Below, piece by piece: positions 1 to 64,000 of a DNA stretch of 64,000 nt. The notes beneath the pieces were generated by a model, which saw only the letters and a list, made by a program, of their open reading frames with translations, did no database searches and was not told where the DNA came from. The DNA is from an uncultured Verrucomicrobiaceae bacterium. Lineage in GTDB: Bacteria > Verrucomicrobiota > Verrucomicrobiia > Verrucomicrobiales > Verrucomicrobiaceae. The position numbers and the translations under genes were made by a program. Positions within the stretch are counted from its first letter, which is position 1; every line of letters begins with the position of its first letter. The DNA lies in contig CALJZZ010000122.1 of assembly GCA_937983425.1 (NCBI GenBank), forward strand, positions 99,285 through 163,284, written 5' to 3'.

Positions 1-84
1 ACTTGGCGTCCGCGCTGGATTGGGTGGCTGCATACAGACCCGTGAGGGTCAGGATGAGGGCAAGAGACAGAAACAATGTTTTCA
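1..84 (-). CDS. 5' end of a secreted-protein gene continuing past the left window edge
   Basis: ATG at 84-82 followed by MKTLFLSLALILTLTGLYAATQSSADAK, a signal-peptide pattern. It is preceded by a ~50-nt AT-rich spacer (85-135). It conflicts with the open Cys-rich frame listed next. Confidence 0.35.
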
Positions 85-530
85 TAGATAAGTAAGTTTG
101 AATGGTTTGAATGAACTGAAGTCGGCGGAGTGCCGACGTGGTGGGAGTGGTGCGGGGGCTTCGGAGGCGGCAAAGGAGGCCGCTCCGTGCGAGAAGGGGC
201 ACGCTGCGACAAAGGACGAATGCCTTGAGCATTGAGCGGGCGGGTCTGCGGAGCACCCATCACCAAAGGGGGCATGGTGGACGCGAGGTGCAGACAGCAG
301 GCGCAGTCGCAGCCTTGATCGGTGTCCTGGCAGGGGCACTCGGAGTGGTGCGTGGTGTTGTCTGCCGACATGTCTTTGCAGCAGGTCATCTCACACGCAG
401 CCATCCGGGGTGAGCACTGCCCCTGATGCGCCTGGCTCCACGGCACCGCAAACAACGGCAACAGCACGACGAGCATGATCCAGGTGATCATGCGGCGCTG
501 TTGGCGGTGATGGAGGTCGGTGGAGAACAT
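85..530 (-). CDS. small membrane-anchored Cys/His-rich protein; 3' end unresolved (no in-frame stop before window edge)
   Basis: Hand translation from ATG 530-528 gives MFSTDLHHRQQRRMITWIMLVVLLPLFAVPW (TM helix). This is followed by QCSPRMAACEMTCCKDMSADNTTHHSECPCQDTDQGCDCACCLH (10 Cys in 43 aa) and then a Pro/His-rich tail. It is not in the ORF track because the frame runs off the edge. It starts 9 nt after the adaptor gene stop. Confidence 0.35.
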
Positions 531-539
531 GGCTGGAGT

Positions 540-1238
540 TTAGTGGCCGCAGGTGCAGGCTTTGCCGCCACGCAGGATTTGCAGTTCGGCGAGCCAGAGG
601 GACATCACAGGTGTGGTGACCACCTCATCGCCAGTGTAAAGGCCGTCGGTGATCTCCACATGATCGCCGCTGCGTGCGCCGACTTTGACGGGCGTGCGCA
701 GGTAGAACTCGTCGTTCTTGGCATAGACGAAAGTGCCCTCGGCAGTGGTGAGCAGCGCGGCCTGTGGAATGGCGGTCACAGTATCGCCAGCAGGGAAGCG
801 GAAGGTGGCGGTGATGGCGCTGCCTGCCTCAATGGGGGCGGCGGTTTGCACGGTGACTTCAAAATCACCGAGCGTGGCATAGGCTGCCTTTTCAATGCGG
901 AGCACATGGCCTTTCGCGGTGCCAAGCTCGACCTCCATGCCGGGCTGCACACGCGCCGCTTGATCGGCGGTAAGCCATCCGCTGGCCTCGGTGCCGCGCT
1001 GCATGGCCTGCAAGCTGAGGGTGAAGGCGGGGGCGATCTTTTCCTCCTGCACCTCGGCGGTTTGCAGGCGGATGGACTCGGCCATGAGCGCGGTGAGGGC
1101 CACGCCTTTGCCTTCCTTGAACTGTGCGCCGTTTTCCGGTGCGGCGGTGTGTTCAGTGGAAGGACTGGCGCTAGATTCGCTGCAACTGGTGAGCGCGGCG
1201 GCGGTGACGATGAGAGACAGGATGAGCAAGAGTTTCAT
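540..1238 (-). CDS. short efflux periplasmic adaptor (membrane-fusion protein family) lipoprotein with C-terminal CxCGH tail
   Basis: Lipobox LTSC follows the signal peptide. Beta-barrel/MP-domain-like sequence is present (TAIPQAALLTTAEGTFVYAKNDEFYLRTPVKVGARSGDHVEITDGLYTGDEVVT). It sits directly downstream of the TolC-like gene. At 232 aa it is shorter than typical adaptors. Confidence 0.65.
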   Translation of the reverse strand: MKLLLILSLIVTAAALTSCSESSASPSTEHTAAPENGAQFKEGKGVALTALMAESIRLQTAEVQEEKIAPAFTLSLQAMQRGTEASGWLTADQAARVQPGMEVELGTAKGHVLRIEKAAYATLGDFEVTVQTAAPIEAGSAITATFRFPAGDTVTAIPQAALLTTAEGTFVYAKNDEFYLRTPVKVGARSGDHVEITDGLYTGDEVVTTPVMSLWLAELQILRGGKACTCGH

Positions 1239-1250
1239 GATGAGGTGAAG

Positions 1251-2522
1251 TTAGTTTTTGGTGGTGATGAGGCTGCCGGGTGCGCCGGTGAGTTCTTCAA
1301 GTGTGAGCGCGGCCTCCAGCGCCTCGGTTTGCGTGCTGTGGATGGCCTCGACGGCTTCGAGATACTTGTCCTGAAGCTCGACAAAGGTGCTCATGGGCAC
1401 GGCACCGAGTCTGAAATGCCTGTCCGCTAGCGCGGCGGCATCGCTGAACTTCGTGACGGCATCGCCCTTCCACACGGCAAGGCGTGCCTGCTGCGTCTGG
1501 TAGATGAGCATGCTCTCGGTGACCTGCCGCTCCACCTCGCGCTGCGCGGCGGCGAGCGTGGCCTGTGCCTGCATCTGGCGTGCCTCGGCATTGGAGACTT
1601 CCGCTTTGCCATTCTTCCAAAACGGCAGCGGGAAGGAGATGCCGATGCCTGCCACGGTCTGGTCATCCAGCGTGCGGGTGTTTTGCACCTCGACGAAGGG
1701 GCCGATGGTGAAGGCGGGATAGCGCTCGTTCTTTGCCAGCTCGACCTTGAAGCCCTGCTGCTCCAGCTCGGCACGGCGCAGGCGCAACTCGTAATGGTTC
1801 TTCATTGCGGAGCCGAGGAGGGAGAGCAGCGCAGGCGCGGCCTTGGCATCCAGCGGGCCGCGCTTCACGATGAGCGGCGCGTCGGCACGGCGGCCCATGA
1901 GTTGGTTCAGCTCCAGCAGCGCCTTTTGCACTACGACACCAGCTTTCGCTGCGCGCGACTCTGCCACGAGCGCCGCTGCCTCAATGGTAGCGATCTCAAG
2001 CTGAGGAGCGATGCCCGCTGGCTCGCGTTGCACCATCACCTCGCGCAGTGAGGCATAGCGTGCGGCGACTTCATTCGCGGCATTGGCGAGATCTTGCTGC
2101 GCTGACAACGTGAAGGCCAGCACGCGGACACGGGCGGCGAGATGAAAGCGAAACCGCTCCAGCCCCAGCTCCGCCATAGCGATGTCGCGGTTCGCGATGG
2201 CCTTGCGCAAACCCAAGCGGCCCGGCCACTCGATGGGCTGCGCCAGCTCGGCGGAGAAGGCTAGGCCGTTCGAGCGGCTGTCGGCGTTGCGGATGTGGTT
2301 GTTGCCGACTTGCAGGCTCAGCTCCGGGTTCGACTGCCTGCCCGCCGTGCTGCGAGTCGCCTTCGCCGCTGCGACCTCCGCCTCATAGAAGCGGATTTCA
2401 GGATTCCCCGCGAGCGTGCGGCCCACGAGACTGGAGATGGAAGACGGCTCCGGTTTGGAATCCGCCGCGAGAAGCTGCGGCACAGCAGCGAGCAGCAGAG
2501 ATGAAAGGATGAATAAGCGCAT
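1251..2522 (-). CDS. TolC/CzcC-family outer-membrane efflux protein
   Basis: Signal peptide MRLFILSSLLLAAVPQLLAAD from ATG 2522; the track ORF extends to 2555. There are two long coiled-coil/beta repeats typical of OMF proteins. A 13-nt gap separates it from the adaptor gene. Confidence 0.75.
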   Translation of the reverse strand: MRLFILSSLLLAAVPQLLAADSKPEPSSISSLVGRTLAGNPEIRFYEAEVAAAKATRSTAGRQSNPELSLQVGNNHIRNADSRSNGLAFSAELAQPIEWPGRLGLRKAIANRDIAMAELGLERFRFHLAARVRVLAFTLSAQQDLANAANEVAARYASLREVMVQREPAGIAPQLEIATIEAAALVAESRAAKAGVVVQKALLELNQLMGRRADAPLIVKRGPLDAKAAPALLSLLGSAMKNHYELRLRRAELEQQGFKVELAKNERYPAFTIGPFVEVQNTRTLDDQTVAGIGISFPLPFWKNGKAEVSNAEARQMQAQATLAAAQREVERQVTESMLIYQTQQARLAVWKGDAVTKFSDAAALADRHFRLGAVPMSTFVELQDKYLEAVEAIHSTQTEALEAALTLEELTGAPGSLITTKN

Positions 2523-2647
2523 GATGAGATGGGGGTTGAGTTTCGACGGAGGCACGGCAAAGCCACGATGCCGCTCTGCGAGCGGTCGCGGTGGGAAGCT
2601 CCTGCGTGGATGTCACCGCCTTCATGGGCGGACCAACGCACGGAACT

Positions 2648-3049
2648 TTAAGCCTGGATCGAAGGCGCACGCACGGGCAGCGCCGTGCGTTGCGTGAAAT
2701 GCCACGTCGCTCGCAACTCCGGCGGCGCGGTGGTCATCGGCAGCCCGGAAGACTCCGTGGCCGTGGCGAGATCGTCTTGAAGACGGATCATCGCCTGAAT
2801 CAACTCCGCCAGCTCCACCATCTGCATCTCCGGCATCGTGACCGGCGCGGGAACCTGGCTGTGGGAGATCGTATCGCTCGGGCAGGAGACGGGAGCGTGA
2901 TGTTCGCCTCCTTCGTGGTCTTCATGCTCGTGGCTTTCCTCGGAGCAGCAAACGTCCGCCTTGCATCCATCCGCCCCATAGCAACACATCGAAGCCGGGA
3001 CCATCAAGGCCAGCATCAGAAGTGCGAGGATTTGCCAGAAGCGTTTCAT
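2648..3049 (-). CDS. small secreted/membrane Cys/His-rich protein (putative metal-binding)
   Basis: The internal ATG at 3049 gives MKRFWQILALLMLALMVPASMCCYGADGCKADVCCSEESHEHEDHEGGEHHAPVSC, a signal/TM segment followed by a Cys and His cluster. It lies immediately upstream of the TolC-like gene. Confidence 0.55.
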   Translation of the reverse strand: MKRFWQILALLMLALMVPASMCCYGADGCKADVCCSEESHEHEDHEGGEHHAPVSCPSDTISHSQVPAPVTMPEMQMVELAELIQAMIRLQDDLATATESSGLPMTTAPPELRATWHFTQRTALPVRAPSIQA

Positions 3050-3442
3050 TGGGACAGCGGCGGCAAGACTCGCCGACATCATGAGATGGTCAAGGTTGGA
3101 TGTTATTCCAGCGATGTGAAGGCAAAAGTCCGCATTTGGCGGAGGCGCTGTGAAAAGGAGCCTCGCGGAAGTTGGATGCGGGGTGGAGGTCATCGTCGCG
3201 GGCTATGCTGCCACAGTTCCATGACGTTGGAGAAGAATGGTGACGCACTTCATGAAGACGTCGAGAGCCTCGCTACCGGCCGCGACTTTCTCCCACTGCC
3301 CGCCGGATGAGATTCCGCGCGCCGCCCCGGCTCCACGCGGTCTGATTCTGGATGCTGGTTCACCACAGGCTGGTCAATGTCTGCTGCTGAAGCCGCCTCG
3401 GCAGTCGCTCGCGGACGTGCCCGGCGAAGCGGCGGGCTTGCC

Positions 3443-4765
3443 TTACACCAAGACCTCTCGGAGCGGGCCGGTGCCGGAGTCGAACTTCGCGGCCATCTTC
3501 TCGCTCATGTTGAAGCGTTCGCACTCGACGCCGGCGGTTTTCAGGATCGTCGCGTAGAGCGCGTTGATCGGACGGGTGCCGTCGAGCTGCGTGAAGCAGC
3601 CGGTTTTGAAAATGCCGCCGCAATTGCCAAGCAGCATGACCGGCCAGGTGGCGCCGCTGGTGTGCTGCGCGTCGGCGTTGTTGCTGGTGTAAACAATGAG
3701 CGTGTTGTCCATCATCGTGCCGCTGCCTTCGGGCACGCTTTCCAGCTCCTCCATGAGCTTCACGAGCATGCGGCTGTTGTACTGGCGGATCTTGATCCAG
3801 ATCGGATTGTCCGGCTGCTTCATGTGGCCGAGATTGTGGCCCTGCTCCTCGACGCCGAGGCCTTTCCACGAGCCGAAGATTTCACCACGACCGGAGCCGA
3901 TGGTCAGCACGCTGGTGATGCCGGATTTGATCGCCGAGATGCCGAGGTCGAGCAGCACGTCGTGCCAGTCGGTTTCGAACTCGGGCTTCGTGTAACGGTC
4001 ATCGACCTTTGGCGCAAAGTTCCGCAGATGATCGGAGACGCCGTTGAGGCGTGACCGCAGGCCGTTGATGTCCTGGAAACCCTGAACGTACTGCCCGTAG
4101 CGCTGCTGGTCTGCCATCGGCAGCGCCTTGCCGTGAGCGGCGGCGAGCTGCTCGATGCGGTCAAACATACTGGAGCGCGCCTCATGCTGCTTGCGGATGT
4201 CTCCGTCCGAGATGCCGCCGTAGAGCATCTGGTAGAGGTGGTTCGGGTTCGAATGCATGAAGATCGGCTGGCCAGCGCCGCTGGCCGAAAGGTTCGCGAC
4301 GGTGGGCTTGGCCTTCATGTTTTCCATCGAGTCCATGCCGATGCAGAGATGCGGCAGGAGGGTCTCGGGCAGCACCTTGCTCAGTTCGTAGTCAATCGTG
4401 GACGCACTGGGCGGCACGCCGTCGCTGCCGCGGTAACCGCCGAGCGCGCCGAAGAAGGCGCTGTGGGACGGGCTGGTGTGCAGGCCGTGCAGGCCGTTGA
4501 TGATGTGCAGCCGCTCCTTGAAAGGCTCCAGCGCCTCGATGGGCTCGGGCAGTTTCGCCCTGGCCAGAGAGCCGCTGTTTTTCATGCCCGCCGGAACGCA
4601 GGTGGCCGGATCAAAGCCCTGGTTTTGCAGGAAGAAGATCACGCGCTTCGGCCCGCCGCCGTGCGCACGGGATGCCGCCTGGCTGATGTTTGGCAACAAG
4701 GGTGAACCCAAAGCCGCGCCAGCCGTGGCGGCGATTTGTCGGAGGAGTTTTCTGCGGGAAATCAT
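3443..4765 (-). CDS. DUF1552-family protein with Tat-type signal
   Basis: N-terminus [21 protein letters not shown]. Also present are [13 protein letters not shown] and a C-terminal ...[23 protein letters not shown]... pattern, recalled as typical of PVC DUF1552 proteins. Confidence 0.6.
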
Positions 4766-4946
4766 GAGTGCTGCGAAAACGTCACCGAGGCGGGCTTATT
4801 TCATCTGAGGGAGAGGAAGGTGCGGTCGGAAAGGCCGGTGCGCGAGGAAGCGCCCCGGAACACGCGGGGGCGCGCGTGCTCCATGCACTTCTCACGCGAG
4901 CACTGACTCATCGGGATGACACCGGCGGACTTGAAGCCGCCGCGCC

Positions 4947-6245
4947 TCATGCCAGCCCCTTCTGGCGGCGGGCGTGGACGGCGGCGGAGTATTCGCTGCT
5001 GTTGAAGTCCACATAGGCCTCGGAGAGATCGCTGGTATAAACGATGTGGTTGGCGCTGCCGAGGTTGAGGTCAATGGTGACGGAGAAGCGCGGTTCTTTG
5101 ACGACTTTTTCCAACTCGGCCACAGGCGTGCCCGAGGTGAGGCCGCCTTTGCAGGCGAGCAGGCCGCCGAAATAGATGTCCACCATCTCCTCGCGGATGC
5201 GCGCGCCGGAGTAGCCGACGGCGTGGATGATGCGGCCCCAGTTCGGGTCGCTGCCGTGGAAGGAGCACTTCACCAGCATGGACTTGGCGACGGCTTCGGC
5301 CACCTTTTTCGCATCGGCATGGGTGCGCGCGTTGCGCACGCGGATTTCGACGAACTTGGTGACGCGCTCGCCGTCGGCGACGATCATCTTCGCCAGCTCG
5401 AGCATGACCTTGTGCAGGGCGCAGCGGAAGATTTTGGCCTCGTCGGAGCCTTTCCTCATGGCGGGCGCGGAGGCCTGGCCGTTGCTCATGACAATGACGG
5501 TGTCGTTGGTGCTGGTGTCGCCGTCTATGGTGATGCAGTTGAAAGACTGGTCCACAGCGCAGCGGATGGCGCGCTTGATCTCGTCCTTGCTGATTTTTGC
5601 ATCGGTGGTGATGAAGCAAAGCATGGTGGCCATGTCCGGGCAGATCATGCCCGCGCCTTTGGCGATGCCGCCGATGCGGAAGGAGCCGCCTCCCGGGCAG
5701 GGCACCTCGATGGCGTAGGACTTCGGCCTGGTGTCGCTGGTCATGATGGCCGCCGCGGCGTCGTCGGAGCCGGCGGGGCTGAGCTTGGCCGCCAGTTCGG
5801 CGACGCGCGGGGTGACGCGCTGGATGGGCATGTTCATGCCGATGATTCCGGTGGAGCAGACCTGCACCTGTCTCATGCGCAGGCCGAGCGCCTCGGCGGC
5901 GGCCTTGCACATGGCTTTGGCGTCCTGGATGCCCTGCGGGCCGGTGCAGGCGTTGGCGTTGCCGCTGTTGGCGATGATGGCGCGCGTGTCGCTCTCGCGA
6001 ATGTGGATCTGCGAGACGCGCACACAGGCGGCGCGCACTTTGTTGGTGGTATAGACCGCGTCGGTGACGGCGGGGGTGTCGGAAACGATGAGCGCCAGGT
6101 CGAGGCGGGCGGCCTCGGGGTTCTTGATGCCGCATGAGATGGCGGCGGCGCGGAAGCCCCTGGGCGCGGTGACACCGCCTTTGATCACTTTGAAAGGCAC
6201 GCGTATTTCGCGGAACGGATCGCAATCCATGGTCGTCATGCTCAT
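4947..6245 (-). CDS. argJ: bifunctional glutamate N-acetyltransferase / amino-acid acetyltransferase
   Basis: Starts MSMTTMDCDPF. Contains APRGFRAAAISCGIK, ANSGNANACTG and the autoprocessing site ATMLCFITTD. The ATG at 6245 overlaps the argC stop (ATGA). The upstream 209 aa of the track ORF lies in an alternate frame of argC and was rejected. Confidence 0.92.
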   Translation of the reverse strand: MSMTTMDCDPFREIRVPFKVIKGGVTAPRGFRAAAISCGIKNPEAARLDLALIVSDTPAVTDAVYTTNKVRAACVRVSQIHIRESDTRAIIANSGNANACTGPQGIQDAKAMCKAAAEALGLRMRQVQVCSTGIIGMNMPIQRVTPRVAELAAKLSPAGSDDAAAAIMTSDTRPKSYAIEVPCPGGGSFRIGGIAKGAGMICPDMATMLCFITTDAKISKDEIKRAIRCAVDQSFNCITIDGDTSTNDTVIVMSNGQASAPAMRKGSDEAKIFRCALHKVMLELAKMIVADGERVTKFVEIRVRNARTHADAKKVAEAVAKSMLVKCSFHGSDPNWGRIIHAVGYSGARIREEMVDIYFGGLLACKGGLTSGTPVAELEKVVKEPRFSVTIDLNLGSANHIVYTSDLSEAYVDFNSSEYSAAVHARRQKGLA

Positions 6246-7291
6246 GCGTTCAGAAGGCCCGCGTCCGGCGCGAAGCCGCAGGCCAGGTTGAGGTTCTGCA
6301 CCGCCTGGCCGGAGGCGCCTTTGCCGATGTTGTCCTCGGCGCTCATGAGCACGAGGCGTCCGGCGCGCTCGTCGAGCGCCCAGCCGATGTCCACGAAGTT
6401 CGTGCCCATGACATGCTTGGTGTCGGGGCATTGATTCCTGCCGAGCAGCCGGATGAAGGGCTGCCCGTCGTAGGTGGCGCGCAGGGCGGACTCGACCTGG
6501 TCGAGCGACACGCCGGGCGCGGGTGCGGCAAAGGTGGTGGTGCAGATGCCGGCGAAGACCGGCACGAGATGCGGCACGAAGGTGAGCCGCACCTCCCGCC
6601 CGGCGGCGAGGGACAGCTCCTGCGTGATCTCGCTCAAGTGGCGGTGGGAGGGCACGCTGTAGGCGCGCAGGCTGTTCTGCACCTCGCAGAAAAGCAGCGG
6701 CACGCTGGCATTGCGGCCCGCGCCGCTGGCGCCGCTCATGCTGGAGACGGCCAGTGGATCCCCGGAGAGCAGGCCGGCTTTGAGCAGCGGCAGCAAAGGC
6801 AGCAGGATGCTGGTGGGATAGCAGCCGGGGCAGGCGATGAGGCGCGCGTTTTTGATCTCCTCCGCGCGCCACTCCGGCAGCGCATAGACGGCCTTGGCGA
6901 GCAGGCCGGGCGCGGGATGCTCGTGCGCGTAGAACTCCTTGTAAACCTCCGCGCTGCGCAGGCGGAAGTCGGCGCTGAGGTCAATGACGCGCATTCCCGC
7001 CTCCAGCAGCGGCGCGGCATACTCCGCGGACACGCCATGCGGCAGCGCCAGGAACGCGGCCTGCGCTCCGCTCGCCTTCAAAGCGTCCACGTCCGGCTCG
7101 GTGAAGACCAGTGTGTCAGCCACCCCCACCTTGCGGAAGCGCGGAAACTCGGCGGACAGCGCCTTGCCCGCGAGCGTGCGGGAAGTGACCGCGACGAGTT
7201 CGGCATGGGGATGGCGCAGGAGGATTCTCAGCAGCTCGATGCCGGAGTATCCGCTCGCACCAAGGACGGCGACTTTGACAGGCTTGGACAT
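6242..7291 (-). CDS. argC: N-acetyl-gamma-glutamyl-phosphate reductase
   Basis: Begins MSKPVKVAVLGASGYSGIELLRIL (Rossmann fold). The active-site region is IACPGCYPTS. Confidence 0.92.
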   Translation of the reverse strand: MSKPVKVAVLGASGYSGIELLRILLRHPHAELVAVTSRTLAGKALSAEFPRFRKVGVADTLVFTEPDVDALKASGAQAAFLALPHGVSAEYAAPLLEAGMRVIDLSADFRLRSAEVYKEFYAHEHPAPGLLAKAVYALPEWRAEEIKNARLIACPGCYPTSILLPLLPLLKAGLLSGDPLAVSSMSGASGAGRNASVPLLFCEVQNSLRAYSVPSHRHLSEITQELSLAAGREVRLTFVPHLVPVFAGICTTTFAAPAPGVSLDQVESALRATYDGQPFIRLLGRNQCPDTKHVMGTNFVDIGWALDERAGRLVLMSAEDNIGKGASGQAVQNLNLACGFAPDAGLLNA

Positions 7292-7379
7292 TCGGGAGGG
7301 GGGCGAAGATGGATGACAGCCCCCTGGCTGCAACTGGCAATTCAAACCAAATGTCCGTCCGGTCGCGGCGAGTCCACAA

Positions 7380-8156
7380 TCACCAGAATCCCCATTGTTT
7401 GGCGCCCATCACCCAGGCTCCGAGCAGCGCGTTGGCCAGAGCGTGCATGAGCACGCAGGCGCCCAGGCTGCGGGTGCGCGCGGCCGCGAGATAAACCAGC
7501 GCGCCCCAGACAAAAGCGGCGGGCCAGTCGGCGGGCTGATGCGCCAGCATGACCAGCGTGGTGACGATCCAAAAACTCCGCCAGGTGTGCGCGCCAAAGG
7601 GCGTCTCATGCCAGGGCCGCCCCTCCGCCGCCAGCCAGCGCATGAGAAAGCCGCGCCAGAAAATCTCCTCCACCAGCGGCACCACCACGACGAGGCGCGC
7701 GAAGCGCATGAAGATCGTGATCCGCTCCCACACAGGCCATTCGGCGAGCTGGCCGGGATCGAAGCCCCGGCTCCGGTCCGCCATCCCGAGCCAGGCCCAC
7801 CAAACCGGCGGATTTTCAGTGTCGAGCTTTTGGTATGTCCAGGCCGGCAGAATCCACAGCGCGATGCCCGCCACGCCGAGCGCACAGGCCAGCCCCAGTC
7901 CGCGCCAGGGCCTCAGCGCGTAGTGGCGGCGGAAAAAAAGCAGCAGTCCCGCGCACACGAGCGTCTGCAAAGGATACACCCACAGCTCCGGCGCGCGCAC
8001 ATGCCAGGGAAGCTCGGGATTTTCCACGCGAAACCAGCCCGGCACGGCCAGAAAGGCCATGAACACCGCGAACGGCGCCACATGCGCCGCGGCGGGTGAG
8101 GAGCGCCAGGTTTGCAGCATGAGCTTCATCGGGCCGCCTCGGATTGCGCGCTTCAA
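7380..8156 (-). CDS. CPBP-family intramembrane glutamic endopeptidase (CAAX protease-like)
   Basis: Multi-TM protein with the CPBP signature pair EEIFWRGFL and HALANALLG. It begins 3 nt after the stop of the ligase gene. Confidence 0.8.
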   Translation of the reverse strand: MKRAIRGGPMKLMLQTWRSSPAAAHVAPFAVFMAFLAVPGWFRVENPELPWHVRAPELWVYPLQTLVCAGLLLFFRRHYALRPWRGLGLACALGVAGIALWILPAWTYQKLDTENPPVWWAWLGMADRSRGFDPGQLAEWPVWERITIFMRFARLVVVVPLVEEIFWRGFLMRWLAAEGRPWHETPFGAHTWRSFWIVTTLVMLAHQPADWPAAFVWGALVYLAAARTRSLGACVLMHALANALLGAWVMGAKQWGFW

Positions 8157-8159
8157 GCC

Positions 8160-10343
8160 TCACACCTCCCCGCGCGCGAGCTTCTCGCAGCTTTGCACGT
8201 CGAGCTTGCCGGAGGAGAGGATGGGGATGTCGCTGACGCGGATCATTTTCTTCGGGATCCACAATGGCGGCAGGCCCTTCTCCAGGAGGCGGTAGCGCAG
8301 ATCGAGTATCTCCTGGTTCTCCGGGCCGCCGGTCATGGCCGAGATGAGGATGAGCGCCTCGCCCTTCTCGGGGTCGGGCACGCCGACGACGGCGATCTTG
8401 CGCGCGGACTCGTTCTCCAGGCCCATGGCCTTGATGATGGCCTCCTCCACGGTCTCGTGCGGCACCATCTCGCCGCCGATCTTGGAGAAGCGGCTGAGCC
8501 GGCCCTCGATGTAAAGGAAGCCGTCCAGGTCGAGGCGGCCGATGTCGCCCGTGCGGAACCAGCCGTCCTCGTCCTTGACATCGGCGGTGCGCTTGGGGTC
8601 GTTGTGGTAGCCGTGGAAGACGTTGGCGCCTTTGAACCAGATCATGCCGCTCTGGTGGACGGAGAGGCGGCGCCCGCCCTCCGGCTCGGTGATGCGCACG
8701 GCCAGGCCGGGCAGGAGCTGGCCGACGCTGCCGGGCCGGTGCGCGGGCAGCCAGGCGTGGCCCTCCTCGGCGAGGGGCACGGGGTCGGGCAGGTTGACGT
8801 TGGAGACCGGGGAGGTCTCGGTCAGGCCGTAGCCCTCATAGACGCGCTTGCCGAAGCGCGCCTCAAAGGCCTCCGCCACGGTGGCGGGCAGCTTTTCCGC
8901 TCCGGTGACCACCATTTTGAGGCTGGTGAGCGACTCGCGCGGCACGCCGCGCAGCCAGCCGCGCAGAAAGGTGGGCGTGGCCAGCATGACGCTGACGCTG
9001 TGCTTCTCCACCAGCTCCGCCAGCCTCTTCGTCTCCAGCGGGCTGGGGTAGGTGACGAGGTCCACGCCGGCGATGACGGGATACCACAGCGTGACCGTGC
9101 AGCCGAAGCTGTGGAAAAGAGGCAGGCTGCCGAGAATGGCGTCGTCCGACTTGAGGCCCAGCCGCGAGCCGAACTGGATGACGTTGGCCATGATGTTGCG
9201 GTGGGTGAGCACCACGCCCTTGGGGTTGCCGGAGCTGCCGCTGGTGAAAAGCAGCAGCGCCTCCCTGTCACCGCCATGCCTGGGCACGCCGAGCAGCGCG
9301 GCCAGGAGGGACGCGGGCAGCAGCTTGGAGAGCGCCAGCCAGAGGCCGATCTTTGTTTTCATCCGCGGCAGCAGGCGCTCCACGAGGATGAGCTGGCGCG
9401 TCGGCGGCCAGGGGAAGGTCTGCATCTTGCGCACCACGGGATCGGCGGTGACGAGGCGGTCGAGGCCGGAGGCCTTCATCGCGAACTCGATGGCCGCCCG
9501 CCCGGCGGTGAAGTTGAGGTTCACCGGGATTTTGCCCGCCAGCAGCACCGCCACGTTGGCGATGAGGCCGCCCAGTCCGGGCGGCAGCACGATGCCGACA
9601 CGCTCCCTGGCGGTCTCGCTTTTGATCACCCTGGAGAGCGCGATGGCGGCGGCGAAGATGGTGTCGAAGCCCATCTCCTTGTCGTCCTTGCCGTCCACCA
9701 CCACATTGTTCCGCCCGTGGCGTTTGAAGCCCAGGATCAGCGCGTAGGCCAGGTGCAGCGGCAGTGCGGGGTGCGTTTCAAAAGCCTGCCGGCACAGCTC
9801 CAGCAGGCTCTCCTGGTAGGAGGCCAGCGTCACATCCTCCCCGGTGAGCAGCATGCCAAAGCTCATCACCACGGCGGTCTCGTCCGGGCGCGGGCCGATG
9901 TCCAGCGCCACCTCCCGCGGGTGCAGCACATGCAGCGGCAGCACGGGGCAGCCCGCCTTGAGCAGGAACTCCAGGCGCATGCCGGGGATGGTGCACAGCG
10001 GCGCGTTCAGGCAGGCCGCCTGCGCGGGCAGGAAGATGATGACCGCGTCCTGCGCGGTCTTCCCGGCCACGGCCTTGCGCAGCGCGGCGGTGTCCGTCAG
10101 ATCCGGGGAGATGACCAGCACCTGCGCGCCCTCCCGCTCCAGATGCGCGCGCAGCATGGGGTGCAGGGCCGCGCCCTGCTCGCAGAGATAGACGATGTTC
10201 CGGCCCTCCAGCACCGCCTCAAGCCTCAGCACATCCAGGTAATCGAGCCGGGCCGGCAGGATGAGGTATCCGCCCGCTTGCGGAATGTTTTCCTTTCCCA
10301 GCAGGGTCAGGTGTTTGAGGGAGACGGGTTTTTCGTTCGGCAT
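8160..10343 (-). CDS. Aas-like fusion: degenerate PlsC-type acyltransferase domain + acyl-AMP/acyl-ACP synthetase (AMP-binding)
   Basis: AMP-binding motifs LLFTSGSSGNPKGVVLTHRN, YGLTETSP and TGDIG are present. The N-terminal ~280 aa is acyltransferase-like but reads PARLDYLD where HxxxxD is expected. The start is taken at ATG 10343 (MPNEKPV). Confidence 0.8.
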   Translation of the reverse strand: MPNEKPVSLKHLTLLGKENIPQAGGYLILPARLDYLDVLRLEAVLEGRNIVYLCEQGAALHPMLRAHLEREGAQVLVISPDLTDTAALRKAVAGKTAQDAVIIFLPAQAACLNAPLCTIPGMRLEFLLKAGCPVLPLHVLHPREVALDIGPRPDETAVVMSFGMLLTGEDVTLASYQESLLELCRQAFETHPALPLHLAYALILGFKRHGRNNVVVDGKDDKEMGFDTIFAAAIALSRVIKSETARERVGIVLPPGLGGLIANVAVLLAGKIPVNLNFTAGRAAIEFAMKASGLDRLVTADPVVRKMQTFPWPPTRQLILVERLLPRMKTKIGLWLALSKLLPASLLAALLGVPRHGGDREALLLFTSGSSGNPKGVVLTHRNIMANVIQFGSRLGLKSDDAILGSLPLFHSFGCTVTLWYPVIAGVDLVTYPSPLETKRLAELVEKHSVSVMLATPTFLRGWLRGVPRESLTSLKMVVTGAEKLPATVAEAFEARFGKRVYEGYGLTETSPVSNVNLPDPVPLAEEGHAWLPAHRPGSVGQLLPGLAVRITEPEGGRRLSVHQSGMIWFKGANVFHGYHNDPKRTADVKDEDGWFRTGDIGRLDLDGFLYIEGRLSRFSKIGGEMVPHETVEEAIIKAMGLENESARKIAVVGVPDPEKGEALILISAMTGGPENQEILDLRYRLLEKGLPPLWIPKKMIRVSDIPILSSGKLDVQSCEKLARGEV

Positions 10344-10679
10344 GGCGGCGGCGGGATGTGCGGGCACTAAGCGGCGGACTCCCCCCTTTTCCAGCGGGAA
10401 AACGGCGCGGCCATCCCGGTCGGATGGTTTTTCACCGGCTTGACCCCGCGACCACCCTGCGCGCCATGCCGCCGCTCGCCACTCAAACTTCGCCGGAAAG
10501 TCCGGGCATATGCGCGATGTGGCGGTGGAAGGAGAGACGGCCCTCCTCATCGCAAAACCAGACATCCTCAGTGCTGCGCGCAAAGGAGTTCTCCCGGATA
10601 GGGAGCAAGGCCATGCAATTCAGACAATCCGGGCAAGAGCGCCTCTGACGGTAAACTGCACTTTTGAACACAAAACGAA

Positions 10680-10872
10680 GGCCGTTTGGCGCTGGTTCCG
10701 CGGGCGGAACTCCAAACGGCGGCCGTTTGGCGCTGATTCCGCGGGAGGAACTCCAAACGACGGCCGTTTGGCGCTAATTCCGCGGGAGGAACTCCAAACG
10801 ACGGCCGTTTGGCGCTGATTCCGCGGGAGGAACTCCAAACGACGGCCGTATGGCGCTGATTCCGCGGGAGGA
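10680..10872. repeat. tandem array, 4.7 copies of a 41-bp unit GGCCGTTTGGCGCTGATTCCGCGGGAGGAACTCCAAACGAC
   Basis: Units at 10680, 10721, 10762 and 10803 (each 41 nt) plus a partial unit at 10844-10872. Each unit carries the inverted repeats CCGTTTGG/CCAAACGG and TTCC/GGAA. The array is intergenic. Confidence 0.95.
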
Positions 10873-10944
10873 GGACGAAAAAGGCGGGGTTTGGCCTAAA
10901 AAACGGGTCATCTGACCTGAATGGCAAGAAAATGCAGCTTTGCG

Positions 10945-11400
10945 TCAAGCAAGCACTTTATACTGAAGGTCATCACCTTTTGTGAATTGGATGCCCCAGG
11001 TGCCGGGCATCACGCGCGCATCGCCCCTGCCCTCCGGGAGTTTTGCGGTGCCCTTCGTGAGGTGCCGCCAGTTCACCGCGTCATCGGAGGCCAGATAAAT
11101 CGTCGGCGCGCCCCAGCCGACTGGCACGACGAACACCCCGCCCGTGTAAGCGACCGCCTTCGTGGCCCACGGCCCGTGATCCGCGCCCGGCGCGGCAAAG
11201 AAGGACTGCGTCCACGTCTTGCCATCGTCCTTCGAAACGAGAATGCGCGCCCCATGCCCCACAACGACAAACGCTCCGGCCTTCGGGTTCGGTTTGAAGT
11301 CACCACCGAAAGGAATCGCCTCGCGAAGCCTCGCATCCTCCGGGGATTCATTGGCGGCGAAAGCGGTGACGGCGAGCAGGAGAGGAAGCAGCTTTTTCAT
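10945..11400 (-). CDS. small secreted BNR/Asp-box protein
   Basis: Signal peptide MKKLLPLLLAVTAFAA from ATG 11400. One Asp-box is present, SKDDGKTW. Confidence 0.6.
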   Translation of the reverse strand: MKKLLPLLLAVTAFAANESPEDARLREAIPFGGDFKPNPKAGAFVVVGHGARILVSKDDGKTWTQSFFAAPGADHGPWATKAVAYTGGVFVVPVGWGAPTIYLASDDAVNWRHLTKGTAKLPEGRGDARVMPGTWGIQFTKGDDLQYKVLA

Positions 11401-11540
11401 GGTGGAGGCTGGAACGAGCGGGCCAAAGCGGGTCTGACAGGGGACTGGTGGCGCAAGGACGGACTTTTGATGCTCCAGCACCTACGGCGGGCCTGCATCT
11501 CGCTGCTTGAGACGGTCCTGGCATGGACGTAGGATGCCGC

Positions 11541-11759
11541 ATGAACACCGAACCTCCAGCCACAACCAGCCAGCCCGTCTCCGCCGAGGTGGCGGAAATG
11601 GCGCGCCAGGCGGTGCGGGACTTTCATGAGTGCTTTTGGTGGTGGAACCCCGACTTCACTCCGCAGACCGTGGAGGAGGTGCGCGAGGTGGTGCTGAATC
11701 TCCGCAAAGGGGGCCACCGTGCCTGGCAGCGGGCTCAGGAACTCAACTCATGCCTTTAA
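11541..11759 (+). CDS. small Trp-rich protein, candidate partner/antitoxin of the downstream nucleotidyltransferase
   Basis: MNTEPP...RDFHECFWWWNPDFTPQTVEEVREVVLNLRKGGHRAWQRAQEL. The stop at 11757-11759 overlaps the next start (11750) by 10 nt. An alternative start is at 11523. Confidence 0.5.
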   Translation: MNTEPPATTSQPVSAEVAEMARQAVRDFHECFWWWNPDFTPQTVEEVREVVLNLRKGGHRAWQRAQELNSCL

Positions 11760-12553
11760 CGACTCTCCAGAAACAAGTGCTGCGCGTTTTGGCGGCGAAT
11801 CGCAGTGAAGAGAGCCATTTCGCCGGCGGTCTGGTGCTCAACTCGGCGGATGATTCGCCGCGCTTCAGCCATGACTTCGACATTTTTCATGAGGCGGAGT
11901 CCGAGGTGGCGCGTGCCAGCGATCTGGATGTCGCAGCTTTGCGGGCGGCTGGTTATGCGGTGGAGCACGCGGTTGGTGATTGGGCGGCCCACACGAGTTT
12001 TCGCAAAGCGCGTCTGACGCATGAGGGCGAGGCACTGGAGATCGACTGGGCGGCGGACTCAGCCTTTCGTTTCTTCCCGATTCAAAGAGATGATGTGCTC
12101 GGCTGGCGGCTGCACCTCTTTGACATGGCCGCCAACAAGGCGCTGGCGCTGGCGGCACGCTCGGTGACTCGCGACTATGTGGACATCGTGGAACTGGACC
12201 GCACCTATCCGCTGGAGGCGGTGATTTGGGCCGCCTGCGGAAAGGATGAGGGCTTCAGCCCCATGCTGCTGCTGGAGATGATGCGGCGCTTTGCCCGGAT
12301 CAATCCACGCCAGCTTGAAACCATCCAGGCCCGTCAGCTCGATCCCATCGTCTTGAAAAAGGCGTGGATCGCGATGTCAGACCGGGCGGAGGCGGAGATC
12401 ACCCGGCTGGCGGACACGAGGCCGGAGGTTCCCATCGGGGTGGCTTTTGTGAATGCGCGGGGCGAGCCGGGTTGGATCGGCAGTGATCCCAGCCTGCGCA
12501 TTCATCGGCCTTCTGTGCGCGGCTGCCTGCCGGTGGTGCAAGGTGTCGAGTGA
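11750..12553 (+). CDS. nucleotidyltransferase, AbiEii/AbiGii toxin-like (DUF1814-type)
   Basis: Begins MPLTTLQKQVLRVLAAN. The minimal NTase motif is FAGGLVLNSADDSPRFSHDFDIFH (GG...DxD). Size (267 aa) and layout fit type IV TA toxins. Confidence 0.65.
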   Translation: MPLTTLQKQVLRVLAANRSEESHFAGGLVLNSADDSPRFSHDFDIFHEAESEVARASDLDVAALRAAGYAVEHAVGDWAAHTSFRKARLTHEGEALEIDWAADSAFRFFPIQRDDVLGWRLHLFDMAANKALALAARSVTRDYVDIVELDRTYPLEAVIWAACGKDEGFSPMLLLEMMRRFARINPRQLETIQARQLDPIVLKKAWIAMSDRAEAEITRLADTRPEVPIGVAFVNARGEPGWIGSDPSLRIHRPSVRGCLPVVQGVE

Positions 12554-12919
12554 TGCCGCTGGAGGTTGCTCCGTGTCGCTGTGGCGAACTGAAGCCGATT
12601 GGACCAACCCCAGAGACACAGAGCACACAGAGAGCCCCCGGTGTGTGTGCCGCTGCCGGACCCGCGTTTGGTTTGGGGATTGTAGTCGCGGATGTCGTTG
12701 CAGCAGCGCACGAGCTTCCAGCGGCCATCGCGCACGGCTTCGTTGCCAAGGCGCTCCCGGAAGAGGGTTTCGTTCGCGGCGTGGTGGAGAAAGGCGCGGC
12801 GGTTCATGGTGGTGCAGTTAAGACGAACCGCAGCATCTAGGTCTGACATTCGGCCTTCCAGCTTGCAGCCCTGGGCCGGGGCAAACTGACGTTTGCCTCT
12901 ACGGGGCGCCGGGACGCAT

Positions 12920-13005
12920 GTAGAGGAAGACGTGAGTCTTCCCCTCAATGGTAGAGGAAGACGTGAGTCTTCCTCTCAATGGTAGAGGAAGACGTGAGTC
13001 TTCCC
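12920..13005. repeat. 2.8 tandem copies of a 31-bp unit, each containing hairpin GGAAGAC-GTGA-GTCTTCC
   Basis: Units at 12920-12950 and 12951-12981, plus a partial unit at 12982-13005. The array lies 50 nt beyond the stop of the 13055-16528 gene. Confidence 0.9.
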
Positions 13006-13054
13006 GGATCGGACGCGCGGGGAGAGTCGCGAGCGCGAAGCTGGCGCTCTGGCC

Positions 13055-16000
13055 TCACTTCCCGCCAAGGAAGGCCAGAAGATCGCTCATCTGCTCCGGG
13101 GTGATGGCGGCTTCGAGGCCGTCGGGCATGAGGGTGCGATCCAGGCTTTTGAGGGTCTTGATGGCGCTGCGCGGGAGGGTCTCGGTGGCGCCGCCCATCA
13201 TGGCGAGCACGATGGCGTCGGTGTTCTCGTTTTGGATGAGGCCGCTGAGGGTGCGGCCGTCCTTGGTTTCAACGAGGTAGGCGCTCCAGCGCGCCTCGAA
13301 CATGCGGTTGGGGTCGAGGATGTCGCTGAGCAGGGCCTCGGGGGGCTTCACCTTCACATCCGAGAGCGGCGGGCCGACATCCACGCCGAGGTCGCCATGC
13401 TTGTGGCAGGTGATGCAGACGCTGGCAAAGACGGCGCGGCCTTTTTCGGAGTCGCCCTTCAGGGTGGTGGCGGCCATGTATTTTTTCACCACGGCGGCGC
13501 GGTCGCTGCTGGCCTCGCCGAAGAGTTTTTTGGCGAGGTCGGCCATCTCGCCCTTGCCGCGCTGGTAGCGCCAGCGGGTCTCGACATCCACCCAGGCGGT
13601 GGGGAACTCGCCCTGGTCCATGCGCTTGAACAAGGCGAGCGCGGTGGTGGCGTTGCCGGTGAGGATGGGCACGAGGTCGCGCTTCAAGGCGGGGCCGGCA
13701 GTCGGCAGCAGCTCATAGATGAGCGGGGCGGTGCTGGTGGCGCTGAACTTTTTCAAAAGCGCCACCGTGGCGGTGGTCAGCTCCTGCGGCTGCGCGGTGG
13801 TGAGCAGACTCTTCACCACGGTCTGCACGGCATCCCATTTGCGCGAGGCGAGCAAAGGCAGCACGGCGAGGCGTTGATCGAGCGGGGCTTTCGAGTCGGC
13901 GATGATGGTGTCTATCTGGGACTGGAGGGAGGCGATTTCTTTGGCGATGCTCTGAAATTCAGCGAGTTCAAGATCAAGCATGCCACGACTGCTGGCTTCC
14001 AGGTCTGGTGTCGGAAGCGCCATGAACGCACTGAGTGATTTAGGCTCCACGTTGTAACCTTTGGCGAAACCATCTATCACGCCTTGCAGCAAGGGAGCTT
14101 TCCACCAAAGAAGCTCAGCTTTGTCTAGTTCGAGGCATCTGAGGCATTCAGCCACGTCAGAGGGGTCGCCCGAGACGATGGCGCCCGCCGCAAATGCCCG
14201 GATGGTGGCGGACCGGGCCGGGGAGAAGCGGCTGGTGAAATTGGGAGACTGCAAGACCGCCTTCAACACACGACCTTCCGTATATTCGGAGGAAGATAAA
14301 ACCGCTTTCGAAAGCCACTCGTCCTCGGGATGATCGGCGATGCATTTGGCGCGGAAGCTGATTTCCTCCGGCTTGCTGACCTGGCCTTCATCGTGCTTCT
14401 GCAAAATGCGGAAAAGGAGCGCGCGCTCTTTGTGCTCGGCAGGCTGCTCTCCCCAGCCGGCTTCGGGGATGGCGTGGTAGCGGCCGGGGTGCTTGGCGGC
14501 GAGGGTTTTTGTGCCTTTGGGCACGATGCGCCAGATGCGGCCCTGGTGCTCGCCCTGGCGCATGTCGTTGGCTTTGACGAAGTCCTCGGGAAAAAAGCGG
14601 GCGTGGTCAATCCAGCGGCGGTAGATGTCGCAGACATAGATCGCGCCGTCGGGGCCGGTGGTGAAGTTCACGGGGCGGCTCCATTCGTCGCCGCTGCGGA
14701 AGAACTCGGTGCGCTCGCCGACGCGGGTGGCTTTGAGGGAAGCGCCGTTGGGCTCGATCTTGTAACGGGTGACGAGCTGGCCTGTGGGGTCGGGCACGAA
14801 GACGTTGTTGCGCAGCTCGGGCATGAGATCGCCACGATAGACGCCCAGGCCGGAACAAGCGGTGTTTGTGCCGGCATGGGCGTCCGCGGTGGTGTGGGTG
14901 ATCTTCAGCGGGAAGACGCGCGTGTCGGCTCCGGGCGGGGCGATGTCCTCATGCACCTGGGTGATGCCGGCGTGCGGGTTGCGCCGCATGACCTCGTAGG
15001 GCATGACGGTGAACATGAGCGGGTTGCGGTTCGAGCAGTAGAAATGATGGCCGTAGTCGTCGAAAGCGCCGCCGTATTGGCCCTTGCCACCGGTGGGGGT
15101 GATCTCGCCCGTCTTGGGGTTCCATTTGAAGTTGGCGCCGGGCACACCGACGACCTTGTCGGGCGCGTCGGCGGGATAGATTTCCTTGGCGTCGAGGCCG
15201 TTGTTGAAATGCACGCAGCCGTCCGGCCCCCAGCGCGGGGCGCTGACCTGGAGCTGGCTGTGGCGAGGGTTGAAGCCCTTGATGAGCGGGCGGTTCACGT
15301 CGGCCTTGCCGTCGCCATCGGTGTCTTTGAGAAAGAGAATCTGGGTGCGGGTGGTGGCGATGAGACCGCCATCGTAGGGCAGCAGGCCCTGCACGTTGTC
15401 GAGGTTGTCGGCAAAGACGATGCTCTTGTCCATGAGGCCATCGCCGTTCTCATCCATGAGCTGGGAGATGCGGGACATCCACGGATCACCTGCCTTCGGG
15501 GGACCGAGCGGGTAATCGCGCATTTCAGCGACGAAAAGGCGGCCTTTATCATCCCAGGTGACTTCCACAGGATCGAGCACGAGCGGCTCGGCGGCGACGA
15601 GCTGCGCCTCATAGGGACCGTCGAGCTGGATCTGCGCGAGCGATTCCTCGGGCGTGAGGGCTTTCTCCTGCCCATGGCGCACGCTGATGTCGCTGCCGCC
15701 GCTGGCCTGGATGGCGGACCATTTTTCCGTGAAGCCGCCGAGCGGATGCAGCTCGTAGCGGCGCACGATCATCTCCGCGCCCTCGGTCTGGATGCAGATG
15801 CGACCCTCGGCGGGTTTGCAGTCGAAGGCTTCGTTCACGAGGCGGCCATTGACGAAGTATTGCAGGGTATCGCCCTTGGCGATGACCTCCATGCGGTTCC
15901 ACTCGCCCACGGGGGAGTCGGGATCATCGGGGTGGCGGATGTTGAGTTTATCGGCCCAGTCCTCGTGGCGTTTTTCCCAGTTGATGCGGCCTTTGGTGAC

Positions 16001-16528
16001 GACCTGACGCGGCGCGCCGTTTTTCCAGCGCTTCTCCTTGTCGCGGTCCAGCTCAATCTCGGCGGTGACGCTGGTGATGAGTTCGGTGCCATCGGCGAGC
16101 TTGGGGGAAAGCACGAGGATGTCGCCAATACCGCCCTCGATGATCTGCGCCTCGATACTGGCCATCCAGGTGTTTCCATAAGCGCCGTGCGGGCCGTAGG
16201 AATGGACGAGGATGCCGTTGTCGCGCGAGCGGTCGGCGCGCTTGCCCCAGGTCTTCGGGCCCCATTTGAAGTCCACGACGAGGTGGTAGTCCTTGTAGCT
16301 CTCCTTGGTGACCATGTAGCCGTAGCCGCGGCCGCTGATGTTGAGTTCCTCGCCTTTGATCTGGAAGATCTCGTTCGGCGGGTCGGCGAAGTCCTGGTCG
16401 GGATTGATGTGGTATTCCACCCCGCCCTTTTTCATGAGGTCGAGGATGTTGATCTTCTCGGTGACCGGCGTGGCGGACCAGGCGCGGGAGAGAAGCAGGG
16501 GGACGAGCAGCAGGGTGGTCAGTCTCAT
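13055..16528 (-). CDS. PVC-type heme-binding CxxCH 'membrane-bound dehydrogenase' multidomain protein (DUF1080 + beta-propeller + HEAT + cytochrome c)
   Basis: Signal peptide MRLTTLLLVPLLLSRAWS from ATG 16528. Also present: an N-terminal DUF1080-like region, the propeller segments DKGRLFVAEMRDYP and DGAIYVCDIYRRW, and the C-terminal heme motif CITCHKHG. Confidence 0.8.
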   Translation of the reverse strand: MRLTTLLLVPLLLSRAWSATPVTEKINILDLMKKGGVEYHINPDQDFADPPNEIFQIKGEELNISGRGYGYMVTKESYKDYHLVVDFKWGPKTWGKRADRSRDNGILVHSYGPHGAYGNTWMASIEAQIIEGGIGDILVLSPKLADGTELITSVTAEIELDRDKEKRWKNGAPRQVVTKGRINWEKRHEDWADKLNIRHPDDPDSPVGEWNRMEVIAKGDTLQYFVNGRLVNEAFDCKPAEGRICIQTEGAEMIVRRYELHPLGGFTEKWSAIQASGGSDISVRHGQEKALTPEESLAQIQLDGPYEAQLVAAEPLVLDPVEVTWDDKGRLFVAEMRDYPLGPPKAGDPWMSRISQLMDENGDGLMDKSIVFADNLDNVQGLLPYDGGLIATTRTQILFLKDTDGDGKADVNRPLIKGFNPRHSQLQVSAPRWGPDGCVHFNNGLDAKEIYPADAPDKVVGVPGANFKWNPKTGEITPTGGKGQYGGAFDDYGHHFYCSNRNPLMFTVMPYEVMRRNPHAGITQVHEDIAPPGADTRVFPLKITHTTADAHAGTNTACSGLGVYRGDLMPELRNNVFVPDPTGQLVTRYKIEPNGASLKATRVGERTEFFRSGDEWSRPVNFTTGPDGAIYVCDIYRRWIDHARFFPEDFVKANDMRQGEHQGRIWRIVPKGTKTLAAKHPGRYHAIPEAGWGEQPAEHKERALLFRILQKHDEGQVSKPEEISFRAKCIADHPEDEWLSKAVLSSSEYTEGRVLKAVLQSPNFTSRFSPARSATIRAFAAGAIVSGDPSDVAECLRCLELDKAELLWWKAPLLQGVIDGFAKGYNVEPKSLSAFMALPTPDLEASSRGMLDLELAEFQSIAKEIASLQSQIDTIIADSKAPLDQRLAVLPLLASRKWDAVQTVVKSLLTTAQPQELTTATVALLKKFSATSTAPLIYELLPTAGPALKRDLVPILTGNATTALALFKRMDQGEFPTAWVDVETRWRYQRGKGEMADLAKKLFGEASSDRAAVVKKYMAATTLKGDSEKGRAVFASVCITCHKHGDLGVDVGPPLSDVKVKPPEALLSDILDPNRMFEARWSAYLVETKDGRTLSGLIQNENTDAIVLAMMGGATETLPRSAIKTLKSLDRTLMPDGLEAAITPEQMSDLLAFLGGK

Positions 16529-16627
16529 GGGGGGAGGATTACGGGATGCCGCCCGATTTTTTACGCCCAAGCGCCGCCGGTTTGGCACCGGTGATGATGC
16601 TTTTGTGATGCCGCCGTGTTTCAACGG

Positions 16628-17293
16628 CTATGCGCTGATCCCGGCGCGGGCGAGCCAGGCATGGAAGTCGCGCTCGAAGGCGGCGTGGCGCGCGGGCTGA
16701 TAATGGTGGGTGTGGAAGCCGAGACGCGCGGCGGTGGCGATGTTTGGTTCGAGGTCGTCCACAAAAAAAGTCAGCGCGGGATCAAGGCCGAGCTGCGCGA
16801 TGGTTTTGCGGAAGATTTCCTCGCCGGGCTTGCTGCACCGGGCGGAGTAGGAATAGACGCCGCCGCCGAAGGGCAGGAAGATGCCGAACGCGCTCAGCAG
16901 GTGCTCCTTGTGCAGGCCGCTGGTGTTGGAGAGCAGGCGCATGGGCAGGCGGCCGGCCAGCGGCTCGAGAGTGCGGCGCATGGCGGTGTTTTCGGTGAAG
17001 ATGTCGCACCAAATCTCTGCGAACTCAGCCTCGCTGCCCTGAAACTGTAGCGCGGCGACGGCCTCGCGGAGGAAGGTGGCATCGTCCATGTCGCCATTTT
17101 CGAAAGGGCCTTTGATGTGGTCGAGCCGCGCGGAGAGCGCCTCCTCCGGGAAGGGGCTGCGCCCGGCCACGCGCCGGGCGGCAATGCCGAAGTCAAAGAA
17201 GGCGAGGACGTTGCCTATGTCGCTGAGAAGGACTGGCTGGGGAGCGGTGGAGGATTGCAAACTGGAGAGTTGAATCAGGGTTCCGTGTTCCAA
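16628..17293 (-). CDS. HAD-IA family phosphatase (YihX-like)
   Basis: Motif I reads LLSDIGNVL (compare FDLGNV in YihX, recalled). The C-terminal motif is FFVDDLEPNIATAARLG. Confidence 0.7.
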   Translation of the reverse strand: MEHGTLIQLSSLQSSTAPQPVLLSDIGNVLAFFDFGIAARRVAGRSPFPEEALSARLDHIKGPFENGDMDDATFLREAVAALQFQGSEAEFAEIWCDIFTENTAMRRTLEPLAGRLPMRLLSNTSGLHKEHLLSAFGIFLPFGGGVYSYSARCSKPGEEIFRKTIAQLGLDPALTFFVDDLEPNIATAARLGFHTHHYQPARHAAFERDFHAWLARAGISA

Positions 17294-17310
17294 CGCCGGC
17301 CAGGTGCCGC

Positions 17311-18642
17311 TTAACGACCCACGCAGAAGAGTTTGTCCTGGGTGCGGATGTAAAGCGCGCCATTCACCGCGGCGATGCTGCTGCGAACGCTGCTGGCGTC
17401 GCCGTTGGGCTTGCTGCCATCCCCCATTTCATTAACGGCGAGCAGCTCGAATTTGTCCCCGCCGGCTTTGGCGACATAGACCTGGCCCCAGAAGTTGGTC
17501 ATATAGACCTTGCCGTCGGCGACAGTGGGGCTGCCTTCGAACTTGGCCTTGCTGCCGAGGTCTCCCTGCCAGATGAGCCTGCCGGTTTTGGCCTCCAGAC
17601 AGGAAAGACTGCGGCGGTCGCTGTCGAGGATGTAAAACTTGCCGTCATGGAAGGCGGGCGTGGAGACATCGCTGCTGGCCTCTTTGGGATCAGAGGTCCA
17701 GGCAAGTTCGGCGGTCCCTTTGCCTCCAAGTTTCACGGCATAAACGGGGTTCTTTTTCGGCGCGCAGGCCAGGGCGATGCCGTCTCCGGCGACGACGCTG
17801 GGGACAAGGCGCCAGTGGCCGATTTTCTCGGTGTTCCAAGTGCCCCAGCGCCAGAGTTCGGCGCCAGTGGCGGCGTCATGGCCGGTGATGCAGTCGCCGC
17901 CGACGATGAGGAGCTGGCGCTGGCCGTTGACATCGTGGCAGACGGGCGAGGAAAAGCCTTCCAGGCTCTCGGCGACGGCTTCGGAGGGACGCACGACTTT
18001 CCAGAGATCTTTACCGGTGGCGGGATCGAGGGCGAGGACGTATGAGGACATGTCCTTGCCAGGCGTGCCTTTTTGGAAACCCTGGAAGTCGAAAACTTCG
18101 TTGCGCTGAAGCACCTGAATGTAGAGGCGTCCGCTGTCGAGCAGGGGGCTGCTGCCATAGGTCCACTGGGTGGCGAAGGCGCCGTGGCTTTGTGTGAAGT
18201 CGCGCCGCCATTGCAGGTTGCCGGAGAGGTCATAGGAGGCGGCGACGGCGTCGGCAAAGAGGAAGATGACGCGCTCGCCATCGGTGACGGGCGAGGGTGA
18301 GGCGAGGTTGCTCTTGTTGTCCCACTGGAGGCCGCCCTCGGAGATGGCGCGGCGCCAGAGTTCCTTGCCGGTTTTGGCATCGTAGCAAAGGCCGACGAGT
18401 TTTTTTTCTTCAGCGATGGGAGCCGTGAGGAAGACTTTATCCGCCCAAACGACAGGGACGGAGGCTGAGATGCCGGGCACGTCAGCGGCCCACTTGACGC
18501 CCTCGGTGCGGCTGAATTTTTCCGGCAGGCCGGTCTCGGAACTGGTGCCATTCTGGGCGGGGCCTCGCCAGTTGGGCCAGTTTTCGGCGCGGGCGGCGGT
18601 GAGGGAGAGGGCGAGCAGGACGAGGAGGCGGGTGGCTTTCAT
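17311..18642 (-). CDS. secreted PQQ-like (BamB-like) beta-propeller repeat protein
   Basis: Signal peptide MKATRLLVLLALSLTAARA; NWPNWRGP; repeated G..LW/W-containing propeller blades. Confidence 0.75.
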   Translation of the reverse strand: MKATRLLVLLALSLTAARAENWPNWRGPAQNGTSSETGLPEKFSRTEGVKWAADVPGISASVPVVWADKVFLTAPIAEEKKLVGLCYDAKTGKELWRRAISEGGLQWDNKSNLASPSPVTDGERVIFLFADAVAASYDLSGNLQWRRDFTQSHGAFATQWTYGSSPLLDSGRLYIQVLQRNEVFDFQGFQKGTPGKDMSSYVLALDPATGKDLWKVVRPSEAVAESLEGFSSPVCHDVNGQRQLLIVGGDCITGHDAATGAELWRWGTWNTEKIGHWRLVPSVVAGDGIALACAPKKNPVYAVKLGGKGTAELAWTSDPKEASSDVSTPAFHDGKFYILDSDRRSLSCLEAKTGRLIWQGDLGSKAKFEGSPTVADGKVYMTNFWGQVYVAKAGGDKFELLAVNEMGDGSKPNGDASSVRSSIAAVNGALYIRTQDKLFCVGR

Positions 18643-18799
18643 GCGGGAAGATGCGGCGAGTGAAGGGGAAACGGGCGGGCTTGTCGAGAGATTTCAAAAC
18701 GGGGGCGCCCCCGCGGCGGTCGCTGCCCCGCGCGAACGGACGCGCCGCGCGCAAGGGATGCGGCACTTTCCCGCTTGAAGCAGGCGGCGCGGGCCGTTT

Positions 18800-19798
18800 A
18801 TGGGTTCGACCCCGCCAATGATTTTCGCCACCCTACCCGAACCGAGCCGCCTTGGAGACGTGCTCATGGCCTTCCTGAGCATTCTGTTCGAAGGCGCGCC
18901 CTACATCATGATCGGCACGCTGTTGTCGGGTGTGATTGACGCCTTTCTGCCCTCGAAGCTGCTGGACCGCCTGCTGCCGCGCAACAAGGTGGTCTCTACT
19001 TTCATGGCCGGATTTCTCGGCCTTGTCTTCCCCGTGTGCGAGTGCGCTGTGGTGCCTGTGATCCGCCGGCTGGTGCAAAAGGGACTGCCGCTTTCCTGCG
19101 CGCTGACCTACATGCTCTCCGCGCCGATCATGAATCCAATCGTGGCGGTCAGCACCTTGACGGCGTTCAAAGAATTCCAGGCGGTGACCGGATGGATGGA
19201 GTTGGGGAATGCGACAATGACGATCGCGCGCCTCTCGCTCGGCTACACGGTGGCGGTGATCGTGGGACTCATCGTGCTGCGCTTCCGCCCCGGCCAGGTG
19301 CTGAACGCGAACATCGTGGAGGGCATCGAGAGCGCCAGGGCCGGCGGGCACGCGCCAAAGACCACCTTCAACGGCAAGCTGGTCCACGCCATGCGCACGG
19401 CCATGCGCGACTTCCTCGACACGGGGATGTACTTCACCATCGGCGTCATCATCACCTCCGTCTTCAACACTCAGGTGAACCAGGCCATCCTCGACAGCGT
19501 GGCGGGCAATGAATGGCTGGCCATCCCCTCGATCATGGCGCTGGCCTATGTGCTGTCGCTCTGCAGCACGTCGGATGCCTTCATCGCCGCGCCGATGGCC
19601 GTCTTCTCCCAGGCGGCGAAGCTGGCCTTCCTGGTCTTCGGGCCGATGATGGACATCAAGCTCATGTTCATGTACGCGGTCGTCTTCCGCCGCCGCGTGG
19701 TCGTGCTCATGCTGCTGGGCACCTTCCTTCTCATCGCATTCCTTTCCAACCCCTGGATATCACTGGTCGAACTCCTGCAAACCTCCTCCAAACCATGA
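18800..19798 (+). CDS. DUF318/ArsP-type permease (two-component membrane permease, large subunit)
   Basis: Polytopic protein with the conserved VFPVCECAVVPVIRRL motif. Its stop overlaps the next start (ATGA at 19795). The start could also be the internal MAFLSILFEG. Confidence 0.75.
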   Translation: MGSTPPMIFATLPEPSRLGDVLMAFLSILFEGAPYIMIGTLLSGVIDAFLPSKLLDRLLPRNKVVSTFMAGFLGLVFPVCECAVVPVIRRLVQKGLPLSCALTYMLSAPIMNPIVAVSTLTAFKEFQAVTGWMELGNATMTIARLSLGYTVAVIVGLIVLRFRPGQVLNANIVEGIESARAGGHAPKTTFNGKLVHAMRTAMRDFLDTGMYFTIGVIITSVFNTQVNQAILDSVAGNEWLAIPSIMALAYVLSLCSTSDAFIAAPMAVFSQAAKLAFLVFGPMMDIKLMFMYAVVFRRRVVVLMLLGTFLLIAFLSNPWISLVELLQTSSKP

Positions 19799-21033
19799 GC
19801 GCCACCCGCATTTCCATCCATCTCATCAGCGTCGCCCTGCTGCTCCTGTGGAGCGCCGTGCTGCTCTACTTTTACGCCACGGGGCGCATCGCTCAGTATC
19901 TGCCGGGCGATGGCATCTTCCGGCCCATGGTGCTGGTCTCCGGCATCGGGCTGGCCGTGCTGGCGCTGTTCAATCTGCTGACGGCGGGAGCCGAGGACGC
20001 GGGCTGCGAAGGGCACGACCATGGCGGCCATGACCACAATCACGGCCATGATGACTGCTGTCATGGTCATTCCCACGCCAAAACCAGCCCCTGCGGTCAC
20101 AACCACCCGCATCATGCGCACGAAGGCCCGTGCGATCACGAGCACCCGCATCACGCGCATGAAGGCCCGTGCGATCACGAGCACCATCATGAGCACAGCA
20201 ATCACGCGCCAAGCTGCCACGGGAATGACCACACGGAGAAGCCTTCCGCATGCGGCCACGAGCATCACGCTCACGAAGGATGCGGTCACGAGCATCATCA
20301 CGCCGGCGGGCATTCCCACGGCCACGGCCTGCTGGAGGAAAGCTCATGGCCCGGGCGCGTCACCGCCATCCTCATCCTCGCCGCGCCCATCACCTGGGCG
20401 GCCTTTCAGACGCCGGACAATTACAGCGCCAATGCCGTCATCAACAAGGGCCTCTACAACCCCAACTACAACAGCACCGCCAACGCGGACAAATTCTCCC
20501 TGCGCACCGACACGACAAGCGCGGCCGCCAAGCCTGCGACAGCGGAGGCACCAACACCCGCAGCCACCGCCTCCGCCCCGCAAACAGCCGCCGCCGCGGA
20601 TGGGAAACAGCCGCAGAGCTACGGCAGCTTCACTCTGGAAGACCTCAAACAGCAGGTGCCGCAAAGCAAGGAGGGCAACTTCATGCTCGACGTGCCCGAA
20701 ATCCACTATACCGGCGGCGACATCGAAGTGCAGACCGTGCTGACCGGGCAGCCGGTGGAAACCATTGCCCAGGTGCTGCCGGAAAAGGTGAAAAACGACG
20801 ATGGCCGCCGCCTGCGCATCTTCCGAATGCTGGTGCAGTGCTGCGCGGCGGACGCGCGGCCGTATTCCGTGCCGGTGGAGTTCGAGCAAAAAGCCCCCGA
20901 CTTCAAAGACATGACCTGGGTTAAAGTCACCGGCATCGTAAGCTATGAAAAGGACGGTTCGCAGACCGTTCCCGTGCTCAAGGCCACCAGCATCGAGGAG
21001 ACAACCGCGCCGGAGAACACCATGATCTATTGA
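19795..21033 (+). CDS. DUF1980/TIGR03943-like membrane protein with 108-aa His/Cys-rich loop
   Basis: Two N-terminal TM helices are followed by CEGHDHGGHDHNHGHDDCCHGH...GHSHGHG. A third TM helix and a C-terminal soluble domain follow. It is the usual partner of DUF318 permeases (family name recalled). Confidence 0.7.
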   Translation: MSATRISIHLISVALLLLWSAVLLYFYATGRIAQYLPGDGIFRPMVLVSGIGLAVLALFNLLTAGAEDAGCEGHDHGGHDHNHGHDDCCHGHSHAKTSPCGHNHPHHAHEGPCDHEHPHHAHEGPCDHEHHHEHSNHAPSCHGNDHTEKPSACGHEHHAHEGCGHEHHHAGGHSHGHGLLEESSWPGRVTAILILAAPITWAAFQTPDNYSANAVINKGLYNPNYNSTANADKFSLRTDTTSAAAKPATAEAPTPAATASAPQTAAAADGKQPQSYGSFTLEDLKQQVPQSKEGNFMLDVPEIHYTGGDIEVQTVLTGQPVETIAQVLPEKVKNDDGRRLRIFRMLVQCCAADARPYSVPVEFEQKAPDFKDMTWVKVTGIVSYEKDGSQTVPVLKATSIEETTAPENTMIY

Positions 21034-21271
21034 GCCGGTAAAGCCGGTCGGAAAAAAAGCGCAAAAGGCGGCTTGGCCTCCTCTTGCCAAAGATCATTTT
21101 CCCGCGAAGGAAACTTCCCTTGACCCTCCAAAACCCCGCCCTTAACTTCATGTTCGTCAAGAATTCTCTGACCGGTGCGGGCTCTCCGCGAGATTCCTAT
21201 CCGGAAAACCGCCACCGGGACGGCGTTCGTCCGCGATTTTTTCCCAATTTCCCACCTTTTAACACACCCAC

Positions 21272-22303
21272 ATGCTCGGCAAACTTTTCGGTTTTGTCGC
21301 TCAGGACATCGGTATTGACCTGGGCACCGCCAACACCCTCGTTTACATCAAAGATCATGGCATCGTCCTTCGTGAACCCTCCGTTGTGGCCGTCAAAACC
21401 GGCACCAACGAGGTCGTCGCGGTGGGGGATGACGCCAAGCGCATGCTTGGCCGCACTCCGGGCGGCATCACCGCCATCCGCCCGCTGAAAGACGGCGTCA
21501 TCGCCGACTTCCGCGTCACCGAGGCGATGCTCCGCCACTTCATCCGCAAGGTCCACAACAACCGCCGCGCCATGCGCGGGCCGCGCGTCGTCATCGCCGT
21601 GCCCTCCGGCATCACCGAAGTGGAGAAGCGCGCGGTGAAGGAAAGCGCGGAGCAGGCGGGCGCGCGCGAGGTTTACCTCATCGAGGAGCCGATGGCTGCC
21701 GCCATCGGCGTCGGCCTGCCGGTGCAGGAGGCCGCGGGCAACATGATCGTGGACATCGGCGGCGGCACCACCGAAGTGGCCATCATCTCGCTCAGCGGCA
21801 TCGTTTACAGCCGCAGCGTGCGCGTGGCCGGTGACGAACTGGACGAGGCCATCATCAACTACATGAAGCGCGCCTACAATCTCATGATCGGCGAGCGCAC
21901 GGCGGAGGAGATCAAGCTGCGCATCGGCAGCGCCTTCCCGCTGGGCAAGGAGACCACCATGGAGGTCAAGGGGCGCGACATGGTGGCCGGCCTGCCGAAA
22001 ACCATCACCATCACCAGCCAGGAGGTGCGCGAGGCGATGCTCGAACCTCTCAACGCCATCATTGACGCCGTGCGCACCACGCTGGAGCGCTGCCCGCCCG
22101 AGCTCTCCGCCGACCTGGTGGACCGCGGCATCATGCTGGCCGGCGGCGGCGCGCTGCTGCGCGGGCTGGACAAGCTGCTGCAGGAGGAGACGGCCCTGCC
22201 CGTGCATGTGGCCGAGGACCCCCTCAGCGCCGTGGGCGAGGGCACCGGACGCGTGCTCAGCGAGCTGGAGCTGATGCGCAAGGTCAGCAGCACCGAAGTC
22301 TGA
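21272..22303 (+). CDS. mreB: rod shape-determining actin homologue
   Basis: [32 protein letters not shown]. Confidence 0.95.
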
Positions 22304-22370
22304 GCCGGGGGGCGGGAAAACGGCCAACCAAAACGCCGGCCGCCCATGGCGGACATAACAAGGCATTCTC

Positions 22371-23186
22371 ATGAACAAACTGAACATTCTGGCGCTGGGC
22401 ATCTTCCTCGCGGGAGTCGTCTCTGTGTTCACACTGGACACGCCCGTGACGCGGGACATCCAGGGCCGCGTGATGGCCGCGCTGTCCCCCTTCATCCACT
22501 CCAGCGCGGCCATCGAAAGCGGCGTCGCCGAGGCCGCCGCTCCCGCGCTTGACCCGCGCCAGCTCAAGATCGAAAACGAGCGCCTGCAGATCGAGGTCGA
22601 AAGGCTGCGCATCGTCTCCCAGCAGTTCGCGCAGACCCAGGAGGAGAACAACAAGCTGCGCGAGCTCATCGAGTTCAAGCAGGCCAGCCCCTTCAAGCTC
22701 GCGGGGGCGCGGGTGGTCAAGCGCGTGTCCAGCACCTGGTGGAACAGCATGATCATTGACAAGGGTTCCCTCGACGGCCTTGCCACGGACAGCCCTGTCA
22801 TCAGCGCGTCGGGGCTTGTCGGCAAAACAGGCAAGCTGGCTCCGCGCATGGCCGAAGTCATCCTGCTCACTGACGAGATGTGCCGCGTGTCCGCGAAGGT
22901 GGAGGGCACGCTGGAGCAGGGCATCCTGGCCGGGGAGCGGGGCGGGCTGGACATGCGCCCGGATTTGCGCCTCCAGTTCCTCGGCAAAGGCGCGCAAATC
23001 AATCCCGGCGCCAATGTCATTTCCACCGGCGAAGGCGGCGTCTTCCCCCCCGGCCTGCTCATCGGGCGGGTGAAGCGTTTTGAAATCAAGGATCTCTACG
23101 GAGTGGCCGTCGTCGAGCCCGCGGCGGACTTCGCCACGCTGGAGCATGTTTTCGTGGTGGAAATGCAGTCAGACACCGAACCGTAA
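22371..23186 (+). CDS. mreC: rod shape-determining protein MreC
   Basis: N-terminal TM helix, a coiled coil (NERLQIEVERLR) and beta-barrel domains. Position after mreB fits. Confidence 0.85.
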   Translation: MNKLNILALGIFLAGVVSVFTLDTPVTRDIQGRVMAALSPFIHSSAAIESGVAEAAAPALDPRQLKIENERLQIEVERLRIVSQQFAQTQEENNKLRELIEFKQASPFKLAGARVVKRVSSTWWNSMIIDKGSLDGLATDSPVISASGLVGKTGKLAPRMAEVILLTDEMCRVSAKVEGTLEQGILAGERGGLDMRPDLRLQFLGKGAQINPGANVISTGEGGVFPPGLLIGRVKRFEIKDLYGVAVVEPAADFATLEHVFVVEMQSDTEP

Positions 23187-23193
23187 TCCGGCC

Positions 23194-23805
23194 ATGGTCT
23201 TTTATCCGGTCACCTTCCTCCTGCTGCTGCTCACCTTCGTGGTGCAGGAGTTCATACCCGGCATTCCCATGGCCCAGTTTGCCACGCTGTTTCTGCCGCC
23301 GGTGTTTTTCTTCGCGGCGTCCGTGGCCGTCCCCTTCCCCATGATGCTCGTGCTCGCCTTTGTGACCGGCGGGCTGTGGGACGCGCGCCACATGCCGGTG
23401 GCAGCCTCGGTGGCCAGCACCACCTCCGGGGCGATGATGACAGGAGCGTCATCCGAGGCGGCGGCTCCAGGAGCCTTTGGATTCGGCATCTCCATCCTGT
23501 TGTTCGGCCTGCTCGGCAGCTTCCTTCAAGGCGTGCGCCCGCTCTTCAAGCGCGGCAGGCTGGAGCTTCCCGTGCTGCTGGTGGGCTTCACCACCTTTGC
23601 CTGGCTGCTCACCGAATACCTGGTGATGACCTTCCTGCGCGGCTCGCTCTTTTTCCCGCCCAGTGTGTGGGTGAAAATGGTGACCGCCAGCCTGCTGGCG
23701 ATGCTCGCCTCGCCGCTCATCTTCCTGCTGCTTTACTCCCTGGCCGGCCTTTCCCGTTACGAGATCAAGTACGAGGGCCTCACCTTCTCCTTCGATGGTC
23801 GTTAA
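23194..23805 (+). CDS. mreD: rod shape-determining protein MreD
   Basis: Polytopic ~200-aa membrane protein from ATG 23194 (MVFYPVTFLLLLL), located between mreC and PBP2. Confidence 0.7.
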   Translation: MVFYPVTFLLLLLTFVVQEFIPGIPMAQFATLFLPPVFFFAASVAVPFPMMLVLAFVTGGLWDARHMPVAASVASTTSGAMMTGASSEAAAPGAFGFGISILLFGLLGSFLQGVRPLFKRGRLELPVLLVGFTTFAWLLTEYLVMTFLRGSLFFPPSVWVKMVTASLLAMLASPLIFLLLYSLAGLSRYEIKYEGLTFSFDGR

Positions 23806-26080
23806 ATACCGCCTCCGTCTCCACCTGCTCACACTCGCCATGCTGTGCGGGTTCGGGCTGCTTGTGTACAGGCTGTGGTCGCTCCAAATAGACCGCCATG
23901 AGGAATTCGTGAACAAAGTGCCGGAGGCGCGCCAGCAGCGCGCGCGCATCCCCGGAGTGCGCGGCGAGATCAAAGACCGCAACGGCGTCGTGCTGGCCAC
24001 CAACAAGGCCGGTTTCGAAGTGCAGGTGAACCTGCGCGATGTGTATGACGAGTACGTCCGCCAGTGCAAAATCAAGAAAATGGACATTCCGACGGTGGAC
24101 TTCGAATTCCTCGACCGCGGACTGCCGCGCAAACGCGAGGAGGCGGACATCGTCACCATGTTCCAGGAACTGATCGTCAGCCGGCTCAACGAGATGGGGC
24201 TCGCCGCCGAATTCAACGCCGAGCAGGACTTGCGCGTGCATTACCGCAGCTTTGGAGGCGCCATCCCGTGGGTTTACCGGGACAACCTCACCTTCGCCGA
24301 GCTCAGCCATTTCGCCGAGCACAACCTGGCCCTGCCGGGCGTCACGGTGGCGGCGCGCGGATCGCGGGTATATCCCCTCGGCTCGCTGGCCTGCCACCTC
24401 ATGGGCTATGTGCGCATGCCGGACGACCAGCGTGTCTCCCCCGAGGAGCGCAAGGGCTGGGACTATTATGTTCCGGACGAGTACGGCGGCGCCGGCGTGG
24501 AAAAAAGTTTCGACTCGCACCTCCGCGGCAAGCCCGGTGTGCGTGTCATGCAACTCAACGAGCGCGGGCGCCCTGTCGGCGAGGTCAGCTATGAGGAGCC
24601 CCGCAAAGGGGACGACGTCTATCTGACCCTGGACGCGCGCATCCAGTTCATCGCCGAGCGCGCACTGATAGACGGCAAAATCGGCCGCGGCTCCGTTGTC
24701 GTCGTCTCACCGCAAAACGGCGAGGTCCTGGCCATGGCCTCCGTCCCGAACTATGACCCCAACCGTTTCATCCCCAGCATCAAGCAGGCTGACTGGAACG
24801 AACTGCTGGGAAACCACACCGTGCCCCTGCTCAACCGCTCCATCCGCAGCTTCGTCCCCGGCTCCACCTACAAGGTGCCGATCGCCCTGGCGGGCTGCCT
24901 GGCCAAAATCCAGGGGCACCACTTCAACTGCTCCGGCAGTGTCACCTACGGCACCAAGGCCATGCAGTGCTGGATCCAGCGCCAGAGCGGCGGCTCTCAC
25001 GGCTCCCTCGGCTTGAGTGACGCGCTCATGCGCTCCTGCAACTGCTTCTTCTACCAATACGGCAACACTGCGGGCATAGACAACATCACACGCGTCGGCA
25101 AAATGCTCGGCCTAGGCGAGCGCACCGGCATTGAACTTGAGGAGGACGACGGCGGCATCCTCCCCAATCCCGACTGGCTGCGCCAGGCCAGCCCGCGCGA
25201 GCGCTGGAGCAACGGCCACACCGCCAACGTCTCCATCGGCCAGGGCAGCGTGCTCGCATCCCCGCTGCAGATGGCCTGCGTCACCGCCGCCGTCGCCTCC
25301 GGCAAGTCCTGGAAGCCGCATTTGCTGAAAAAAGTCATGGAGGGAGATCATCCCGTCTTCGAAAAGCAGCCCGAAATGCGCGCCGACCTTGCCCAGCACT
25401 TCCCAGCCAAAGACCTCGAAACCGTCCGCAACGGCATGTGGAAGGTCGTCAACGCCCAGGGCGGCACCGCCCGCGCCGCACGCATCGAAGGCGTCGAGGT
25501 GGCCGGCAAGACCGGCACCGCCCAAAACAGGAGGCGCGACGAACGCAATGTCCCTGTCGAGGACAACCACACCCTTTTCATCAGCTTCGCCCCCTATGTG
25601 AACGCCAAATACGCCGTCTGCATCCTCGTCCAGGGCGGCAAGTCCGGCGGCGGCTGCGCGGCCCCGGTGGCGCAGCGCGTGCTCGAACAATCCCTCGCCC
25701 TCGACAATGGATATGAGATCAAGCCCGAGCCGGTCGAGGAAGTGAAGGGGAACTTCAACAAGATTGACATGGTTTCCTACGGCGACACTCCGAACCTGCT
25801 CGCCGCGCTCGCCGCCCAGGAGGACGGCGACACGGGCACCGAATCCGAGCGCGAGTCCACCGACACCTCCCCGCGCGGGCGCCAGATCCCCGCGCCCAGC
25901 ATCAAGCGCGAAGCCGACACCGCCGGCCGCGCCGCAGTGAAAAACGCCGCCGAAGTGCCCAAGGCCGTGCCAGTGCGGCGGGCGGGCATTTTTGGCCGTC
26001 GTTCGGCGGACCAGCCTTCGCAACCTTCGGAACAGCCCGCCCAGGGCGGCGGACTGCTGCGCCGCTTTTTCCGCCAGTAA
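23795..26080 (+). CDS. mrdA: penicillin-binding protein 2 (elongasome transpeptidase) with long low-complexity C-terminal tail
   Basis: Motifs SxxK (PGSTYKV), SxN (RSCN) and KTGTA are present. It overlaps the mreD end by 11 nt. Confidence 0.9.
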   Translation: MVVKYRLRLHLLTLAMLCGFGLLVYRLWSLQIDRHEEFVNKVPEARQQRARIPGVRGEIKDRNGVVLATNKAGFEVQVNLRDVYDEYVRQCKIKKMDIPTVDFEFLDRGLPRKREEADIVTMFQELIVSRLNEMGLAAEFNAEQDLRVHYRSFGGAIPWVYRDNLTFAELSHFAEHNLALPGVTVAARGSRVYPLGSLACHLMGYVRMPDDQRVSPEERKGWDYYVPDEYGGAGVEKSFDSHLRGKPGVRVMQLNERGRPVGEVSYEEPRKGDDVYLTLDARIQFIAERALIDGKIGRGSVVVVSPQNGEVLAMASVPNYDPNRFIPSIKQADWNELLGNHTVPLLNRSIRSFVPGSTYKVPIALAGCLAKIQGHHFNCSGSVTYGTKAMQCWIQRQSGGSHGSLGLSDALMRSCNCFFYQYGNTAGIDNITRVGKMLGLGERTGIELEEDDGGILPNPDWLRQASPRERWSNGHTANVSIGQGSVLASPLQMACVTAAVASGKSWKPHLLKKVMEGDHPVFEKQPEMRADLAQHFPAKDLETVRNGMWKVVNAQGGTARAARIEGVEVAGKTGTAQNRRRDERNVPVEDNHTLFISFAPYVNAKYAVCILVQGGKSGGGCAAPVAQRVLEQSLALDNGYEIKPEPVEEVKGNFNKIDMVSYGDTPNLLAALAAQEDGDTGTESERESTDTSPRGRQIPAPSIKREADTAGRAAVKNAAEVPKAVPVRRAGIFGRRSADQPSQPSEQPAQGGGLLRRFFRQ

Positions 26081-26110
26081 CATTTTCACCCAACCCCAAC
26101 CTTTCAAATC

Positions 26111-27703
26111 ATGCCTCTAGGAATCGTCCAACGGATCAAAGAACTCATCACTGGAAAAAAAGACATCAGGCAAGGAACCCGCCTCGTCATCAACTGCGAG
26201 AAGCTGGAGAACCGCGTCGCCCTGCTCGACAATGGAATCCTCGAGGAGTACACCATCGAGCGAACCGGCACGAGCACCATCGTCGGCTCCATCTACAAAG
26301 GCCGCGTCAAAAACATCGAACAGGGCCTCAAGGCCATGTTCATTGACATCGGCCTCGACAAAAACGCCTTCCTCCACTTTTGGGACGCCATCCCCGAGGC
26401 CCTTTCCAACCAGGGCATGGAGGAGGTCAGCCGGGGCGGCGGCGGAAAAAAACGCAAGCGCATCGAGGCCAAGGACATCCCCAGCCTCTATCCCGTCGGC
26501 TCTGAGATCATGGTGCAGGTGACCAAGGGCCCCATCGGCAACAAAGGCCCGCGAGTCACCACCAACATCTCCCTCGCCGGCCGCCTGCTCGTGCTCATGC
26601 CGCAGAACGACCAGTTCGGCATCTCGCGCAAGGTCGAGGACCCCAAGGAGCGCGCGCGCCTGCGCAAAATTGTCGAGAAGGTCAACGTGCCCGAAGGCAT
26701 GGGCCTCATCATGCGCACGGAGGCATCCGGCAAGCGCGACCGCCACATCATCCGAGACCTCAGCCTGCTCATCGAGGAGTGGAACGAGATCGTCGCCGTG
26801 CGCGACGGGCACAAAGCACCCGTCTGCTGCTTCCAGGAGCCCGAGCTCATCGAGCGCACCGTGCGCGACTTCCTCACCGAGGAGATAGACGAGGTGGCCT
26901 GCGACGACCTGCCCACGGTCGAGCGCATGCAGGCCATGGCCGCGCACATCTCACGCCGCGCCAAGAACCGCATCACCCATTATCAAGGCCAGACCGCCAT
27001 CTTTGACCACTACGGCATCCAGAAGCAGATAGACAACGCCTTCTACCGCCAGGTCTGGCTGCCCTGTGGCGCCTACATCGTCATTGATCAAACCGAGGCT
27101 CTTGTCTCCATAGACGTGAACACCGGACGCAACAAAGGCGGCAAGGATGTGGACAAGCTCATCCTCGAAACCAACCTCGAAGCCGCCCAGGAGGTCGCCC
27201 GCCAGCTCCGCCTGCGCAACATGGGCGGCCTCATCGTCGTGGACTTCATTGACATGAAGCACCGCAAGGACCAGCAGGCCGTTTACAAGGCCATGCTGGA
27301 GCATCTCAAGCGGGACAAGGCCAAGACCCAAGTGCTGCCCATCAGCCAGTTCGGCCTCATGGAAATGACCCGCCAGCGCCTCCATGAGTCGCTCTCCAGC
27401 GCGCTTTACGAGGTCTGCCCCTACTGCAAGGGCCACGGCCAGGTCAAGACCGCCACCACGATGAGCGTCGAACTCCAGCGCCGCCTCAGCGCCATCCTCG
27501 GCACAGGCAGGGAGGAAAACCGCAACCTCATCGTCGTCGTCCACCCCGACGTGATGCAGCGTCTCAAAACCGAGGACGGCGAGCTGCTCGTGGACCTTGA
27601 ACGCAAATATCTGGCCCGCCTCACCTTCCGCAGCGATCCCACTCTGCACCGCGAGGAAGTCAAAATCTCCAGCTCCTCCACGGGCGAGGAAATCCGCAAT
27701 TGA
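26111..27703 (+). CDS. rng: ribonuclease G/E family endoribonuclease
   Basis: S1 domain GSIYKGRVKNIEQGLKAMFIDIG; catalytic-core signatures VSIDVNTG and GGLIVVDFIDM. Confidence 0.88.
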   Translation: MPLGIVQRIKELITGKKDIRQGTRLVINCEKLENRVALLDNGILEEYTIERTGTSTIVGSIYKGRVKNIEQGLKAMFIDIGLDKNAFLHFWDAIPEALSNQGMEEVSRGGGGKKRKRIEAKDIPSLYPVGSEIMVQVTKGPIGNKGPRVTTNISLAGRLLVLMPQNDQFGISRKVEDPKERARLRKIVEKVNVPEGMGLIMRTEASGKRDRHIIRDLSLLIEEWNEIVAVRDGHKAPVCCFQEPELIERTVRDFLTEEIDEVACDDLPTVERMQAMAAHISRRAKNRITHYQGQTAIFDHYGIQKQIDNAFYRQVWLPCGAYIVIDQTEALVSIDVNTGRNKGGKDVDKLILETNLEAAQEVARQLRLRNMGGLIVVDFIDMKHRKDQQAVYKAMLEHLKRDKAKTQVLPISQFGLMEMTRQRLHESLSSALYEVCPYCKGHGQVKTATTMSVELQRRLSAILGTGREENRNLIVVVHPDVMQRLKTEDGELLVDLERKYLARLTFRSDPTLHREEVKISSSSTGEEIRN

Positions 27704-27758
27704 GAAAATCTTGCCACTTGTTTGAGCAGGATCGCGAATCCAGCATCTTCACACCGTC

Positions 27759-28403
27759 ATGAGCACGCCATCCCCCGCCAAAACCAAAACGCTCCTCATC
27801 GCCGGAGCCGCCGGACTCGTCATCGCACTCTGGTTCGGCTGGCAATGGGCCGGCAAGGAGCCTGAGGCTCCCGCGCCCGTCACCAAAACGAAGGACAAAG
27901 CCGGCACCAAGACCGAGCCCAACCTGCTCAGCACTCCTCAGCCTACCACGCCGCCTGCTGAGAAGAAAACCGAACCCGGCCAGCAGCTCATGACCGCCGA
28001 GGAGGGGGATGTTCTCATTGATGAAATCCTCCGCTCCGACAAGGAAATCCCGCAGATGGCGCGCGACCTGCATGAACTCGTCAAAAAGCTCAATGGCGAG
28101 GCCCAGGTCAACGCCAGCCACCATCTCGTCAATCTCACCAGCGACGAGGACTACGGCCTCATCGCCGGACTTCTCGTGGACCAGAAGACCAACCCCGAAG
28201 TCCTCGACGTGCTTTTCTCCGACCTCATGAACCGCAACCGGGAACTGCAAATGCCCCTGTTCATGAACATCCTCAAAAATCCCCAGCATCCCCAGAGCCA
28301 GGAAGTGCGCGACGTGCTCACCATCCTCGCCGGCGAGGATTTTGGAAACGACTGGGCCGCCTGGGACAAATGGGCGATCGAGGAGCTCCAGGCCAACCAG
28401 TGA
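27759..28403 (+). CDS. membrane-anchored hypothetical protein (helical-repeat C-terminal part)
   Basis: N-terminal TM helix LLIAGAAGLVIALWFGW. Coding-like composition, with no motif I recognise. Confidence 0.5.
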   Translation: MSTPSPAKTKTLLIAGAAGLVIALWFGWQWAGKEPEAPAPVTKTKDKAGTKTEPNLLSTPQPTTPPAEKKTEPGQQLMTAEEGDVLIDEILRSDKEIPQMARDLHELVKKLNGEAQVNASHHLVNLTSDEDYGLIAGLLVDQKTNPEVLDVLFSDLMNRNRELQMPLFMNILKNPQHPQSQEVRDVLTILAGEDFGNDWAAWDKWAIEELQANQ

Positions 28404-29404
28404 GCAGGCACGGTCAGGGTGCTGAAGTGGAGTCCTTTGCAGCCTTCATGGCGCGCGCGCTGCATGATCCCGCCACAGGTTACTACGCGCGCCGCATCCA
28501 CACCGTGGGCCAGCGCGGTGACTTCTCCACCGCCGCCACGCTCTCCCCTGCCCTGGGTGAGTCCGTGGCCGCCTGGATCCAAATGCAAACGCGCTTCATG
28601 CCCGATGTCCGCCACGTCATCGAAGTCGGAGCCGGGGACGGCTCCCTGATGGCCTCGGTTCGCAAAGTTTCAGGCTGGTGGCGCCGCCGCTCCCTGCGCT
28701 GGCATGTGGTGGAAACCTCGCCCGTGCTGGCCAGGGCGCAGCGGCGCCGTCTGGGCAGTGGCGTGAAGTGGCATTCACGCCTTGAAGACGCCCTCTCCGC
28801 GGCGCGCGGCAGAGCTTTCATCTACCACAACGAACTGCTGGATGCCTTTCCCGTCCATCTCATCGAATGGCAGGACGGCGAGTGGAGTGAGATTCACCTC
28901 GACCAAGGAGCCGAGACCCCGTGTCCGCTGGACTGGCCGGAGCAGGAGCGCTCGCAGTTCAGCGCGCTGCGCGAGTGGCAAAACCCGCCGCCCGGCCAGC
29001 GCTGCGAGCTTCACCGCCCCGTGCGCGACTGGTTCCGCTTCTGGGCCCCCGCCTGGCAGGCGGGGGCCATGCTCGCGATTGACTACGGCGATCTTTTTCC
29101 CGCCCTCTACCACCGCCGCCCGCGCGGCACCCTGCGCGCCTACCTGCTCCACCAGAGGCTGGAGGGGGTGGAGGTTTATGCAAATCCCGGACGGCAGGAC
29201 ATCACCGCTGACATCAATTTCACCGACCTGCGCTCCTGGACCACCTCGCTCGGCTGGCAGGAACACGAGTACATGACGCTCGCGGATTTTTTTCGCGCCC
29301 ACTTAAAACCCGCCTCTCTAGCCGCCCTCCCGCCATCGTTTCTCCACCCGGACGGGGCAGGCGGCGCGTTCAAATGCCTGTCGGCGGCAAAAGTGGCGGC
29401 GTGA
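28400..29404 (+). CDS. MidA/NDUFAF7-like (DUF185) class I SAM-dependent methyltransferase
   Basis: FMARALHDPATGYYA...GDFSTAATLSP...VIEVGAGDGSL. The GTG at 28400 overlaps the previous stop (GTGA). The track ORF begins at 28370. Confidence 0.7.
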   Translation: MSRHGQGAEVESFAAFMARALHDPATGYYARRIHTVGQRGDFSTAATLSPALGESVAAWIQMQTRFMPDVRHVIEVGAGDGSLMASVRKVSGWWRRRSLRWHVVETSPVLARAQRRRLGSGVKWHSRLEDALSAARGRAFIYHNELLDAFPVHLIEWQDGEWSEIHLDQGAETPCPLDWPEQERSQFSALREWQNPPPGQRCELHRPVRDWFRFWAPAWQAGAMLAIDYGDLFPALYHRRPRGTLRAYLLHQRLEGVEVYANPGRQDITADINFTDLRSWTTSLGWQEHEYMTLADFFRAHLKPASLAALPPSFLHPDGAGGAFKCLSAAKVAA

Positions 29405-29463
29405 TCCCGACTTGCGGCCCCGTTTATGTTGACCGGCGGCTTCACCGCCTCATTTTTTGCCGC

Positions 29464-30321
29464 ATGATCACCCACACCGCCCGCCCTTTGAAAGTCGTTC
29501 TCTATGAGGGGAACGGAGCCATTCCGCTGCCTCAGGAGGCGCGGGCGAAAGTCATGATGGCCCTGCTGGACAAAGGCTACTCCGTCTCGCGCGTCACTCC
29601 CGGCGCGTCCGCAGCCCCCCGCCCTGCGGACGACCACACGCTTCTGGTGCTCGGCGCCTTCGAGCACCGCCAGGCCCCCGCCATCGAGGACGCGGCGGGC
29701 AGAATCAAAATCGAGGCGCGGGACATCACCGGTCTGGAGGCGGAGGGCGTGGTATCGCTTGTCGAGCAAACCCGCGGCGCGCGCCCGATGAACGAGCCCG
29801 GCAAATGGAAGCCCTGGTTCCCCGTCATTGACTACACCCGCTGCACAAACTGCATGCAGTGCCTCAGCTTCTGCCTCTTCGATGTCTATGGCGTCAGCGC
29901 CGACCACAAAATCCAGGTCCAAAACAACGACAACTGCAAGACCAACTGCCCCGCCTGCTCCCGTGTATGCCCCGAAGTCGCCATCATGTTCCCGAAATAC
30001 CAGGGCGGCCCCATCAACGGCGACGAGGTCAGCGCCGCCGACCACGGCCGGGAGAAAATGAAAGTGGATATTTCCTCTTTGTTAGGCGGCGACATCTACG
30101 CGGCGCTCAAAGACCGCAGCGCCGCCGCCAAGAGCCGCTTCAGCAAGGAGCGCAGTCCTGACAAAGCGCTCGACGAGCGCAAAAAATGCCTCACCAAGCT
30201 CGTGAGTGATGGGTTCATTCCCATGGACGTACTCGCCTCGCTGCCCAGCCCGGATGAAATCCTCCGCAAAGCCGAAGAGGCCAAAGCAAAAGCCGCTGCC
30301 GCTCTGGCGGCTCAGGCTTGA
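29464..30321 (+). CDS. 4Fe-4S dicluster ferredoxin-domain protein
   Basis: CTNCMQCLSFC and CKTNCPACSRVCP cluster motifs. The start is taken at MITHTARPLK. Confidence 0.7.
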   Translation: MITHTARPLKVVLYEGNGAIPLPQEARAKVMMALLDKGYSVSRVTPGASAAPRPADDHTLLVLGAFEHRQAPAIEDAAGRIKIEARDITGLEAEGVVSLVEQTRGARPMNEPGKWKPWFPVIDYTRCTNCMQCLSFCLFDVYGVSADHKIQVQNNDNCKTNCPACSRVCPEVAIMFPKYQGGPINGDEVSAADHGREKMKVDISSLLGGDIYAALKDRSAAAKSRFSKERSPDKALDERKKCLTKLVSDGFIPMDVLASLPSPDEILRKAEEAKAKAAAALAAQA

Positions 30322-30339
30322 ACGGCGCAGACGGTGGTA

Positions 30340-30609
30340 TTGCATAAAGCCCTCTTTATGAGTGTCTTATATTGTTTCACGGACATTTATTTCGAAAGAA
30401 TTCGATAATCAGGGGTGACACTCAATTCGCCAATTCCAGCGACATTGGTAGCATGGCAAGAGCGAAACATCTCAGATGTGAAGCGATTTTCCATCTGATT
30501 TCTTACCAATACCAAGCCAATGACTTATCCATTTGCTATAATTTAGTCGCATTATTAAAAAAACGAGAATTTTTGTTTGCGCAATTGATAATCAAAGGAG
30601 AGAATTGCG
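30340..30609 (+). promoter_or_regulatory. AT-rich island with extended -10-like TGCTATAAT (30534-30542) and SD AAAGGAG (30594-30600) ahead of the pilin operon
   Basis: Base composition drops sharply compared with the flanks. The palindromes TTTCGAAA and GAATTC are present. The SD lies 9 nt before GTG 30610. Confidence 0.4.
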
Positions 30610-31071
30610 GTGTGGATTATAAATTCCACATTCACTATGAAAACACACATCAATCGCACAAACAACACTCGTCTCGCCAAGCGCCTCAACGCCTCCGGGA
30701 TGACTCTCATCGAAATCAGTCTGGTGATCGCCCTCCTTCTGGGATTGATCGCTGTCGTCTTCCTCGGCCTTGGCACCTACCGTGCCGGCGCTGACAAGGC
30801 GAAATGCAAAATGCAGCTCGCCGCTGTCCAAAAAGCCGTCCGCGCCGGAGCCAACTTCCAGAACCTCGACATCGGGGCCGATCTGGAGAGCACCGATGTC
30901 TTCGGTGCCGGCCTGCTTATGGAAAACGAGCCCGCCTGCCCTTCCGGTGGTGAATACGCCTGGGAAGCCACCGTCCCCGCAGTCGGCACTCCCTACGGCA
31001 ACTGCGACTTTGAAGGCACGGGTGCCACGTCCACCCATGTGCTGGTGGAAGCTGACACAACAGATTGGTAA
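30610..31071 (+). CDS. prepilin-type N-terminal cleavage/methylation domain protein (major pilin/pseudopilin candidate)
   Basis: ...KRLNASG|MTLIEISLVIALLLGLIAVVF shows the class III signal (G-1, E+5). A GTG start at 30610 has an SD; the alternative ATG is at 30637. Confidence 0.8.
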   Translation: MWIINSTFTMKTHINRTNNTRLAKRLNASGMTLIEISLVIALLLGLIAVVFLGLGTYRAGADKAKCKMQLAAVQKAVRAGANFQNLDIGADLESTDVFGAGLLMENEPACPSGGEYAWEATVPAVGTPYGNCDFEGTGATSTHVLVEADTTDW

Positions 31072-31120
31072 AACACAGATCGGATCCCGGCGTCCCGGCA
31101 ACCATTCCCTCCCGAATTCC

Positions 31121-33007
31121 ATGCTCAGCATCACCGATCCCTGCGAACTCAAGGCGGCTGACATTTACCGTCAGGCGCGCGCGGTGGCATCCAAGACGAG
31201 CAGGGGCACGGACGGGGACTGGTACCGGGAGCCGGACGATCTGGCCTGGCAATGGCACATCTGGTTCGACGGCGGGAGAGAGGTCGCCTCGGCGGCCTTC
31301 TCCCGCCTCGACAACCAGTGGCGGCCCGGACCAGCCCTGCCGCTGGCCAGCCTGACCACGGCGGAAAACGCATCCGAGCTGCTCGGCGAGTTGATTTCCA
31401 CCTCCTATTACAGCCAGAAACCCAAATCCCTGGGAGTCATTCTGCATGTGGCGGATGAGTTTGCCCTCGCGGAAATGGCGCAGACCCTCGAAGCCGCCGC
31501 CGAGGGGGGGGAGGATTTCAAAATTCTCCGCTACAATTTGGTGGACGAGCCGCTGGAGATGCTGGCGGATCGTGAAGTCTCCACCGACACCACCTCCTGG
31601 CGTCTCCTGCCATTCTGGGGCGCGGGTCCCGGCCAGACGCGCTCGGTGGCGATGGCTCTTTCGCGCGCGCGCGAACCCTTTATGCAGAAGCTCATGGCCG
31701 AGGGCGAAAAAATGCGCCTGCCAGTCCGCGTCTCCGTGACCAGCGCGCCTTTGGAGGCGCTGGCCGCCCTGCCCTTGATCCAGCCTGAAGCGCGCGGCGG
31801 CAGGCTGGTCGTCATGCCCTATTTGAAGTACACCGCCGTTTTTGCGCTCAGCCCGGAGGGCGAGCTGCGCGCGGCGCGCAGCCTCTCACACAGGGGCGGG
31901 TCACTCACACCGGCAGGGTTTGGCGACATTTTATGGAACATGGCTGTGGCTGCCGAACTCGCCGGCGCGGACCACGCCGGCAAACCGCGCCTCCTGCTCG
32001 CCTCCTCCAACCAGCGCGCCGTGGAGGCGGCCGCGAAGGATCTCGAGCTTTACTCGCTCAGCCGGCAGGAACTGGAGTGCGAAATTTTGGACCTGGGAAG
32101 CCTGCCGCAGCTCGCCGCCATTCCAGGGAACTTGATGGAACTGATGATTTACGACTCGGCCGCCATTGAGCAGGTGCGCGCTGGTGGAGCGCCTCTGGGC
32201 GGCACTGAAACGTTCCCCGCGCTCTGGCAGGGCTGGGCCGGGCAGAATTTCATGGACCTGGCGCGTCTCGACACGCTCTACCCCACGCTGAGCGACCTGC
32301 GCATGCTGCGCTTCTCCACCTGGTTTGTTGTTCTGCTCGTCTTCACACTCGTCAGCACCGGGGCTTATGGAACCTGGTCGTTGTTCTCCGCCATGAACCA
32401 TCCCTCATGGGAGCTGACGGAGTCGCAGGTCAGCATGACCAAGGCGAAGCACGCCAAGCTCATTGACGAGCAAACCCAGATCCAGCTCACCGAGCAGCTG
32501 CTGCTGCCGCGCTCGCGCGGATGGACCACGCTGGAATTTCTCCTGCAGCTCTTCCCCGAGGACTCGGGGGTCAGGCTGGAAAACTTCAGCTACTCCCTGG
32601 AAGCAGCCCGCTCCGCCGCCTCTTCATCCTCGCGCTCCTCGAAAGGTTCCAAAGGCAAAGGCTCCAAAAACGACGCCACCGGGCTGGTGCGGAACTGGAC
32701 CATCAAAGGCCTCGTCAAACCCAAGGCCCTCGAGTTGCTCAACTCCCTCAACAGCCAGCGCGGCCTCGGAGCCTTCTTCGAGCAGGTGGCCGGAGCCACG
32801 GACGACCCTGGTTTCAAGCCAGACCCGGCCCGCCAAATCACCGTCTCACTCACCCAGGGGCGCAATTCCCGCTATGACTCGCAGGCCACGGCGGCGGACG
32901 CGGCGCGCGATCCCACGCTGGCTTTCCCCTTCAATTTCGAAATCCAGATCTCGCAGACCATCTCTGAAAAAGACACCCTGGCACTGCCTTTGGAAAAGCC
33001 CTTTTGA
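31121..33007 (+). CDS. bitopic assembly protein, PilM/PilN-like by position and topology
   Basis: A ~430-aa cytoplasmic part, one TM helix (FSTWFVVLLVFTLVSTGAYGTW) and a ~170-aa periplasmic part. The first in-frame ATG after the pilin stop is used. The functional assignment is inferred. Confidence 0.55.
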   Translation: MLSITDPCELKAADIYRQARAVASKTSRGTDGDWYREPDDLAWQWHIWFDGGREVASAAFSRLDNQWRPGPALPLASLTTAENASELLGELISTSYYSQKPKSLGVILHVADEFALAEMAQTLEAAAEGGEDFKILRYNLVDEPLEMLADREVSTDTTSWRLLPFWGAGPGQTRSVAMALSRAREPFMQKLMAEGEKMRLPVRVSVTSAPLEALAALPLIQPEARGGRLVVMPYLKYTAVFALSPEGELRAARSLSHRGGSLTPAGFGDILWNMAVAAELAGADHAGKPRLLLASSNQRAVEAAAKDLELYSLSRQELECEILDLGSLPQLAAIPGNLMELMIYDSAAIEQVRAGGAPLGGTETFPALWQGWAGQNFMDLARLDTLYPTLSDLRMLRFSTWFVVLLVFTLVSTGAYGTWSLFSAMNHPSWELTESQVSMTKAKHAKLIDEQTQIQLTEQLLLPRSRGWTTLEFLLQLFPEDSGVRLENFSYSLEAARSAASSSSRSSKGSKGKGSKNDATGLVRNWTIKGLVKPKALELLNSLNSQRGLGAFFEQVAGATDDPGFKPDPARQITVSLTQGRNSRYDSQATAADAARDPTLAFPFNFEIQISQTISEKDTLALPLEKPF

Positions 33008-33015
33008 TCCCGGTC

Positions 33016-33576
33016 ATGAGCGCCTACTCCCAGCCCATCATCCGATTCGGCCTCGTCACCCCGGCTGTGTTCAACGTGCTCCTTCTCGGCGGAGTGCTCG
33101 CGGCGCTCGGCAAGCTGGCGGACATCCGCAAGGAGAAGGAGGAGCGCTTTGAAGAGCAGACCCAGCGGCTGGCCGCCATGAAAAAGCTCGAGGCCGACAT
33201 CGCCCCGAAACGCAAGACTTTCGCCGACCAGAAAAAGCTGCTCGAAACCGATCCGGGCCAGCTTTTCACCCGTGTCCTGGACGCCGTGCTGCCCAAGTTC
33301 AAGGAGATCGAACTGGCGCGCGGCAGCCTCGTCTTTCCGCTCGACCGCGGGCGCGTGGCGCGCCCATTGAGAACCGACGCCGCGCGCGTCAAAAGCAGCT
33401 TCTCCGGAGGCTTCGGCCCCATGCAGGAGGCCCTGCTCCAGGTGGAGTCCCTCATGCCCCAGGCCGTGCTCGAGGACATGAAAATCACGCGCAAAGCGCA
33501 CCTGCTCACCCAGCAGGAGCACCTTGTCATGGAAATGACGCACACATGCTGGAAAGCCGGGGAGGCCAAGCCATGA
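33016..33576 (+). CDS. bitopic coiled-coil protein, PilO/GspM-like by position
   Basis: TM helix VTPAVFNVLLLGGVLAAL, then a coiled coil (KEKEERFEEQTQRLAAMKKLEADI). An alternative TTG start is at 33004. Confidence 0.5.
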   Translation: MSAYSQPIIRFGLVTPAVFNVLLLGGVLAALGKLADIRKEKEERFEEQTQRLAAMKKLEADIAPKRKTFADQKKLLETDPGQLFTRVLDAVLPKFKEIELARGSLVFPLDRGRVARPLRTDAARVKSSFSGGFGPMQEALLQVESLMPQAVLEDMKITRKAHLLTQQEHLVMEMTHTCWKAGEAKP

Positions 33577-34172
33577 GAACCGCGCTCACAATCATGACCC
33601 TGTTCTCGTTCGCCCTTGGCGCCGGCGCGCAGAAACCCGCGGACGCCAGGCCGAAACGCTCCGCCTTGTTCATCGGCAAAGGCACCGCCTCATGGCTGCC
33701 CTCCGTGGAAATCCTGCCCACCGCGCTGGACATTGAGGCCGCCGCCAAAAACCTCGGCGCGCGCCAGCGCAACCTGGACCCCTTCGGCCTCGCCGTCTTC
33801 CCGCGCGAAGACGCCGCGCCGGCCTTCTTTGACGACACCCTTCGCGAGGCCCCGCGCGTGACGCTGAACCAGGTCCTTCAGTCCCTCAAGATCAACGGTG
33901 TCAATCTCGCGCGGAAAGAGTTCCTCATCGGCGGGCGCAATGTCTTTGAGGGCGACGTCATTGAAATGACCTTCAAGGGGGAGACTTTCCAGGCCCAGGT
34001 CATCGAGGTTGGCCACACCGAGCTGCGCTTCCGCAACCTCCTCCGCGATGAAACCGGCGTTCTCCTCCACTCCATGATCCCCGCGCTGCCGCTGGAGCCC
34101 ATGCACAAGATCGCCTCCCGTCTTGACGGCAAAGTCTCGCCCATGGAGCCGGCCAACCCCAAGTCACCATGA
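33573..34172 (+). CDS. secreted protein, PilP-like by position (precedes secretin)
   Basis: Signal peptide MRTALTIMTLFSFALGAGAQ. ATGA overlaps occur at both ends (33573, 34169). Confidence 0.5.
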   Translation: MRTALTIMTLFSFALGAGAQKPADARPKRSALFIGKGTASWLPSVEILPTALDIEAAAKNLGARQRNLDPFGLAVFPREDAAPAFFDDTLREAPRVTLNQVLQSLKINGVNLARKEFLIGGRNVFEGDVIEMTFKGETFQAQVIEVGHTELRFRNLLRDETGVLLHSMIPALPLEPMHKIASRLDGKVSPMEPANPKSP

Positions 34173-35989
34173 GCGCCCTTTTCACACGATGGATCAGCTC
34201 CAGCCTTGCCAGCCTGCATCTCATGGGCGCGGCGCAGGACCCCGCCGCCACTGGCACCCTGGACGCGGCCTCCCCCGCGGCGGTGGATGTCTCCTCCAGG
34301 CTCGGCGCGGCGGCCTCCACAGTCAGCAGCCTGCCCGCCCTGCCCGACGATGGATACTGGATAGACAACGCCCCCATCAACGAGGTCTTCCAATACCTCG
34401 CCCGCAGCGCCGGACTGCAGTTCTTTCACAACAACGAGCTGGCCACCCCTGCCTTCAATGTCACCGGTCATCTCAAGCTCGACAATCCGCGCCAGCAGAT
34501 GGAGGACCTGGCCCAGGCCTACGGTCTCACCGTTTACCAGCAGCGCTCCACCGTCAGCCTGCTCAATGATGCGCAGCTCTCCAGGCTGCCTCTTGAGGTC
34601 ATGAGTTATGAGCTCAAATACCTTCGCGGAGCGCCGCTCAACCGCGCCAACCAGGGCGGAGGAGGAGGCGGCGGCGGTGGAGCCACTGTGGATGGCATGG
34701 ATGGGGGCGGCGGCACGGGTGGTGGAGGCGGCGGATCACAGCAGGCTGACTTTGAGAAACTCAAAGCCATCATCCGCCCGCTGCTCACACGCGAGGTGGG
34801 CCAGATCGAGTTCGAGGAAAAAACCAACACGCTTCTTGTCACCGACAACCAGGTGAGGCTCGAACGCATCCGCGCCCTGCTCGCCCAGCTCGACAAGGCC
34901 AAGCAGCAGATCCTCGTCAACGTCCGCGTGCTGCGCATCAAGCGCAACGACGCCCGCCGCGCCGGCATAGACTGGAGTCGGGCGCTTGGCGACACGGGCA
35001 CCACCATCACCGCCTCGCAGAGTCTGAATGCCCTCTTCAACCTGCCTGACATCAGCACCATCACACGCTCCGGCGCGCTGCCCAATCCCACGACCAGCAT
35101 CAACAAGGTCAACACAGACGGCATCGGCCTCGTCTTTGGCAATCCCCAGGTGCAGGCCATCCTGCGCGCCCTGGAGGAAGCCGACATCGTCAGCCAGGAA
35201 GCATGCCCAACCATCATCACCGAGGACAACGAGCAGGGCACCATCTCCATCGTGGACCGCTTCCCGGTCATCACCGCCAACGTGACAAACAGCGGCGCGG
35301 GAGTGCAGAACATCAGCGAACTCGTCCGCTACCAGATTGACGAAAAGGATCCGGACCCCACCACAAACCCCGAAAAGAGCCGCGAGATCGGCGTCACCCT
35401 CTCCGTCACGCCCACCCTCCTGCCGGACGGCACCGTGCGCATGAAGCTGCGCCCGCGCGTGGCCAAGATCGTCGAGCTCGTCGCCGGCCAGGGCGGCAAT
35501 GTGTATCCGCGCGTCAGCGAGTCCACTGTAGAGGCCATCAGCCGCATCCCGGCCGGACAGTCGCTCTTCCTCGGCGGCTTCTATGACTACAGCGGCTCGG
35601 AGGGCGAGAACAAGGTGCCCGTGCTTGGCAGCATCCCCGTCATCCGCAAACTGTTCAGCACCGAGCAGAGGAAGCTGGAGCAGGTCAGCCTTGTCTTCAT
35701 CATCACCCCCCAGATTTATGATGCCTCAAACGCGGCCGAACTGCCCGGCGTGAACTGGCAGATGCGCGAGTATTCAGCCATGCAGCCCGAGGACATCGCG
35801 GATTCCGGGCTTTCCCTCACCGGAGATGGCGGCGGGAACCAGGGCCTTGCGGCCAGGGCCGCCCTTCCGGCGTCCGCGCCCAGGGAGTCGTGGCTCCGGC
35901 GCGTCTTCACCAAAAAGTCATCACCCGCCATGGTGCAGTCTCCGGCGGCAGGTCCGTCCGGCACTCATGGCGGAGCCCCCTACCGCTGA
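34169..35989 (+). CDS. secretin (GspD/PilQ family) with poly-Gly insertion
   Basis: C-terminal secretin signature VPVLGSIPVIRKLFSTEQRKLEQVSLVFIITPQI; N-domain-like repeats are present. Confidence 0.85.
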   Translation: MSALFTRWISSSLASLHLMGAAQDPAATGTLDAASPAAVDVSSRLGAAASTVSSLPALPDDGYWIDNAPINEVFQYLARSAGLQFFHNNELATPAFNVTGHLKLDNPRQQMEDLAQAYGLTVYQQRSTVSLLNDAQLSRLPLEVMSYELKYLRGAPLNRANQGGGGGGGGGATVDGMDGGGGTGGGGGGSQQADFEKLKAIIRPLLTREVGQIEFEEKTNTLLVTDNQVRLERIRALLAQLDKAKQQILVNVRVLRIKRNDARRAGIDWSRALGDTGTTITASQSLNALFNLPDISTITRSGALPNPTTSINKVNTDGIGLVFGNPQVQAILRALEEADIVSQEACPTIITEDNEQGTISIVDRFPVITANVTNSGAGVQNISELVRYQIDEKDPDPTTNPEKSREIGVTLSVTPTLLPDGTVRMKLRPRVAKIVELVAGQGGNVYPRVSESTVEAISRIPAGQSLFLGGFYDYSGSEGENKVPVLGSIPVIRKLFSTEQRKLEQVSLVFIITPQIYDASNAAELPGVNWQMREYSAMQPEDIADSGLSLTGDGGGNQGLAARAALPASAPRESWLRRVFTKKSSPAMVQSPAAGPSGTHGGAPYR

Positions 35990-35995
35990 ACCCGC

Positions 35996-36583
35996 ATGGT
36001 CGCCGAAGCAGTCAATGGCATTCCCCTCTCCGCCACCGTTCCCGGACTCTCCGACATCCGGCCGGTGCTGGAGCGCATCGCCGTCACATGTGTCAAGCAT
36101 CTGCGCCTCGGCGGCTACCTTTCAGAAGCCGAGGCCGCCTTGCTCACCTCCTCCTACCGCGAAAGCATCTGCCGCCCGTCACCCCCTCAGGACGCTCTCA
36201 TCTTCATCGCCGAGACCCAGGCGGAAAAGCACTCCCTCACTGTCGAGGGCGAGGTGCTGCGCATGCAGAAAATCCTCCGCGCCAGCCTCAGCGACCGCGT
36301 CCACTACTGGAGTTTCGGCCCCCTGCCCGGCCGGGCGGACGCGCTTTACGAGCACTGCCCCGCCCTGCGCCCCATCTGCGGAGCCCTCGGCTGCCCCGCC
36401 ATCATGGCCGGCGAGACCAGCATCGTGCATGTGGCATCCATCAACCCCGTGGCCGCCACCGTAGCCTCCTTTTGGATCGGCCACGAACTCAACCGCGTCA
36501 CTGCTGGAGACTCGCCTTTCGTCTTTTCCTTCCTCACCGACCTGGCCTCCTGGAGCCAGCTCATGCAGCGCCACTTCGCATGA
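35996..36583 (+). CDS. stand-alone protein whose C-terminal half resembles a GspE/MshE N-terminal (T2SSE_N) domain
   Basis: ALGCPAIMAGETSIVHVASINPVAATVASFWIGHEL resembles the '...ll.vamadP.d......l...l' pattern. Its stop overlaps the ATPase start (ATGA at 36580). Confidence 0.45.
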   Translation: MVAEAVNGIPLSATVPGLSDIRPVLERIAVTCVKHLRLGGYLSEAEAALLTSSYRESICRPSPPQDALIFIAETQAEKHSLTVEGEVLRMQKILRASLSDRVHYWSFGPLPGRADALYEHCPALRPICGALGCPAIMAGETSIVHVASINPVAATVASFWIGHELNRVTAGDSPFVFSFLTDLASWSQLMQRHFA

Positions 36584-38271
36584 ATCTCAACCTCGGCATC
36601 GAGTTCAACGACACCATCCAGCGGCTCATCGTCGGCCAGCTGCGCAGCTCCATGGCCGCGCAGGAAGGCGTGAGCGACGAGGCTCTTGTGCGCAAGTCCT
36701 CCAAGACCCGCATTCTCGGCGCCGTGGGCCGCGCATCCGGCCTGCCCGCCTTCCCGCAGGTGCGTGATCTCGTGGACCAGGAGTTCGTCGGCTATTGCGA
36801 CCCCGCCGTGCTTTCCCGAGGAATGTTCGTGCCCCTGCGCCGCAGCCCGAAGCAGATTCTACTCGCTGTGGCCAACCCCTGGGATTACCGCGCCGACGAC
36901 TACTGCGCCGCGAGGTTTCCGGACGACGAGGTTTTAAAAGTCGTCACTCTTGCCTCCGAAGTCTCCTCCGTCATCGAAGGCTCGGCCAGCTCCTCCGGCC
37001 CCAGCCGCGCCGAACTCGAGGCCGTGGAAGTCGAGGAATTCTCCAACGAGTGCCCCGACTTCGATGTCACCCGCCAGCACGAGGAACCCATCGCCCAGCT
37101 CGTCTCCAGCATGGTCTCCGACGCCATCAAGCAGCACGCCTCCGACATCCACATCAAGACCGAGAAGACCCTCTTTCAATATTGCTTCCGCATTGACGGC
37201 GACCTCGGCGCGCGCGTGGACATGCCCATGAAGCTGCGCGACCGCGTGGACGCCTTTATGCTCAACCTCATGCGCCTCGCGCCCGAGGAGCGCAACAAGC
37301 GCCCCGGCATCTCCGGGCGCTTCACCGCCAGCTACTACGGGCGCGCCGTCGGCGTGCGCTACGAGCGCCACCGCACCTACCGCGGCTACCACGTCACCAT
37401 GCGCCTGCTGGACAAGACGCATCTCGAGGCCCGCCTCGGCATGGGCACCCTGGCCTTCGACAAGGAGACGCTCTTCGAACTCGACAAGGCCATGGCCGTG
37501 CCCTCCGGCATCATTGTCATGTCCGGCCCGACAGGCTCCGGCAAATCCACCACGCTCAACGCCATGCTGCGCGAGCTCAACCACCCCGAGGACAACATCC
37601 TCACCCTCGAAAACCCCGTCGAGGATGAGATCCCAGGCGTCACCCATTGCGACCTGCGCAACTCCTCCGAGTTCAAGCCCATGATCTCCAGCTTCATGCG
37701 CTCGGACCCCGACATCATCCTCATGGGCGAGGTGCGCGACTACGAGTCCGCCGAACTCGCCATCGAGGCCGCCATCACCGGCCACAAAGTCCTCACCACC
37801 ATCCACACTCCGCGCGCCTCGCAGATCATCGAGCGCTTCCAGCAGCTCGGCATCGAGCGGTGGAAGATCGCCCAGACTCTCAAAGCCGCCTGCGCCCAGC
37901 GCCTCGTCAAGCTGCTCTGCCCCGCCTGCCGCGAGCGGCGCGACGGCGTCCCCGAGCGCGAGATTCGCCTCTTCCACCTCGACCCCTCGTGGGCCGCGCG
38001 CCCCGTCTTTGTCCACCGCAAAGAGGGCTGCCCCGAATGCAAAGGCCGCGGCTACTCGGGCCGCACCGCCATTCTCGAAATCCTGCCCATCAGCCCGAAA
38101 ATCGGTGACAAGCTGGCCAAAGGCGAGATCACCCCCTTTGAACTGGAGCTGGAAGTGCGCCGGGAAAGCAATCTGCCCTCCCTCCGCGACAACGGCCTCA
38201 AAATCATGGCCGAAGGCAAGACCGACCTCGACGCCCTCAAGAAGGTGCTCGACATGACCTATGACTCGTGA
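36580..38271 (+). CDS. type II/IV secretion ATPase (GspE/PilB family)
   Basis: Walker A GPTGSGKST, Walker B IILMGEVRD, His box GHKVLTTIHT, and tetracysteine CPAC...CPEC. Its own N1E-like domain reads ILLAVANPWD. Confidence 0.92.
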   Translation: MNLNLGIEFNDTIQRLIVGQLRSSMAAQEGVSDEALVRKSSKTRILGAVGRASGLPAFPQVRDLVDQEFVGYCDPAVLSRGMFVPLRRSPKQILLAVANPWDYRADDYCAARFPDDEVLKVVTLASEVSSVIEGSASSSGPSRAELEAVEVEEFSNECPDFDVTRQHEEPIAQLVSSMVSDAIKQHASDIHIKTEKTLFQYCFRIDGDLGARVDMPMKLRDRVDAFMLNLMRLAPEERNKRPGISGRFTASYYGRAVGVRYERHRTYRGYHVTMRLLDKTHLEARLGMGTLAFDKETLFELDKAMAVPSGIIVMSGPTGSGKSTTLNAMLRELNHPEDNILTLENPVEDEIPGVTHCDLRNSSEFKPMISSFMRSDPDIILMGEVRDYESAELAIEAAITGHKVLTTIHTPRASQIIERFQQLGIERWKIAQTLKAACAQRLVKLLCPACRERRDGVPEREIRLFHLDPSWAARPVFVHRKEGCPECKGRGYSGRTAILEILPISPKIGDKLAKGEITPFELELEVRRESNLPSLRDNGLKIMAEGKTDLDALKKVLDMTYDS

Positions 38272-38274
38272 GCC

Positions 38275-39492
38275 ATGAACGCCTTCCAAGTCACCCTCCG
38301 CCACAGCGAGCGCCCGGACCTCTCCAGAGTCCTGGAAATCGAGGCCCCCAACCGCGAGCAGGCTGCCGCGCTCGCCGCCAAACCCGGCTTCCGCGTAGCC
38401 CTCGTCAAGCCGCTCAAAGGCGTGAAAAAAAGCGGCCGCGCCAAAGGCGGCATCCCGCGCAAGGAGCTGATCAAACTTTTCCGCGGCCTTGCCTCGATGC
38501 TCAAGGCCAACATCAGCACCTCCGACGCCCTGCTCTACTACGCACAGGGCCTGCCCGACCCCGCGCTTCAGGCCGCCTTGATGAACATCCGCAACCGGCT
38601 TGAGGCCGGCATCCCCGTCCAGGCCGCCTTCGCCAAGGAGCAGTGCTTCGACAGCACCATCATCACCATCATCGAGGCCGGCTCGGACTCCGGGCAGCTT
38701 GGCGACGCCTTCAGCTCCCTGGCCCGCCGCATCAAGATCGAGATGATGTTCGCCAGCAAGCTGCGCTCCGCCCTGCTTGTGCCCTCCATCATCATCCTCT
38801 TTCAGATCGGCCTCTTCATCTACTCGCAGGTCTATGTCGTCGCCCAGGTCGAGGACACCCTCAAAAGCGTGCGCCAGGAGCCGGACGCGCTCTCCCAGGT
38901 CATCTTTTCCATCAGCCATTTCGTGCAAAAAGTCTGGCCCTTTTTTGTCATCGCACTCACCTCCTTTCTCGTCTCCATCTTCCGCTCCGCCCCCCTGCGC
39001 CAGCGGCTGCTCATCTTCCTCATGGGCCGCTGGACGCTTTTGAAAAAGCTCGTCATGGGCCTGCGCCAGAGCGCGTGGATCGGCACCCTCCAGATGCTCT
39101 ATGCCAACGGCATCAACCTCGCCCGCGCCTCCGCCCTCTCCGCCCGCGTGCTCGCCGGCACGCCCATGTACGAGGATTTCATCAAAGCCTCCACCACCTA
39201 TGAGTCCTCCGGCGTGCCCTTTGCCGAATCACTCAAGCGCCACACCGAACTCGATCCCCAGGTCATCCACATGATCGGCATCGGCGAGCGGTCAGCCTCC
39301 CTGCCCCAGCAGCTCGAGCTCCTGCGGGACATCTACGAGGAGGACACCGCCGCCATCATGTCCGACTTCACCCAAGTCATCAATTTCGTCACCCTCGCCA
39401 TGGCCGTCGTGCTCATCGGCTTCGTCTTCACCGGCTCCATGCTGCCCATCTTCCTCATGGGCCCGCGCATGATGCAGTCCGGCAACATGTGA
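38275..39492 (+). CDS. type II secretion F-family platform protein (GspF/PilC)
   Basis: Two T2SSF repeats (LFRGLASMLKANISTSDAL...; ...LQMLYANGINLARA...) and three TM segments. Confidence 0.88.
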   Translation: MNAFQVTLRHSERPDLSRVLEIEAPNREQAAALAAKPGFRVALVKPLKGVKKSGRAKGGIPRKELIKLFRGLASMLKANISTSDALLYYAQGLPDPALQAALMNIRNRLEAGIPVQAAFAKEQCFDSTIITIIEAGSDSGQLGDAFSSLARRIKIEMMFASKLRSALLVPSIIILFQIGLFIYSQVYVVAQVEDTLKSVRQEPDALSQVIFSISHFVQKVWPFFVIALTSFLVSIFRSAPLRQRLLIFLMGRWTLLKKLVMGLRQSAWIGTLQMLYANGINLARASALSARVLAGTPMYEDFIKASTTYESSGVPFAESLKRHTELDPQVIHMIGIGERSASLPQQLELLRDIYEEDTAAIMSDFTQVINFVTLAMAVVLIGFVFTGSMLPIFLMGPRMMQSGNM

Positions 39493-39504
39493 CCCCTGAA
39501 CCCT

Positions 39505-39921
39505 ATGAAAATGCACATCCTCATCCTCGCACTCGCCGCCTCAGCCGCATGGGCTGACCCGACTCCGCGACTCGTGCCGCGTCCCATCCCCGGCATGGTC
39601 CATGCCCCGCGCCCCGCCAGCACCCAGGTCGTGCGCAGGGACGGCGCGCCGGCAAAAGCCGCCGGTGCCAGCCAAGGCGTGCCTTCCGTTGAAGCGGCGC
39701 GCATCGTCTTCATCCACCGCGCCGCCACCCTGCCACCGGAGTTGCGTCTTGTGGAAAAACCTCGGCGCCCTGAACCCGCCGCCACTGCGATCAAACCCGT
39801 CATTCAGGAACGGCCCGGAAAATTGCGCATCATCCCGCAAAGCGAAGCCGCCGCTCTCGCAGCCCTCGCAGAAAAACCCGCCGCACTCACCGCCCATGAA
39901 CCCTCGCCCGACAAAGACTGA
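39505..39921 (+). CDS. secreted Pro/Ala-rich hypothetical protein
   Basis: Signal peptide MKMHILILALAASAAWA. It lies inside the operon and overlaps the next gene by 26 nt. Confidence 0.5.
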   Translation: MKMHILILALAASAAWADPTPRLVPRPIPGMVHAPRPASTQVVRRDGAPAKAAGASQGVPSVEAARIVFIHRAATLPPELRLVEKPRRPEPAATAIKPVIQERPGKLRIIPQSEAAALAALAEKPAALTAHEPSPDKD

Positions 39922-40306
39922 CTCCACCCGCCGCGGCTACAGCCTCCTTGAGCTCAGCCTCGTCATGGCCCTGCTCCTGGGTCTGAGCACCTTCGCCGGG
40001 CTGACCGTCTCCTCCATCCGCGACTGGCAGCGCGGCAAGGATGCCTCCCTCTCCCTCCAGGCCGTCTTCGCCGCCCAGCGCGCCTGGATGGCCGACCACC
40101 CCACCGGCGACATCGAACTGGTCAGCTCCGCGCAATTGCAGACTTACCTGCCGGAAGGCTGGTATGCCATGCCAGCCTTTGTCAGCCTATCGGGCGAGTC
40201 GCTCACACTCGACTACAATGTCATGCCCCCGCTCCTCTACACCAGCGGCGTCGTTTATGATCCCTCCGGCGCCCCCGATGATGGATTATGGGATGTTGGC
40301 AAATGA
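39896..40306 (+). CDS. prepilin-type N-terminal cleavage/methylation domain protein (minor pseudopilin)
   Basis: ...STRRG|YSLLELSLVMALLLGLSTFAGL (G-1, E+5). Confidence 0.8.
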   Translation: MNPRPTKTDSTRRGYSLLELSLVMALLLGLSTFAGLTVSSIRDWQRGKDASLSLQAVFAAQRAWMADHPTGDIELVSSAQLQTYLPEGWYAMPAFVSLSGESLTLDYNVMPPLLYTSGVVYDPSGAPDDGLWDVGK

Positions 40307-41010
40307 CAGAAACCCGTGATAGTACTCCCATGTCTGAACAACCCGCTCTGACAATCCCCGCCGGCACCCGCTTCGGCTATCGTGAAGGTCCCCTCTGGCA
40401 CCGCAGGCAGCGCTGCCTCGTCGAGACTCCGCAGGATGTAGTCACCGGTCCCGGCCTGCATCTGCTCGTGGCCCCGAATGGCTCCGGAAAAACCACGCTG
40501 CTGCGCACCCTCGCCGGCCTTCTCCCAGCCTTGAGCGGTTCCGTCAACGCCGGCGGGCACGTCTACTACTTCTCCGACGAGTTGCGCGCCGACTCGGAAC
40601 TCAAACCGCGCACACTCTTCCGCTCCCTGCTGAAAAACGGCGCGCTCGCCATGGCCGAGGAGCTGGCCGAAACCCTGCGTCTGGATTTGAACCGGCCCAT
40701 CGGCCAGCTCTCCCGCGGCAACCGCCAGAAAGTGCTGCTCATCCTCGCCGAGGTGAAGGTGGCGCACGAAAACGCGGGCGTGCTGCTCATGGACGAGCCT
40801 CTCACCGGCCTCGACGCCGAGACCCGCGCCCAGATGACCGCGCTCTGGTCCTCCGCACAGACAAAGGCCGTCCGCCTCGTCATCCTCCACGAGTTGGAGT
40901 CCGTGCGCCACGCCGACTCCCTGCTCTCCATCCACGGCGGCAGGCTGGCCCATGCGCGTGAAAAGAGCGGCGCCACCTGGCTCGACACTTACCACTCCCT
41001 CCAGTCATGA
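40303..41010 (+). CDS. ABC transporter ATP-binding protein
   Basis: Walker A APNGSGKTT, signature LSRGNRQKV, Walker B LLMDEPLTGLD. The ATG at 40303 overlaps the pseudopilin stop (ATGA). Confidence 0.88.
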   Translation: MTETRDSTPMSEQPALTIPAGTRFGYREGPLWHRRQRCLVETPQDVVTGPGLHLLVAPNGSGKTTLLRTLAGLLPALSGSVNAGGHVYYFSDELRADSELKPRTLFRSLLKNGALAMAEELAETLRLDLNRPIGQLSRGNRQKVLLILAEVKVAHENAGVLLMDEPLTGLDAETRAQMTALWSSAQTKAVRLVILHELESVRHADSLLSIHGGRLAHAREKSGATWLDTYHSLQS

Positions 41011-41777
41011 AATCCCTCCCCCTCCTCCGCATGAGCCTGGCCGGACTGATGAGCCGCAGCAGTTGCTGGCTGCTGCTCGGCGGCGCGCTCGTCTTCGCAT
41101 GGCTCGCTCCGCTCGTCACACCCTGGCAGGAAAATCCCCAGATCCTCCAGCCCGCGCGCGCCCAGGCCGCGTGGGTCTTCGCCTGGCTCGCCCTCTTCAC
41201 CTGGCTGCCCTTCCAGGCCGCCGCGCTTGGCCGCCGCCTGAGGGTCGAGGGAATGCTGGAGCACCTGCGCTCAGGCGGCCGCCGCGCCTGGAATCTCTGG
41301 CTCCAGCTCGGCTCCGCCGTGCTCCTCTGGATGCTCGCCGTGGCCGTCATCGCCGCGCTTGTCTGTGTCGTCTTCTGCCTGCCTCAGCGCGCGGGCGAAG
41401 GCGCGCTCTGGACGCAGCTCGTCCTGCAATACACAGCCCTTTACTTCATCTGCGCCGCCCCGCTCGTCCTGCTCGCCGCCGCGCTTGGCACTCGCACCGC
41501 CGAGGTCATCGCCTTCCTCGTCCCGGTGGCCCTGCTATTCACCGGCCTCTTTGGCGCCGCCTGGCTCGCACCCATGCTCGGCGGCTCATCCTCCAGCCTC
41601 ATCCAGACGCTCTGGCTCGCCGTGCCGCATTATCATCTGGCGGACCTCACCCCGCGTCTTGTCTTCAAAATGGGACCGCTCCCCTCGGCGGACTTCCTCG
41701 CCACCCTCGGCGGTCTCACCCTCCAGGGCGCGGCTCTTTCCCTCCTCGGACTATGCGCCTTCCGCACACGCTCCTGA
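41007..41777 (+). CDS. ABC-2-type (NosY-like architecture) polytopic membrane permease
   Basis: About six hydrophobic segments. The ATGA overlap with the ATPase gene is at 41007. Confidence 0.6.
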   Translation: MKSLPLLRMSLAGLMSRSSCWLLLGGALVFAWLAPLVTPWQENPQILQPARAQAAWVFAWLALFTWLPFQAAALGRRLRVEGMLEHLRSGGRRAWNLWLQLGSAVLLWMLAVAVIAALVCVVFCLPQRAGEGALWTQLVLQYTALYFICAAPLVLLAAALGTRTAEVIAFLVPVALLFTGLFGAAWLAPMLGGSSSSLIQTLWLAVPHYHLADLTPRLVFKMGPLPSADFLATLGGLTLQGAALSLLGLCAFRTRS

Positions 41778-44317
41778 CGCTCGCCTGTGCTGCGGGACTT
41801 TTTTGGGCGGGTCAGAGCATGACCGGCCCGCGAGCCGCCGTCACAGACATGACCAATCCCCTCGGCCTCGCCGGCAGCGCCTTCGGCAGCCTGGCCGCGC
41901 GCGTCATCCGCGACTCCCTGCACAGCTACTGGCACGGCGGCCAGAGCGCCGCGCAGAGCAGCCATGACAAAACCACGAAGGAACAGGCCAAAACACCAAC
42001 ACCAGAACCGCCCGGCATCTTCGCGCGCCGTTCCAAGCCTGCCCCCCCCGGAGAGAACGTCTCATGGCTCGATAAACAGATCGTCCGCCTCGCCGAACTC
42101 GAGGCGGGACGCACCAAGCGCAACAGCCCCTTTCCCACCTCCGACGCCCACCGCCGCTTTCTCAACGCCTCCGCCAGTTGGCGTCTGCGCATCGCCTACG
42201 AACTCGATCCCGGCGACCCCGTGCTTTACGAGATCCTCCACTACCAGCTCGCCGCCCGCCTGGCCGAAAAACCGGAGACACGCCAGGAGCTCGACGCCCT
42301 CGCAGAGCGCGCCATCACCCACGGCACCGCCCCCATGTCCGGCCTCAATGCCGCCCTCGCCGGAGCCGGAGCCGCCCTCAACCTCCTCAACGACCTCCTC
42401 CGCCCCGGCCAGCCCAAGCGCGACGACGACGCCATCATCCGCCGCTGGGGCCAGCTCGACCGCTGCCTCGCCCGCTACCGCGCCATCCGGCACGACGCCG
42501 TCGAATCCGGCTGGTGGTCCGGCATTCCCGAAGTCCGCCAGCAGGAGCTGGAGCAGCACGCCGCCTTGCTCGGGCGCATCGCCGAAAAAATCCGCCTCCA
42601 GCTCCCCGCCGCCCGTCTCACCGTCCAGATCCAGCACCGCTGGCACGGCGCGCCCCTGCCGCTTGCAAAGCCCGGCCTCCTCAACGCCGCCGGAGACAAG
42701 CTCAGCGTCACCCGCCTCGCCTACCTCCTCTCCAAAGCCATGCTCCGCACCGAAAGCGGCGAGTGGATCAGCGCCGGCGACTGGTTCGCCTTCCTCGACG
42801 TCGAAAAAGACCGCACCCACTTCACCCTGCCACGCGTCCCGCGCGGCAGATACACCGCCCTGCGCTTCGATCTCGGCCTCGACGAGCAGACCGACAAGTC
42901 CGACCCCGCCCGCTGGCCCGCCGGCCATCCCCTGAACCCCGACCTCAACGCCCTGCACTGGAGCTGGAAAGACGGCTACGTCTTCCTCGCCATCGAAGGC
43001 CACTACGAGCGCCCCGGAGAAAACCCCGGCGGCTACTCCTACCACCTCGCCGGCCAGGACTGCGCCGGCACCATCGAGGTCCCCGTCGAGATGGACCTCA
43101 ACGGCGACCTCCGCCTCACCCTCGCCTTCGACACCGAGCGCGTCTTCGCCGCCGCGCACACCATCCGCATTCCCGACTCCGACTCCACCCACTCCCATGA
43201 CGACGGCGGCCTCGCCGCGCGCATGGCTGACAACGCCGTCCAGGCCTTCGCACTCCTCGGCATCCAGCCCGACCTGCAAAACACCGGCCCCGCCGAGCTC
43301 GTCGGCAGCGTCAACGCCCCACCCACCCTCGCCAGCCACGTCCCCCCGCATTTCCCGCTCACCGCCTGGCCGGAGGACAACATCCCCACCCCGGATGGCG
43401 TCAGCCTTGGCCGCCGTCTCTTTGAGGACAAGCACCTTTCCATCAACAACACCCAGTCCTGCTCCTCCTGCCACCACCAGCAGGCCGCCTTCGCCGAACC
43501 GCTCGCCACCAGCACCGGCGCCCAGGGCCAGACCGGCGCGCGCAACGCCATGCCCCTTTTCAATCTCGCATGGAAGCCCTCCTTCTTCTGGGACGGCCGC
43601 TCCCCCACCCTGCGCGACCAGGTCCTCCGCCCCATCCAGGACCCCCTCGAAATGAACGAAACCCTGCCCGGCGTCATCGCCAAGCTGCGCGCCGACCCCG
43701 GCACCCTCGGCGACTTTGAAAAAGCCTTCGGCACCCGCGAGATCACCCCCGAGCGCATCGCCCTCGCCCTCGAGCAATTCCTCCTCACCTTCATCTCCGG
43801 CCAGTCCAGGCTCGATCTCGCACGCGCCGGCAAGGCCGAGCTGACCGAGCAGGAGCAGCACGGCTTCCGGCTCTTCTTCACCGAGTCCGACCCCGCCCGC
43901 GGCATTCGCGGCGCCGACTGCTTCCACTGCCACGGAGGCGCCCATTTCACCAACAACCAGTTCCACAACAACGGTCTCGACCCCGATGACCTCATCCGCG
44001 ACATCGGGCGGGAGAAAGTCACCGGCAAACCCGGGGACAAAGGCAAATTCATGACCCCCTCCCTGCGCAACGCCGCCCTCACCGCGCCCTACATGCACGA
44101 CGGCCGCTTCAAGACTCTGGAGGAAGTCGTGGACCACTACGACCGCGGCATCAAAAGCAGCGGCACGCTGGATCCCAACCTGGCCAAACACCTCACGCAC
44201 GGCGGCCTCGGCCTCACCCCGGAGGAAAAAGCCGCCCTCGTCGCCTTTTTGAAAACCCTCACCGACACCTCCTTCACCGAAAAACCCTCCGTCATGGCCG
44301 GAGTCCGGACACAGTAG
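41753..44317 (+). CDS. fusion protein: N-terminal helical domain + MbnP-like (WxW) domain + MbnH-like di-heme cytochrome c peroxidase/MauG-family domain
   Basis: Signal/anchor MRLPHTLLTLACAAGLFWAG from ATG 41753. The MbnP-like core is RYTALRFDLGLD...NALHWSWKDGYVFLAIEGHY. Two heme motifs are present, CSSCHH and CFHCHGG, together with ...PSLRNAALTAPYMHDG. Confidence 0.75.
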   Translation: MRLPHTLLTLACAAGLFWAGQSMTGPRAAVTDMTNPLGLAGSAFGSLAARVIRDSLHSYWHGGQSAAQSSHDKTTKEQAKTPTPEPPGIFARRSKPAPPGENVSWLDKQIVRLAELEAGRTKRNSPFPTSDAHRRFLNASASWRLRIAYELDPGDPVLYEILHYQLAARLAEKPETRQELDALAERAITHGTAPMSGLNAALAGAGAALNLLNDLLRPGQPKRDDDAIIRRWGQLDRCLARYRAIRHDAVESGWWSGIPEVRQQELEQHAALLGRIAEKIRLQLPAARLTVQIQHRWHGAPLPLAKPGLLNAAGDKLSVTRLAYLLSKAMLRTESGEWISAGDWFAFLDVEKDRTHFTLPRVPRGRYTALRFDLGLDEQTDKSDPARWPAGHPLNPDLNALHWSWKDGYVFLAIEGHYERPGENPGGYSYHLAGQDCAGTIEVPVEMDLNGDLRLTLAFDTERVFAAAHTIRIPDSDSTHSHDDGGLAARMADNAVQAFALLGIQPDLQNTGPAELVGSVNAPPTLASHVPPHFPLTAWPEDNIPTPDGVSLGRRLFEDKHLSINNTQSCSSCHHQQAAFAEPLATSTGAQGQTGARNAMPLFNLAWKPSFFWDGRSPTLRDQVLRPIQDPLEMNETLPGVIAKLRADPGTLGDFEKAFGTREITPERIALALEQFLLTFISGQSRLDLARAGKAELTEQEQHGFRLFFTESDPARGIRGADCFHCHGGAHFTNNQFHNNGLDPDDLIRDIGREKVTGKPGDKGKFMTPSLRNAALTAPYMHDGRFKTLEEVVDHYDRGIKSSGTLDPNLAKHLTHGGLGLTPEEKAALVAFLKTLTDTSFTEKPSVMAGVRTQ

Positions 44318-44466
44318 GCGCGGAGCGAGCCAGGACGCCGGATGGCAGGTTGGAGTCACGGCAAACGCCATGCGGAACTGCGGCGGCATGACCCCGGTTT
44401 TGCGGATCAAGGACGAAATGTCATGCCACTGCGCCGAACACGCCCCTTGAGCGGCAGCGCCGCCGG

Positions 44467-44853
44467 GTGCATCATGGCGGCGTGATTCCGCGCCCGCAGC
44501 AAACCGTGACCAACGCCACCGATACTCCGGTGCTGCCCGCGCGCCCGCGCCAGATGCCCGCGCAGCCGAAGATGCAGCCGGAACTGGAGCCACCGTGGCA
44601 TGTGATCCTGCACGATGACGACACGCACACCTACGAGTACGTCATCGAGATGATGGTGGAAATCTTCGGCTACGATGAGGCTCGCGGATTCAAAATCGCC
44701 TGCGAAGTTGACGAGAGCGGGCGCGTGATCGTCGCCACCTGCCACAAGGAGCTGGCAGAGCTGCGCGTGGAGCAGATCCACGACTACGGCGCCGACCCGC
44801 GCATGAAGCAGAGCACCGGGTCCATGAAGGCCACCATGGAGCCTGCGGAGTAA
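44467..44853 (+). CDS. clpS: ATP-dependent Clp protease adaptor ClpS
   Basis: WHVILHDDDTHTYEYVIEMMVEIFGY...A. The start is uncertain (GTG 44467, ATG 44554 or ATG 44572). Confidence 0.88.
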   Translation: MHHGGVIPRPQQTVTNATDTPVLPARPRQMPAQPKMQPELEPPWHVILHDDDTHTYEYVIEMMVEIFGYDEARGFKIACEVDESGRVIVATCHKELAELRVEQIHDYGADPRMKQSTGSMKATMEPAE

Positions 44854-44870
44854 CCCCGCGCGGGACGGCT

Positions 44871-44905
44871 GAAATTCGAATTTCGAATTTCGAATTTCCG
44901 ATTTC
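44871..44905. repeat. heptanucleotide microsatellite (AATTTCG)x5, last two copies degenerate
   Basis: aaattcg aatttcg aatttcg aatttcc gatttcc, located between clpS and the sugar kinase start (44912). Confidence 0.9.
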
Positions 44906-44911
44906 CTCTCC

Positions 44912-46003
44912 ATGCTCGCTGCCATGCCCACGCCCAACCCGCGATATGATGTCCTCTCCCTTGGCGAAGTCCTGCTGCGTCTCGACCCCGGAGAGGGGCG
45001 TGTGCGCACCTCGCGGCAGTTCACCGCCTGGGAGGGCGGCGGCGAATACAATGTGGCGCGCGGGGCGCGGCGCTGCTTCGGCCTGAACACGGGCATTTTG
45101 ACCGCCTTCGCCGACAATGAGATCGGGCGGCTGCTGGAGGACCTCATCCTCCAGGGCGGAGTGGACACTTCCCTGATCCGCTGGTCGCCCTACGACGGCA
45201 TGGGCAGGCGCGTGCGCAATCCGCTCAACTTCACCGAGCGGGGCTTCGGCGCGCGCGGCGCCAGGGGCAGCGTGGATCGCGGCCACAGCGCGGCCTCCCA
45301 GATCAAGCCGGGGGACTTCGATTTCGACCATCTTTTCGGCGTGCTGGGCTGCCGCTGGCTGCACACGGGCGGCATTTTCGCCGGCCTGTCCGAGTCCACC
45401 GCCCTTGTGACCATCGAGGCCTGCGAGGCGGCGAAACGGCACGGCGTCACCGTCAGCTACGACTTGAACTACCGCCCCAGCCTCTGGCAGGAGCGCGGCG
45501 GCTTTCCCGCCGCGCAGGCGTTGAACCGCCGTCTCGCGCCTTTTGTGGATGTGATGATCGGCGTGCTCTGCGACGAGCCTCCCACGGCCGGGCCACCCAT
45601 CCCCGGCAGCGCGGATCTGTTTGCCGCCGAGGATGCCGCGCTGCGCCCGGCCATGGAGAAGCTAGCCGCCGAGTTCCCGAACCTGCAAACCATCGCCGCC
45701 ACACTGCGCCGCGTGCATACCGCGTCGGTCAACGACTGGGGCGCGCTCTGCTGGCACAAAGGCTCCTTTTACCGCAGCAGGGACTATCCACGGTTCGACA
45801 TCCTGGACCGCATTGGCGCCGGGGACAGCTTTGTGGCCGGCCTCATCGCCGGGTTGTTGAGGGAAAATGACCCGCAAAAGGCTGTGGACTACGGCGCGGC
45901 CCACGGCGCGCTGGCCATGACCACGCCAGGAGACACCAGCATGGCCACCCTGCACGAGGTGGAAAAGCTGGCCTCCGGCGGCGACGCCAAAGTGCAGCGG
46001 TGA
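44912..46003 (+). CDS. PfkB-family sugar kinase (2-keto-3-deoxygluconate kinase-like)
   Basis: YDVLSLGEVLLRLDP, GGGEYNVA, and the C-terminal GAGDSFVAGLIAG. Confidence 0.8.
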   Translation: MLAAMPTPNPRYDVLSLGEVLLRLDPGEGRVRTSRQFTAWEGGGEYNVARGARRCFGLNTGILTAFADNEIGRLLEDLILQGGVDTSLIRWSPYDGMGRRVRNPLNFTERGFGARGARGSVDRGHSAASQIKPGDFDFDHLFGVLGCRWLHTGGIFAGLSESTALVTIEACEAAKRHGVTVSYDLNYRPSLWQERGGFPAAQALNRRLAPFVDVMIGVLCDEPPTAGPPIPGSADLFAAEDAALRPAMEKLAAEFPNLQTIAATLRRVHTASVNDWGALCWHKGSFYRSRDYPRFDILDRIGAGDSFVAGLIAGLLRENDPQKAVDYGAAHGALAMTTPGDTSMATLHEVEKLASGGDAKVQR

Positions 46004-46059
46004 CCCGGGCGGCGCGCGCCATGGGTTGACAGCGGAGGCGCGCGGCGCTTTGCAGTGGC

Positions 46060-47145
46060 ATGTCACTCGCCGCGCAGCTTTACCCTTTGCTCAAACCCTG
46101 GCTCTTCCGCATGGACGCCGAGCGCGCGCATGAATGGACAACACGCATGATGCGCCTCTCCCATGCCTGCGGTTTGCTGACGCTGGGACGCAGGGGCGCG
46201 CATCCCGGAGACGCTCCGCTGACCTGCATGGGCCTGGCCTTCCCCAACCGGCTCGGCCTGGCGGCGGGCATGGACAAATCCGCCTCGGCGGTGGATGCCT
46301 GGGCGGCGCTGGGATTCGGCTTTGTGGAGGTGGGCACGCTGACGCCGCGCCCGCAGCCGGGCAATCCGAAGCCGCGTCTTTTCCGCCTGCCGGAACACGA
46401 GGCGCTGATCAACCGCATGGGTTTCAACAATCCCGGCATCGAAGCCGCGGTGCGGCGCCTGCGGCGGCGAAAAACCCGGGCTGTGGTGGGAGTGAACATC
46501 GGAAAAAACTTCGACACGCCCAACAATGAGGCGGTGAGGGACTATCTGACCTGCCTGAAAGCGGCGTATCCCGTGGCGGACTACATCGCTGTGAACATCT
46601 CCTCTCCGAACACCAAGGGCTTGCGGGATCTCCAGGCGGAGGACTCCATTCGAGCGCTGCTGGCCGCCTTGAAAACCGAGCAGGCGCGGCTGGCTGGCGA
46701 GCATGGAGAGAAAAAGCCGCTGCTGGTGAAAATCGCGCCCGATCTCGACGGCCAGCAGATCGAGGCGCTGGCGCGTGTCTTCAATGAGCTGGCCGTGGAC
46801 GGCGTCATCGCCACCAACACGACCATCGGCCGCGAGGCTGTGGCCGGGCATCCACTCGCAGGCGAGGCCGGCGGCCTGAGCGGCGCGCCGGTGCGCGAAC
46901 GCTCCACGCTCGTGGTCCAGGCCTTCCGAATGCTCCTGCGGAAAGGCACTCCCGTCATCGGCGTCGGCGGCATTCTCAGCGGTGCGGACGCGCTGGAAAA
47001 ACACTCGGCCGGCGCGGACCTGGTGCAACTCTACTCGGGTCTGGTCTATCGCGGGCCGGGGCTCATCACGGAAGCGCTGGAGGCATTGCGTGGAGCCTCA
47101 TCTCACCCGTCCACCGGCGACTCGGGAGTGGGCAGCAGCTTTTGA
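46060..47145 (+). CDS. pyrD: dihydroorotate dehydrogenase (quinone), class 2
   Basis: FPNRLGLAAGMDK, GFGFVEVGTLTPRPQPGNPKPRLFRL, NRMGFNN, IGVGGI. Confidence 0.93.
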   Translation: MSLAAQLYPLLKPWLFRMDAERAHEWTTRMMRLSHACGLLTLGRRGAHPGDAPLTCMGLAFPNRLGLAAGMDKSASAVDAWAALGFGFVEVGTLTPRPQPGNPKPRLFRLPEHEALINRMGFNNPGIEAAVRRLRRRKTRAVVGVNIGKNFDTPNNEAVRDYLTCLKAAYPVADYIAVNISSPNTKGLRDLQAEDSIRALLAALKTEQARLAGEHGEKKPLLVKIAPDLDGQQIEALARVFNELAVDGVIATNTTIGREAVAGHPLAGEAGGLSGAPVRERSTLVVQAFRMLLRKGTPVIGVGGILSGADALEKHSAGADLVQLYSGLVYRGPGLITEALEALRGASSHPSTGDSGVGSSF

Positions 47146-47633
47146 TAAAACACCAGGTCCAGCCAGCGTCCGAACTTGAAGCCCGCGTGGCGCAGTCCGC
47201 CGCCGCTTTTGAAACCGAGGCGCTCATGCAGCGCGATGCTGGACGCGTTCTCCGCGTCAATCACACCCACCAGCATGTGGAAGCCGCGCGCCTGGGCGGA
47301 CTGGATGACCTGCTCCAGCAGCAAGCGCCCCAGCCCGAGGCCGCGAAAGCGCGCGTCCACATAGACCAAGTGCTCCACGGTGTACTTGTAGGCCGGAAGG
47401 GCGCGGAAGGGTCCGTAGCTGCCGAAGCCCATGAGCACGCCGTCCCCGTCCTCCACGCCGATCACGGGAAGGCCGCGCGCCTGCTTGGCCTCGAACCACT
47501 CGCGCAGCGTCTCCACGCTGCGCGGGTGGTAGTCGTAAATCGCCGTGGAGTTCACAATCGCCTCGTTGAAGATGGCGCGGATGGACTCCAGGTGCTCGGG
47601 GCCGCAGGTGATGATGCGCATGGCCTGATCCAT
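47103..47633 (-). CDS. GNAT N-acetyltransferase, phosphinothricin-acetyltransferase-like
   Basis: IRAIFNEAIVNSTAIYDY, VYVDARFRGLGLGRLLL, and HERLGFK...AGFKFGRWLDLVFYQ. Confidence 0.85.
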   Translation of the reverse strand: MDQAMRIITCGPEHLESIRAIFNEAIVNSTAIYDYHPRSVETLREWFEAKQARGLPVIGVEDGDGVLMGFGSYGPFRALPAYKYTVEHLVYVDARFRGLGLGRLLLEQVIQSAQARGFHMLVGVIDAENASSIALHERLGFKSGGGLRHAGFKFGRWLDLVFYQKLLPTPESPVDG

Positions 47634-47652
47634 ACGCGCCGGCGGCGGGATT

Positions 47653-48282
47653 TCACGGCTTGTTCAGCGTCAAAATGTAGCCCACGAGGTTTTTCATCGT
47701 CTGCTCGTCCTCGATGAACTTGGTGGCCATCTCCACCATCTTCGCGCCTTTTTCATCGCCCTTGGCGGCGCCCCGGTGCAGACCCTTGAATTTTTGCAGT
47801 TGGGCCAGCAGATACCAGCCCTGCCTGCCCGTCAGCGGCGGGCTGCCAAAGACCATCTCACCCGAGGCGTTGTAGCGGTGGCACTCCATGCAGCGCTCAT
47901 AAAACAGCTCCTGGCCCGCCCGCACATCCGCGCCCTCGACCACGAGAACCGCCGGAGCCACCTCCTTGAGGGACTCCACATGCGCGGCCAGAGCCTGGAT
48001 TTGCGTCTCCGAGAGCGCCTTGGCCACCGCCGCCATCATCGCGCCTTGCGGGTCCGCCGCGCCGTCGCGTCCGCGTTTGCCGTCGTGAAAGTTCGCCAGT
48101 TGTGTCGTCACATACCAGGCGGGCAGGGCGGCGATGGAGGGCGCTTTCAACTCGTCCCTGCCCCCGCCCTCCGGCCCGTGGCATTGCGCGCACACCGTCT
48201 GGAAAAGCAGCGGCCCCTCCTGCGCGGTCAAAGGCAGCGTCAGCGAGGCGGTCAAGAGGATGGGCAGGCGGAGAAACGTCAT
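47653..48282 (-). CDS. secreted di-heme c-type cytochrome
   Basis: Signal peptide MTFLRLPILLTASLTLPLTA from ATG 48282. Two CxxCH motifs are present (CAQCH, CMECH). Confidence 0.85.
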   Translation of the reverse strand: MTFLRLPILLTASLTLPLTAQEGPLLFQTVCAQCHGPEGGGRDELKAPSIAALPAWYVTTQLANFHDGKRGRDGAADPQGAMMAAVAKALSETQIQALAAHVESLKEVAPAVLVVEGADVRAGQELFYERCMECHRYNASGEMVFGSPPLTGRQGWYLLAQLQKFKGLHRGAAKGDEKGAKMVEMATKFIEDEQTMKNLVGYILTLNKP

Positions 48283-48402
48283 GCGGCACCAACGGGGAAT
48301 GTTGCACGCCTTGCGCAACTTCCATCCGCATTGCCAAAATCCGCGCTGTCCATGCCAAAAAAGGCTGGCGCCAGCGGACCCGCTCCCCACACTACGCGCC
48401 GC

Positions 48403-49020
48403 ATGTCCACCATCGTCGTCGCCCAAAAAAACGGAGTCGCCTGCATTGGCGCTGACACCATGAGCTGCCTAGGCTCGCTGCGCCAGCGCGCGCACCATGT
48501 CGTCAACAAAACCAAGATCACCAAAATCGGGGACACTTTCATAGGCCTCACCGGCACATCCGCGAGCCTCGTCGTGATGAACAGCTACTTCGCCAATCCC
48601 GAGCGCCCTCGTGATTTCTCCTCCACGGACATGATTTTCGAGACCTTCCGTCACGCTCACCACTGGATGAAGGCCGAGTACTTCATGTCCACGATGGCCT
48701 CGAAGGAGGAGGAATACGAGACCACGCAGTTTTACGGCGTGCTGGCCAACCCCCACGGCATCTTCGCCCTCTACTCCTACCGCAGCGCCCAGCAGTTTCA
48801 CAAATTCTGGGCCGCCGGCTCCGGGCGGGATTTCGCCCTTGGCGCCATGCAAATGGTCTATGACCCGTTCGACAATGTGGTGGACATCGTACGGGCAGGA
48901 CTCAACGCCGCCGCCGAGTTCGACAGTGCCACCGGGGCGCCTTATGAAATCCACACCTGCGCGCTGGAATCGGCCCCGCAGGCGGCCAGGAAACCGAAAA
49001 AACGGGCCAAAACACGCTGA
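48403..49020 (+). CDS. stand-alone proteasome-beta/HslV-like Ntn-hydrolase-fold protein
   Basis: MSTIVVAQKNGVACIGADT...IGLTGTSAS...AAGSGRDFALGAM...AAEFDSATGAPYEI parallels the HslV/beta-subunit layout. The upstream 209 aa of the track ORF is antisense to the cytochrome gene. Confidence 0.6.
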   Translation: MSTIVVAQKNGVACIGADTMSCLGSLRQRAHHVVNKTKITKIGDTFIGLTGTSASLVVMNSYFANPERPRDFSSTDMIFETFRHAHHWMKAEYFMSTMASKEEEYETTQFYGVLANPHGIFALYSYRSAQQFHKFWAAGSGRDFALGAMQMVYDPFDNVVDIVRAGLNAAAEFDSATGAPYEIHTCALESAPQAARKPKKRAKTR

Positions 49021-49029
49021 TGCTTCCGG

Positions 49030-50331
49030 CTACCAGCACAGCCCCTCATAGTTCCAGGGCAGTTCCGCCAGCTCGCGCCAGCCATTCACATCAATGACGT
49101 ACTGGTTCGCGTTGACGAGGGTGGCGAGTTGCTCCAGGGGGACGCATTTCTGCGAGGCGACGATGAGGTCGCTGCTTTCAAGCACCTCGCGCGGGTCGTC
49201 TTTGAGCAGGGAGGCAAGGTGCGGCATGCGGCGCTGAATTTCGGCCTCGTTGGCGCCGATGAGGCGGCTTAGGTTGAGGCTGGGATCGTAGATGCTGAGA
49301 TGAAACCCGCGTCCAAGCAGTGTCTCGGCCACAGCCACCATGGGGCTGCCGCGCAGGTCGTCGGTGTCGGCTTTGAAGGCGAGTCCGAGCAGGCCGACAC
49401 GGCGCGCTCCTTTGCTGGTGATGAGTTTGATGAGCAGGTCGAGGTGGGCCTGGTTGGTGTCGAGCGTGTTGTCCAGCAGGGGCAGAGTGATGCCCTCCTG
49501 GCGCGCGAAGGAGAGCAGGGCGCTGACATCCTTGGGCAGGCAGGAGCCTCCGAAGGGGTTGCCGGGCTTCATGTAATAGCGGGAGATGTTCAGCCGGGTG
49601 TCGGCGCAGACCACGTCCATGACGCGGGCGCCATCCTCACCAAGGAATTTGGACAGGCGGCCGATCTCGTTGGCGAAGCCCACCTTCAAAGCGTGAAAGT
49701 AGTTGCAGGCGTATTTGATCATCTCCGCGCCTTCCCAGGCGAGCACGGCGGGGGTGCCACCGAGCAGCCGGCGGGCTTCGTCACTTTCCGGCTCGCGCCC
49801 GTCATGGGTGCCGACGACGGCCAGGGAGGGCTCGCGAAAGTCCCTCACGGCGGTGCCCTCCCGCAGAAACTCGGGGCAGTAATAAACGGACACCTGGCCG
49901 GAAACGCGCAAGTCTTCGAAGAAGTCCCGCACCATCTGGCGCGTGCTTCCGGGCAGCATGGTGCTGCGGAAAAGGATGACATGCCGTTTGCCGGAGACGC
50001 GCAGGGCGGCGGCGATCTGCTCGCTGACTTTTCGCACGAAATCGAGATTCAGCCGCCCGGACTCAAGGGACGGGGTGCCGACGCAGATGATGCTGGCATC
50101 CGTGGCGGCCACGGCCTCTTCGGCGCTTGTGGTGGCGCGCAGGCGGCCACCGGCGCGGGCGGTGCCGAGCAGATCATCGAGTTCGGGTTCGATGATGGGG
50201 GACCGGCCGGTGTTGAAGGCGTCCACCTTGGCCTGCTGGACATCCGCGCCCACGATGCCGTGCCCAAGCTCGGCCAGGCAGCCGGCGGTGACAGCACCCA
50301 CATATCCGAGTCCGAAAATGCTGACGTTCAT
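49030..50331 (-). CDS. UDP-glucose/GDP-mannose dehydrogenase family nucleotide-sugar dehydrogenase
   Basis: MNVSIFGLGYVGAVTAGCLAELGH (Rossmann fold), the catalytic-Cys region FGGSCLPKD, and the C-terminal LGLAFKADTDDLRGSP. Confidence 0.88.
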   Translation of the reverse strand: MNVSIFGLGYVGAVTAGCLAELGHGIVGADVQQAKVDAFNTGRSPIIEPELDDLLGTARAGGRLRATTSAEEAVAATDASIICVGTPSLESGRLNLDFVRKVSEQIAAALRVSGKRHVILFRSTMLPGSTRQMVRDFFEDLRVSGQVSVYYCPEFLREGTAVRDFREPSLAVVGTHDGREPESDEARRLLGGTPAVLAWEGAEMIKYACNYFHALKVGFANEIGRLSKFLGEDGARVMDVVCADTRLNISRYYMKPGNPFGGSCLPKDVSALLSFARQEGITLPLLDNTLDTNQAHLDLLIKLITSKGARRVGLLGLAFKADTDDLRGSPMVAVAETLLGRGFHLSIYDPSLNLSRLIGANEAEIQRRMPHLASLLKDDPREVLESSDLIVASQKCVPLEQLATLVNANQYVIDVNGWRELAELPWNYEGLCW

Positions 50332-50408
50332 GCGGAAGTACGGGAACTGGAAAGTGAGGAAAGTTTGACCTGGATGCGGATTGGGGCAACCGGGACGGTT
50401 GCGCCACC

Positions 50409-51455
50409 TTACTTCGGCTGGTGCATGGCGATGCAGTGCAGAGCGCCGCCTTCCATGACGAGATCCTTGCAGGTGACAGAGATGATCTCGCGCCCAGGGA
50501 AGCACTCGGCGATCTTGTCCTCGGCCATGGCGTCCTTTTTCTTCTGCCCAAAGATGGGGACAAAGACGGCATTGTTCACAATGAGAAAATTCGCATAGCT
50601 GGCGGGCAGACGGCTGAGACGCCAGTCCCTGGCCTCAATGGCGTTGGGCATTTCGATTTCGATAATTTCCAGCTTGGAGCCGTCGGCGGTGCGCACATCG
50701 TCGAGCTGCTCGCGGATTTGCTTGAGCGCCTTGTAGTTCGGGTCGTTCTCCTTGCTCTCGACCATGCAGATGACGGCGTCCTCGCGCACAAAACGGACGA
50801 GATCGTCAATGTGGCCGTCGGTGTCGTCACCCTCGATGCCTTTCTTGAACCAGACGATGTCGGTGACGCCGAGCATGGCCTTCAGCTCCTTCTCCACCTC
50901 CTCTTTCTTGCGCGCTTTGCCGCCGTTGCGGTTGGGATTGAGCAGGACGGCCTCGGTGGTGAAAAGCAGGCCCTTGCCATTGGTCTCGATGGCGCCGCCT
51001 TCGAGCACCATGTCGGAGACATAGCGGTCCATCTTCAGCACTTCGGCGGCCTTCTCGGGGATGGTGTTGTCCAGCCCGGCCTCGAACTTTCCGCCCCAGC
51101 CGTCGAATTTCCAGTCGGTGATGGAGACCTGGCCGGTGGTATCGTTTTTGATGAAAATGGGGCCGTGGTCGCGGCACCAGACGTCATTGGTCTGGTGGTT
51201 GTAGAGGTCCACCATGTTCAGCGCGCCCTCGTTGTCGGCGATGCTGAGACGGATGCCCATGTGCATGTTTTCCGGCGCGTTGATGCGCACACGCTGGTAG
51301 CGGGTCATGTTCGCGGCGATCTCTCCGAACTTGTCCTGCAGCTTGAGGTATGTTTTCGGGCAGCTCTCCTTGTTTGAGGGCCATGACAGCCAGACCGCCT
51401 CCTGGGGTTCGAATTCAGCGGGCAGGCGGTGGTTCTTCGGGTATCCTTTACTCAT
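50409..51455 (-). CDS. aguA: agmatine deiminase
   Basis: PAEFEPQEAVWLSWP, WCRDHGPIF, and the C-terminal GGALHCIAMHQP with catalytic Cys. Confidence 0.9.
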   Translation of the reverse strand: MSKGYPKNHRLPAEFEPQEAVWLSWPSNKESCPKTYLKLQDKFGEIAANMTRYQRVRINAPENMHMGIRLSIADNEGALNMVDLYNHQTNDVWCRDHGPIFIKNDTTGQVSITDWKFDGWGGKFEAGLDNTIPEKAAEVLKMDRYVSDMVLEGGAIETNGKGLLFTTEAVLLNPNRNGGKARKKEEVEKELKAMLGVTDIVWFKKGIEGDDTDGHIDDLVRFVREDAVICMVESKENDPNYKALKQIREQLDDVRTADGSKLEIIEIEMPNAIEARDWRLSRLPASYANFLIVNNAVFVPIFGQKKKDAMAEDKIAECFPGREIISVTCKDLVMEGGALHCIAMHQPK

Positions 51456-52314
51456 CGAGGTAGCGTTTGGTCAGGGGTGCGTAAGTGTCAATGCGGCGAT
51501 CACGGAAAAAAGGCCAGATGCGGCGGAAGTCCTCCACCACCTGGAAGTCGCAGGGGACGACAAGCGCCTCCTGCTCTGAAACTGAGGCTTTGGCGACGAT
51601 CTCGCCGTAGGGGTTGGCCACGAAACTCTGGCCCCAGAACTCGGTTTCGTCCTGAAACCCGGTGCGGTTCACCGCGGCGACGAAGCAGCCGTTCGCCACG
51701 GCATGACCGCGCTGCACCGTCTCCCAAGCGCAATGCTGGGCTTTGCCAAGCGCGGCCTTTTCCGAGGCTAGCCAGCCGATGGCTGTGGGGTAAAAAAGAA
51801 TCTGCGCGCCGGCCAGCGCGGCGAGGCGCGCCGCTTCTGGGAACCATTGGTCCCAGCAAATCAGCACGGCGATGCGGCCAAACTTCGTGTCCCACACGCG
51901 GTAGCCGAGGTCGCCCTGCGTGAAGTAAAACTTCTCCTCGAAGCCGGGATCCTGCGGGATGTGCATCTTCCGGTACTTGCCGAGGAAGGCGCCGTCCGCG
52001 TCGAGGACGGCTGCGGTGTTGTGGTAGAGGCCGGGACCGCGCTTTTCGAAAAGCGGGACGATGAGCACCACGCCGAGCTCTTTGGCGAGCGCGGACATCT
52101 TTTCCGTCGTCGGCCCGGGCACTGCCTCGGCCAGATCAAAGAGCGCGGTGTCCTGCCGGGTGCAGAAATACGGAATGTCGAAAAGCTCCTGCAGGCAGAT
52201 GATCCGCGCGCCCCGCGCCGCCGCCTCACGGATCAGCCGCTCATGACGGGCGTGGCTTTCGGCCTTGCCCGCATGAGTGCCGCCTTGGATGAGTCCGAGA
52301 GTGACAGTGGTCAT
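51448..52314 (-). CDS. aguB: N-carbamoylputrescine amidase (nitrilase superfamily)
   Basis: CLQELF, KMHIPQDPGFEEKFYF and VLICWDQWFPE (Glu-Lys-Cys triad context). The last 8 nt overlap the aguA start. Confidence 0.88.
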   Translation of the reverse strand: MTTVTLGLIQGGTHAGKAESHARHERLIREAAARGARIICLQELFDIPYFCTRQDTALFDLAEAVPGPTTEKMSALAKELGVVLIVPLFEKRGPGLYHNTAAVLDADGAFLGKYRKMHIPQDPGFEEKFYFTQGDLGYRVWDTKFGRIAVLICWDQWFPEAARLAALAGAQILFYPTAIGWLASEKAALGKAQHCAWETVQRGHAVANGCFVAAVNRTGFQDETEFWGQSFVANPYGEIVAKASVSEQEALVVPCDFQVVEDFRRIWPFFRDRRIDTYAPLTKRYLDE

Positions 52315-52389
52315 GGGGACGCGGAGGATTGAGAGATGCCGGGAAGGCGCAAGGAGGAAAACGCGAACATTTTTGCGCTGCCAAAGCCC

Positions 52390-53370
52390 TCATTTTTTCC
52401 CTTCGGCATGGCTCAGCGCGCTCTGCACGTCGCCGCGCATGGGAATGCCATCCTGAGCGCCGTGCTTGAGCGTGGCGAGCGCCGCGGCGGCATTCGCCCA
52501 GCGCACGCACTCCAGCAGCGGCATGCCTTCGGCGAAAAAAGTGGAGAATGCGCCCGCGAAGGTGTCTCCCGCGCCCACGGTATCCACCGGTTTGACAGGA
52601 TGCGTGGCGACTTTTTTGAAGCCTTCCGAATGCAGCACAAGCGTGGGTTTTTCACCGCGTGTGACAATGAGGATGCCAATGTTCTTCTCCTTGAGTTTTT
52701 CCTGCCAAGCCGCGACACCGTCCTGCATCCCCGCCGGATCGGCGTCAAAAATCATCCGCGCCTCTCCTGCATTCACAATGAGAACCTCCACCCTCACCTT
52801 GGCCCAGGGAAAGTCCGCGCGGCAGGGCGAGGGATTAAAAACCACCGGCACCTGGCGGCCATTCGCCAGCCGGATGGCCTCGATCACGCTCTCCATGGGC
52901 ACCTCCAACTGAAGAAGCAGCGTCTTTGCCACCTCAATGCGCGAACGCTGCACCTTCACGGATGGAGCCGTCAGGGCGGAATTGGCGCCTGGGATGACGA
53001 TGATCTGGTTTTCCCCCTTCGCGTCCACGGCGATAAAGGCGCTGCCGGTGCCGCCGCGCGTGGTGTTGACGGAACTGCAGTTCACCCCCTCACGGCGCAG
53101 GTGGTTGCGATAATCACGTCCGTCCGGATCATCCCCAAGGCAGCCTATGAGCGTCACCGCAGCCCCCTGTCGCGCCGCTGCCAAAGCCTGGTTGGCGCCC
53201 TTGCCCCCGAAGCGTTTTTCCAGCGCGGATGCGGAAACCGTTTCTCCGGGCGCGGGCAGGCGTTTAACAGAGGCGGTCAAGTCCACATTCATGGACCCGA
53301 CAACAACAAGATTGGCTGGTGCGGCTCTAGCCATGCGCGCACCATGCGGCAGCCTGCGCGGTTTTGACAA
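52390..53370 (-). CDS. rbsK: ribokinase
   Basis: VVVGSMNVDL, GGKGANQALAAAR, and the C-terminal DTVGAGDTFAGAF. The start is possibly at 53334 (MARAAPAN). Confidence 0.85.
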   Translation of the reverse strand: MSKPRRLPHGARMARAAPANLVVVGSMNVDLTASVKRLPAPGETVSASALEKRFGGKGANQALAAARQGAAVTLIGCLGDDPDGRDYRNHLRREGVNCSSVNTTRGGTGSAFIAVDAKGENQIIVIPGANSALTAPSVKVQRSRIEVAKTLLLQLEVPMESVIEAIRLANGRQVPVVFNPSPCRADFPWAKVRVEVLIVNAGEARMIFDADPAGMQDGVAAWQEKLKEKNIGILIVTRGEKPTLVLHSEGFKKVATHPVKPVDTVGAGDTFAGAFSTFFAEGMPLLECVRWANAAAALATLKHGAQDGIPMRGDVQSALSHAEGKK

Positions 53371-53514
53371 CCGCTTTTATCCATTCTTCGGAAGGTAAAA
53401 TTGCCCTGTATTCTCCATTCGGGGCTGAAAGCTTTCCGGAAACAGCGCGCTGTTTGTGGTCAGCTCAACAAACCATGCAAGCCGCATGCTTGACGGCGTT
53501 TACTCAAGCCGGTT

Positions 53515-54690
53515 ATGCGAATTTTTTTATTTCAAGCCGTGATTCTCTGCGCGCTGCCTGCCAGCGCTGCGGAGCCCTGGTTCGAGACCACCTGCCTTTT
53601 TCCGGTGACTCCAGCCAACAAGCCCAACTACCGCATTCCAGCCCTCATCCAGGCTCCAAATGGAGACCTCCTCGTCGTCTGTGAAAAGCGCAATGACGGA
53701 CCTGGCGACATCGGCGACCACGACATCGTCATGAAGCGCAGTTCCGACGGCGGCAAAACTTGGACCGGGGAAATCCTCATCCTCGACGATGTGGACCGCG
53801 TCTGCACCGACCTCACCTTGGGATTCGACCGCGTCACGCAAAAACTCTGGCTCTTCTTTTTAAAGGACAAGAAACAGTTCGCCCACCTCAGCAGCACGGA
53901 CAACGGACTCACCTGGCAGGGACCCGTCGTCATTCACGATCAGGTCACCAAACCCGAATGGGACCAACTGCGGGGCAAGCCGGACACAAAACCCTTCAAC
54001 CCCAAAAGTCACGCCCAGCGCTGGGAACGAGATTGGCATCAGCGCTACGGATGCGGTCCGGGCCATGCGATGGTGCAACTCAAATCCGGACGGCTGCTTG
54101 TGCCCGCGCGCCACCGCGAGGACATCGGGGGAGGCCGCCTTCGCAGTTTTGCCCACTGCTTTTACAGCGATGACCACGGCGCGTCCTGGCAACTCGGCGG
54201 CACCATCGGGATGCACACCAGCGAGTGCCAGTTCATCGAACTCAATGACGGCGGCATCCGCGTGATATCCCGAAACGAAAGCGCTGAAGACGCGCCTGAC
54301 AACCTGCGCCACCTCACCAGCATCTCAAAGGATGGCGGCCAAACCTGGAGCGCGCTCCGGCGTCAGGAAGAGCTCATCACACCCCGCTGTCATGGCAGCC
54401 TCGAGAGATTGGATGAAAAAACACTTCTGTTTTGCAGCCCGGCGTCGCCATTTCGTCAAAAGGAGCACCCCTACGGCCGCTACAACCTCACCATTCGGAT
54501 CAGTCACGACGAAGGCGCCAGTTGGTCGGCCGGGCGCGCCGTCTGGCCGCATCCAGGCTCTTATTCGGACATCGCAGTCATGACTGACGGAAGCATCGCC
54601 GTCGTTTACGAGCGCGCGGATAAAGGCAGCTCCCACTACTGGGACGAACTTCACTTCGCACGCTTCAACCCGGACTGGATCACACAATGA
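53515..54690 (+). CDS. secreted exo-alpha-sialidase (GH33, BNR repeats)
   Basis: Signal peptide, the YRIP motif (NYRIPAL) and five Asp-boxes: SSDGGKTW, STDNGLTW, SDDHGASW, SKDGGQTW, SHDEGASW. Confidence 0.88.
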   Translation: MRIFLFQAVILCALPASAAEPWFETTCLFPVTPANKPNYRIPALIQAPNGDLLVVCEKRNDGPGDIGDHDIVMKRSSDGGKTWTGEILILDDVDRVCTDLTLGFDRVTQKLWLFFLKDKKQFAHLSSTDNGLTWQGPVVIHDQVTKPEWDQLRGKPDTKPFNPKSHAQRWERDWHQRYGCGPGHAMVQLKSGRLLVPARHREDIGGGRLRSFAHCFYSDDHGASWQLGGTIGMHTSECQFIELNDGGIRVISRNESAEDAPDNLRHLTSISKDGGQTWSALRRQEELITPRCHGSLERLDEKTLLFCSPASPFRQKEHPYGRYNLTIRISHDEGASWSAGRAVWPHPGSYSDIAVMTDGSIAVVYERADKGSSHYWDELHFARFNPDWITQ

Positions 54691-54715
54691 CCGGTGCGTG
54701 ACGCTGCACATTTCG

Positions 54716-54848
54716 TCACGCAAGCATCTCTTTCATCACGTGGCCTTCCACGTTCGTGAGGCGGCGCCGGACGCCGTTGTGCTCGAAGGTGAGGCGTTCG
54801 TGATCGAGGCCGAGGAGGTGGAGGATGGTGGCGTTGAAGTCGTGGAGC
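54716..54848 (-). pseudogene. orphan 3'-terminal fragment (last 43 codons + stop) of a DUF1501 gene
   Basis: It encodes [43 protein letters not shown]. It is ~93% nt-identical (hand alignment) to 60784-60906, the 3' end of the intact DUF1501 gene. Homology stops at 54848, where an in-frame TAG occurs. Confidence 0.85.
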
Positions 54849-54980
54849 TATTGGCTTTCATATTTCGATGACCGGCAGCAAAGCCCCTCAACAGTCCCGT
54901 CCATTCAGCTTCCTATAAGTCCTTGGATGGAATTCGAAATTCACCATTGATTAGTGTTAAATTTACACCACAGATCGTGT

Positions 54981-55664
54981 ATGCCTCACACTTACCAGTA
55001 TCCGCGTGCCGCGCTGACCGTGGACTGCGTTGTTTTCGGCTTCGATGGAAGCGAGCTTCAGGTCCTGCTCATCCGCCGCGCCCTGGAGCCGTTCAAGGAC
55101 CGCTGGGCGCTGCCCGGCGGCTTCGTACGGGTCGAGGAAACGCTCGATGAAGCCGCGCGTCGTGAGCTGGAGGAGGAAACCGGGCTGCGGGATGTCTTTC
55201 TGGAGCAGCTTTACACCTTTGGCACCGTGAAACGCGATCCGCGTGAGCGTGTCGTCAGCGTAGCGTGGTTCGCGCTGGTGAAGCCCTCCGTTGTCACCGC
55301 CGACACCGACGCCGCCGAGGCCAAGTGGTTTTCCGTCAACGACGTTCCACCGCTCGCTTTCGACCACGCCTCCATCCTCGCCACCGCGCTCACCCGTCTG
55401 CGCGGCAAGCTCACCTACCAGCCCGTCGGCTTCGAGCTGCTGCCGCCGAAATTCACCCTCACCCAGCTTCAGCGCCTCTACGAGGCCGTCCTTGGCGAGG
55501 AGCTCGACAAACGAAACTTCCGCAAAAAAGCCCTCAGCCACGATCTCCTCATCCCCCTCAAAGAAAAACATCAGGAAGGCGCCCACCGTCCCGCCCAGCT
55601 CTTCCGCTTCGATCCGGTGAAATATGAGAGGCTGAAGAAGAAGGGCTTCTTGTTTGAGATATGA
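54981..55664 (+). CDS. nrtR: NrtR-like Nudix hydrolase / winged-helix transcriptional regulator (ADP-ribose responsive family)
   Basis: An apparently intact Nudix box [23 protein letters not shown] plus the C-terminal [28 protein letters not shown], characteristic of NrtR. The track ORF starts at 54954. Confidence 0.8.
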
Positions 55665-56002
55665 AAACCATCACCCTCTACCGTCCCGTCGGACCGAAAG
55701 AACTCGCCCTGATCGAGCAAAGCGGATGGAAAGCCTTTCCACCGCGTCTGCCAGACCAGCCGATCTTCTATCCCGTGATGAACGAGGAATACGCCATCCA
55801 GATCGCCCGCGACTGGAATGTGCCCGCCTCCGGTTCCGGTTTCGTCACCCGCTTCGCCGTCGATGCCGATTTCCTCAGCCGCTACGTCAAGCAAGTCGTG
55901 GGTGGCGACATGCACCGCGAACTCTGGGTGCCTGCGGAAGAACTGGAAGAGTTCAATCAACACATCATCGGCCTCATCGAGGTCACCCAACGATTCCCAT
56001 GA
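55661..56002 (+). CDS. conserved-looking 113-aa protein of unknown function
   Basis: [53 protein letters not shown]...[22 protein letters not shown] overlaps occur at both ends (55661, 55999). Confidence 0.7.
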
Positions 56003-56625
56003 CACTTTCGATTCAACCATATCTCGAACAACTGCCGCACTGGCCGCAAAGCGGCCGCCACATCCTCGCGCAGTTCGACCATGATTCGATCATCGTTTAT
56101 CAGGCATACCGGCCCTCGATTGCGCGATTCGCAGTCGAGCACCAGCGATTTGGCGGCGAGTTCAGCTACAGCCGCATGAGCTGGATCAAGCCCAACTTCC
56201 TCTGGATGATGTTCCGCTCAGGCTGGGCCGCCAAGGAAGGCCAGGAGCATATTCTTGCCGTCCGTCTTCAAAGACGCTTCTTCGATGACGTGTTTGTGTC
56301 CGCCGTGGCTTCCAACTACGGCGCCAGCGGCTTCTCCACGCACGAGGACTGGCAGTCCGCCGTGGCAAACTCCGACGCGCGCCTCCAGTGGGATCCAGAT
56401 CACGATCCGCTCGGCCACTGCGTCGAGCGCCGTGCCGTTCAACTTGGCCTCCGGGGTGAAATGCTTCGACGCTACGGTCAGGAGGTCGTCCTGAGCATCG
56501 AGGACATCACTCCTTTCGTGGTCGAGCAGCGCGCTAATTTGAAGAATGATTTCACCGATCTCAAAACTCCTTCAGAACGAGTTTACCAACCTTCGGGGCC
56601 ACTCACCCATTCACAACTCCCATGA
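55999..56625 (+). CDS. DUF4291-like protein
   Basis: ILAQFDHDSIIVYQAYRPSIA...RMSWIKPNFLWMMFRSGWAAKEGQEHILAV matches my recollection of the DUF4291 signature. Starts at ATG 55999. Confidence 0.65.
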   Translation: MTLSIQPYLEQLPHWPQSGRHILAQFDHDSIIVYQAYRPSIARFAVEHQRFGGEFSYSRMSWIKPNFLWMMFRSGWAAKEGQEHILAVRLQRRFFDDVFVSAVASNYGASGFSTHEDWQSAVANSDARLQWDPDHDPLGHCVERRAVQLGLRGEMLRRYGQEVVLSIEDITPFVVEQRANLKNDFTDLKTPSERVYQPSGPLTHSQLP

Positions 56626-57167
56626 CCCCCGCCCAAACCACCCGCGCCAGCAAGTTCCTCAGCCTTGTCCTGCGGCATGAACCGGGAGCCGCGCATGTCA
56701 CGCTCGATTCCGCCGGTTGGACGGCGGTGGAGACGCTCCTGGCCGGGTGTGCCCACGCGGGAAGACCGCTATCGCGCGCGGACCTGGAGCACATCGTCGG
56801 CACAAATGCGAAGAAACGCTTCGAGTTCAGTGTCGACGGCCTGCGCATCCGCGCCAGCCAGGGGCATTCGGTCGAGGTGGCGCTGGAGTATGCGGCGCAA
56901 GCGCCTCCGGAACTCCTCTTTCACGGCACCGCGACACGCTTCCTCGATTCCATCCGCGTAAAAGGCCTGCTCAAAATGCAGCGCCATCATGTGCATCTGT
57001 CCGCAGAGACCCGCGTCACCCTGGAGGTCGGCGCACGTCATGGAAAACCGGTCCTACTGACCATCCTCGCCAGCCAGATGCACAACGAAGGGCATGTCTT
57101 CTATCGCAGCACGAACGGCGTCTGGCGTATCGAGCATGTGCCGTCATTCTTCATCCATTTTCCATGA
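56622..57167 (+). CDS. kptA: RNA 2'-phosphotransferase, Tpt1/KptA family (NAD+-dependent)
   Basis: SKFLSLVLRHEP, RIRASQGHS, LFHGT, RHHVHLS: all four catalytic-motif regions are present. Confidence 0.88.
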   Translation: MTPAQTTRASKFLSLVLRHEPGAAHVTLDSAGWTAVETLLAGCAHAGRPLSRADLEHIVGTNAKKRFEFSVDGLRIRASQGHSVEVALEYAAQAPPELLFHGTATRFLDSIRVKGLLKMQRHHVHLSAETRVTLEVGARHGKPVLLTILASQMHNEGHVFYRSTNGVWRIEHVPSFFIHFP

Positions 57168-57661
57168 ACCAGCACATCCCTATCAACTATATGACGGGCG
57201 ACGCTACCCGGCCTGCTGGCGTTGGTCCCGCAATCATCGCTCATATCTGCAATGACGTTGGTGGGTGGGGCGCAGGCTTCGTGATGGCACTTTCCAAGCG
57301 ATGGAAGGAACCCGAGGCTCAATACAGGCTTTGGTTCAAAGGCAAGATAGCAGACGCTCAGCCCTTTTCGCTTGGCGAGGTGATGCTGGTTGAGGTAGGC
57401 ACGGGTGTTCATGTGGCAAACATGATCGCACAGCACGGCATACGCTGGCAGGGCAACGAGCCGCCTATCCGGTATGAAGCTCTGGATCAAGCCTTGGGCA
57501 GGCTGGCAGATGCAGCACATCGGATCGGTGCCTCTGTTCACATGCCGCGCATTGGGTGTGGGCTGGCTGGCGGCACATGGGAGCGCGTCGAGCCGCTGAT
57601 TCAATCCCGGTTGTCTGATCGTGGCATCGCCGTCGTGGTCTATGACTTTGCCGAATCATGA
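57164..57661 (+). CDS. macro-domain protein (ADP-ribose/Appr-1''-p processing)
   Basis: YMTGDAT...AIIAHICNDVGGWGAGFVMAL...VHMPRIGCGLAGGTW. Starts at ATG 57164 (ATGA overlap). Confidence 0.8.
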   Translation: MNQHIPINYMTGDATRPAGVGPAIIAHICNDVGGWGAGFVMALSKRWKEPEAQYRLWFKGKIADAQPFSLGEVMLVEVGTGVHVANMIAQHGIRWQGNEPPIRYEALDQALGRLADAAHRIGASVHMPRIGCGLAGGTWERVEPLIQSRLSDRGIAVVVYDFAES

Positions 57662-58683
57662 GGCACCCACTTCCAGACTCCATTCTTGGCTGCCTGCTCG
57701 GCACGGCAGCGGGAGATGCGCTGGGCCTGCCCTTGGAACGATTGACCCGGCGGCGCATCCAACACTGGACGGGAGCCGAGTTGCGTCACCGGCTTGTCTT
57801 CGGTTGTGGAATGCTGAGCGACGACACGGATCACACGCTGATGCTGGCCGCGGCGCTGCGTCGGCATTGCGATGACGCGGCCGCGATGCAGCGAGATTTC
57901 GGCCGCCAGTTGCGCTGGTGGCTGGCGGCGCTGCCCGCAGGCGTGGGATTGAGCACGGCGCGGGCGATCTTGAGGCTATGGATCGGTTTTCCAGCCTCCA
58001 GATCCGGCGTGAAATCGGCAGGCAATGGCGCGGCGATGCGTGGTGCGATTGTCGGCGTGATCTTTCGCGATGACGCGGCGATGCGGCATGAATTCGCCCT
58101 CGCAGCCTGCCGGGTGACCCACACCGACCCACGCGCGGAGGAATCCGCGCTGCTGGTGGCCGAGGCGGCGGCCCTGGCGGCACACCATGCGGAAACAAAA
58201 ACCGTCCTCGACACTCTGCGACCGCTGGTGACGAGTGAGGAGATGAAATCGCGCTTCGCAGCCATGGAAACCGGCCTGAGCGAAAAAATCAGCGTCAGCG
58301 ACTACGCGGCACGGATCGGCTGCGAGCATGGCGTGAGCGGTTTCGCGCCGAACTCGGTCGCGGCGGCGCTTTTTGGCTGGCTGCGGCATCGCGGCGATTT
58401 CGAGCGCGTTTTGACCGAACTCATCGTCTGCGGTGGCGACACGGACAGCGTGGCCGCCATTGCGGGAGGCATCTGCGGCACCGAAACGGGCGAAAGCGGC
58501 ATTCCAAAGGCGTGGATCACAGGAATCCGCGACTGGCCCCGCTCCGTCACCTTCATCCGCAGCATGGCGCAGGAAAGCGTCGCGCCGCCACGCGTGCTCT
58601 GGCCTGCCATGCTGCTCAGAAATCTCTTTTTTCTCGGCGTGGTGCTCACGCATGGTTTTTGCCGCTTGCTTCCACCTTATTGA
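57658..58683 (+). CDS. ADP-ribosylglycohydrolase family protein (DraG/ARH-like) with hydrophobic C-terminal tail
   Basis: GTAAGDALGLPLE, MLSDDTDHTLM, GNGAAMR, CGGDTDSVAAIAGGICG. The tail reads LLRNLFFLGVVLTHGFCRLL. Confidence 0.85.
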   Translation: MRHPLPDSILGCLLGTAAGDALGLPLERLTRRRIQHWTGAELRHRLVFGCGMLSDDTDHTLMLAAALRRHCDDAAAMQRDFGRQLRWWLAALPAGVGLSTARAILRLWIGFPASRSGVKSAGNGAAMRGAIVGVIFRDDAAMRHEFALAACRVTHTDPRAEESALLVAEAAALAAHHAETKTVLDTLRPLVTSEEMKSRFAAMETGLSEKISVSDYAARIGCEHGVSGFAPNSVAAALFGWLRHRGDFERVLTELIVCGGDTDSVAAIAGGICGTETGESGIPKAWITGIRDWPRSVTFIRSMAQESVAPPRVLWPAMLLRNLFFLGVVLTHGFCRLLPPY

Positions 58684-58713
58684 TTCCGCTAAATCTCCAC
58701 ATCTACCCACACC

Positions 58714-59739
58714 ATGTTCGGCCTTCGATTCATCAAGATTCCACCCACGACGCATGTTATTCAACACAGCGGCGGCAAAGTCGTCCGCGAGGGCGCGGGG
58801 ATTTCGTTCTTTTATTACTCGCCCACGACCTCGCTCGTGGCGGTGCCGGTGGGCAGCACGGACGTGCCGTTCATCTTTGAGGAACAGACAGTGGATTATC
58901 AAAGCGTGAGCCTGCAGGGCCAGATCACCTACCGCATCGCGGAGCCGAAGAAGGTGGCGGGGCTGATGGACTTCACGCTCGCGCCCAACGGACGCGGCTA
59001 TGCCTCGGAGGATCCGGAGAAGCTGCCGCAGCGTGTGATCAATCTCGTGCATGTGCTGGCGCGCGCGGAGATCGAGAAACTGCCGCTGCGGCAGGCATTG
59101 CGCGCTTCGGAGACGTTGGTGACGGCGATTCGCGCTCAACTCGGCACCTCGGCGGAGCTGGCGGCTCTGGGGATCGAAGTGCTGGGCCTTTCGCTGCTGG
59201 CGATCAAGCCGACACCGGAGACGGCGCGTGCTTTGGAGGCGGAAACACGCGAGCAACTGCTCAAGGGCGCGGACGAGGCCATCTTCATGCGGCGCAATGC
59301 CGCCGTGGAGCAGGAGCGCGCGATCAAGGAGAACGAGCTGAACACCGAGATTGCCGTGGAGAACAAGAAGCGGCAGATTCGCGAGACACAGATGGACGCG
59401 GAGAAGGCGGTGCAGGAAAAAGAGGCGCAACTGGAGCGCGCGAAGCTGGAATCGAGCATCGGTCTCGAAGACGAGCGCAAGAAGCTGGTGGCGCTGGCGG
59501 CTGAGAACGCAAAAGCGGAGTCCGACACACGCGCCTACGGCATCGAGGCCACGATGAAGGCGCTCGCCAGCACGGACGCGGCCGTGTTGCAGGCGCTGGC
59601 GACCAGCGGCATGAGGCCGCAGCAGTTGATCGCGTTCGCCTTCCAGGAACTGGCCGCGAAGGCGGACAAGATCGGCAATTTGAACATCTCGCCGGAACTG
59701 CTGAGCGAGTTGCTGGCGAATCCGGGATCGAAGAAATGA
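58714..59739 (+). CDS. SPFH/band-7 domain protein with long C-terminal coiled coil
   Basis: SPFH-like core (...VSLQGQITYRIAEPKKVAGLMDF...LGIEVLGLSLLAIKPTPETARALE) followed by a charged coiled coil. Confidence 0.7.
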   Translation: MFGLRFIKIPPTTHVIQHSGGKVVREGAGISFFYYSPTTSLVAVPVGSTDVPFIFEEQTVDYQSVSLQGQITYRIAEPKKVAGLMDFTLAPNGRGYASEDPEKLPQRVINLVHVLARAEIEKLPLRQALRASETLVTAIRAQLGTSAELAALGIEVLGLSLLAIKPTPETARALEAETREQLLKGADEAIFMRRNAAVEQERAIKENELNTEIAVENKKRQIRETQMDAEKAVQEKEAQLERAKLESSIGLEDERKKLVALAAENAKAESDTRAYGIEATMKALASTDAAVLQALATSGMRPQQLIAFAFQELAAKADKIGNLNISPELLSELLANPGSKK

Positions 59740-59745
59740 GTTTTG

Positions 59746-59819
59746 CACCGCAGAGGTGAGAAAACCGCAGAGATGAATTCAGAAATGTCTTTCTCTGCGG
59801 TTTTCTAAACTCTGCGGTG
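59746..59819 (+). terminator. nested 25-bp inverted repeat (possible terminator or protein-binding site)
   Basis: Outer arms are CACCGCAGAG (59746-59755) and CTCTGCGGTG (59810-59819). Inner perfect 15-bp arms are 59759-59773 and 59792-59806, with an 18-nt loop. There is no U-tract after the outer stem. Confidence 0.45.
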
Positions 59820-59835
59820 TGCCATCTGAGCTTGT

Positions 59836-60774
59836 ATGAACCGCCTGACTGAAACGAAGATCATCCTCGTCGTGCGCGCGACGCGGCTGGCGGATTTGAA
59901 GGCGAAGTTCGCGACGAAATCGCAGGCAAAGTTTTATGTGAGCCGGCTGGGCGGTGATTTCGGCGATTACGAGCGCGAGGACGCCGCCTACCAGCAGTCC
60001 ATCGCACAAACACGACGTACCCTCGGCGAATTGGGGCGCGTGCAGCTCGTGCAGCGGGCTTTTCTGCCCAATTTCGTGTTTGGAGAGCAGGACATCGTGG
60101 TGGCGCTGGGTCAGGACGGATTGGTGGCAAACACCTTGAAGTATCTCAACGGCCAACCGCTCGTGGGCGTGAATCCGGACCCGAAACGCTACGACGGCCA
60201 GCTTCTGCCATTCCAGGTGCCGCAGCTCGACAAGGTGATGCGCGAGGTGCTGCGCGGCGGACGGTCAAAACGCGAGGTAACGATGGCGGAGGCGAAATTG
60301 AACACCGGCCTGAGCCTGTGCGCGGTGAACGATCTCTTCATCGGCATGAAATCCCACGGATCGGCGCGGTATCGCATCGCGCTGGGCAATACGGCGGAGA
60401 ACCATTCATCCAGCGGTGTGATCGTCTCGACCGGCCTCGGTTCCACGGGCTGGTTCAAAAGCCTGATGGCGGGTTCGATGGCAGTGGCGGTTGCCTCAGG
60501 CCGTGCGGCGGCCACCGAGCCAAAGGACACGAGTTTCCCGTGGGAATCGAATCACCTCTTCTTCACCGTACGCGAGCCTTTCCCGAGCAACACAACCGCC
60601 GCAGCGCTGGTTTTCGGTCAGGTGACGGCGCAGCAGCCGCTTGTGATCGAATCGCTGATGGGCGAGAACGGCGTCATTTTCAGCGACGGCATCGAGCAAG
60701 ACTTTATCGAGTTCAACTCCGGAACCAAGGCGACGATTTCAATCTCGAAGCGCAAAGGAAAGCTGGTCGCATGA
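59836..60774 (+). CDS. diverged ATP-NAD kinase-family protein
   Basis: ALGQDGLVAN (compare GGDGT), VNDLFIG (compare NE), and SSGVIVSTGLGSTGW (compare DG.IVSTPTGSTAY). Confidence 0.65.
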   Translation: MNRLTETKIILVVRATRLADLKAKFATKSQAKFYVSRLGGDFGDYEREDAAYQQSIAQTRRTLGELGRVQLVQRAFLPNFVFGEQDIVVALGQDGLVANTLKYLNGQPLVGVNPDPKRYDGQLLPFQVPQLDKVMREVLRGGRSKREVTMAEAKLNTGLSLCAVNDLFIGMKSHGSARYRIALGNTAENHSSSGVIVSTGLGSTGWFKSLMAGSMAVAVASGRAAATEPKDTSFPWESNHLFFTVREPFPSNTTAAALVFGQVTAQQPLVIESLMGENGVIFSDGIEQDFIEFNSGTKATISISKRKGKLVA

Positions 60775-60780
60775 GTGGAG

Positions 60781-62232
60781 TCACACCACCATCTCTTTGA
60801 TCACACGGCCTTCCACGTTCGTGAGGCGGCGCCGGACGCCGTTGTGCTCGAAGGTGAGGAGTTCGTGGTCGAGGCCGAGAAGGTGCAGAATGGTGGCGTT
60901 GAAGTCGTAGAGCGGATGGATGTCCTTCACCGCTTTCTGGCCGAGTTCGTCGGTGACGCCGTGGCTGACGCCGGGCTTCACCCCGGCGCCAGTCATCCAG
61001 CAGGTGAAGCCGTCGGGATTGTGATCGCGGCCCTTCGCGCCTTTTTGGAAGAAGGGCATGCGGCCGAACTCGGTACACCAGACGACGAGCGTGTCCTGCA
61101 ACAGGCCGCGTTGTTTCAGGTCGCGGATCAACGCGGCGGCAGGCTGGTCGAGGATGCTGGCATGCACATCATACTGCGCCTTGAGATCGCTGTGGCCGTC
61201 CCAGTTGAGCTTGCCGCCGCTGGCGTAGGCGCCGTTGAAAAGCTGCACGCAGCGCACCCCGCGCTCGATGAGACGGCGGGCGAGGATGCAGTTCTTCGCG
61301 AAGGCGGCCTTGTCGGCGTTCTGCGTGTCGTCCGCGCCATACATTTTGAGAATGTGCGCGGGCTCGGTGCTGAGGTCGTTGATCTCGGGCACGCTGAGCT
61401 GCATGCGCGCGGCGAGTTCGTAGCTGGCGATGCGTGCGGCGAGCTTTTGATCGCCCGGGTTCGCTTCGAGATGCCTCGCGTTCATCTTTTGCAGCAACGA
61501 GCGGGCGGCTTGATCCGCCTGCGCGGACACACCAGGCGCGGAAAGATGTCGCACGGGGCTCTTCGAACTCATCGCGGTGCCTTGGAAGGCGGCGGGGAGA
61601 AAACCGGGTCCCCAGTTGTTGGCGCCATTCTGCGGCACGCCGCGTGGATCGGGAATGGCGACGTAGCTGGGCAGATTCTGGTTTTCGCTGCCGAGCGCAT
61701 ACGTCACCCACGAGCCGAGAGAGGGAAAACCATCGAGGGTGAAGCCGGTGGAGAGGAAATTCTCCGCCGGACCGTGCGTGTTGGATTTGCTGGTGAGCGA
61801 ATGTACGAAGGCGAGGTCGTCCGTCAGTTCCGCAAGATGGGGAATCATGTCGCTGACCCACTTGCCGGTTTGTCCGCGTGGTCGGAAGGTGTATTGCGGC
61901 CGCGCAAGATTGCCCGCCGGGCCTTGAAACGTCACCGCAGGTCCGCCGGGCAACGGTTTGTCGTCCCACTTGATGAGTTCGGGCTTGTAGTCCCATGTTT
62001 CGAGCTGGCTCACTGCGCCTGCGCAGAAGATGACGACGACATTCTTTGCCTTCGCCGGGAAGTGCGGTTGTCGCGGCGCATACGGCCGTGCCGGATCGAT
62101 CAACAGGCCGTCCGCGGCCAGCAGGCGCGTCAACGCGATCGAGCCCAGTGCTGTCGCGCTGCTTGAGAGGAAGCGGCGACGGTCGAGCAGGTGATGACCT
62201 GGGGGCGAGAGGTGTTCGGCGGAAGGAAGCAT
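60781..62232 (-). CDS. DUF1501 domain protein (sulfatase-fold) with Tat signal
   Basis: [18 protein letters not shown], plus TEFGRMPF...[21 protein letters not shown] and the conserved C-terminal [16 protein letters not shown]. Starts at ATG 62232. Confidence 0.85.
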
Positions 62233-62321
62233 GGACGGATGTCGGAAATGAAGAGCGCGTCTGGCACTCTCCACAACGCGCCGGGATTTTGCGTCCTATT
62301 GATGTCCACCGGAAAAATTTG

Positions 62322-64000
62322 ATGCAGACGCTCCCCGGCCAGCCACGTGCGGCGGCGGGAAATGCCTCGCCAAACGGGAGGCTGTCGGTCAAGGTGGGGG
62401 CTTCCGATTTCATGATCCAGTCGCTCGACGAATTCATCCGTGACGCCATGCAGGAGCATGATGTGGAGCGCGCGTCCGCGGAGGACACGATTTGCACGGG
62501 AACAAGGGGTGGAGCCGGCAGGCTCGGCGGGCTGGCCGGGCACCGGGTGGAGGATTTCATCGCACGCGGGGGCATGGGGGCGGTTTACCGGGCGCGGCAG
62601 GAGGTGCTGGAGCGCGAGGTGGCGGTGAAGGTGATGACCGGACAGGCCGACAGCGCGGAGGTGGCGGAGCGTTTCCGCCGGGAGGCACTGGTGCTGGGGC
62701 GCCTGGAGCATCCCAACATCGTGCCCATCTACGACCTGGGCCATGACGAGGACGGACACCTCTTTTACTCGATGAAGCTGGTGAAGGGCCGGACGCTGCA
62801 AACGCTCCTCAACGACCTGCGGAAGGAGCAGCCCGAAGCACTGCGCGACTCCAGTTTGAAACGCTTGCTGGATGTGTTCAGGAAGATTTGTGATGCGATC
62901 TCCTTTGCCCACAGCCGCGGTGTGCTGCATCGCGATCTGAAGCCGGACAACATCATGGTGGGCGAGTTCGGCGAGGTGCTGGTGATGGACTGGGGGCTGG
63001 CGAAGCTGCTGGGCAGCAATGACGAACCCAAAACGACTCCTTCATTCGACAGCAAGGACTCATCATTCAGCGGGACGCTGTCCGGGGCCGTGATGGGCAC
63101 GCCGCAATACATGAGTCCGGAGCAGGCGCTCGGGCAGAACGAGTCGCTGGACGTGCGGTCGGATGTCTATGCGCTGGGCGGCATCCTTTACGCGATCCTC
63201 ACGCTGCGCCCGCCGGTGGAAGGAAAGACGGCGGAGGAGGTGCTGAAGAAGGTGGGCAGCGGGCAGATCACCGCTCCGTCCCAACTGCACACCAGCACCA
63301 AAGCCAAAGGCGACGTGCCCGAAGCCAGCGCGATCAAACCGCTGCCGCATCTGGCGGGCGGGCGGGTGCCGGCGGCCCTGTCGTCCGTGGCGATGAAGGC
63401 GCTGGCGAAGGAACGTGCGCAGCGCTACCCGGATGCGCGCAGTTTGGGCGAGGACATCGAGAAATGGCAGAGCGGCTTCGCGACAATGGCGGAAGAGGCC
63501 GGGCTGGCGCGACAACTGACCCTTCTGGTCAAACGGCACAAGACGCCGTTCGTCATCGCCGCCGCCGCGTGGCTGCTGATCACATTGCTCGCCGTGATTT
63601 TTGTCTTCAATCTGCGTGAGAAGGAAAAGCGCGCGCTGGCTGGCGAGGCGTCGGCTGTTCAGGGGAGGGAGGCCGCCCGTGTGGCGCTGGCGAAATCGTC
63701 GATGGCGCTGGCGGAGGCGTCCCTGCGCGAGCGCAACGGACCGGCGATGCAGGAGTCGCTGCGGGCCGTGCCTGAGAACCTGCGTGATTCCACCTGGCAG
63801 TATCTGATGGACCAGTCCGACACGTCGTTTCGCACATTCGAGGACTCGGGAACGCAGATGACCGGCGTGGCGGCGCATCCGCTGCTGCCGCATGTGTTCG
63901 CTCTCGGGGATTCGACCGGAACGGTGCGCGTGATGGATGTGGCATCCGGCGATGTGCTGCGGAAGATCCAGCGCCCCACGGCTGCGGGTGAACCCAGGGC
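62322..64000 (+). CDS. Ser/Thr protein kinase with TM segment and C-terminal WD40-like region (partial, runs off right edge)
   Basis: Hand translation shows GGMGAVYRA, VAVKVM, HRDLKPDNIM, DWGLAK and GTPQYMSPE. A TM helix follows (FVIAAAAWLLITLLAVIFVF), then ...DSTGTVRVMDVASGDVL. An alternative start is at 62412. It is not in the ORF track because there is no stop in the window. Confidence 0.85.
   Translation, partial: MQTLPGQPRAAAGNASPNGRLSVKVGASDFMIQSLDEFIRDAMQEHDVERASAEDTICTGTRGGAGRLGGLAGHRVEDFIARGGMGAVYRARQEVLEREVAVKVMTGQADSAEVAERFRREALVLGRLEHPNIVPIYDLGHDEDGHLFYSMKLVKGRTLQTLLNDLRKEQPEALRDSSLKRLLDVFRKICDAISFAHSRGVLHRDLKPDNIMVGEFGEVLVMDWGLAKLLGSNDEPKTTPSFDSKDSSFSGTLSGAVMGTPQYMSPEQALGQNESLDVRSDVYALGGILYAILTLRPPVEGKTAEEVLKKVGSGQITAPSQLHTSTKAKGDVPEASAIKPLPHLAGGRVPAALSSVAMKALAKERAQRYPDARSLGEDIEKWQSGFATMAEEAGLARQLTLLVKRHKTPFVIAAAAWLLITLLAVIFVFNLREKEKRALAGEASAVQGREAARVALAKSSMALAEASLRERNGPAMQESLRAVPENLRDSTWQYLMDQSDTSFRTFEDSGTQMTGVAAHPLLPHVFALGDSTGTVRVMDVASGDVLRKIQRPTAAGEPR

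Follow-up and report, generated by a model that had tools for sequence, protein, structure and literature searches.

The operon described here, from a Prosthecobacter-like bacterium, is, as judged from its sequence, a conserved type IV pilus variant not yet described. We put at roughly 0.6 the probability that a verrucomicrobial type IV pilus-like operon is combined here with a fixed module of an ABC transporter and the N-terminal domain (N-domain) of the last gene product, that the N-domain protein handles metal, and that an MbnP-MbnH cassette was gained in a minority of genomes. The operon consists of 13 tightly packed open reading frames, all on the + strand, that span positions 30610/30637 to 44317 of the window (the whole stretch of 64,000 nucleotides that was analysed); this gene count was already given by an earlier reading of the DNA, made without database searches (the sequence-only reading). 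The same locus was found again in an independent assembly. Its features are as follows.

30322..30636, + strand: upstream intergenic region, AT-rich (38% GC) by composition, 315 bp before the pilin gene
30610..31071, + strand: gene 1, major prepilin; start at GTG 30610 or ATG 30637; cleavage motif G↓MTLIE by inspection
31121..33007, + strand: gene 2, 628 aa, PilM-PilN fusion type, by predicted fold only
33016..33576, + strand: gene 3, 186 aa, N-terminal transmembrane segment; candidate for the PilO/GspM position, by position and topology
33573..34172, + strand: gene 4, 199 aa, signal peptide; candidate for the PilP/GspC position, by position; ATGA overlap at each end
34169..35989, + strand: gene 5, secretin, 606 aa, internal poly-Gly tract; Pfam Secretin 113 bits, Secretin_N 40 bits
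35996..36583, + strand: gene 6, conserved 195-aa protein, always directly 5' of the ATPase gene
36580..38271, + strand: gene 7, PilB/GspE-type assembly ATPase, 563 aa; Pfam T2SSE 281 bits (cut-off 24.9), MshEN 24 bits
38275..39492, + strand: gene 8, PilC/GspF platform protein, 405 aa; Pfam T2SSF in two stretches, 99 bits
39505..39921, + strand: gene 9, Pro-rich protein with a signal peptide, 138 aa; poorly conserved (33-43% identity)
39896..40306, + strand: gene 10, 136-aa minor (pseudo)pilin with G↓YSLLE as its cleavage motif; 20 bits (cut-off 16.3) for TIGR02532, the model of the prepilin N terminus
40330..41010, + strand: gene 11, ABC ATPase, 226 aa; Pfam ABC_tran above cut-off
41007..41777, + strand: gene 12, ABC-2-type permease, 256 aa; ABC2_membrane_3 E=1.4e-6, 28.1 bits, just under the cut-off of 31.6
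41753..42607, + strand: gene 13, N-domain, aa 1-285, by ortholog alignment and AF2 model
42608..43200, + strand: gene 13, MbnP-like domain, WSW (WxW) motif conserved; Pfam PF20243 MbnP 98 bits (cut-off 27)
43340..44317, + strand: gene 13, MbnH-like di-haem peroxidase domain; Pfam CCP_MauG PF03150 172 bits; CSSCH and CFHCH by inspection

The pilus genes, the ABC ATPase, the permease and the N-domain are co-located in every sampled relative (~25 loci, complete genomes of Roseimicrobium and Prosthecobacter among them), and this holds down to 61-64% identity in GspE and 26-27% in the N-domain. Wherever a locus covers the whole region, all 12 upstream genes are conserved along with the N-domain; such loci include those of Roseimicrobium sp. 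ORNL1, P. fluviatilis and B. gellanilyticus. Distant marine and uncultured relatives show a permuted order (ABC, permease, N-domain, PilT-like, pilin ... GspE, GspF), in which the ABC triad has moved from the 3' end of the cluster to its 5' end and yet stays within it. Co-location in all sampled relatives, even across this rearrangement, shows the genes of the filament and of the ABC transporter to be conserved together, which supports the earlier view of them as one unit.

Genes 1 to 13 are probably co-transcribed. The AT-rich region at 30322..30636, which includes a TATAAT-containing stretch and a weak promoter-like match at 30380-30409, is likely to be the operon promoter region, and AAGGAG precedes the GTG at 30610. 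A scan of the operon gave no convincing + strand terminator, and a promoter-like match at 40296-40323 is weak and not conserved among the junctions of the relatives. The overlaps of 26 nt at 39896 and 25 nt at 41753 were correctly read, and ATGA occurs at all five positions where overlaps had been placed (33573, 34169, 36580, 40303, and 41007). However, the one at 40303 is probably no real gene junction and not the start of gene 11, since the orthologs, 226 aa long in 18 of 19 cases (232 aa in L018), begin at the equivalent of 40330, behind a non-conserved spacer of 7-23 nt. Position 40330 is the most likely start of the ABC ATPase gene, with a 23-nt spacer ahead of it and no ATGA overlap, so that the stop codon of the pseudopilin gene probably does not overlap the start of the ABC ATPase gene, as had been proposed, although the genes are still tightly packed. 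Among the ~46 window ORFs scanned or carrying annotation, none matches Peptidase_A24 (prepilin peptidase), in agreement with the sequence-only reading; this enzyme may be encoded elsewhere in the genome.

The operon has several features of the type IV filament superfamily, namely, a PilB/GspE ATPase, a PilC/GspF platform with two T2SSF repeats, and pilins with prepilin motifs. Pfam/NCBIfam matches above cut-off are obtained for Secretin with Secretin_N, T2SSE with MshEN, T2SSF, ABC_tran, MbnP and CCP_MauG. Gene 1 weakly matches TIGR01710 (GspG N-terminal; E=0.0096), and its orthologs share 69-81% identity with it in 12 close loci and 42% in L026; gene 10 is conserved too, with identity falling to 42-45% in L025 and L026. 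The gene 7 product contains an MshEN-type N-domain and a CPAC...CPEC tetracysteine, the cysteines having been identified by inspection.

Gene 2 has no Pfam or PDB match by sequence. Its AF2 model (pLDDT 84.9) predicts a cytoplasmic actin-like domain of the PilM/GspL type, one transmembrane helix and a periplasmic alpha/beta domain. Foldseek places Pseudomonas aeruginosa PilM (5eou; E=2.6e-8) on top, with the Thermus thermophilus PilM-PilN (2ych) and EpsL/GspL (1w97 and 4pht) structures among the other best matches, so the PilM/N-like label is supported at the level of the predicted fold. No Pfam, NCBIfam or PDB sequence match, profiles included, was obtained for genes 3, 4, 6 and 9; the labels "PilO-like," "PilP-like," and "T2SSE_N-like," earlier given to genes 3, 4 and 6, respectively, therefore reflect only position and topology. 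Gene 3, conserved in all loci, scores 17.9 bits against the GspM model (cut-off 60). Gene 4 is kept in the close loci and in L036, with no match found in L026 or L034. Gene 6 is present in all loci, including the distant ones, and its profile-profile comparison with the GspE N terminus by hhalign gives a probability of 0.07.

Of the type IVa pilus set of PilM, PilN/O/P and a PilQ secretin, gene 2 shows a PilM-like predicted fold and a secretin is present, but this secretin scores 124 bits for PilQ (cut-off 284) and genes 3 and 4 match no family. In L011-L018, L020, L022, L026, L027, L031, L032, L034, L035, and L036, the cluster has a PilT/PilU-family ATPase gene (252 bits, cut-off 319) next to it, and in many relatives it is also flanked by a minor-pilin operon with a 630-675-aa protein; neither PilT nor this operon is found in the window. 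These neighbors point to a retractile pilus rather than to a type II secretion system (T2SS). It is distinctly unlikely that the operon encodes a T2SS, with the ABC transporter and the N-domain/MbnPH protein as cargo or cargo maturation factors exported via the secretin. The scores are slightly higher for GspD than for PilQ (141 bits versus 124; GspD cut-off 351) and for GspF than for PilC (131 bits, cut-off 424, versus 111, also under its cut-off) and equal for GspE and PilB (297 bits each, both under cut-off; 630 for GspE), but every T2SS equivalog cut-off is missed by a wide margin. As a single chain with a PilM-like cytoplasmic domain, a transmembrane segment and a periplasmic domain, the gene 2 product is GspL-like, and its EpsL/GspL matches are significant, but its best fold matches are to PilM and not to GspL. 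The faint GspM match of gene 3 and the lack of PilT in the window would also suit a T2SS, whereas neither a GspC-PDZ protein nor the set of GspH, I, J, and K is seen in the operon, which has only two pilin-like genes. Finally, the N-domain, anchored by a transmembrane helix and tied to an inner-membrane ABC-2 permease, is a poor fit to secreted cargo.

Gene 11 encodes, by inspection, a Walker A motif, an LSRGN signature, a Walker B motif and an H-loop. The permease orthologs, those in L034 and L036 among them, share 31-77% identity with gene 12, which has no NCBIfam match and no PDB profile match. Gene 13 (854 aa) consists of three parts, a ~285-aa N-domain followed by MbnP and MbnH. Its earlier description as an MbnP/MbnH fusion captured the last two domains but not the first ~285 residues, which form a separate conserved domain. 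This domain is a stand-alone gene of 286-310 aa in 13 of the 17 species-level loci, its family comprises 174 clusters at 50% identity, and it is, on comparative grounds, the conserved third member of an ABC triad with the ATPase and the permease. The predicted layout includes an N-terminal transmembrane helix, a conserved GSAYGSL...YWHGG motif, a Pro-rich linker and a TPR-like all-alpha domain (AF2 pLDDT 77; >90 for residues 140-280). Foldseek found no significant structural match for it, only weak TPR-type ones, the best being PilW (2vq2; E=0.31). With its c-type haem motifs, the MbnH domain of the fused protein must lie in the periplasm, which suggests that the N-domain is also periplasmic.

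A stretch of 40 aa with at least 8 His residues is present in 42 of 98 distant N-domain homologs, compared with 1 of 41 close homologs, and in the five examples inspected it lies in the linker directly after the WHxG motif. Distant homologs often have long His/Asp-rich linkers there; members of the Prosthecobacter/Brevifollis clade have a Pro-rich linker. These His/Asp-rich tracts make a metal link of the N-domain protein plausible, but they could be flexible linkers instead of metal sites.

ABC-2 transporters of the NosDFY and GldAFG type have the same architecture, an ABC ATPase and an ABC-2 permease with a periplasmic accessory protein, and work in metallocentre assembly or in motility; we know of no classical transported substrate for either. 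No sequence similarity of the proteins studied here to these systems was detected; the top matches of the ATPase include neither NosF nor GldA, and the permease lacks an NCBIfam match. The all-alpha TPR-like fold predicted for the partner protein here also differs from those of their partners: NosD is a beta-helix, and the fold of GldG is different again.

The closest precedent, with an ABC transporter in a pilus cluster, appears to be PilGHI of Myxococcus. Likened by gene content, both clusters encode an ABC ATPase and a polytopic permease together with a third protein. Passages in PMC3724824 and PMC6060248, citing Wu et al. 1998, state that PilG, PilH and PilI of Myxococcus xanthus are all three required for pilus production; unlike here, no His-rich, TPR-like or MbnPH partner of PilG is reported in those passages, and the phylum and gene order differ.

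The MbnP-MbnH cassette (~1.7 kb) is fused to the N-domain in 4 of the 17 species-level loci and absent from the other 13. Two pairs of sister genomes (L008 versus L028 and L010 versus L007) are separated by a clean 1.7-kb indel with intact flanks. Because it is so often absent, the cassette is dispensable for the machine: it is an optional add-on and not a conserved partner. The linkage that had been proposed extends to all sampled relatives for the pilus, ABC and N-domain genes, and the coupling of a pilus to an MbnPH module does not hold as a conserved arrangement. MbnPH fusions of this kind are usually short forms (47-64% identical) that adjoin YHYH proteins, with no pilus genes nearby.

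The MbnP domain profile has a single PDB match, MbnP itself (7l6g; E=0.19), and its WSW motif, kept in all long (fused) forms, aligns with WNW of that structure. It scores 36 bits against TIGR04052 (cut-off 140) and, by inspection, has one Cys residue in place of the four-Cys motif. The best PDB match of the MbnH domain is 6e1c (E=7e-49), and its TIGR04039 score of 236 bits is under the cut-off of 362.85. With Pfam MbnP and CCP_MauG domains, WxW and two CxxCH motifs, and 6e1c and 7l6g as best matches, the cassette resembles the MbnH-MbnP pair, for which kynurenine-copper chemistry has been described (PMC11951088). In contrast to that pair, it misses the equivalog cut-offs and forms one chain, which is further fused to an unrelated membrane-anchored domain, and the methanobactin genes MbnA/B/C and the TonB-dependent transporter MbnT are absent from the 12 neighboring operon genes and the flanking genes.

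The cassette might have no functional tie to the pilus/ABC module. A common verrucomicrobial MbnPH copy would then have landed at the 3' end of the operon and been fused in frame, yielding an ordinary periplasmic copper protein that borrows the expression of the operon and the membrane anchor of the N-domain. The cassette is missing from most loci and from sister genomes whose flanks are intact, the short forms are located away from pilus genes, and the fusion occupies a permissive position as the last element of the operon on its 3' side, all of which agrees with this explanation. We nevertheless find it rather doubtful. Lineages in which the operon proteins are down to ~65% identity have an intact fused ORF that keeps WxW and both CxxCH motifs, and the fused MbnPH parts, monophyletic and nested among the short-form verrucomicrobial fusions, give a tree that agrees with the operon tree; together, these data indicate that the fusion has long been maintained under selection. 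Furthermore, the host protein family independently has His-rich, metal-type linkers, so the fusion joins two metal-related parts.

In the preferred reading, a pilus machine made up of the pilin, a PilM/N-type protein, two small alignment-complex candidates, the secretin, the ATPase, the platform and the minor pilin would be served by a fixed accessory module of the ABC ATPase, the ABC-2 permease and the membrane-anchored periplasmic TPR-like N-domain, with the N-domain protein as its metal-handling part. In a minority of genomes, including this one, that protein would have gained the cassette by in-frame fusion. The di-haem MbnH domain would oxidise the WxW Trp of the adjacent MbnP domain to kynurenine, and the ABC/pilus module would thereby have a copper site attached to it in the periplasm. 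From this arrangement we infer a physical interaction of the ABC triad with the pilus machine, metal binding and a substrate for the transporter; that a metal factor is secreted or taken up by a route of its own here is speculation.

Another verrucomicrobial cluster, Amuc_1098-1102 of Akkermansia muciniphila, comprises five type IV pili loci, with Amuc_1098 as the secretin PilQ (PMC10688800, which describes no ABC or N-domain module for Akkermansia). The secretin encoded here differs from it, reaching 62 bits against the Amuc_1098 family cut-off of 750, and the gene 3 profile matches no solved structure. Genes 1 to 5 stand in what we take to be the same order as the five-gene block of Akkermansia: pilin, PilM-like protein, two small proteins, and secretin.

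The pilus genes in the window and the ABC transporter genes that follow them form a real and strongly conserved locus, which represents a new form of the type IV pilus system. As the sequence-only reading proposed, it is an uninterrupted same-strand array: thirteen plus-strand ORFs occupy window positions 30610/30637-44317 and encode the major pilin (gene 1), a PilM/N-type protein (gene 2), genes 3 and 4, a secretin (gene 5), gene 6, GspE/PilB (gene 7), GspF/PilC (gene 8), gene 9, a minor pilin (gene 10), an ABC ATPase (gene 11), an ABC-2 permease (gene 12), and a protein that joins an N-domain to MbnP and MbnH (gene 13). ATGA is found at each of the five positions listed in that reading (33573, 34169, 36580, 40303, and 41007), and its 26-nt and 25-nt overlaps (at 39896 and 41753) are both correct. 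The surroundings of the operon, in a window of ~64% GC, are as follows.

Upstream: mreC, PBP2, RNase G, and unrelated genes
Immediately 5' of the operon: a 315-bp intergenic region of 38% GC
Downstream: clpS, a PfkB kinase gene, and pyrD

An independent ENA assembly (L001) contains the same locus with identical gene calls, and gene 13 shares 99% identity with a protein of a MAG labelled Prosthecobacter sp. by NCBI, which places the source among the Verrucomicrobiales. An assembly chimera is ruled out, as the fused gene 13 recurs in independent assemblies and samples. The permease (window positions 41007-41777) has 256 aa versus 250 aa in L001:9273-10025 (97.7% identity), an 18-nt in-frame strain difference between otherwise near-identical assemblies.

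One start site needs revision. Position 40303, originally taken as the start of the ABC ATPase, is probably not the start, since 18 of the 19 orthologs have 226 aa and start at the position that corresponds to 40330. The spacer before this gene is 7 to 23 nt long and unconserved among orthologs, with a 4-nt overlap instead in locus L018. A weak sigma-70-like match at 40296-40323 (TTGGCA, 16 nt, GATAGT; 9/12 consensus) covers the pseudopilin stop and the spacer but is absent from orthologous junctions. A conserved independent promoter at this junction was set aside in view of the unconserved spacer and the L018 overlap; a strain-specific one may exist. A search across the operon revealed no convincing internal plus-strand terminator.

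An ATPase-anchored scan of species-representative genomes yields 25 loci in Prosthecobacter, Brevifollis, and related MAGs, including the cultured strains P. fluviatilis KACC 12649 and B. gellanilyticus NBRC 108608. Every locus that spans the region keeps the gene order from pilin through permease to N-domain, and so do the complete genome of Roseimicrobium sp. ORNL1 and the most distant N-domain homologs retrieved by word search. The genes flanking the operon vary from locus to locus, which argues that the conserved unit starts at the pilin and ends with gene 13. In the Prosthecobacter/Roseimicrobium group, the ABC triad (ABC ATPase, permease, and N-domain) lies at the 3' end of the cluster, often with a PilT-like gene and a minor-pilin operon in convergent orientation directly downstream. 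Distant relatives, namely, L034 (a TARA marine scaffold), L035, and L036, display a permuted order: ABC, permease, N-domain, PilT-like, pilin, genes 2, 3, and 4, secretin, gene 6, GspE, and GspF. L034 has the minor-pilin operon 5' of this block. In L026, a locus that stops short of any upstream ABC genes, the permuted order is seen from the N-domain on. The pilus genes and the triad stay together in all relatives sampled, and because their co-location survives permutation, it is good evidence that the two are functionally coupled. A Prosthecobacter-type operon with 84 to 90% GspE identity is also found in a MAG labelled Akkermansia muciniphila isolate ME-08apr19-96 (L011 and L029; CAMCWM01), for which the organism label, or the binning of its contigs, is probably wrong.

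Many relatives carry a second operon beside the cluster, as in the following loci.

L022, 16047-21672, minus strand: second operon
L032, 10920-16771, minus strand: second operon
L034, 3560-8298, plus strand: second operon

It encodes a PilT/PilU-family ATPase (252 bits), a 630- to 675-aa protein, two pilin-like proteins of ~155 to 176 aa, one with G|SVLVE or G|SALIE, a signal-peptide protein of ~360 to 386 aa, and a ~150-aa protein. No gene of this operon, neither PilT nor the minor-pilin set, is found within the 64-kb window. The operon proteins in the window score under all NCBIfam equivalog cut-offs, and T2SS models give the secretin and the platform protein marginally better scores. The PilT/PilU-family ATPase and minor-pilin set of the relatives favor a retractile pilus over a T2SS.

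The assignments of the secretin, the PilB/GspE ATPase with its MshEN-type N-domain, the PilC/GspF platform, and the ABC ATPase are upheld, as is that of the ABC-2 permease, which scores slightly under the Pfam cut-off. The minor pilin scores above the TIGR02532 cut-off, the major pilin contains a G|MTLIE motif recognized by inspection, and the gene 13 protein bears MbnP and CCP_MauG domains. Pfam (E ≤ 10) and NCBIfam scans of genes 1 to 4, 6, and 9 and the N-domain produced no usable match. Profiles built from ortholog alignments and compared with all PDB sequences produced only chance-level matches for genes 2, 3, 4, and 6 and the N-domain and zero matches for the permease. Thus, genes 3, 4, 6, and 9 have no family detectable in these searches, and the names PilO-, PilP-, and T2SSE_N-like given earlier to genes 3, 4, and 6 find no support at the sequence level; for gene 6, hhalign against the GspE N-terminal domain returned a probability of 0.07, and that name was dropped. 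Gene 2, without a sequence match in the family or PDB profile searches, fared better in structure prediction. Its AF2 model (pLDDT 84.9) matches PilM first (5eou, E = 2.6e-8; 2ych) and EpsL/GspL next, and the PilM-like part is followed by a TM helix and then, at the C terminus, an alpha/beta domain. The predicted fold supports the PilM/N-like label. The secretin contains a long poly-glycine tract, GGGGGGGGGATVDGMDGGGGTGGGGGGS, at residues ~163 to 192 (window positions ~34650 to 34750), between the N-terminal region and the Secretin_N domain; its length among relatives ranges from 561 to 734 aa.

The product of gene 13 fuses three parts: the N-domain (residues 1 to 285), an MbnP-like domain (~288 to 476), and an MbnH-like domain (~548 to 847). 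In the N-domain, a TM helix at the N terminus is accompanied by the conserved motif GSAYGSL..YWHGG, a disordered linker rich in Pro, and an all-alpha TPR-like domain, the last confident in the predicted model. Because the MbnH domain needs periplasmic heme attachment, we infer that the N-domain and linker are periplasmic. No significant sequence or fold match to the N-domain was found; Foldseek with its model returns only weak TPR-type matches, the best being the pilus factor PilW (E = 0.31, TM ~0.2), a lead and not evidence. An exhaustive profile search retrieves 174 N-domain clusters at 50% identity, nearly all of them stand-alone proteins of 280 to 440 aa, and in every readable context the gene lies within a pilus cluster, directly 3' of the ABC-2 permease.

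The fused form (845 to 854 aa) is found only in the window/L001 locus, L002, L008, and L010, whereas 13 loci encode a stand-alone N-domain protein of 286 to 310 aa. The coupling of a pilus machine to MbnPH, the headline of the sequence-only reading, is therefore a lineage-restricted fusion, not a core property. Fused forms are scattered on the operon tree. Across all long forms, the MbnPH parts form a single clade that agrees with the operon tree and is nested inside the ~570-aa short-form MbnP-MbnH fusions of other Verrucomicrobiales. A clean ~1.7-kb indel distinguishes sister loci and corresponds precisely to the stretch that codes for MbnPH: L028 lacks L008 16065-17794, with flanks 82% and 93.5% identical, and L010 and L007 show the same pattern. 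The simplest history is that a paralogous MbnPH gene was fused once, long ago, to the N-domain gene at its 3' end and that the cassette was afterwards lost, or exchanged by recombination, repeatedly. Across ~65% protein divergence, the fused ORF remains intact and keeps WxW and both CxxCH motifs, and it is therefore under selection wherever it is retained. Short-form MbnPH genes have no pilus genes nearby and adjoin genes for YHYH-domain proteins; in L003:6965-11704 and L005:9143-11689, only 3 nt separate the short-form fusions (~565 aa) from an upstream YHYH-domain (PF14240) gene, which in L003 encodes a 1010-aa sulfatase-YHYH fusion. YHYH-MbnPH looks like a conserved pair in other Verrucomicrobiales. 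Clade-A relatives carry, 3' of the pilus operon, genes resembling a Fur-family regulator and a sufC/sufB/sufD operon, named from N-terminal sequences read by eye and not from a family scan.

L008, 17864-21347: Fur-like gene and suf-like operon
L028, 16124-18929: Fur-like gene and suf-like operon

Between genomes that share only 82% identity in the pilus operon, this stretch reaches 93.5%.

A more interesting lead than the MbnPH coupling is the apparent metal connection of the conserved partner protein itself. Among distant N-domain homologs, 42 of 98 have at least 8 His in their best 40-aa window; close homologs are His-rich in only 1 of 41, the others having a Pro-rich linker. In the five distant homologs inspected, the WHxG motif is immediately followed by long HD/HG repeats, e.g., ...HDDHGHDDHGHDDHG... 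in P0184, from the L034 pilus cluster. Homologs with such linkers are the following.

L026, 62-1420: N-domain homolog with a His/Asp(/Cys)-rich linker
P0184, P0188, P0200, P0102, P0109, P0154, and P0163: N-domain homologs with His/Asp(/Cys)-rich linkers

The repeats in these proteins (HDHDHDHGHH..., HDDHGHDDHG...) are very long and begin immediately past WHxG. HD-rich tracts in the periplasm are a typical feature of metal-binding proteins, and these linkers might represent a second metal link, independent of MbnPH.

Judging by the family assignments, the pilus genes would assemble a pilin fiber in the usual way. The ABC ATPase, ABC-2 permease, and anchored TPR-like protein might together act as an accessory module similar to that of Myxococcus PilH/PilI/PilG, the closest functional precedent, to which the likeness is one of arrangement. 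Pilus production in Myxococcus requires all three proteins, which are said to be necessary for translocation of the pilin (PMC3724824, PMC6060248). The periplasmic partner would carry a putative metal-binding element, here the MbnP domain, in which the fused MbnH could turn the WxW Trp into kynurenine and so yield a copper site, by analogy with MbnH/MbnP chemistry (PMC11951088). The MbnP and MbnH domains agree with Pfam definitions and key motifs but fall below NCBIfam equivalog cut-offs, and no methanobactin genes are present. We tentatively propose, with a probability of roughly one in four, that type IV pili of Verrucomicrobiota carry an obligatory periplasmic metal module, formed by the ABC-2 transporter and the anchored TPR-like protein. 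Its metal-binding part would be interchangeable, a His/Asp-rich tract in most lineages and an MbnP-MbnH kynurenine-copper cassette here, and pilus assembly or function would depend on, sense, or serve copper, zinc, or nickel trafficking. If the cassette is incidental, what remains is a pilus operon that is ordinary, if well conserved, and has a domain fusion as a curiosity.

To our knowledge, what ABC transporters such as PilGHI do in pilus clusters has been unexplained since 1998. A third transporter component with recognizable metal-binding features, apparently acquired by two independent routes, offers a concrete, testable hypothesis, and the cluster has cultured carriers in Roseimicrobium sp. 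ORNL1, Prosthecobacter fluviatilis, and Brevifollis gellanilyticus. About six uncharacterized protein families (genes 2, 3, 4, 6, and 9 and the N-domain) are defined as fixed parts of a verrucomicrobial pilus. The natural three-part fusion, which tethers the MbnP substrate to its MbnH maturase, could help in studying how the kynurenine-copper site forms. Literature searches for verrucomicrobial pilus, PilT, and secretin descriptions returned nothing relevant and no description of this arrangement. The closest characterized verrucomicrobial pilus cluster is Akkermansia Amuc_1098-1102 (PMC10688800), but the operon secretin falls below the cut-off of that secretin family (62 versus 750 bits).

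Two other loci in the window deserve mention. An ORF resembling AbiEii-type nucleotidyltransferase toxins (11630-12553; Pfam E = 4.9e-6) lies directly downstream of a 203-aa ORF, and the two (10921-12553) may form a type IV toxin-antitoxin pair. At 18800-21033, an ArsP_1-type permease gene overlaps a gene for a DUF1980 C-terminal domain, a pairing that resembles a two-component membrane permease.

Follow-up and report, generated by a model that had tools for sequence, protein, structure and literature searches.

Three kinds of described systems come close to the locus reported here. In Escherichia coli, e14 and phage 21 are inserted within the 3' end of icd, which codes for a protein. A replacement end on the insert side keeps the gene intact, and about 130-165 bp of headless 3' sequence lie displaced beyond the insert, directly repeated (PMC6379469). 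e14 carries an integrase gene of its own, and its excision restores icd. In the T6SS effector-immunity arrays of Vibrio cholerae and in rhs loci, displacement of gene 3' ends without a recombinase is documented: a conserved gene acts as homologous anchor, the other end joins illegitimately, and the old 3' part is moved downstream and retained as an orphan (PMC5361080), leaving diverged alleles side by side. The displaced part there is a variable toxin tip with its immunity gene, and the process is recurrent, building arrays. The third comparison concerns the cargo: NrtR proteins are Nudix-related regulators of NAD metabolism, and their classical regulons contain NAD synthesis genes.

The locus described here lies in a window of 64,000 nt from an uncultured Verrucomicrobiaceae bacterium, the whole stretch of DNA that was analysed. 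An operon stands in the 3' end of a DUF1501 gene, and a headless copy of that end (L) lies on the far side of the operon, across from the intact end (R). In contrast to e14, no recombinase, empty site or sign of excision was found at the DUF1501 locus, and the operon that forms the cargo is an ordinary chromosomal one, free of DUF1501 sequence where it normally resides. In contrast to the T6SS and rhs loci, the conserved end of an unrelated gene is displaced, the cargo is a metabolic or regulatory operon, and there appears to have been one event. The layout is best read as a one-off rearrangement scar and not as a new mobile element. Its features are as follows:

53515-54690, + strand: sialidase (BNR) gene (Pfam BNR_2, E 5e-27), presumed original neighbour, in convergent orientation, of the displaced DUF1501 end
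54695-54722: perfect 9-bp hairpin TGCGTGACG-N10-CGTCACGCA, read from the sequence, between the sialidase stop and the L fragment
54716-54847, - strand: L copy, the headless, displaced last 43 codons and TGA, a pseudogene remnant whose translation is a family-consensus C-terminus
54848-54850, - strand: in-frame TAG (CTA on the + strand) directly 5' of L, junction J1
54849-54946: lower-GC filler of 98 nt, whose first 30 nt weakly resemble (15/30) the DUF1501 sequence 5' of R
54947-54971, + strand: left edge of the operon, a -35-like TTGATT and then the 21-bp candidate NrtR box TTAGTGTTAAATTTACACCAC (54951-54971)
54981-55664, + strand: nrtR, Nudix and winged helix (Pfam NrtR_WHD 3e-29, NUDIX 9e-25)
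55661-56002, + strand: 113-aa protein without a family match, kept in the operon of other lineages
55999-56625, + strand: DUF4291 protein (Pfam 3e-63), in the variable middle of the operon
56622-57167, + strand: KptA/Tpt1 RNA 2'-phosphotransferase (Pfam 4e-45, NCBIfam 2e-70), variable middle
57164-57661, + strand: macro-domain protein (Pfam Macro 5e-4, under the cut-off), variable middle
57658-58683, + strand: ADP-ribosylglycohydrolase (Pfam 6e-59)
58714-59739, + strand: SPFH/Band 7 protein (Pfam 3e-14)
59746-59819: 28-nt inverted repeat, 93% complementary with an 18-nt loop, between the SPFH gene and p312
59836-60774, + strand: p312, a distant NAD-kinase-like protein and the final operon gene
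60775-60780: junction J2, GTGGAG, the 6 nt separating the p312 stop from the DUF1501 stop
60781-60912, - strand: R copy, the last 43 codons and stop of the intact DUF1501 gene, its functional end, which holds most of the derived changes
60781-62232, - strand: intact DUF1501 gene (Pfam 2e-143), 483 aa when started at the ATG that other assemblies use
62218-62232: second breakpoint relative to loci L001-L004, whose homology ends at the DUF1501 5' end

The direct repeat reported in the first-pass annotation is real. MAFFT alignment and a repeat finder agree on one long repeat (54715-54859 against 60780-60924, 88% over 145 nt), with both copies in the same orientation and 6065 nt apart. Its coding core comprises 44 codons on the minus strand, including the TGA stop, and differs at 12 of 132 positions (90.9%; blastn E 2e-48), where about 9 mismatches had been counted; the positions first given for the right copy, which is 60781-60912, were 5-7 nt off register. 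The peptide given for the left copy matches exactly, and the in-frame TAG at its abrupt edge and the drop in GC beyond were likewise recovered. A run of 53 nt within the core is free of mismatches, and both extremities of the repeat carry mismatches. On the 3' side, homology ends 1 base past the stop codon, beyond which identity is shuffle-like (2/10, 4/20 and 6/30). On the 5' side, identity falls from 91% to 15/30, which still exceeds shuffles (P 0.004 with four lengths tried), before background is reached; such residual identity in the 30 nt 5' of L is as expected for an illegitimate joint. J2 looks complex: the last 9-11 nt of R equal the ancestral p312 tail in sense orientation.

Judged from its sequence, the cargo is an operon predicted to be under NrtR control, and it has a promoter and an NrtR box of its own. 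The candidate box fits the palindromic core GT-N7-AC described for NrtR sites (PMC2330246) and is conserved upstream of nrtR in L074, L076 and L077. The match of the nrtR product to the NCBIfam ADPR-responsive repressor (2e-49) is under the family cut-off. As in NrtR regulons, the operon opens with a Nudix and winged-helix NrtR behind a palindromic box; unlike the classical ones, it continues with enzymes of ADP-ribose derivatives (KptA, macro domain, ADP-ribosylglycohydrolase, DUF4291 or NADAR), the SPFH protein and the kinase-like protein. Gene content varies between strains; the DUF4291 gene, for example, is missing from L001-L004. The cargo has a slightly lower GC content, and by tetranucleotide composition no other segment of the window deviates as much.

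The operon has another home in four other Verrucomicrobiaceae lineages. In L074, L076/77 and L089/90 it lies between asd and ykuD, and in L092 it lies ahead of a NAPRTase gene, a further likeness to NrtR regulons. No DUF1501 sequence was found near the operon in these lineages, and neither asd nor ykuD is present in the 64-kb window. Homology to the other copies starts at 54947-54952, at the promoter and NrtR box, and ends at 60767-60775, at the p312 stop; with these edges, the insert is exactly one operon. That the cargo is an insertion, as had been proposed, is thus borne out: it is lineage-specific, and the event is deduced from synteny in other lineages, not from an empty site.

Within the species-level cluster, the layout of gene end, cargo and headless end, with both junctions, is identical in every readable assembly. 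An independent ENA assembly contains a 100% identical contig, and the same junctions recur in assemblies from NCBI, JGI and Logan, which rules out an assembly artefact. The sialidase gene directly beside an intact DUF1501 gene was not found in any of the cluster assemblies read (three look-ups with some overlap, of 13, 16 and 9 contigs). Intermediate states are invisible, because the database holds no sequences with sialidase identities between 82% and 99% or DUF1501 identities between 94% and 97%. The cargo had been described as free of integrase, recombinase and transposase genes, and a domain scan agrees: neither these nor excisionase domains were found in the cargo, in the called genes within ~10 kb on either side or in 30 other large ORFs of the window. 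Neither the loci fetched from a genome scan nor a metagenome pattern scan showed a second occupied target, and no other headless DUF1501 end was found. Viral contigs contained no DUF1501 C-terminus, and searches for a mobile element gave no phage or plasmid match.

The sialidase gene is 99% identical in L001-L004, and DUF1501 orthologues are 85-97% identical across Verrucomicrobiales. The DUF1501 ORF extends to a GTG at 62274. On its 5' side, L001-L004 carry a PSCyt/PSD1 partner gene and the window a divergent Ser/Thr kinase-WD40 gene. The SASA, sulfatase and PSCyt genes upstream of DUF1501 in L001-L004 fit the sialidase functionally across the insert, which suggests that DUF1501 and sialidase adjoined each other before the insertion. 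The filler has no homologues anywhere beyond the same locus in the same species cluster.

L and R are diverged alleles. They belong to the same orthologue group, true DUF1501 paralogues being only ~53% identical, so the left copy is a displaced, headless DUF1501 3' end, as first described. dS between them is 0.23, and L is as similar to the distant orthologue L006 (90.9%) as to R. L has kept the family-consensus residues, and the majority of derived changes lie in R: polarised with three outgroups, the 12 differences comprise 7-8 derived in R and 3-4 in L, with 3/4 of L's own changes synonymous. On this base of 12 sites, a fresh duplication followed by neutral decay of L is rejected (binomial P 0.001-0.007). 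Together with the mostly synonymous nature of L's changes, the excess in R implies that L was within a working gene until shortly before its truncation. The two final codons hold three of the R-derived changes, which may have arisen separately, through a tail swap at J2. In the rest of the DUF1501 gene, window and L001 differ by a dS of 0.30 in a mosaic of blocks, and alleles as diverged as L and R apparently circulate in this cluster. Recombination tracts are frequent in the gene. From the p312 3' part through R (60629-60918), the window differs from L001 by one mismatch, and divergence returns 6 nt past the repeat; R itself is 100% identical between the window and L001-L004.

We lean, with some reserve, towards a single recombinase-free event, homology-anchored or illegitimate, that inserted the NrtR operon into the 3' end of DUF1501 and left this end in two copies. 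The sequence of steps and the route of recombination that we infer would be as follows. In the ancestor shared by this species-level Verrucomicrobial cluster, a complete chromosomal operon, with its promoter and NrtR box and reaching as far as the stop of its final gene, would have entered the last 44 codons of a DUF1501 gene converging on the sialidase gene. On the side of the gene, the R copy would keep the reading frame full-length, while the resident 3' end (L), its native hairpin and the downstream sialidase would have been displaced by 6 kb, leaving L as a dead remnant. The most likely route would be homology-anchored recombination with DNA of a related strain, one end pairing within DUF1501 and the other joining illegitimately at patchy microhomology ~132 nt before the stop; this would be homology-facilitated illegitimate recombination or a Campbell-type single crossover. 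The route needs a donor in which the operon already adjoined a DUF1501 gene, unless allelic recombination replaced R after a plain duplication; searches found no such donor.

The first-pass annotation had instead seen a site-specific element supplying a surrogate terminus. Of that interpretation, the displaced end, the lineage-specific insertion and the recombinase-less cargo stand; the element is not supported. An integrative unit of cargo and R, now decayed or dependent on functions in trans, with a surrogate end of DUF1501 in its attachment site like those at icd, is very improbable: the searches described above found no recombinase-type domain, empty site, second target or viral, phage or plasmid counterpart. 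The boundaries of the repeat, with mismatches at both ends, are also unlike the identical core expected of att sites, and in other lineages the operon is a resident chromosomal unit between asd and ykuD, without DUF1501 sequence. Such an element would account for the geometry, which resembles that of e14 with its displaced 163-bp pseudo-icd' and prophage-supplied gene end (PMC6379469), for derived residues in R and consensus residues in L, as expected if R came from outside, for the near-identical block ending just past the repeat and for the slightly deviant composition. Nothing positive was found for the proposed fallbacks of an old degraded island or a satellite mobilised in trans; the third, recombination between DUF1501 copies, whether diverged copies or alleles, fits best. 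A somewhat less improbable scenario is intragenomic: replication template switching or staggered-break repair would have brought the operon, as a copy or by relocation, from asd-ykuD into the 3' end of DUF1501, with a 134-bp target duplication, R later diverging by allelic recombination or tail selection. It would yield both junctions and the direct-repeat geometry in one event without a pre-adjacent donor, and the complex J2 and the frequent recombination tracts are consistent with it. However, a neutral L copy does not fit the R-excess of derived changes or the mostly synonymous nature of those in L, and swapping R up to codon -9 from an insert-less donor leaves ~27 nt of anchoring homology.

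It is also conceivable, if rather unlikely, that L is what remains of a second copy of the same orthologue, which with its PSCyt partner once stood beside the sialidase gene. A deletion from upstream of nrtR would have spared only its last 44 codons, after the operon had been rearranged downstream of the other copy. The identity of L to both R and L006 is at the divergence level of orthologues from different genera, the mainly synonymous changes suggest an L that was functional for most of its history, and homology stopping at the stop codon is expected for two gene copies. Other rearrangement breakpoints occur at the same locus, and tandem PSCyt-DUF1501 operons are known in the family (L005, L095), but those tandem copies are distant paralogues (41-53%) outside this subfamily. 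Upstream remains of a second gene were not found in filler, cargo or window, nor was an intact copy with an L-type end among the 120 best DUF1501 homologues, in the cluster or elsewhere. Moreover, this reading needs two independent events that happened to leave the same gene segment, equally oriented, on both sides of one operon.

Finally, several smaller features of the locus deserve mention. The hairpin between sialidase and L, whose right arm holds the last codon and stop of the L fragment, has a fold energy of -13.9 / -16.9 kcal/mol and was not called by a simple terminator scan, because it has no T run. The macro-domain protein is weakly similar to the DarG macro domain. p312 has no Pfam match, and its NCBIfam NAD kinase match (7e-5) is under the cut-off; some sources name its homologues 'NAD kinase' or 'sugar kinase'. 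The pair of SPFH gene and p312 is conserved out to Rhizobium replicons, and the inverted repeat between the two genes is shared with L074.

The NrtR-regulated NAD/ADP-ribose operon is bracketed by one long direct repeat, 54715-54859 against 60780-60924 at a spacing of 6065 nt, so that the duplicated DUF1501 3' end described by the first-pass annotation is borne out by both alignment and a repeat finder. The coding core of the repeat lies at 54716-54847 (L, the headless displaced end) and 60781-60912 (R, the same end in the intact DUF1501 gene), in the same orientation on the minus strand. It comprises the final 43 codons and TGA stop of the DUF1501 gene, 132 nt with 12 mismatches (90.9% identity). 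The intact gene is present on one side of the insert only, and its duplicated 3' ends flank the cargo. The peptide previously read from L matches its translation exactly, and the in-frame TAG reported at its edge sits directly 5' of L. Homology between L and R stops one base beyond the stop codon; 5' of L, identity drops from 91% to 15 of 30 positions (P 0.004 versus shuffles, four lengths tried) and then to background. A mismatch-free run of 53 nt lies mid-repeat with mismatches towards both ends, a pattern in which the age of the event could have blurred an identical crossover core of the kind that two att sites share. The features of the locus are, from left to right:

left of the sialidase gene, minus strand: PAD, CN-hydrolase and ribokinase genes
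ending at 54690, plus strand: sialidase gene
54695-54722: perfect 9-bp hairpin between the sialidase stop and L, its right arm holding L's last codon and stop
54716-54847, minus strand: L
54849-54946: filler, 98 nt after L, unique and of lower GC
54981-55664: nrtR, first cargo gene
after nrtR, in this order: genes for a 113-aa protein, DUF4291, KptA/Tpt1, a macro-domain protein, an ADP-ribosylglycohydrolase, an SPFH protein and p312
58714-60774: the SPFH and p312 pair
59836-60774, plus strand: p312, a distant NAD-kinase-like protein, last cargo gene
60763-60795: putative tail-exchange junction
60781-60912, minus strand: R, the 3' end of the intact DUF1501 gene, which is convergent with p312 (stops 6 nt apart)
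upstream of DUF1501, divergent: Ser/Thr kinase-WD40 gene in place of the usual PSCyt/PSD1 partner

The whole 64-kb window lacks a PSCyt gene, leaving DUF1501 orphaned here. Homology to the close relatives ends at the 5' end of DUF1501 (window 62218-62400 versus L001 7254-10006), and in these relatives the PSCyt/PSD1 partner gene overlaps the DUF1501 start.

Chance and misassembly are ruled out as sources of the repeat by the blastn E-value and by independent assemblies: a 100% identical contig exists in one of them, and the same junctions recur in NCBI, JGI, ENA and Logan assemblies, so the layout is not an artefact. The first-pass observation is confirmed, and its interpretation partly supported. 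The L copies of the window and of the close relatives L001-L004, members of the same species-level cluster, differ at two sites, 54768 and 54734; at one of them (CGG versus CAG) the window's L shows the R state, which may mean that a short stretch of R was copied onto L by gene conversion, or that the mutation arose in parallel. In the metagenome-assembled genome GCA_003545395.1 (locus L083, ~11280-11300), the L copy is interrupted by an 18-nt gap and NN; the repeat probably misled the assembly there, and a real deletion is less likely.

What was inserted? The cargo regulator combines a Nudix domain with a C-terminal winged helix (Pfam NUDIX 9e-25, NrtR_WHD 3e-29), and upstream of the operon lies a 21-bp palindromic candidate NrtR box, TTAGTGTTAAATTTACACCAC (54951-54971), which is kept in three other lineages. 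NrtR sites have been described as sharing a GT-N7-AC palindrome core (PMC2330246), which the box fits, making it a candidate operator; promoter and terminator consensus scans were uninformative. Homologues of p312 are widespread in Verrucomicrobia, and loci of other lineages (L074, L076/L077, L089/L090; p312 87-94% identical) have the same operon, nrtR to p312 with SPFH included, in the interval from asd to ykuD; in L092 a NAPRTase gene follows it. No DUF1501 sequence was detected near the operon by tblastn and blastn in L074-L077 or among the called genes of L089, L090 and L092; in none of the five other lineages examined does the operon adjoin DUF1501. Its usual neighbours (asd, ykuD, esterase, PQQ protein) are represented in the window only by paralogues of 28-30% identity. 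Window homology to the other operon copies starts at 54947-54952 and ends at 60767-60775, that is, it runs from a -35-like hexamer and the 21-bp box to the p312 stop, so the inserted unit is exactly one putatively self-regulated operon. This makes the cargo a resident chromosomal operon rather than an island.

The operon also varies between near-identical strains. At the position of the window's DUF4291, KptA and macro protein, in the middle of the operon, L001-L004 carry NADAR, a second glycohydrolase and a different macro protein. The swapped middle corresponds to window 55668-57680 and L001 14463-16857, with strain flanks ~98.5% identical, and one breakpoint falls within the glycohydrolase gene, which is 86% identical over its N-terminal third and 100% identical thereafter. 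In L001 (13461-14506) gene calling splits the ADP-ribosylglycohydrolase orthologue into two ORFs of 224 and 124 aa, and in L002 and L004 it yields a truncated 234-aa ORF; the gene is probably disrupted in this strain group. The cargo differs somewhat in composition from its surroundings: its GC is 60.7% compared with 64.2 ± 1.6 for equal-sized segments, and in tetranucleotide usage no other segment of the window deviates more. The deviation is modest, however (~2.6 sd), and exchange of cassette genes among relatives suffices to explain it. The SPFH and p312 pair, annotated 'SPFH domain-containing protein | sugar kinase', also occurs on large Rhizobium replicons (e.g. NZ_CP013536.1; ~66% nucleotide identity), so that the pair must be far older than the surrounding operon. 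Between the two genes lies a 28-nt inverted repeat (59746-59819; 93% complementary, 18-nt loop), found at the same place in L074.

The history of the two repeat copies is recorded in their differences. The DUF1501 protein is 85-97% identical across the order, and the repeat region is the best-conserved DNA of its gene, with a dS to outgroups of 0.45 versus 0.7-0.8 for the rest of DUF1501. True paralogues are ~53% identical to either copy, compared with 91% here, which places L in the same very conserved orthologue group; an origin from a random DUF1501 paralogue is rejected. L matches R and the orthologue of L006, a non-syntenic genome, equally well (90.9%). The L copies of the relatives encode the exact family-consensus C-terminus but for one Y-to-H change, and R has five unusual residues which, across the 120 best homologues, occur in this lineage alone; no intact copy with an L-type end is found among these 120. 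Polarity was assigned at the 12 differing sites with three DUF1501 orthologues (L005, L006, L095; 89-94% identical), whose contexts differ and which were used only as outgroups: R accounts for 7-8 of the derived changes and L for 3-4, and of the four in L three are synonymous. If L had been neutral since a fresh duplication, ~78% of the changes would be expected in L (binomial P 0.001-0.007 for the observed split), and the polarity of changes therefore rejects the idea that the target site was freshly duplicated and L then decayed neutrally. The dS between L and R is 0.23, half of the outgroup distance, and resembles the value for window versus L001 across the remainder of DUF1501 (0.30), a mosaic of identical and 8-14% diverged blocks. 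L and R thus represent two alleles that evolved inside working genes, and the truncation of L is only recent on that scale. The mosaic spans 59836-62218 and has a block edge at 60919, 6 nt past R's 5' edge, a coincidence with a chance of ~7% by a rough count of block boundaries.

The first-pass annotation had read the arrangement as site-specific insertion by an element supplying a surrogate terminus, for which sialidase directly beside an intact DUF1501 gene would be the empty site. Four search routes failed to find one. Three overlapping exact look-ups returned 13 contigs with the window sialidase, 16 with the close relatives' DUF1501 and 9 with the window p312; none contains an empty site, every place shown being occupied with identical junctions, which indicates that the insertion is fixed in the cluster. 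A sialidase scan at one genome per species gave 63 loci, none of them syntenic, and the sialidase orthologues of 60 other species have neither DUF1501 nor ribokinase nor cargo in their vicinity. Beyond the cluster, the closest sialidase is 82% identical and has unrelated neighbours. A metagenome pattern scan for both tail types yielded a single contig, of the L001 type, and no second target. Nor did the same cargo appear at DUF1501 3' ends of other genomes, as that reading anticipated, in the fetched loci or the metagenome scan. There are no intermediate relatives in public data.

Mobile-element machinery is likewise missing. In agreement with the first-pass annotation, none of the eight cargo proteins matched a recombinase, transposase or excisionase domain in Pfam, NCBIfam and PADLOC scans; such domains are also missing from the precomputed Pfam families of genes called up to ~10 kb to the left and right, and from the 30 other large window ORFs. 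The window has no tRNA gene, viral contigs gave no DUF1501 C-terminus, and phage and plasmid collections contained no related element, matching only through the distant SPFH and sugar-kinase pair of the Rhizobium replicons and a Nudix protein of a Streptomyces phage. An integrase-type element, modelled by e14 at icd (PMC6379469), is therefore very unlikely despite the agreement in geometry, with direct repeats of the target gene's 3' end flanking the insert here as they do for e14 and phage 21. Elements of that type hold a recombinase gene, usually beside one att site, whereas the cargo is without one; they carry the surrogate end wherever they occur, whereas the operon at asd-ykuD has no DUF1501 end. 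In sum, the geometry speaks for the site-specific reading, whereas the missing recombinase, the lack of an empty site or of a recurrence elsewhere, and the operon's lack of a surrogate end at its usual locus speak against it.

How, then, did the operon come to lie beside DUF1501? The direct-repeat geometry points to one event that made both junctions, and we favour, at somewhat better than an even chance, homology-anchored recombination of DNA from a related strain. One DNA end would pair within DUF1501, whose 3' end is its best-conserved DNA, and the other would join illegitimately at patchy microhomology, ~132 nt before the stop. Such displacement without a recombinase has precedents in T6SS effector-immunity modules and rhs loci (PMC5361080); here too a conserved anchor gene, DUF1501, stands on one side and the ends are different alleles. 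Upstream of DUF1501, L001-L004 have SASA, sulfatase and PSCyt genes, a functional fit with the sialidase beyond the insert that suggests that DUF1501 and sialidase were convergent neighbours with a common hairpin before the insertion. The weakness of this route is its donor: none with the operon already beside DUF1501 is known, nor does one occur among the five other lineages. That difficulty disappears if the rearrangement took place within one genome, by template switching and a 134-bp duplication followed by allelic replacement of R, but this scheme fits the polarity data less well and we regard it as improbable. The main rival takes L as the remnant of a second DUF1501 copy. It accounts for the divergence of L and R but requires that two events coincided, and when DUF1501 and filler were searched by tblastn and blastn in the window and all loci, no further DUF1501 or PSCyt remains came to light, including the upstream remains of a separate tandem copy that the first-pass annotation had named as evidence against insertion; we consider it unlikely.

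In kind, the locus is a relocation scar confined to this lineage, and scars of this general type are already known. The two convergent genes at the right junction also seem, from comparison of their homologues, to have exchanged tails. The p312 C-terminus is LVV* in ~100 of 120 homologues and LVA* only in this lineage, the DUF1501 C-terminus is MLA* or similar in the family and MVV* only in this lineage, and the final 9-11 nt of R are the same as the ancestral tail of p312 read in the sense direction. The exchange might go back to a tiny inversion with the imperfect inverted tails as its endpoints, to a fold-back junction, or to selection favouring a stop-spanning hairpin; a hairpin at this junction was tried as a candidate, and folding was no better than for shuffled sequence. 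A far more speculative proposal, to which we give little credence, is that the conserved DUF1501 3' end serves as a recombinase-free landing pad for relatives' operons, or that the NrtR operon and an R-type end form a minimal cassette moved in trans by an integrase elsewhere, the tail exchange then being a footprint of the mechanism.

The locus provides a clean, datable case from Verrucomicrobia in which a complete regulated operon reached a new place on the chromosome with no mobile-element machinery, and in which duplication of its 3' end preserved the target gene. It also calls for caution: a displaced end, cargo and intact end are often read as an integrase-borne island, and here every other hallmark is missing. 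For annotation, the 132-nt fragment becomes a pseudogene remnant and the module a strain-variable NrtR operon, not a genomic island. Elsewhere in the window (10921-12553), a 307-aa ORF with a weak match to AbiEii nucleotidyltransferase toxins (E 5e-6) follows a 203-aa ORF that matches no family, and the two may form a type IV toxin-antitoxin pair.

Follow-up and report, generated by a model that had tools for sequence, protein, structure and literature searches.

Between a regulator gene and the gene for the RNA 2'-phosphotransferase KptA, an uncultured Verrucomicrobiaceae bacterium carries two uncharacterised open reading frames, and the question raised by this locus is what their products contribute to the operon. 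The locus lies in a window of 64,000 nucleotides (contig CALJZZ010000122.1 of assembly GCA_937983425.1), by which we mean the whole stretch of DNA that was analysed and to which all positions refer. An earlier note on this DNA regarded the two genes as locked between their neighbours, as probably acting at fixed stoichiometry with KptA and the downstream Macro and ARH proteins, and as possible sources of the enzyme that opens the 1'',2''-cyclic phosphate of ADP-ribose (Appr>p) before a macro domain can act.

Gene order and regulation

All six genes of the operon are on the plus strand, in the order NrtR, ORF1, DUF4291, KptA, Macro and ARH. An NrtR-type Nudix/winged-helix regulator (54954..55664; Pfam NrtR_WHD, E 3.3e-29; NUDIX, E 9.1e-25) precedes ORF1 (55661..56002), which encodes 113 residues of an unnamed family, and the gene for a DUF4291 protein of 208 residues (55999..56625). 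These are followed by the KptA/Tpt1 RNA 2'-phosphotransferase (181 residues, 56622..57167; PF01885, E 3.7e-45; NF002014, E 1.8e-70), a Macro domain protein of the SCO6735/TARG1/DarG-like class (165 residues, 57164..57661; PDB 5e3b, E 5e-57) and an ADP-ribosylglycohydrolase, ARH (341 residues, 57658..58683; PF03747, E 6e-59). A four-nucleotide ATGA start/stop overlap joins the genes at all five junctions: NrtR/ORF1 (55661-55664), ORF1/DUF4291 (55999-56002), DUF4291/KptA (56622-56625), KptA/Macro (57164-57167) and Macro/ARH (57658-57661). Such overlaps are a common feature of operons and are unremarkable alone.

The position of the two ORFs between regulator and KptA, their strand and their ATGA overlaps are thus confirmed in the sequence, and the gene order can be called locked in this genome, but not in relatives, where the same genes are shuffled. 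Fixed stoichiometry finds no support in these relatives, because ORF1 occurs without DUF4291 at four loci (L087, L088, L092 and L094), DUF4291 occurs without ORF1 at three others (L089-L091), and the order varies. In relatives, both ORFs are nevertheless found again in the company of KptA, Macro, ARH and NrtR.

The reading frame of the regulator opens at GTG 54954, and the conserved ATGCCTCA start context indicates that the true start is likely the ATG at 54981. The protein matches the NCBIfam model of an ADPR-responsive repressor at E 1.7e-49, below the cut-off of the model. Just upstream of the probable start codon, the plus strand carries the sequence TAGTGT-N8-ACACC (54952..54969), and the palindrome AGTGT-N8/9-ACAC(T/C) is found upstream of NrtR homologues at L001 (the locus itself), L002, L010, L018, L035 and L045, with looser versions at L003 and L005. 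We consider this palindrome to be a candidate NrtR operator. NrtR is present in 10 of the 12 clusters of relatives examined, and it would repress the operon until ADP-ribose accumulates. A scan for sigma-70 promoters and terminators returned signals no better than those of shuffled sequence.

The whole NAD/ADP-ribose island is bracketed by a 145-nt direct repeat, with a left copy at 54715..54859 and a right copy at 60780..60924, the latter at the 3' end of a DUF1501 gene on the minus strand (60781-62274). The copies are 88% identical and lie 6065 nt apart, start to start. The module may be an accessory inserted island, which would serve as an ADP-ribose-inducible kit to modify or repair nucleic acids.

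Family and predicted structure of ORF1

Each of the two proteins has thousands of homologues (at least 8000 for ORF1 at E<=0.001 and 7983 for the DUF4291 protein), and both are therefore real genes. The 120 best homologues of ORF1 are 77-93% identical to it, identity across phyla is 65-93%, and the family comprises 2378 representatives of 50%-identity clusters; it is large, very conserved and unnamed. Its members are acidic, with a median pI of 5.2 and a net charge of -4. ORF1 matched 0 Pfam families, neither ORF had a significant match in NCBIfam or any match in PADLOC and PHROGs, and searching the PDB with the sequence and profile of ORF1 gave no match or chance-level matches only. Sequence similarity to any ADP-ribosyltransferase (ART) family or PDB chain was not detectable, which counts against the reading that we favour below. 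A literature search found no paper on the ORF1 family, which is weak evidence since a nameless family is not searchable by name. The supplementary tables of a 2025 survey of Legionella ARTs hold 51 known ART families (PMC12522546), and the ORF1 family may be among these.

The AlphaFold model of ORF1 (pLDDT 92.0, pTM 0.83) has strands at residues 3-10, 34-38, 60-68, 77-79, 86-88 and 102-112, which form the split six-strand beta-sheet of an ART core. In a VIA-align comparison with 48,161 chains, the best match was RhsP2 (7rt7_A; Z 9.7, rmsd 2.1, 93 residues aligned), followed among others by diphtheria toxin (Z 8.5), TreTu (7.4), KptA 9ld3 (6.6), RES proteins (5.9), CC0527/DUF952 (5.8) and the rifampin transferase Arr (4.8), and the 50 best rows are nearly all ART-type domains. 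The Foldseek matches listed from the PDB are likewise almost entirely of ART fold, with weak E values (4e-3 and above). Judged by its model, ORF1 is a minimal 113-residue ART domain for which RhsP2 is the nearest solved structure.

RhsP2 (PDB 7RT7) is an RNA 2'-OH ADP-ribosyltransferase of Pseudomonas aeruginosa and the best structural match of both ORFs. Its catalytic triad is R1490-Y1524-E1576, in which the Glu begins strand 5 (PMC12340436). Among 47 ORF1 sequences, Tyr37 and Glu87 are invariant and Arg8 is conserved in at least 90%; in the model, R8 lies in strand 1, Y37 in strand 2 and E87 at the start of strand 5. ORF1 would therefore have the same unusual R-Y-E triad positions as RhsP2. 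The aligned ranges (ORF1 1..110 and RhsP2 1483..1614) place R8 on R1490, and the correspondence of the triads is drawn from strand position and range arithmetic rather than from residue-level superposition. A second R-Y-E ART, TreThr, targets tRNA (PMC13617354), and in the ART literature searched this triad is described only for the RNA-targeting RhsP2 and TreThr. The earlier statement that no catalytic motif could be named consequently stands at the sequence level, but it does not extend to the predicted structure of ORF1.

The likeness to RhsP2 has clear limits. RhsP2 is secreted as an Rhs/T6SS toxin, is paired with an immunity protein and binds RNA through a cationic face, which it requires and which has a Lys at the second position ahead of the catalytic Glu (PMC12340436). 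ORF1, in contrast, is a free, acidic cytoplasmic protein of 113 residues in an NrtR operon and not an Rhs C-terminal domain. The acidity of the family and the His85 found two residues before Glu87 argue against an ART acting on RNA. Furthermore, similarity to RhsP2 was not detectable in the sequence of either ORF.

Two further ART folds invite comparison. The NAD+-binding lobe of KptA/Tpt1 shares the fold, also provides the top Foldseek matches of ORF1 (E 4e-3), is encoded in the same operon and occurs in natural fusions with ORF1. However, an additional RNA lobe at the N-terminus and an R-H-R-R catalytic set distinguish KptA (its R18-H19, R66 and R121 do not vary among 12 sequences), which belongs to the H-H-h clade of ARTs (PMC9503650), whereas ORF1 has R-Y-E, lacks a PF01885 match and corresponds in its 113 residues to one lobe only. 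Proteins of the DUF952/CC0527 type (PDB 2O0Q and 2JQN) have a minimal ART fold of about 114 residues (Foldseek E 3.7e-2), but ORF1 has no PF06108 match, other conserved residues and another genomic context.

The DUF4291 protein

The second ORF matches PF14124 over all 180 profile positions (1-180/180; E 2.8e-63, 213.5 bits, where the cut-off is 27). Searching the PDB by sequence and by profile gave chance-level matches or none. In its AlphaFold model (pLDDT 92.6), RhsP2 is the best VIA-align match (Z 11.4, 134 residues aligned), the next reaching only 5.5, and Foldseek matches RhsP2 at E 6.4e-6. According to this model, the DUF4291 protein also has an RhsP2-like ART fold, larger than that of ORF1 and with a non-canonical active site, and it differs from RhsP2 in lacking the catalytic Glu. 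Because both models have an ART fold, we place both proteins in NAD/ADP-ribose chemistry. A profile-profile comparison of their alignments detected no relation between ORF1 and the DUF4291 protein (probability 0.9%). The local strings YRP and [FI][YK]P, read by eye only, are common to the two.

Among 35 DUF4291 sequences, 54 columns are invariant and many of these hold polar residues; Q35, S61-W-I-K64, Q130-W-D-P-D-H135, R144-R145 and Q148 are included. E143, at the start of a predicted strand (141-151), is variable, the four commonest residues being E (25 sequences), Q (4), P (3) and A (2). The Legionella survey predicts DUF4291 to be an atypical ART in which the catalytic Glu is missing, with the motifs QA[YF], WIK and [AS]IQ (PMC12522546). 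These motifs correspond here to QAY 35-37, WIK 62-64 and AVQ 146-148, and Q35, A36, W62, I63, K64, A146 and Q148 are invariant. The survey, whose prediction draws on such gene neighbourhoods, reports NUDIX, Macro, ARH and PTS_2-RNA genes, common to the operon described here, considers the nearest families to be Exotoxin A and RES, guesses at a protein substrate and does not mention RhsP2 (PMC12522546). In our comparison, however, RhsP2 stands alone as the top structural match, and the invariant WDPDH block and RR pair are candidate site residues absent from the accessible discussion. Because RhsP2 is by far the closest solved structure, we revise the guess from a protein towards an RNA-type target. 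The protein may catalyse a related reaction at a remodelled site (R38, S61/W62/K64, D132/D134/H135, R144/R145 and Q148).

Fusions of ORF1

Among the best 120 of 1191 long relatives of ORF1, the commonest fusion partner is KptA (PF01885, 25 proteins), followed by NADAR (9), NUDIX (9), Macro (5), ARH (3) and microbial PARG (2). Fusions also join ORF1 to a nicotinamidase-like domain, CoaE and an IMPase-family phosphatase, and to glyoxalase/bleomycin-resistance, GNAT and methyltransferase domains. The fusion proteins were found in several sources, and a phage protein combines the ORF1 domain with a GIY-YIG nuclease (31% identity, E 4.9e-6). The fusions with hydrolases fit a metabolic pathway as well as they fit a writer-eraser pair. 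Reversal of 2'-O-ADP-ribosyl RNA of the RhsP2 type has been reported for one hydrolase class only, PARG, and the phosphate-end ADP-ribosylation of the KptA type is reversed by Macro and ARH enzymes (PMC11833690).

These partners bear on three other explanations. ORF1, the DUF4291 protein or both could be non-catalytic, an ART-fold sensor that binds NAD or ADP-ribose, or a targeting subunit or regulator of KptA and of the fused hydrolases. Reader domains are likewise fused to such enzymes, ORF1 is small and acidic, the DUF4291 protein lacks the catalytic Glu, and pseudo-ARTs such as RCD1/SRO1 and TASOR are among the structural matches. We nevertheless regard this reading as unlikely, as invariant Glu87 and Tyr37 and near-invariant Arg8 at catalytic positions argue for catalysis, ORF1 stands mostly alone outside Verrucomicrobia, and the invariant columns of DUF4291 include so many polar residues.

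ORF1 could also be a NAD+ glycohydrolase or phosphorylase of the RES type, which would make ADP-ribose or ADP-ribose-1''-phosphate for hydrolysis by Macro. RES ARTs, which produce ADPr-1''P, have R and Y in the first and second positions, but Asn and not Glu in the third (PMC9503650). RES structures are among the matches of ORF1, and its fusions to Macro and to the nicotinamidase-like domain suit such an activity; KptA as the main fusion partner is left unexplained by it, and an unregulated, solitary NADase should be toxic in most genomes. This explanation is very unlikely.

We find it harder still to credit that ORF1 or the DUF4291 protein ADP-ribosylates a small xenobiotic in the manner of Arr, so that the island would be a detoxification module. 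ORF1 is as small as Arr, a feature search gave Arr-ms and DUF3990 as the nearest named clusters (about 0.75, a lead only), the glyoxalase/bleomycin-resistance, GNAT and methyltransferase fusions point the same way, and TetR regulators occur in 28% of DUF4291 neighbourhoods according to the survey (PMC12522546). The strongest links, however, lead to KptA and to ADP-ribose hydrolases, and the latter would reverse the modification; structurally, RhsP2 and not Arr is the best neighbour; and resistance enzymes are seldom so extremely conserved across phyla.

Distribution and neighbours

In 81 genomes of its own bacterial family, ORF1 is present in 24, KptA in 25 and both in 18, and the two genes are within 2.5 kb of each other in 16 of these 18. 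KptA occurs in 18 of the 24 genomes with ORF1, versus 7 of the 57 genomes that lack it. The distribution is patchy and accessory (3 of 151 genomes in a sample of the phylum). In Streptomyces, 43 of 101 genomes have ORF1 and 83 have KptA, and the two are never near each other, which speaks against a joint function.

Outside Verrucomicrobia, ORF1 is mostly alone. None of NrtR, DUF4291, KptA, Macro and ARH was found within 6 kb at 62 of 81 ORF1 loci, by local profile models, of which those for NrtR, Macro and ARH derive from few sequences and miss divergent members; the MacroD-type proteins at L010 and L018 were found by Pfam only. The neighbours of the solitary loci are mostly housekeeping genes, as seen in a scan of same-strand flanking ORFs that covered 115 of 239 candidates (loci L002-L042, of 80 loci in total). 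Toxicity would be expected of an active RNA ART that stands free and has no immunity gene, and these solitary loci therefore argue against an RNA-modifying ORF1.

The least probable of the explanations considered is a toxin-antitoxin-like pair, in which an ART toxin, either ORF1 or the DUF4291 protein, is neutralised by a DarG-like Macro or by ARH. The Macro protein matches Pfam weakly (E 5e-4) and has its best NCBIfam and PADLOC matches to DarG (E 3.8e-7 and E 5.5e-9); both ORFs resemble a toxin domain, and the patchy distribution would suit such a system. On the other hand, at this locus and in three relatives, Macro is immediately 3' of KptA and not of ORF1; it occurs without ORF1 at L089; ORF1 is without any hydrolase at most loci; neither ORF is recognised by PADLOC or PHROGs; and both are far too conserved for toxins. 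The conservation of ORF1 across phyla is unlike that of conflict enzymes, and a conserved small substrate fits it equally well.

The Tpt1 pathway and the opening of Appr>p

In yeast, Appr>p is handled by Tpt1, the 2H enzyme Cpd1 and the macro protein Poa1, and KptA followed by a Macro of the Poa1/TARG1 class mirrors the first and last of these steps. The operon differs in that its extra ORFs are predicted to have an ART fold, not a 2H fold, and no classical 2H enzyme was found in the operon or in the genome. This genome (99.9% complete) has no PF13563 or PF02834 enzyme, which 11 of 14 control genomes possess; a PF07823 search had no match in any control genome and is uninformative. As the earlier note had observed, neither ORF has a pair of HxT/S motifs: ORF1 has none, and the DUF4291 protein has a single HxS (H28-D-S30). 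Neither matched the 2H Pfam families, and no 2H chain is among their fold matches listed, which are filled by ART domains, although such an absence is not in itself proof against the fold.

ORF1 might still open Appr>p between KptA and a Macro phosphatase by using an ART pocket for hydrolysis instead of transfer. We retain this minority reading, since the cyclic phosphate is formed by KptA within an ART pocket, as described in the KptA literature. The absence of the 2H enzyme and the rank of KptA as top fusion partner agree with it, the Macro, Nudix, nicotinamidase-like, CoaE and IMPase-family fusions resemble consecutive steps of a pathway, an acidic protein suits a small-molecule substrate, and ORF1 is rarely found without KptA in the genome (6 of 24 genomes in its own bacterial family and 2 of 43 in Streptomyces). 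Moreover, the Macro class includes ADP-ribose 1''-phosphate phosphatase, to which the Macro protein has weaker, partial PDB matches.

However, ORF1 does not substitute for 2H enzymes in its own bacterial family: 9 of the 18 genomes with both KptA and ORF1 also have a 2H enzyme, 5 of the 7 with KptA and without ORF1 lack one, and 2H enzymes are commoner with ORF1 (12/24) than without it (7/57). Clusters at L092 and L094 combine NrtR with ORF1 and have no KptA, and KptA is absent from two of five other ORF1 genomes tested. We know of no ART-fold cyclic phosphodiesterase, which also counts against the proposal. In addition, the conserved Tyr corresponds to the nicotinamide-stacking residue of RhsP2 (PMC12340436). 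The suggestion that one of the two ORFs supplies the opening enzyme is thus not borne out, and we consider it improbable.

Discussion

Had the two ORFs belonged to families unrelated to nucleotide or ADP-ribose chemistry, and had they failed to co-occur with KptA and Macro elsewhere, the interpretation in the earlier note would have failed; instead, predicted ART folds and co-occurrence were found. On the strength of its model, we tentatively prefer, with slightly more doubt than belief, the reading that ORF1 is an active minimal ART that works with KptA under the control of an ADP-ribose-sensing NrtR. ORF1 would bind NAD+ and move ADP-ribose to a ribose hydroxyl or to the phosphate of an RNA end or nucleotide, KptA would provide the basic RNA-binding lobe that is missing in the acidic ORF1, and Macro and ARH would strip or clean up ADP-ribose adducts and by-products. 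A related proposal, which we consider doubtful but worth entertaining, is that ORF1 is the partner that explains the retention of KptA in bacteria, either by making its RNA or nucleotide substrate or by disposing of Appr>p. A complex prediction for KptA (1-181) and ORF1 scored 0.00 in both runs, and we weigh it neither way.

Operons centred on ARH, with a Nudix or WYL transcription factor, have been predicted to counter viral ADP-ribosylation (PMC9503650, section 3.8). The present clusters resemble them in a Nudix-type regulator, an ARH, an optional Macro and a composition that varies between close relatives. Those operons, however, are defined by having no linked ART, whereas the clusters described here have up to three (KptA, ORF1 and DUF4291).

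ORF1 is a concrete, small and easily purified protein to study beside KptA, Macro and ARH. If the proposed activities are true, the locus would combine, in one natural operon, several writers and several erasers of nucleic-acid ADP-ribosylation under ADP-ribose-sensing control. If ORF1 explains the retention of KptA, then together with Macro, ARH and NrtR it would make up the first complete ADP-ribose-inducible bacterial Tpt1 pathway, and if it disposes of Appr>p, it would represent a new catalytic use of the ART pocket.

Results

Six consecutive genes lie on the + strand, namely NrtR (from 54954, probably 54981, to 55664), ORF1 (55661-56002, 113 aa), a DUF4291 protein (55999-56625, 208 aa), KptA (56622-57167), a Macro protein (57164-57661) and an ADP-ribosylglycohydrolase (ARH; 57658-58683). 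The earlier note had placed two ATGA-joined ORFs between the regulator and KptA; this layout is confirmed, and all five junctions of the operon are ATGA start/stop overlaps. Because operons often contain 4-base overlaps, this feature carries little weight by itself. Pfam assigns a family to five genes and leaves ORF1 without a match, and NCBIfam gave no significant match for either ORF1 or the DUF4291 protein. The solved macrodomain 5e3b, which we take to be Streptomyces SCO6735, is closely related to the Macro protein (E 5e-57), and the phage 'phosphatase' phrog_335 matches that protein too (E 1.1e-27).

A palindrome, TAGTGT-N8-ACACC (54952-54969), lies just 5′ of the conserved ATGCCTCA NrtR start and is a candidate NrtR operator. 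In relatives it recurs at L002, L010, L018, L035 and L045, likewise 5′ of NrtR, and more loosely at L003 and L005. Within 54952-54983, the candidate operator overlaps the GTG that opens the NrtR ORF, and the conserved start context suggests that the true start is the ATG at 54981 (227 aa).

Two direct copies of a 145-nt repeat (54715-54859 and 60780-60924; 88% identity) enclose an island formed by the operon, an SPFH gene and a NAD-kinase-like gene, which suggests that the island was inserted. The 3′ end of a DUF1501 gene forms the right-hand copy. The gene for the SPFH/Band 7 protein (58714-59739, + strand; E 3.1e-14) separates the operon from the NAD-kinase-like gene. The latter is a 312-aa ORF (59836-60774, + strand) that partially matches mitochondrial NAD kinase 2 (E 7.5e-6, residues 67-127) and has no Pfam match; its position adjoining a 2′-phosphotransferase operon may be meaningful.

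ORF1 is a genuine gene with a wide distribution. At least 8000 homologues at E<=0.001 came from a word-indexed search, and the 120 listed are 77-93% identical to the query and mostly unnamed or 'hypothetical'. When 50%-identity representatives were searched exhaustively, 2378 matched at E<=0.001, 1435 of them at E<=1e-10. Homologues in Streptomyces, Bacteroidota and Proteobacteria retain 65-80% identity to the Verrucomicrobial query, which is unusually high for a 113-aa protein across phyla. In an alignment of 47 sequences, P9, E14, L30, F36, Y37, F65, E87, W89, L95 and N99 are invariant, and R8, R29 and Q33 are among the positions conserved in at least 90%.

The AlphaFold2 model built on this alignment (pLDDT 92.0, pTM 0.83) has the order strand-helix-strand-helix-strand-strand-strand-helix-strand. 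Its Foldseek matches in the PDB almost all have the ADP-ribosyltransferase (ART) fold, at weak E-values of 4e-3 or above (Tpt1, RhsP2, DUF952/CC0527, RCD1, TreTu, pertussis toxin, Tne2, MbcT and RES). VIA-align against 48,161 chains matched the model to RhsP2, an RNA 2′-OH ADP-ribosylating toxin domain of Pseudomonas aeruginosa (7rt7_A; Z 9.7, rmsd 2.1, 93 aligned), and to diphtheria toxin (8.5), TreTu (7.4), KptA (6.6), RES (5.9) and CC0527 (5.8); ART-type domains make up nearly all of the 50 matches listed. Sequence and profile searches of ORF1 against the PDB gave no match, and the relationship to ARTs is therefore visible only through structure.

According to PMC12340436, the RhsP2 triad is R1490-Y1524-E1576, in which Arg is in contact with the NAD+ pyrophosphate, Tyr forms a stack with nicotinamide and Glu opens strand 5; the R1490A and E1576Q mutants are inactive. 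In ORF1, R8, Y37 and E87 fall in predicted strands 3-10, 34-38 and 86-88, respectively. The VIA range (model 1..110 on chain 1483..1614) places R8 on R1490, and the triad spacings are similar (29 and 50 residues vs. 34 and 52). We infer from these ranges and strand positions, rather than from residue superposition, that R8/Y37/E87 corresponds to the RhsP2 triad. A second R-Y-E enzyme, TreThr, is described as modifying tRNA-Thr (PMC13617354), and thus both of the characterised R-Y-E ARTs that we found act on RNA. However, ORF1 family members are acidic, with a median pI of 5.2, and the essential Lys1574 of RhsP2 is His in ORF1, and both differences count against an RhsP2-like RNA face.

The DUF4291 protein is a full-length PF14124 member. 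DUF4291 was proposed in 2025 as the largest new atypical ART family, with the motifs QA[YF], WIK and [AS]IQ, a protein guessed as substrate, and neighbourhoods containing NUDIX (18%), Macro and ARH (9-10%) and PTS_2-RNA (10%) (PMC12522546); that DUF4291 is an ART has thus been published as a prediction. Our analysis adds the match of the predicted structure (pLDDT 92.6) to RhsP2, which is far better than any other (VIA Z 11.4, 134 of 143 residues aligned, next match 5.5; Foldseek E 6.4e-6); RhsP2 is not mentioned in that paper. Strand 5 does not begin with a conserved Glu in this family, E143 being variable there; S61-W-I-K64, Q130-W-D-P-D-H135, R144-R145 and Q148 are invariant, and R38 occurs in 32 of 35 sequences, inside a YRP string resembling that of ORF1.

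Among 82 long ORF1 representatives, the domain is joined once each to KptA, NADAR, Macro, YpsA/SLOG, Ham1 and GIY-YIG domains, twice each to NUDIX and ARH, and to a dual-specificity phosphatase and several unrelated domains. A dedicated search found 1191 longer relatives, and the best 120 carry KptA (PF01885; 25), DUF2489 (16), NADAR (9), NUDIX (9), Macro (5), ARH (3), HEAT (3), microbial-type PARG (2), CoaE (2) and, once each, isochorismatase/nicotinamidase-like, IMPase family, Tdi1_C, SUKH-1, GNAT and methyltransferase domains; 40 have no Pfam domain. The KptA, NADAR and ARH fusions were seen in several sources or on long contigs, and in the first of these the ORF1 domain follows KptA after approximately 6 residues. 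A phage protein combines the ORF1 domain (31% identity, E 4.9e-6) with a GIY-YIG nuclease. The DUF2489 fusions (P0429, P0430 and 14 others) involve a domain of unknown function, with matches below the Pfam cut-off in the two rescanned. One PARG fusion lies in a complete Verrucomicrobium spinosum genome, and ORF1 is also fused to the immunity-type domains Tdi1_C, SUKH-1 and barstar (PARG and immunity-type fusion proteins P0445, P0449; P0399, P0435, P0214); these fusions hint at a protective or repair role.

Our own-family sample comprises 81 mutually related genomes, and its counts are descriptive only: ORF1 occurs in 24, DUF4291 in 15 and KptA in 25. KptA is present in 18 of the 24 genomes with ORF1 vs. 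7 of the 57 without it, and the two genes lie within 2.5 kb in 16 of these 18 (exceptions G159 and G166). DUF4291 and KptA co-occur in 12 genomes (adjacent in 8), and ORF1 and DUF4291 in 10 (within 3 kb in 5). Two adjacent pieces each of ORF1 (G225:C12:69030-69385), KptA (G213:C59:56251-56720) and DUF4291 (G210:C165:52249-52744) are probably frameshifted or decaying copies.

Twelve relatives' regions contain the same gene set in shuffled order, with NrtR in 10 and one to four ARH paralogues per region; Macro lies directly 3′ of KptA in L084, L085 and L089, as in the window. ORF1 occurs without DUF4291 in L087, L088, L092 and L094, and DUF4291 without ORF1 in L089-L091. Therefore, the two are independent accessory parts of an NrtR-controlled module and no obligate pair. 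Across L083-L091, almost every relative's genome has its own reassembly of this stock of parts, with as many as four distinct ARH paralogues in one NrtR cluster; in L084, ORF1 is flanked by two DUF4291 copies.

Across the phylum, ORF1 was found in 3 of 151 sampled genomes; this patchy distribution and the direct repeat mark the module as accessory. At 81 ORF1 loci (80 other genomes and the window's own), any of the five partner families (NrtR, DUF4291, KptA, Macro and ARH) lies within 6 kb in only 19, and KptA in 11. Pfam annotation of 115 flanking ORFs of L002-L042 shows mostly unrelated housekeeping neighbours outside Verrucomicrobial-type loci. In Streptomyces (101 genomes; ORF1 in 43, KptA in 83), KptA accompanies 41 of 43 ORF1 carriers vs. 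42 of 58 non-carriers, and the two genes are at least 177 kb apart where they share a contig. Five other ORF1 genomes have KptA elsewhere (3) or lack it (2).

Discussion

The earlier note had proposed that one of the two ORFs opens Appr>p (the 1'',2''-cyclic phosphate of ADP-ribose), the cyclic phosphodiesterase step. Several observations favour it: the window's own genome (99.9% complete) has no 2H enzyme of PF13563 or PF02834, and 11 of 14 control genomes have one; the Macro protein is of the SCO6735/TARG1/Poa1 class, with partial matches to ADP-ribose 1''-phosphate phosphatase; and the ORF1 fusions may be seen as linking successive steps of a pathway. However, both ORFs are predicted to have the ART fold rather than the 2H fold, and ORF1 does not substitute for 2H among relatives: 2H occurs in 9 of 18 own-family genomes with KptA and ORF1 vs. 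2 of 7 with KptA only, and its overall frequency is higher in genomes that have ORF1 (12 of 24) than in those that lack it (7 of 57). We consider this role improbable. An RNA-repair tool kit common to these genomes, or just their size, may account for the 2H excess. In the own-family sample, 2H (PF13563) is never near the ORF1 cluster.

Pfam, NCBIfam, PADLOC and PHROGs hold no model of the ORF1 family. A literature search, for which a nameless family offers no search term and which had the supplementary family lists of PMC12522546 outside its scope, found no paper on it. On its predicted fold, we regard ORF1 as the representative of a new ART family that is minimal and of a non-toxin kind.

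KptA-like enzymes are described in PMC11833690 as ADP-ribosylating the 5′-phosphate ends of RNA and DNA, with reversal by Macro and ARH, and RhsP2-type 2′-O-ADP-ribosyl RNA as reversed only by PARG-type enzymes; NrtR-type regulators are presented as ADP-ribose sensors (PMC9503650, section 3.8). Our best reading, which is tentative, treats ORF1 as an active mini-ART of the R-Y-E type that works beside KptA in an NrtR-induced set. The analysis shows the predicted fold, the conservation, the fusions and the co-occurrence; for substrate, activity and regulation the reading is inferred. ORF1 would modify RNA or a nucleotide at a ribose-2′-OH or phosphate acceptor, DUF4291 would serve as another RhsP2-like enzyme, one whose site is remodelled, and Macro and ARH would clear adducts and by-products. 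A rise in ADP-ribose would lead NrtR to induce the gene set.
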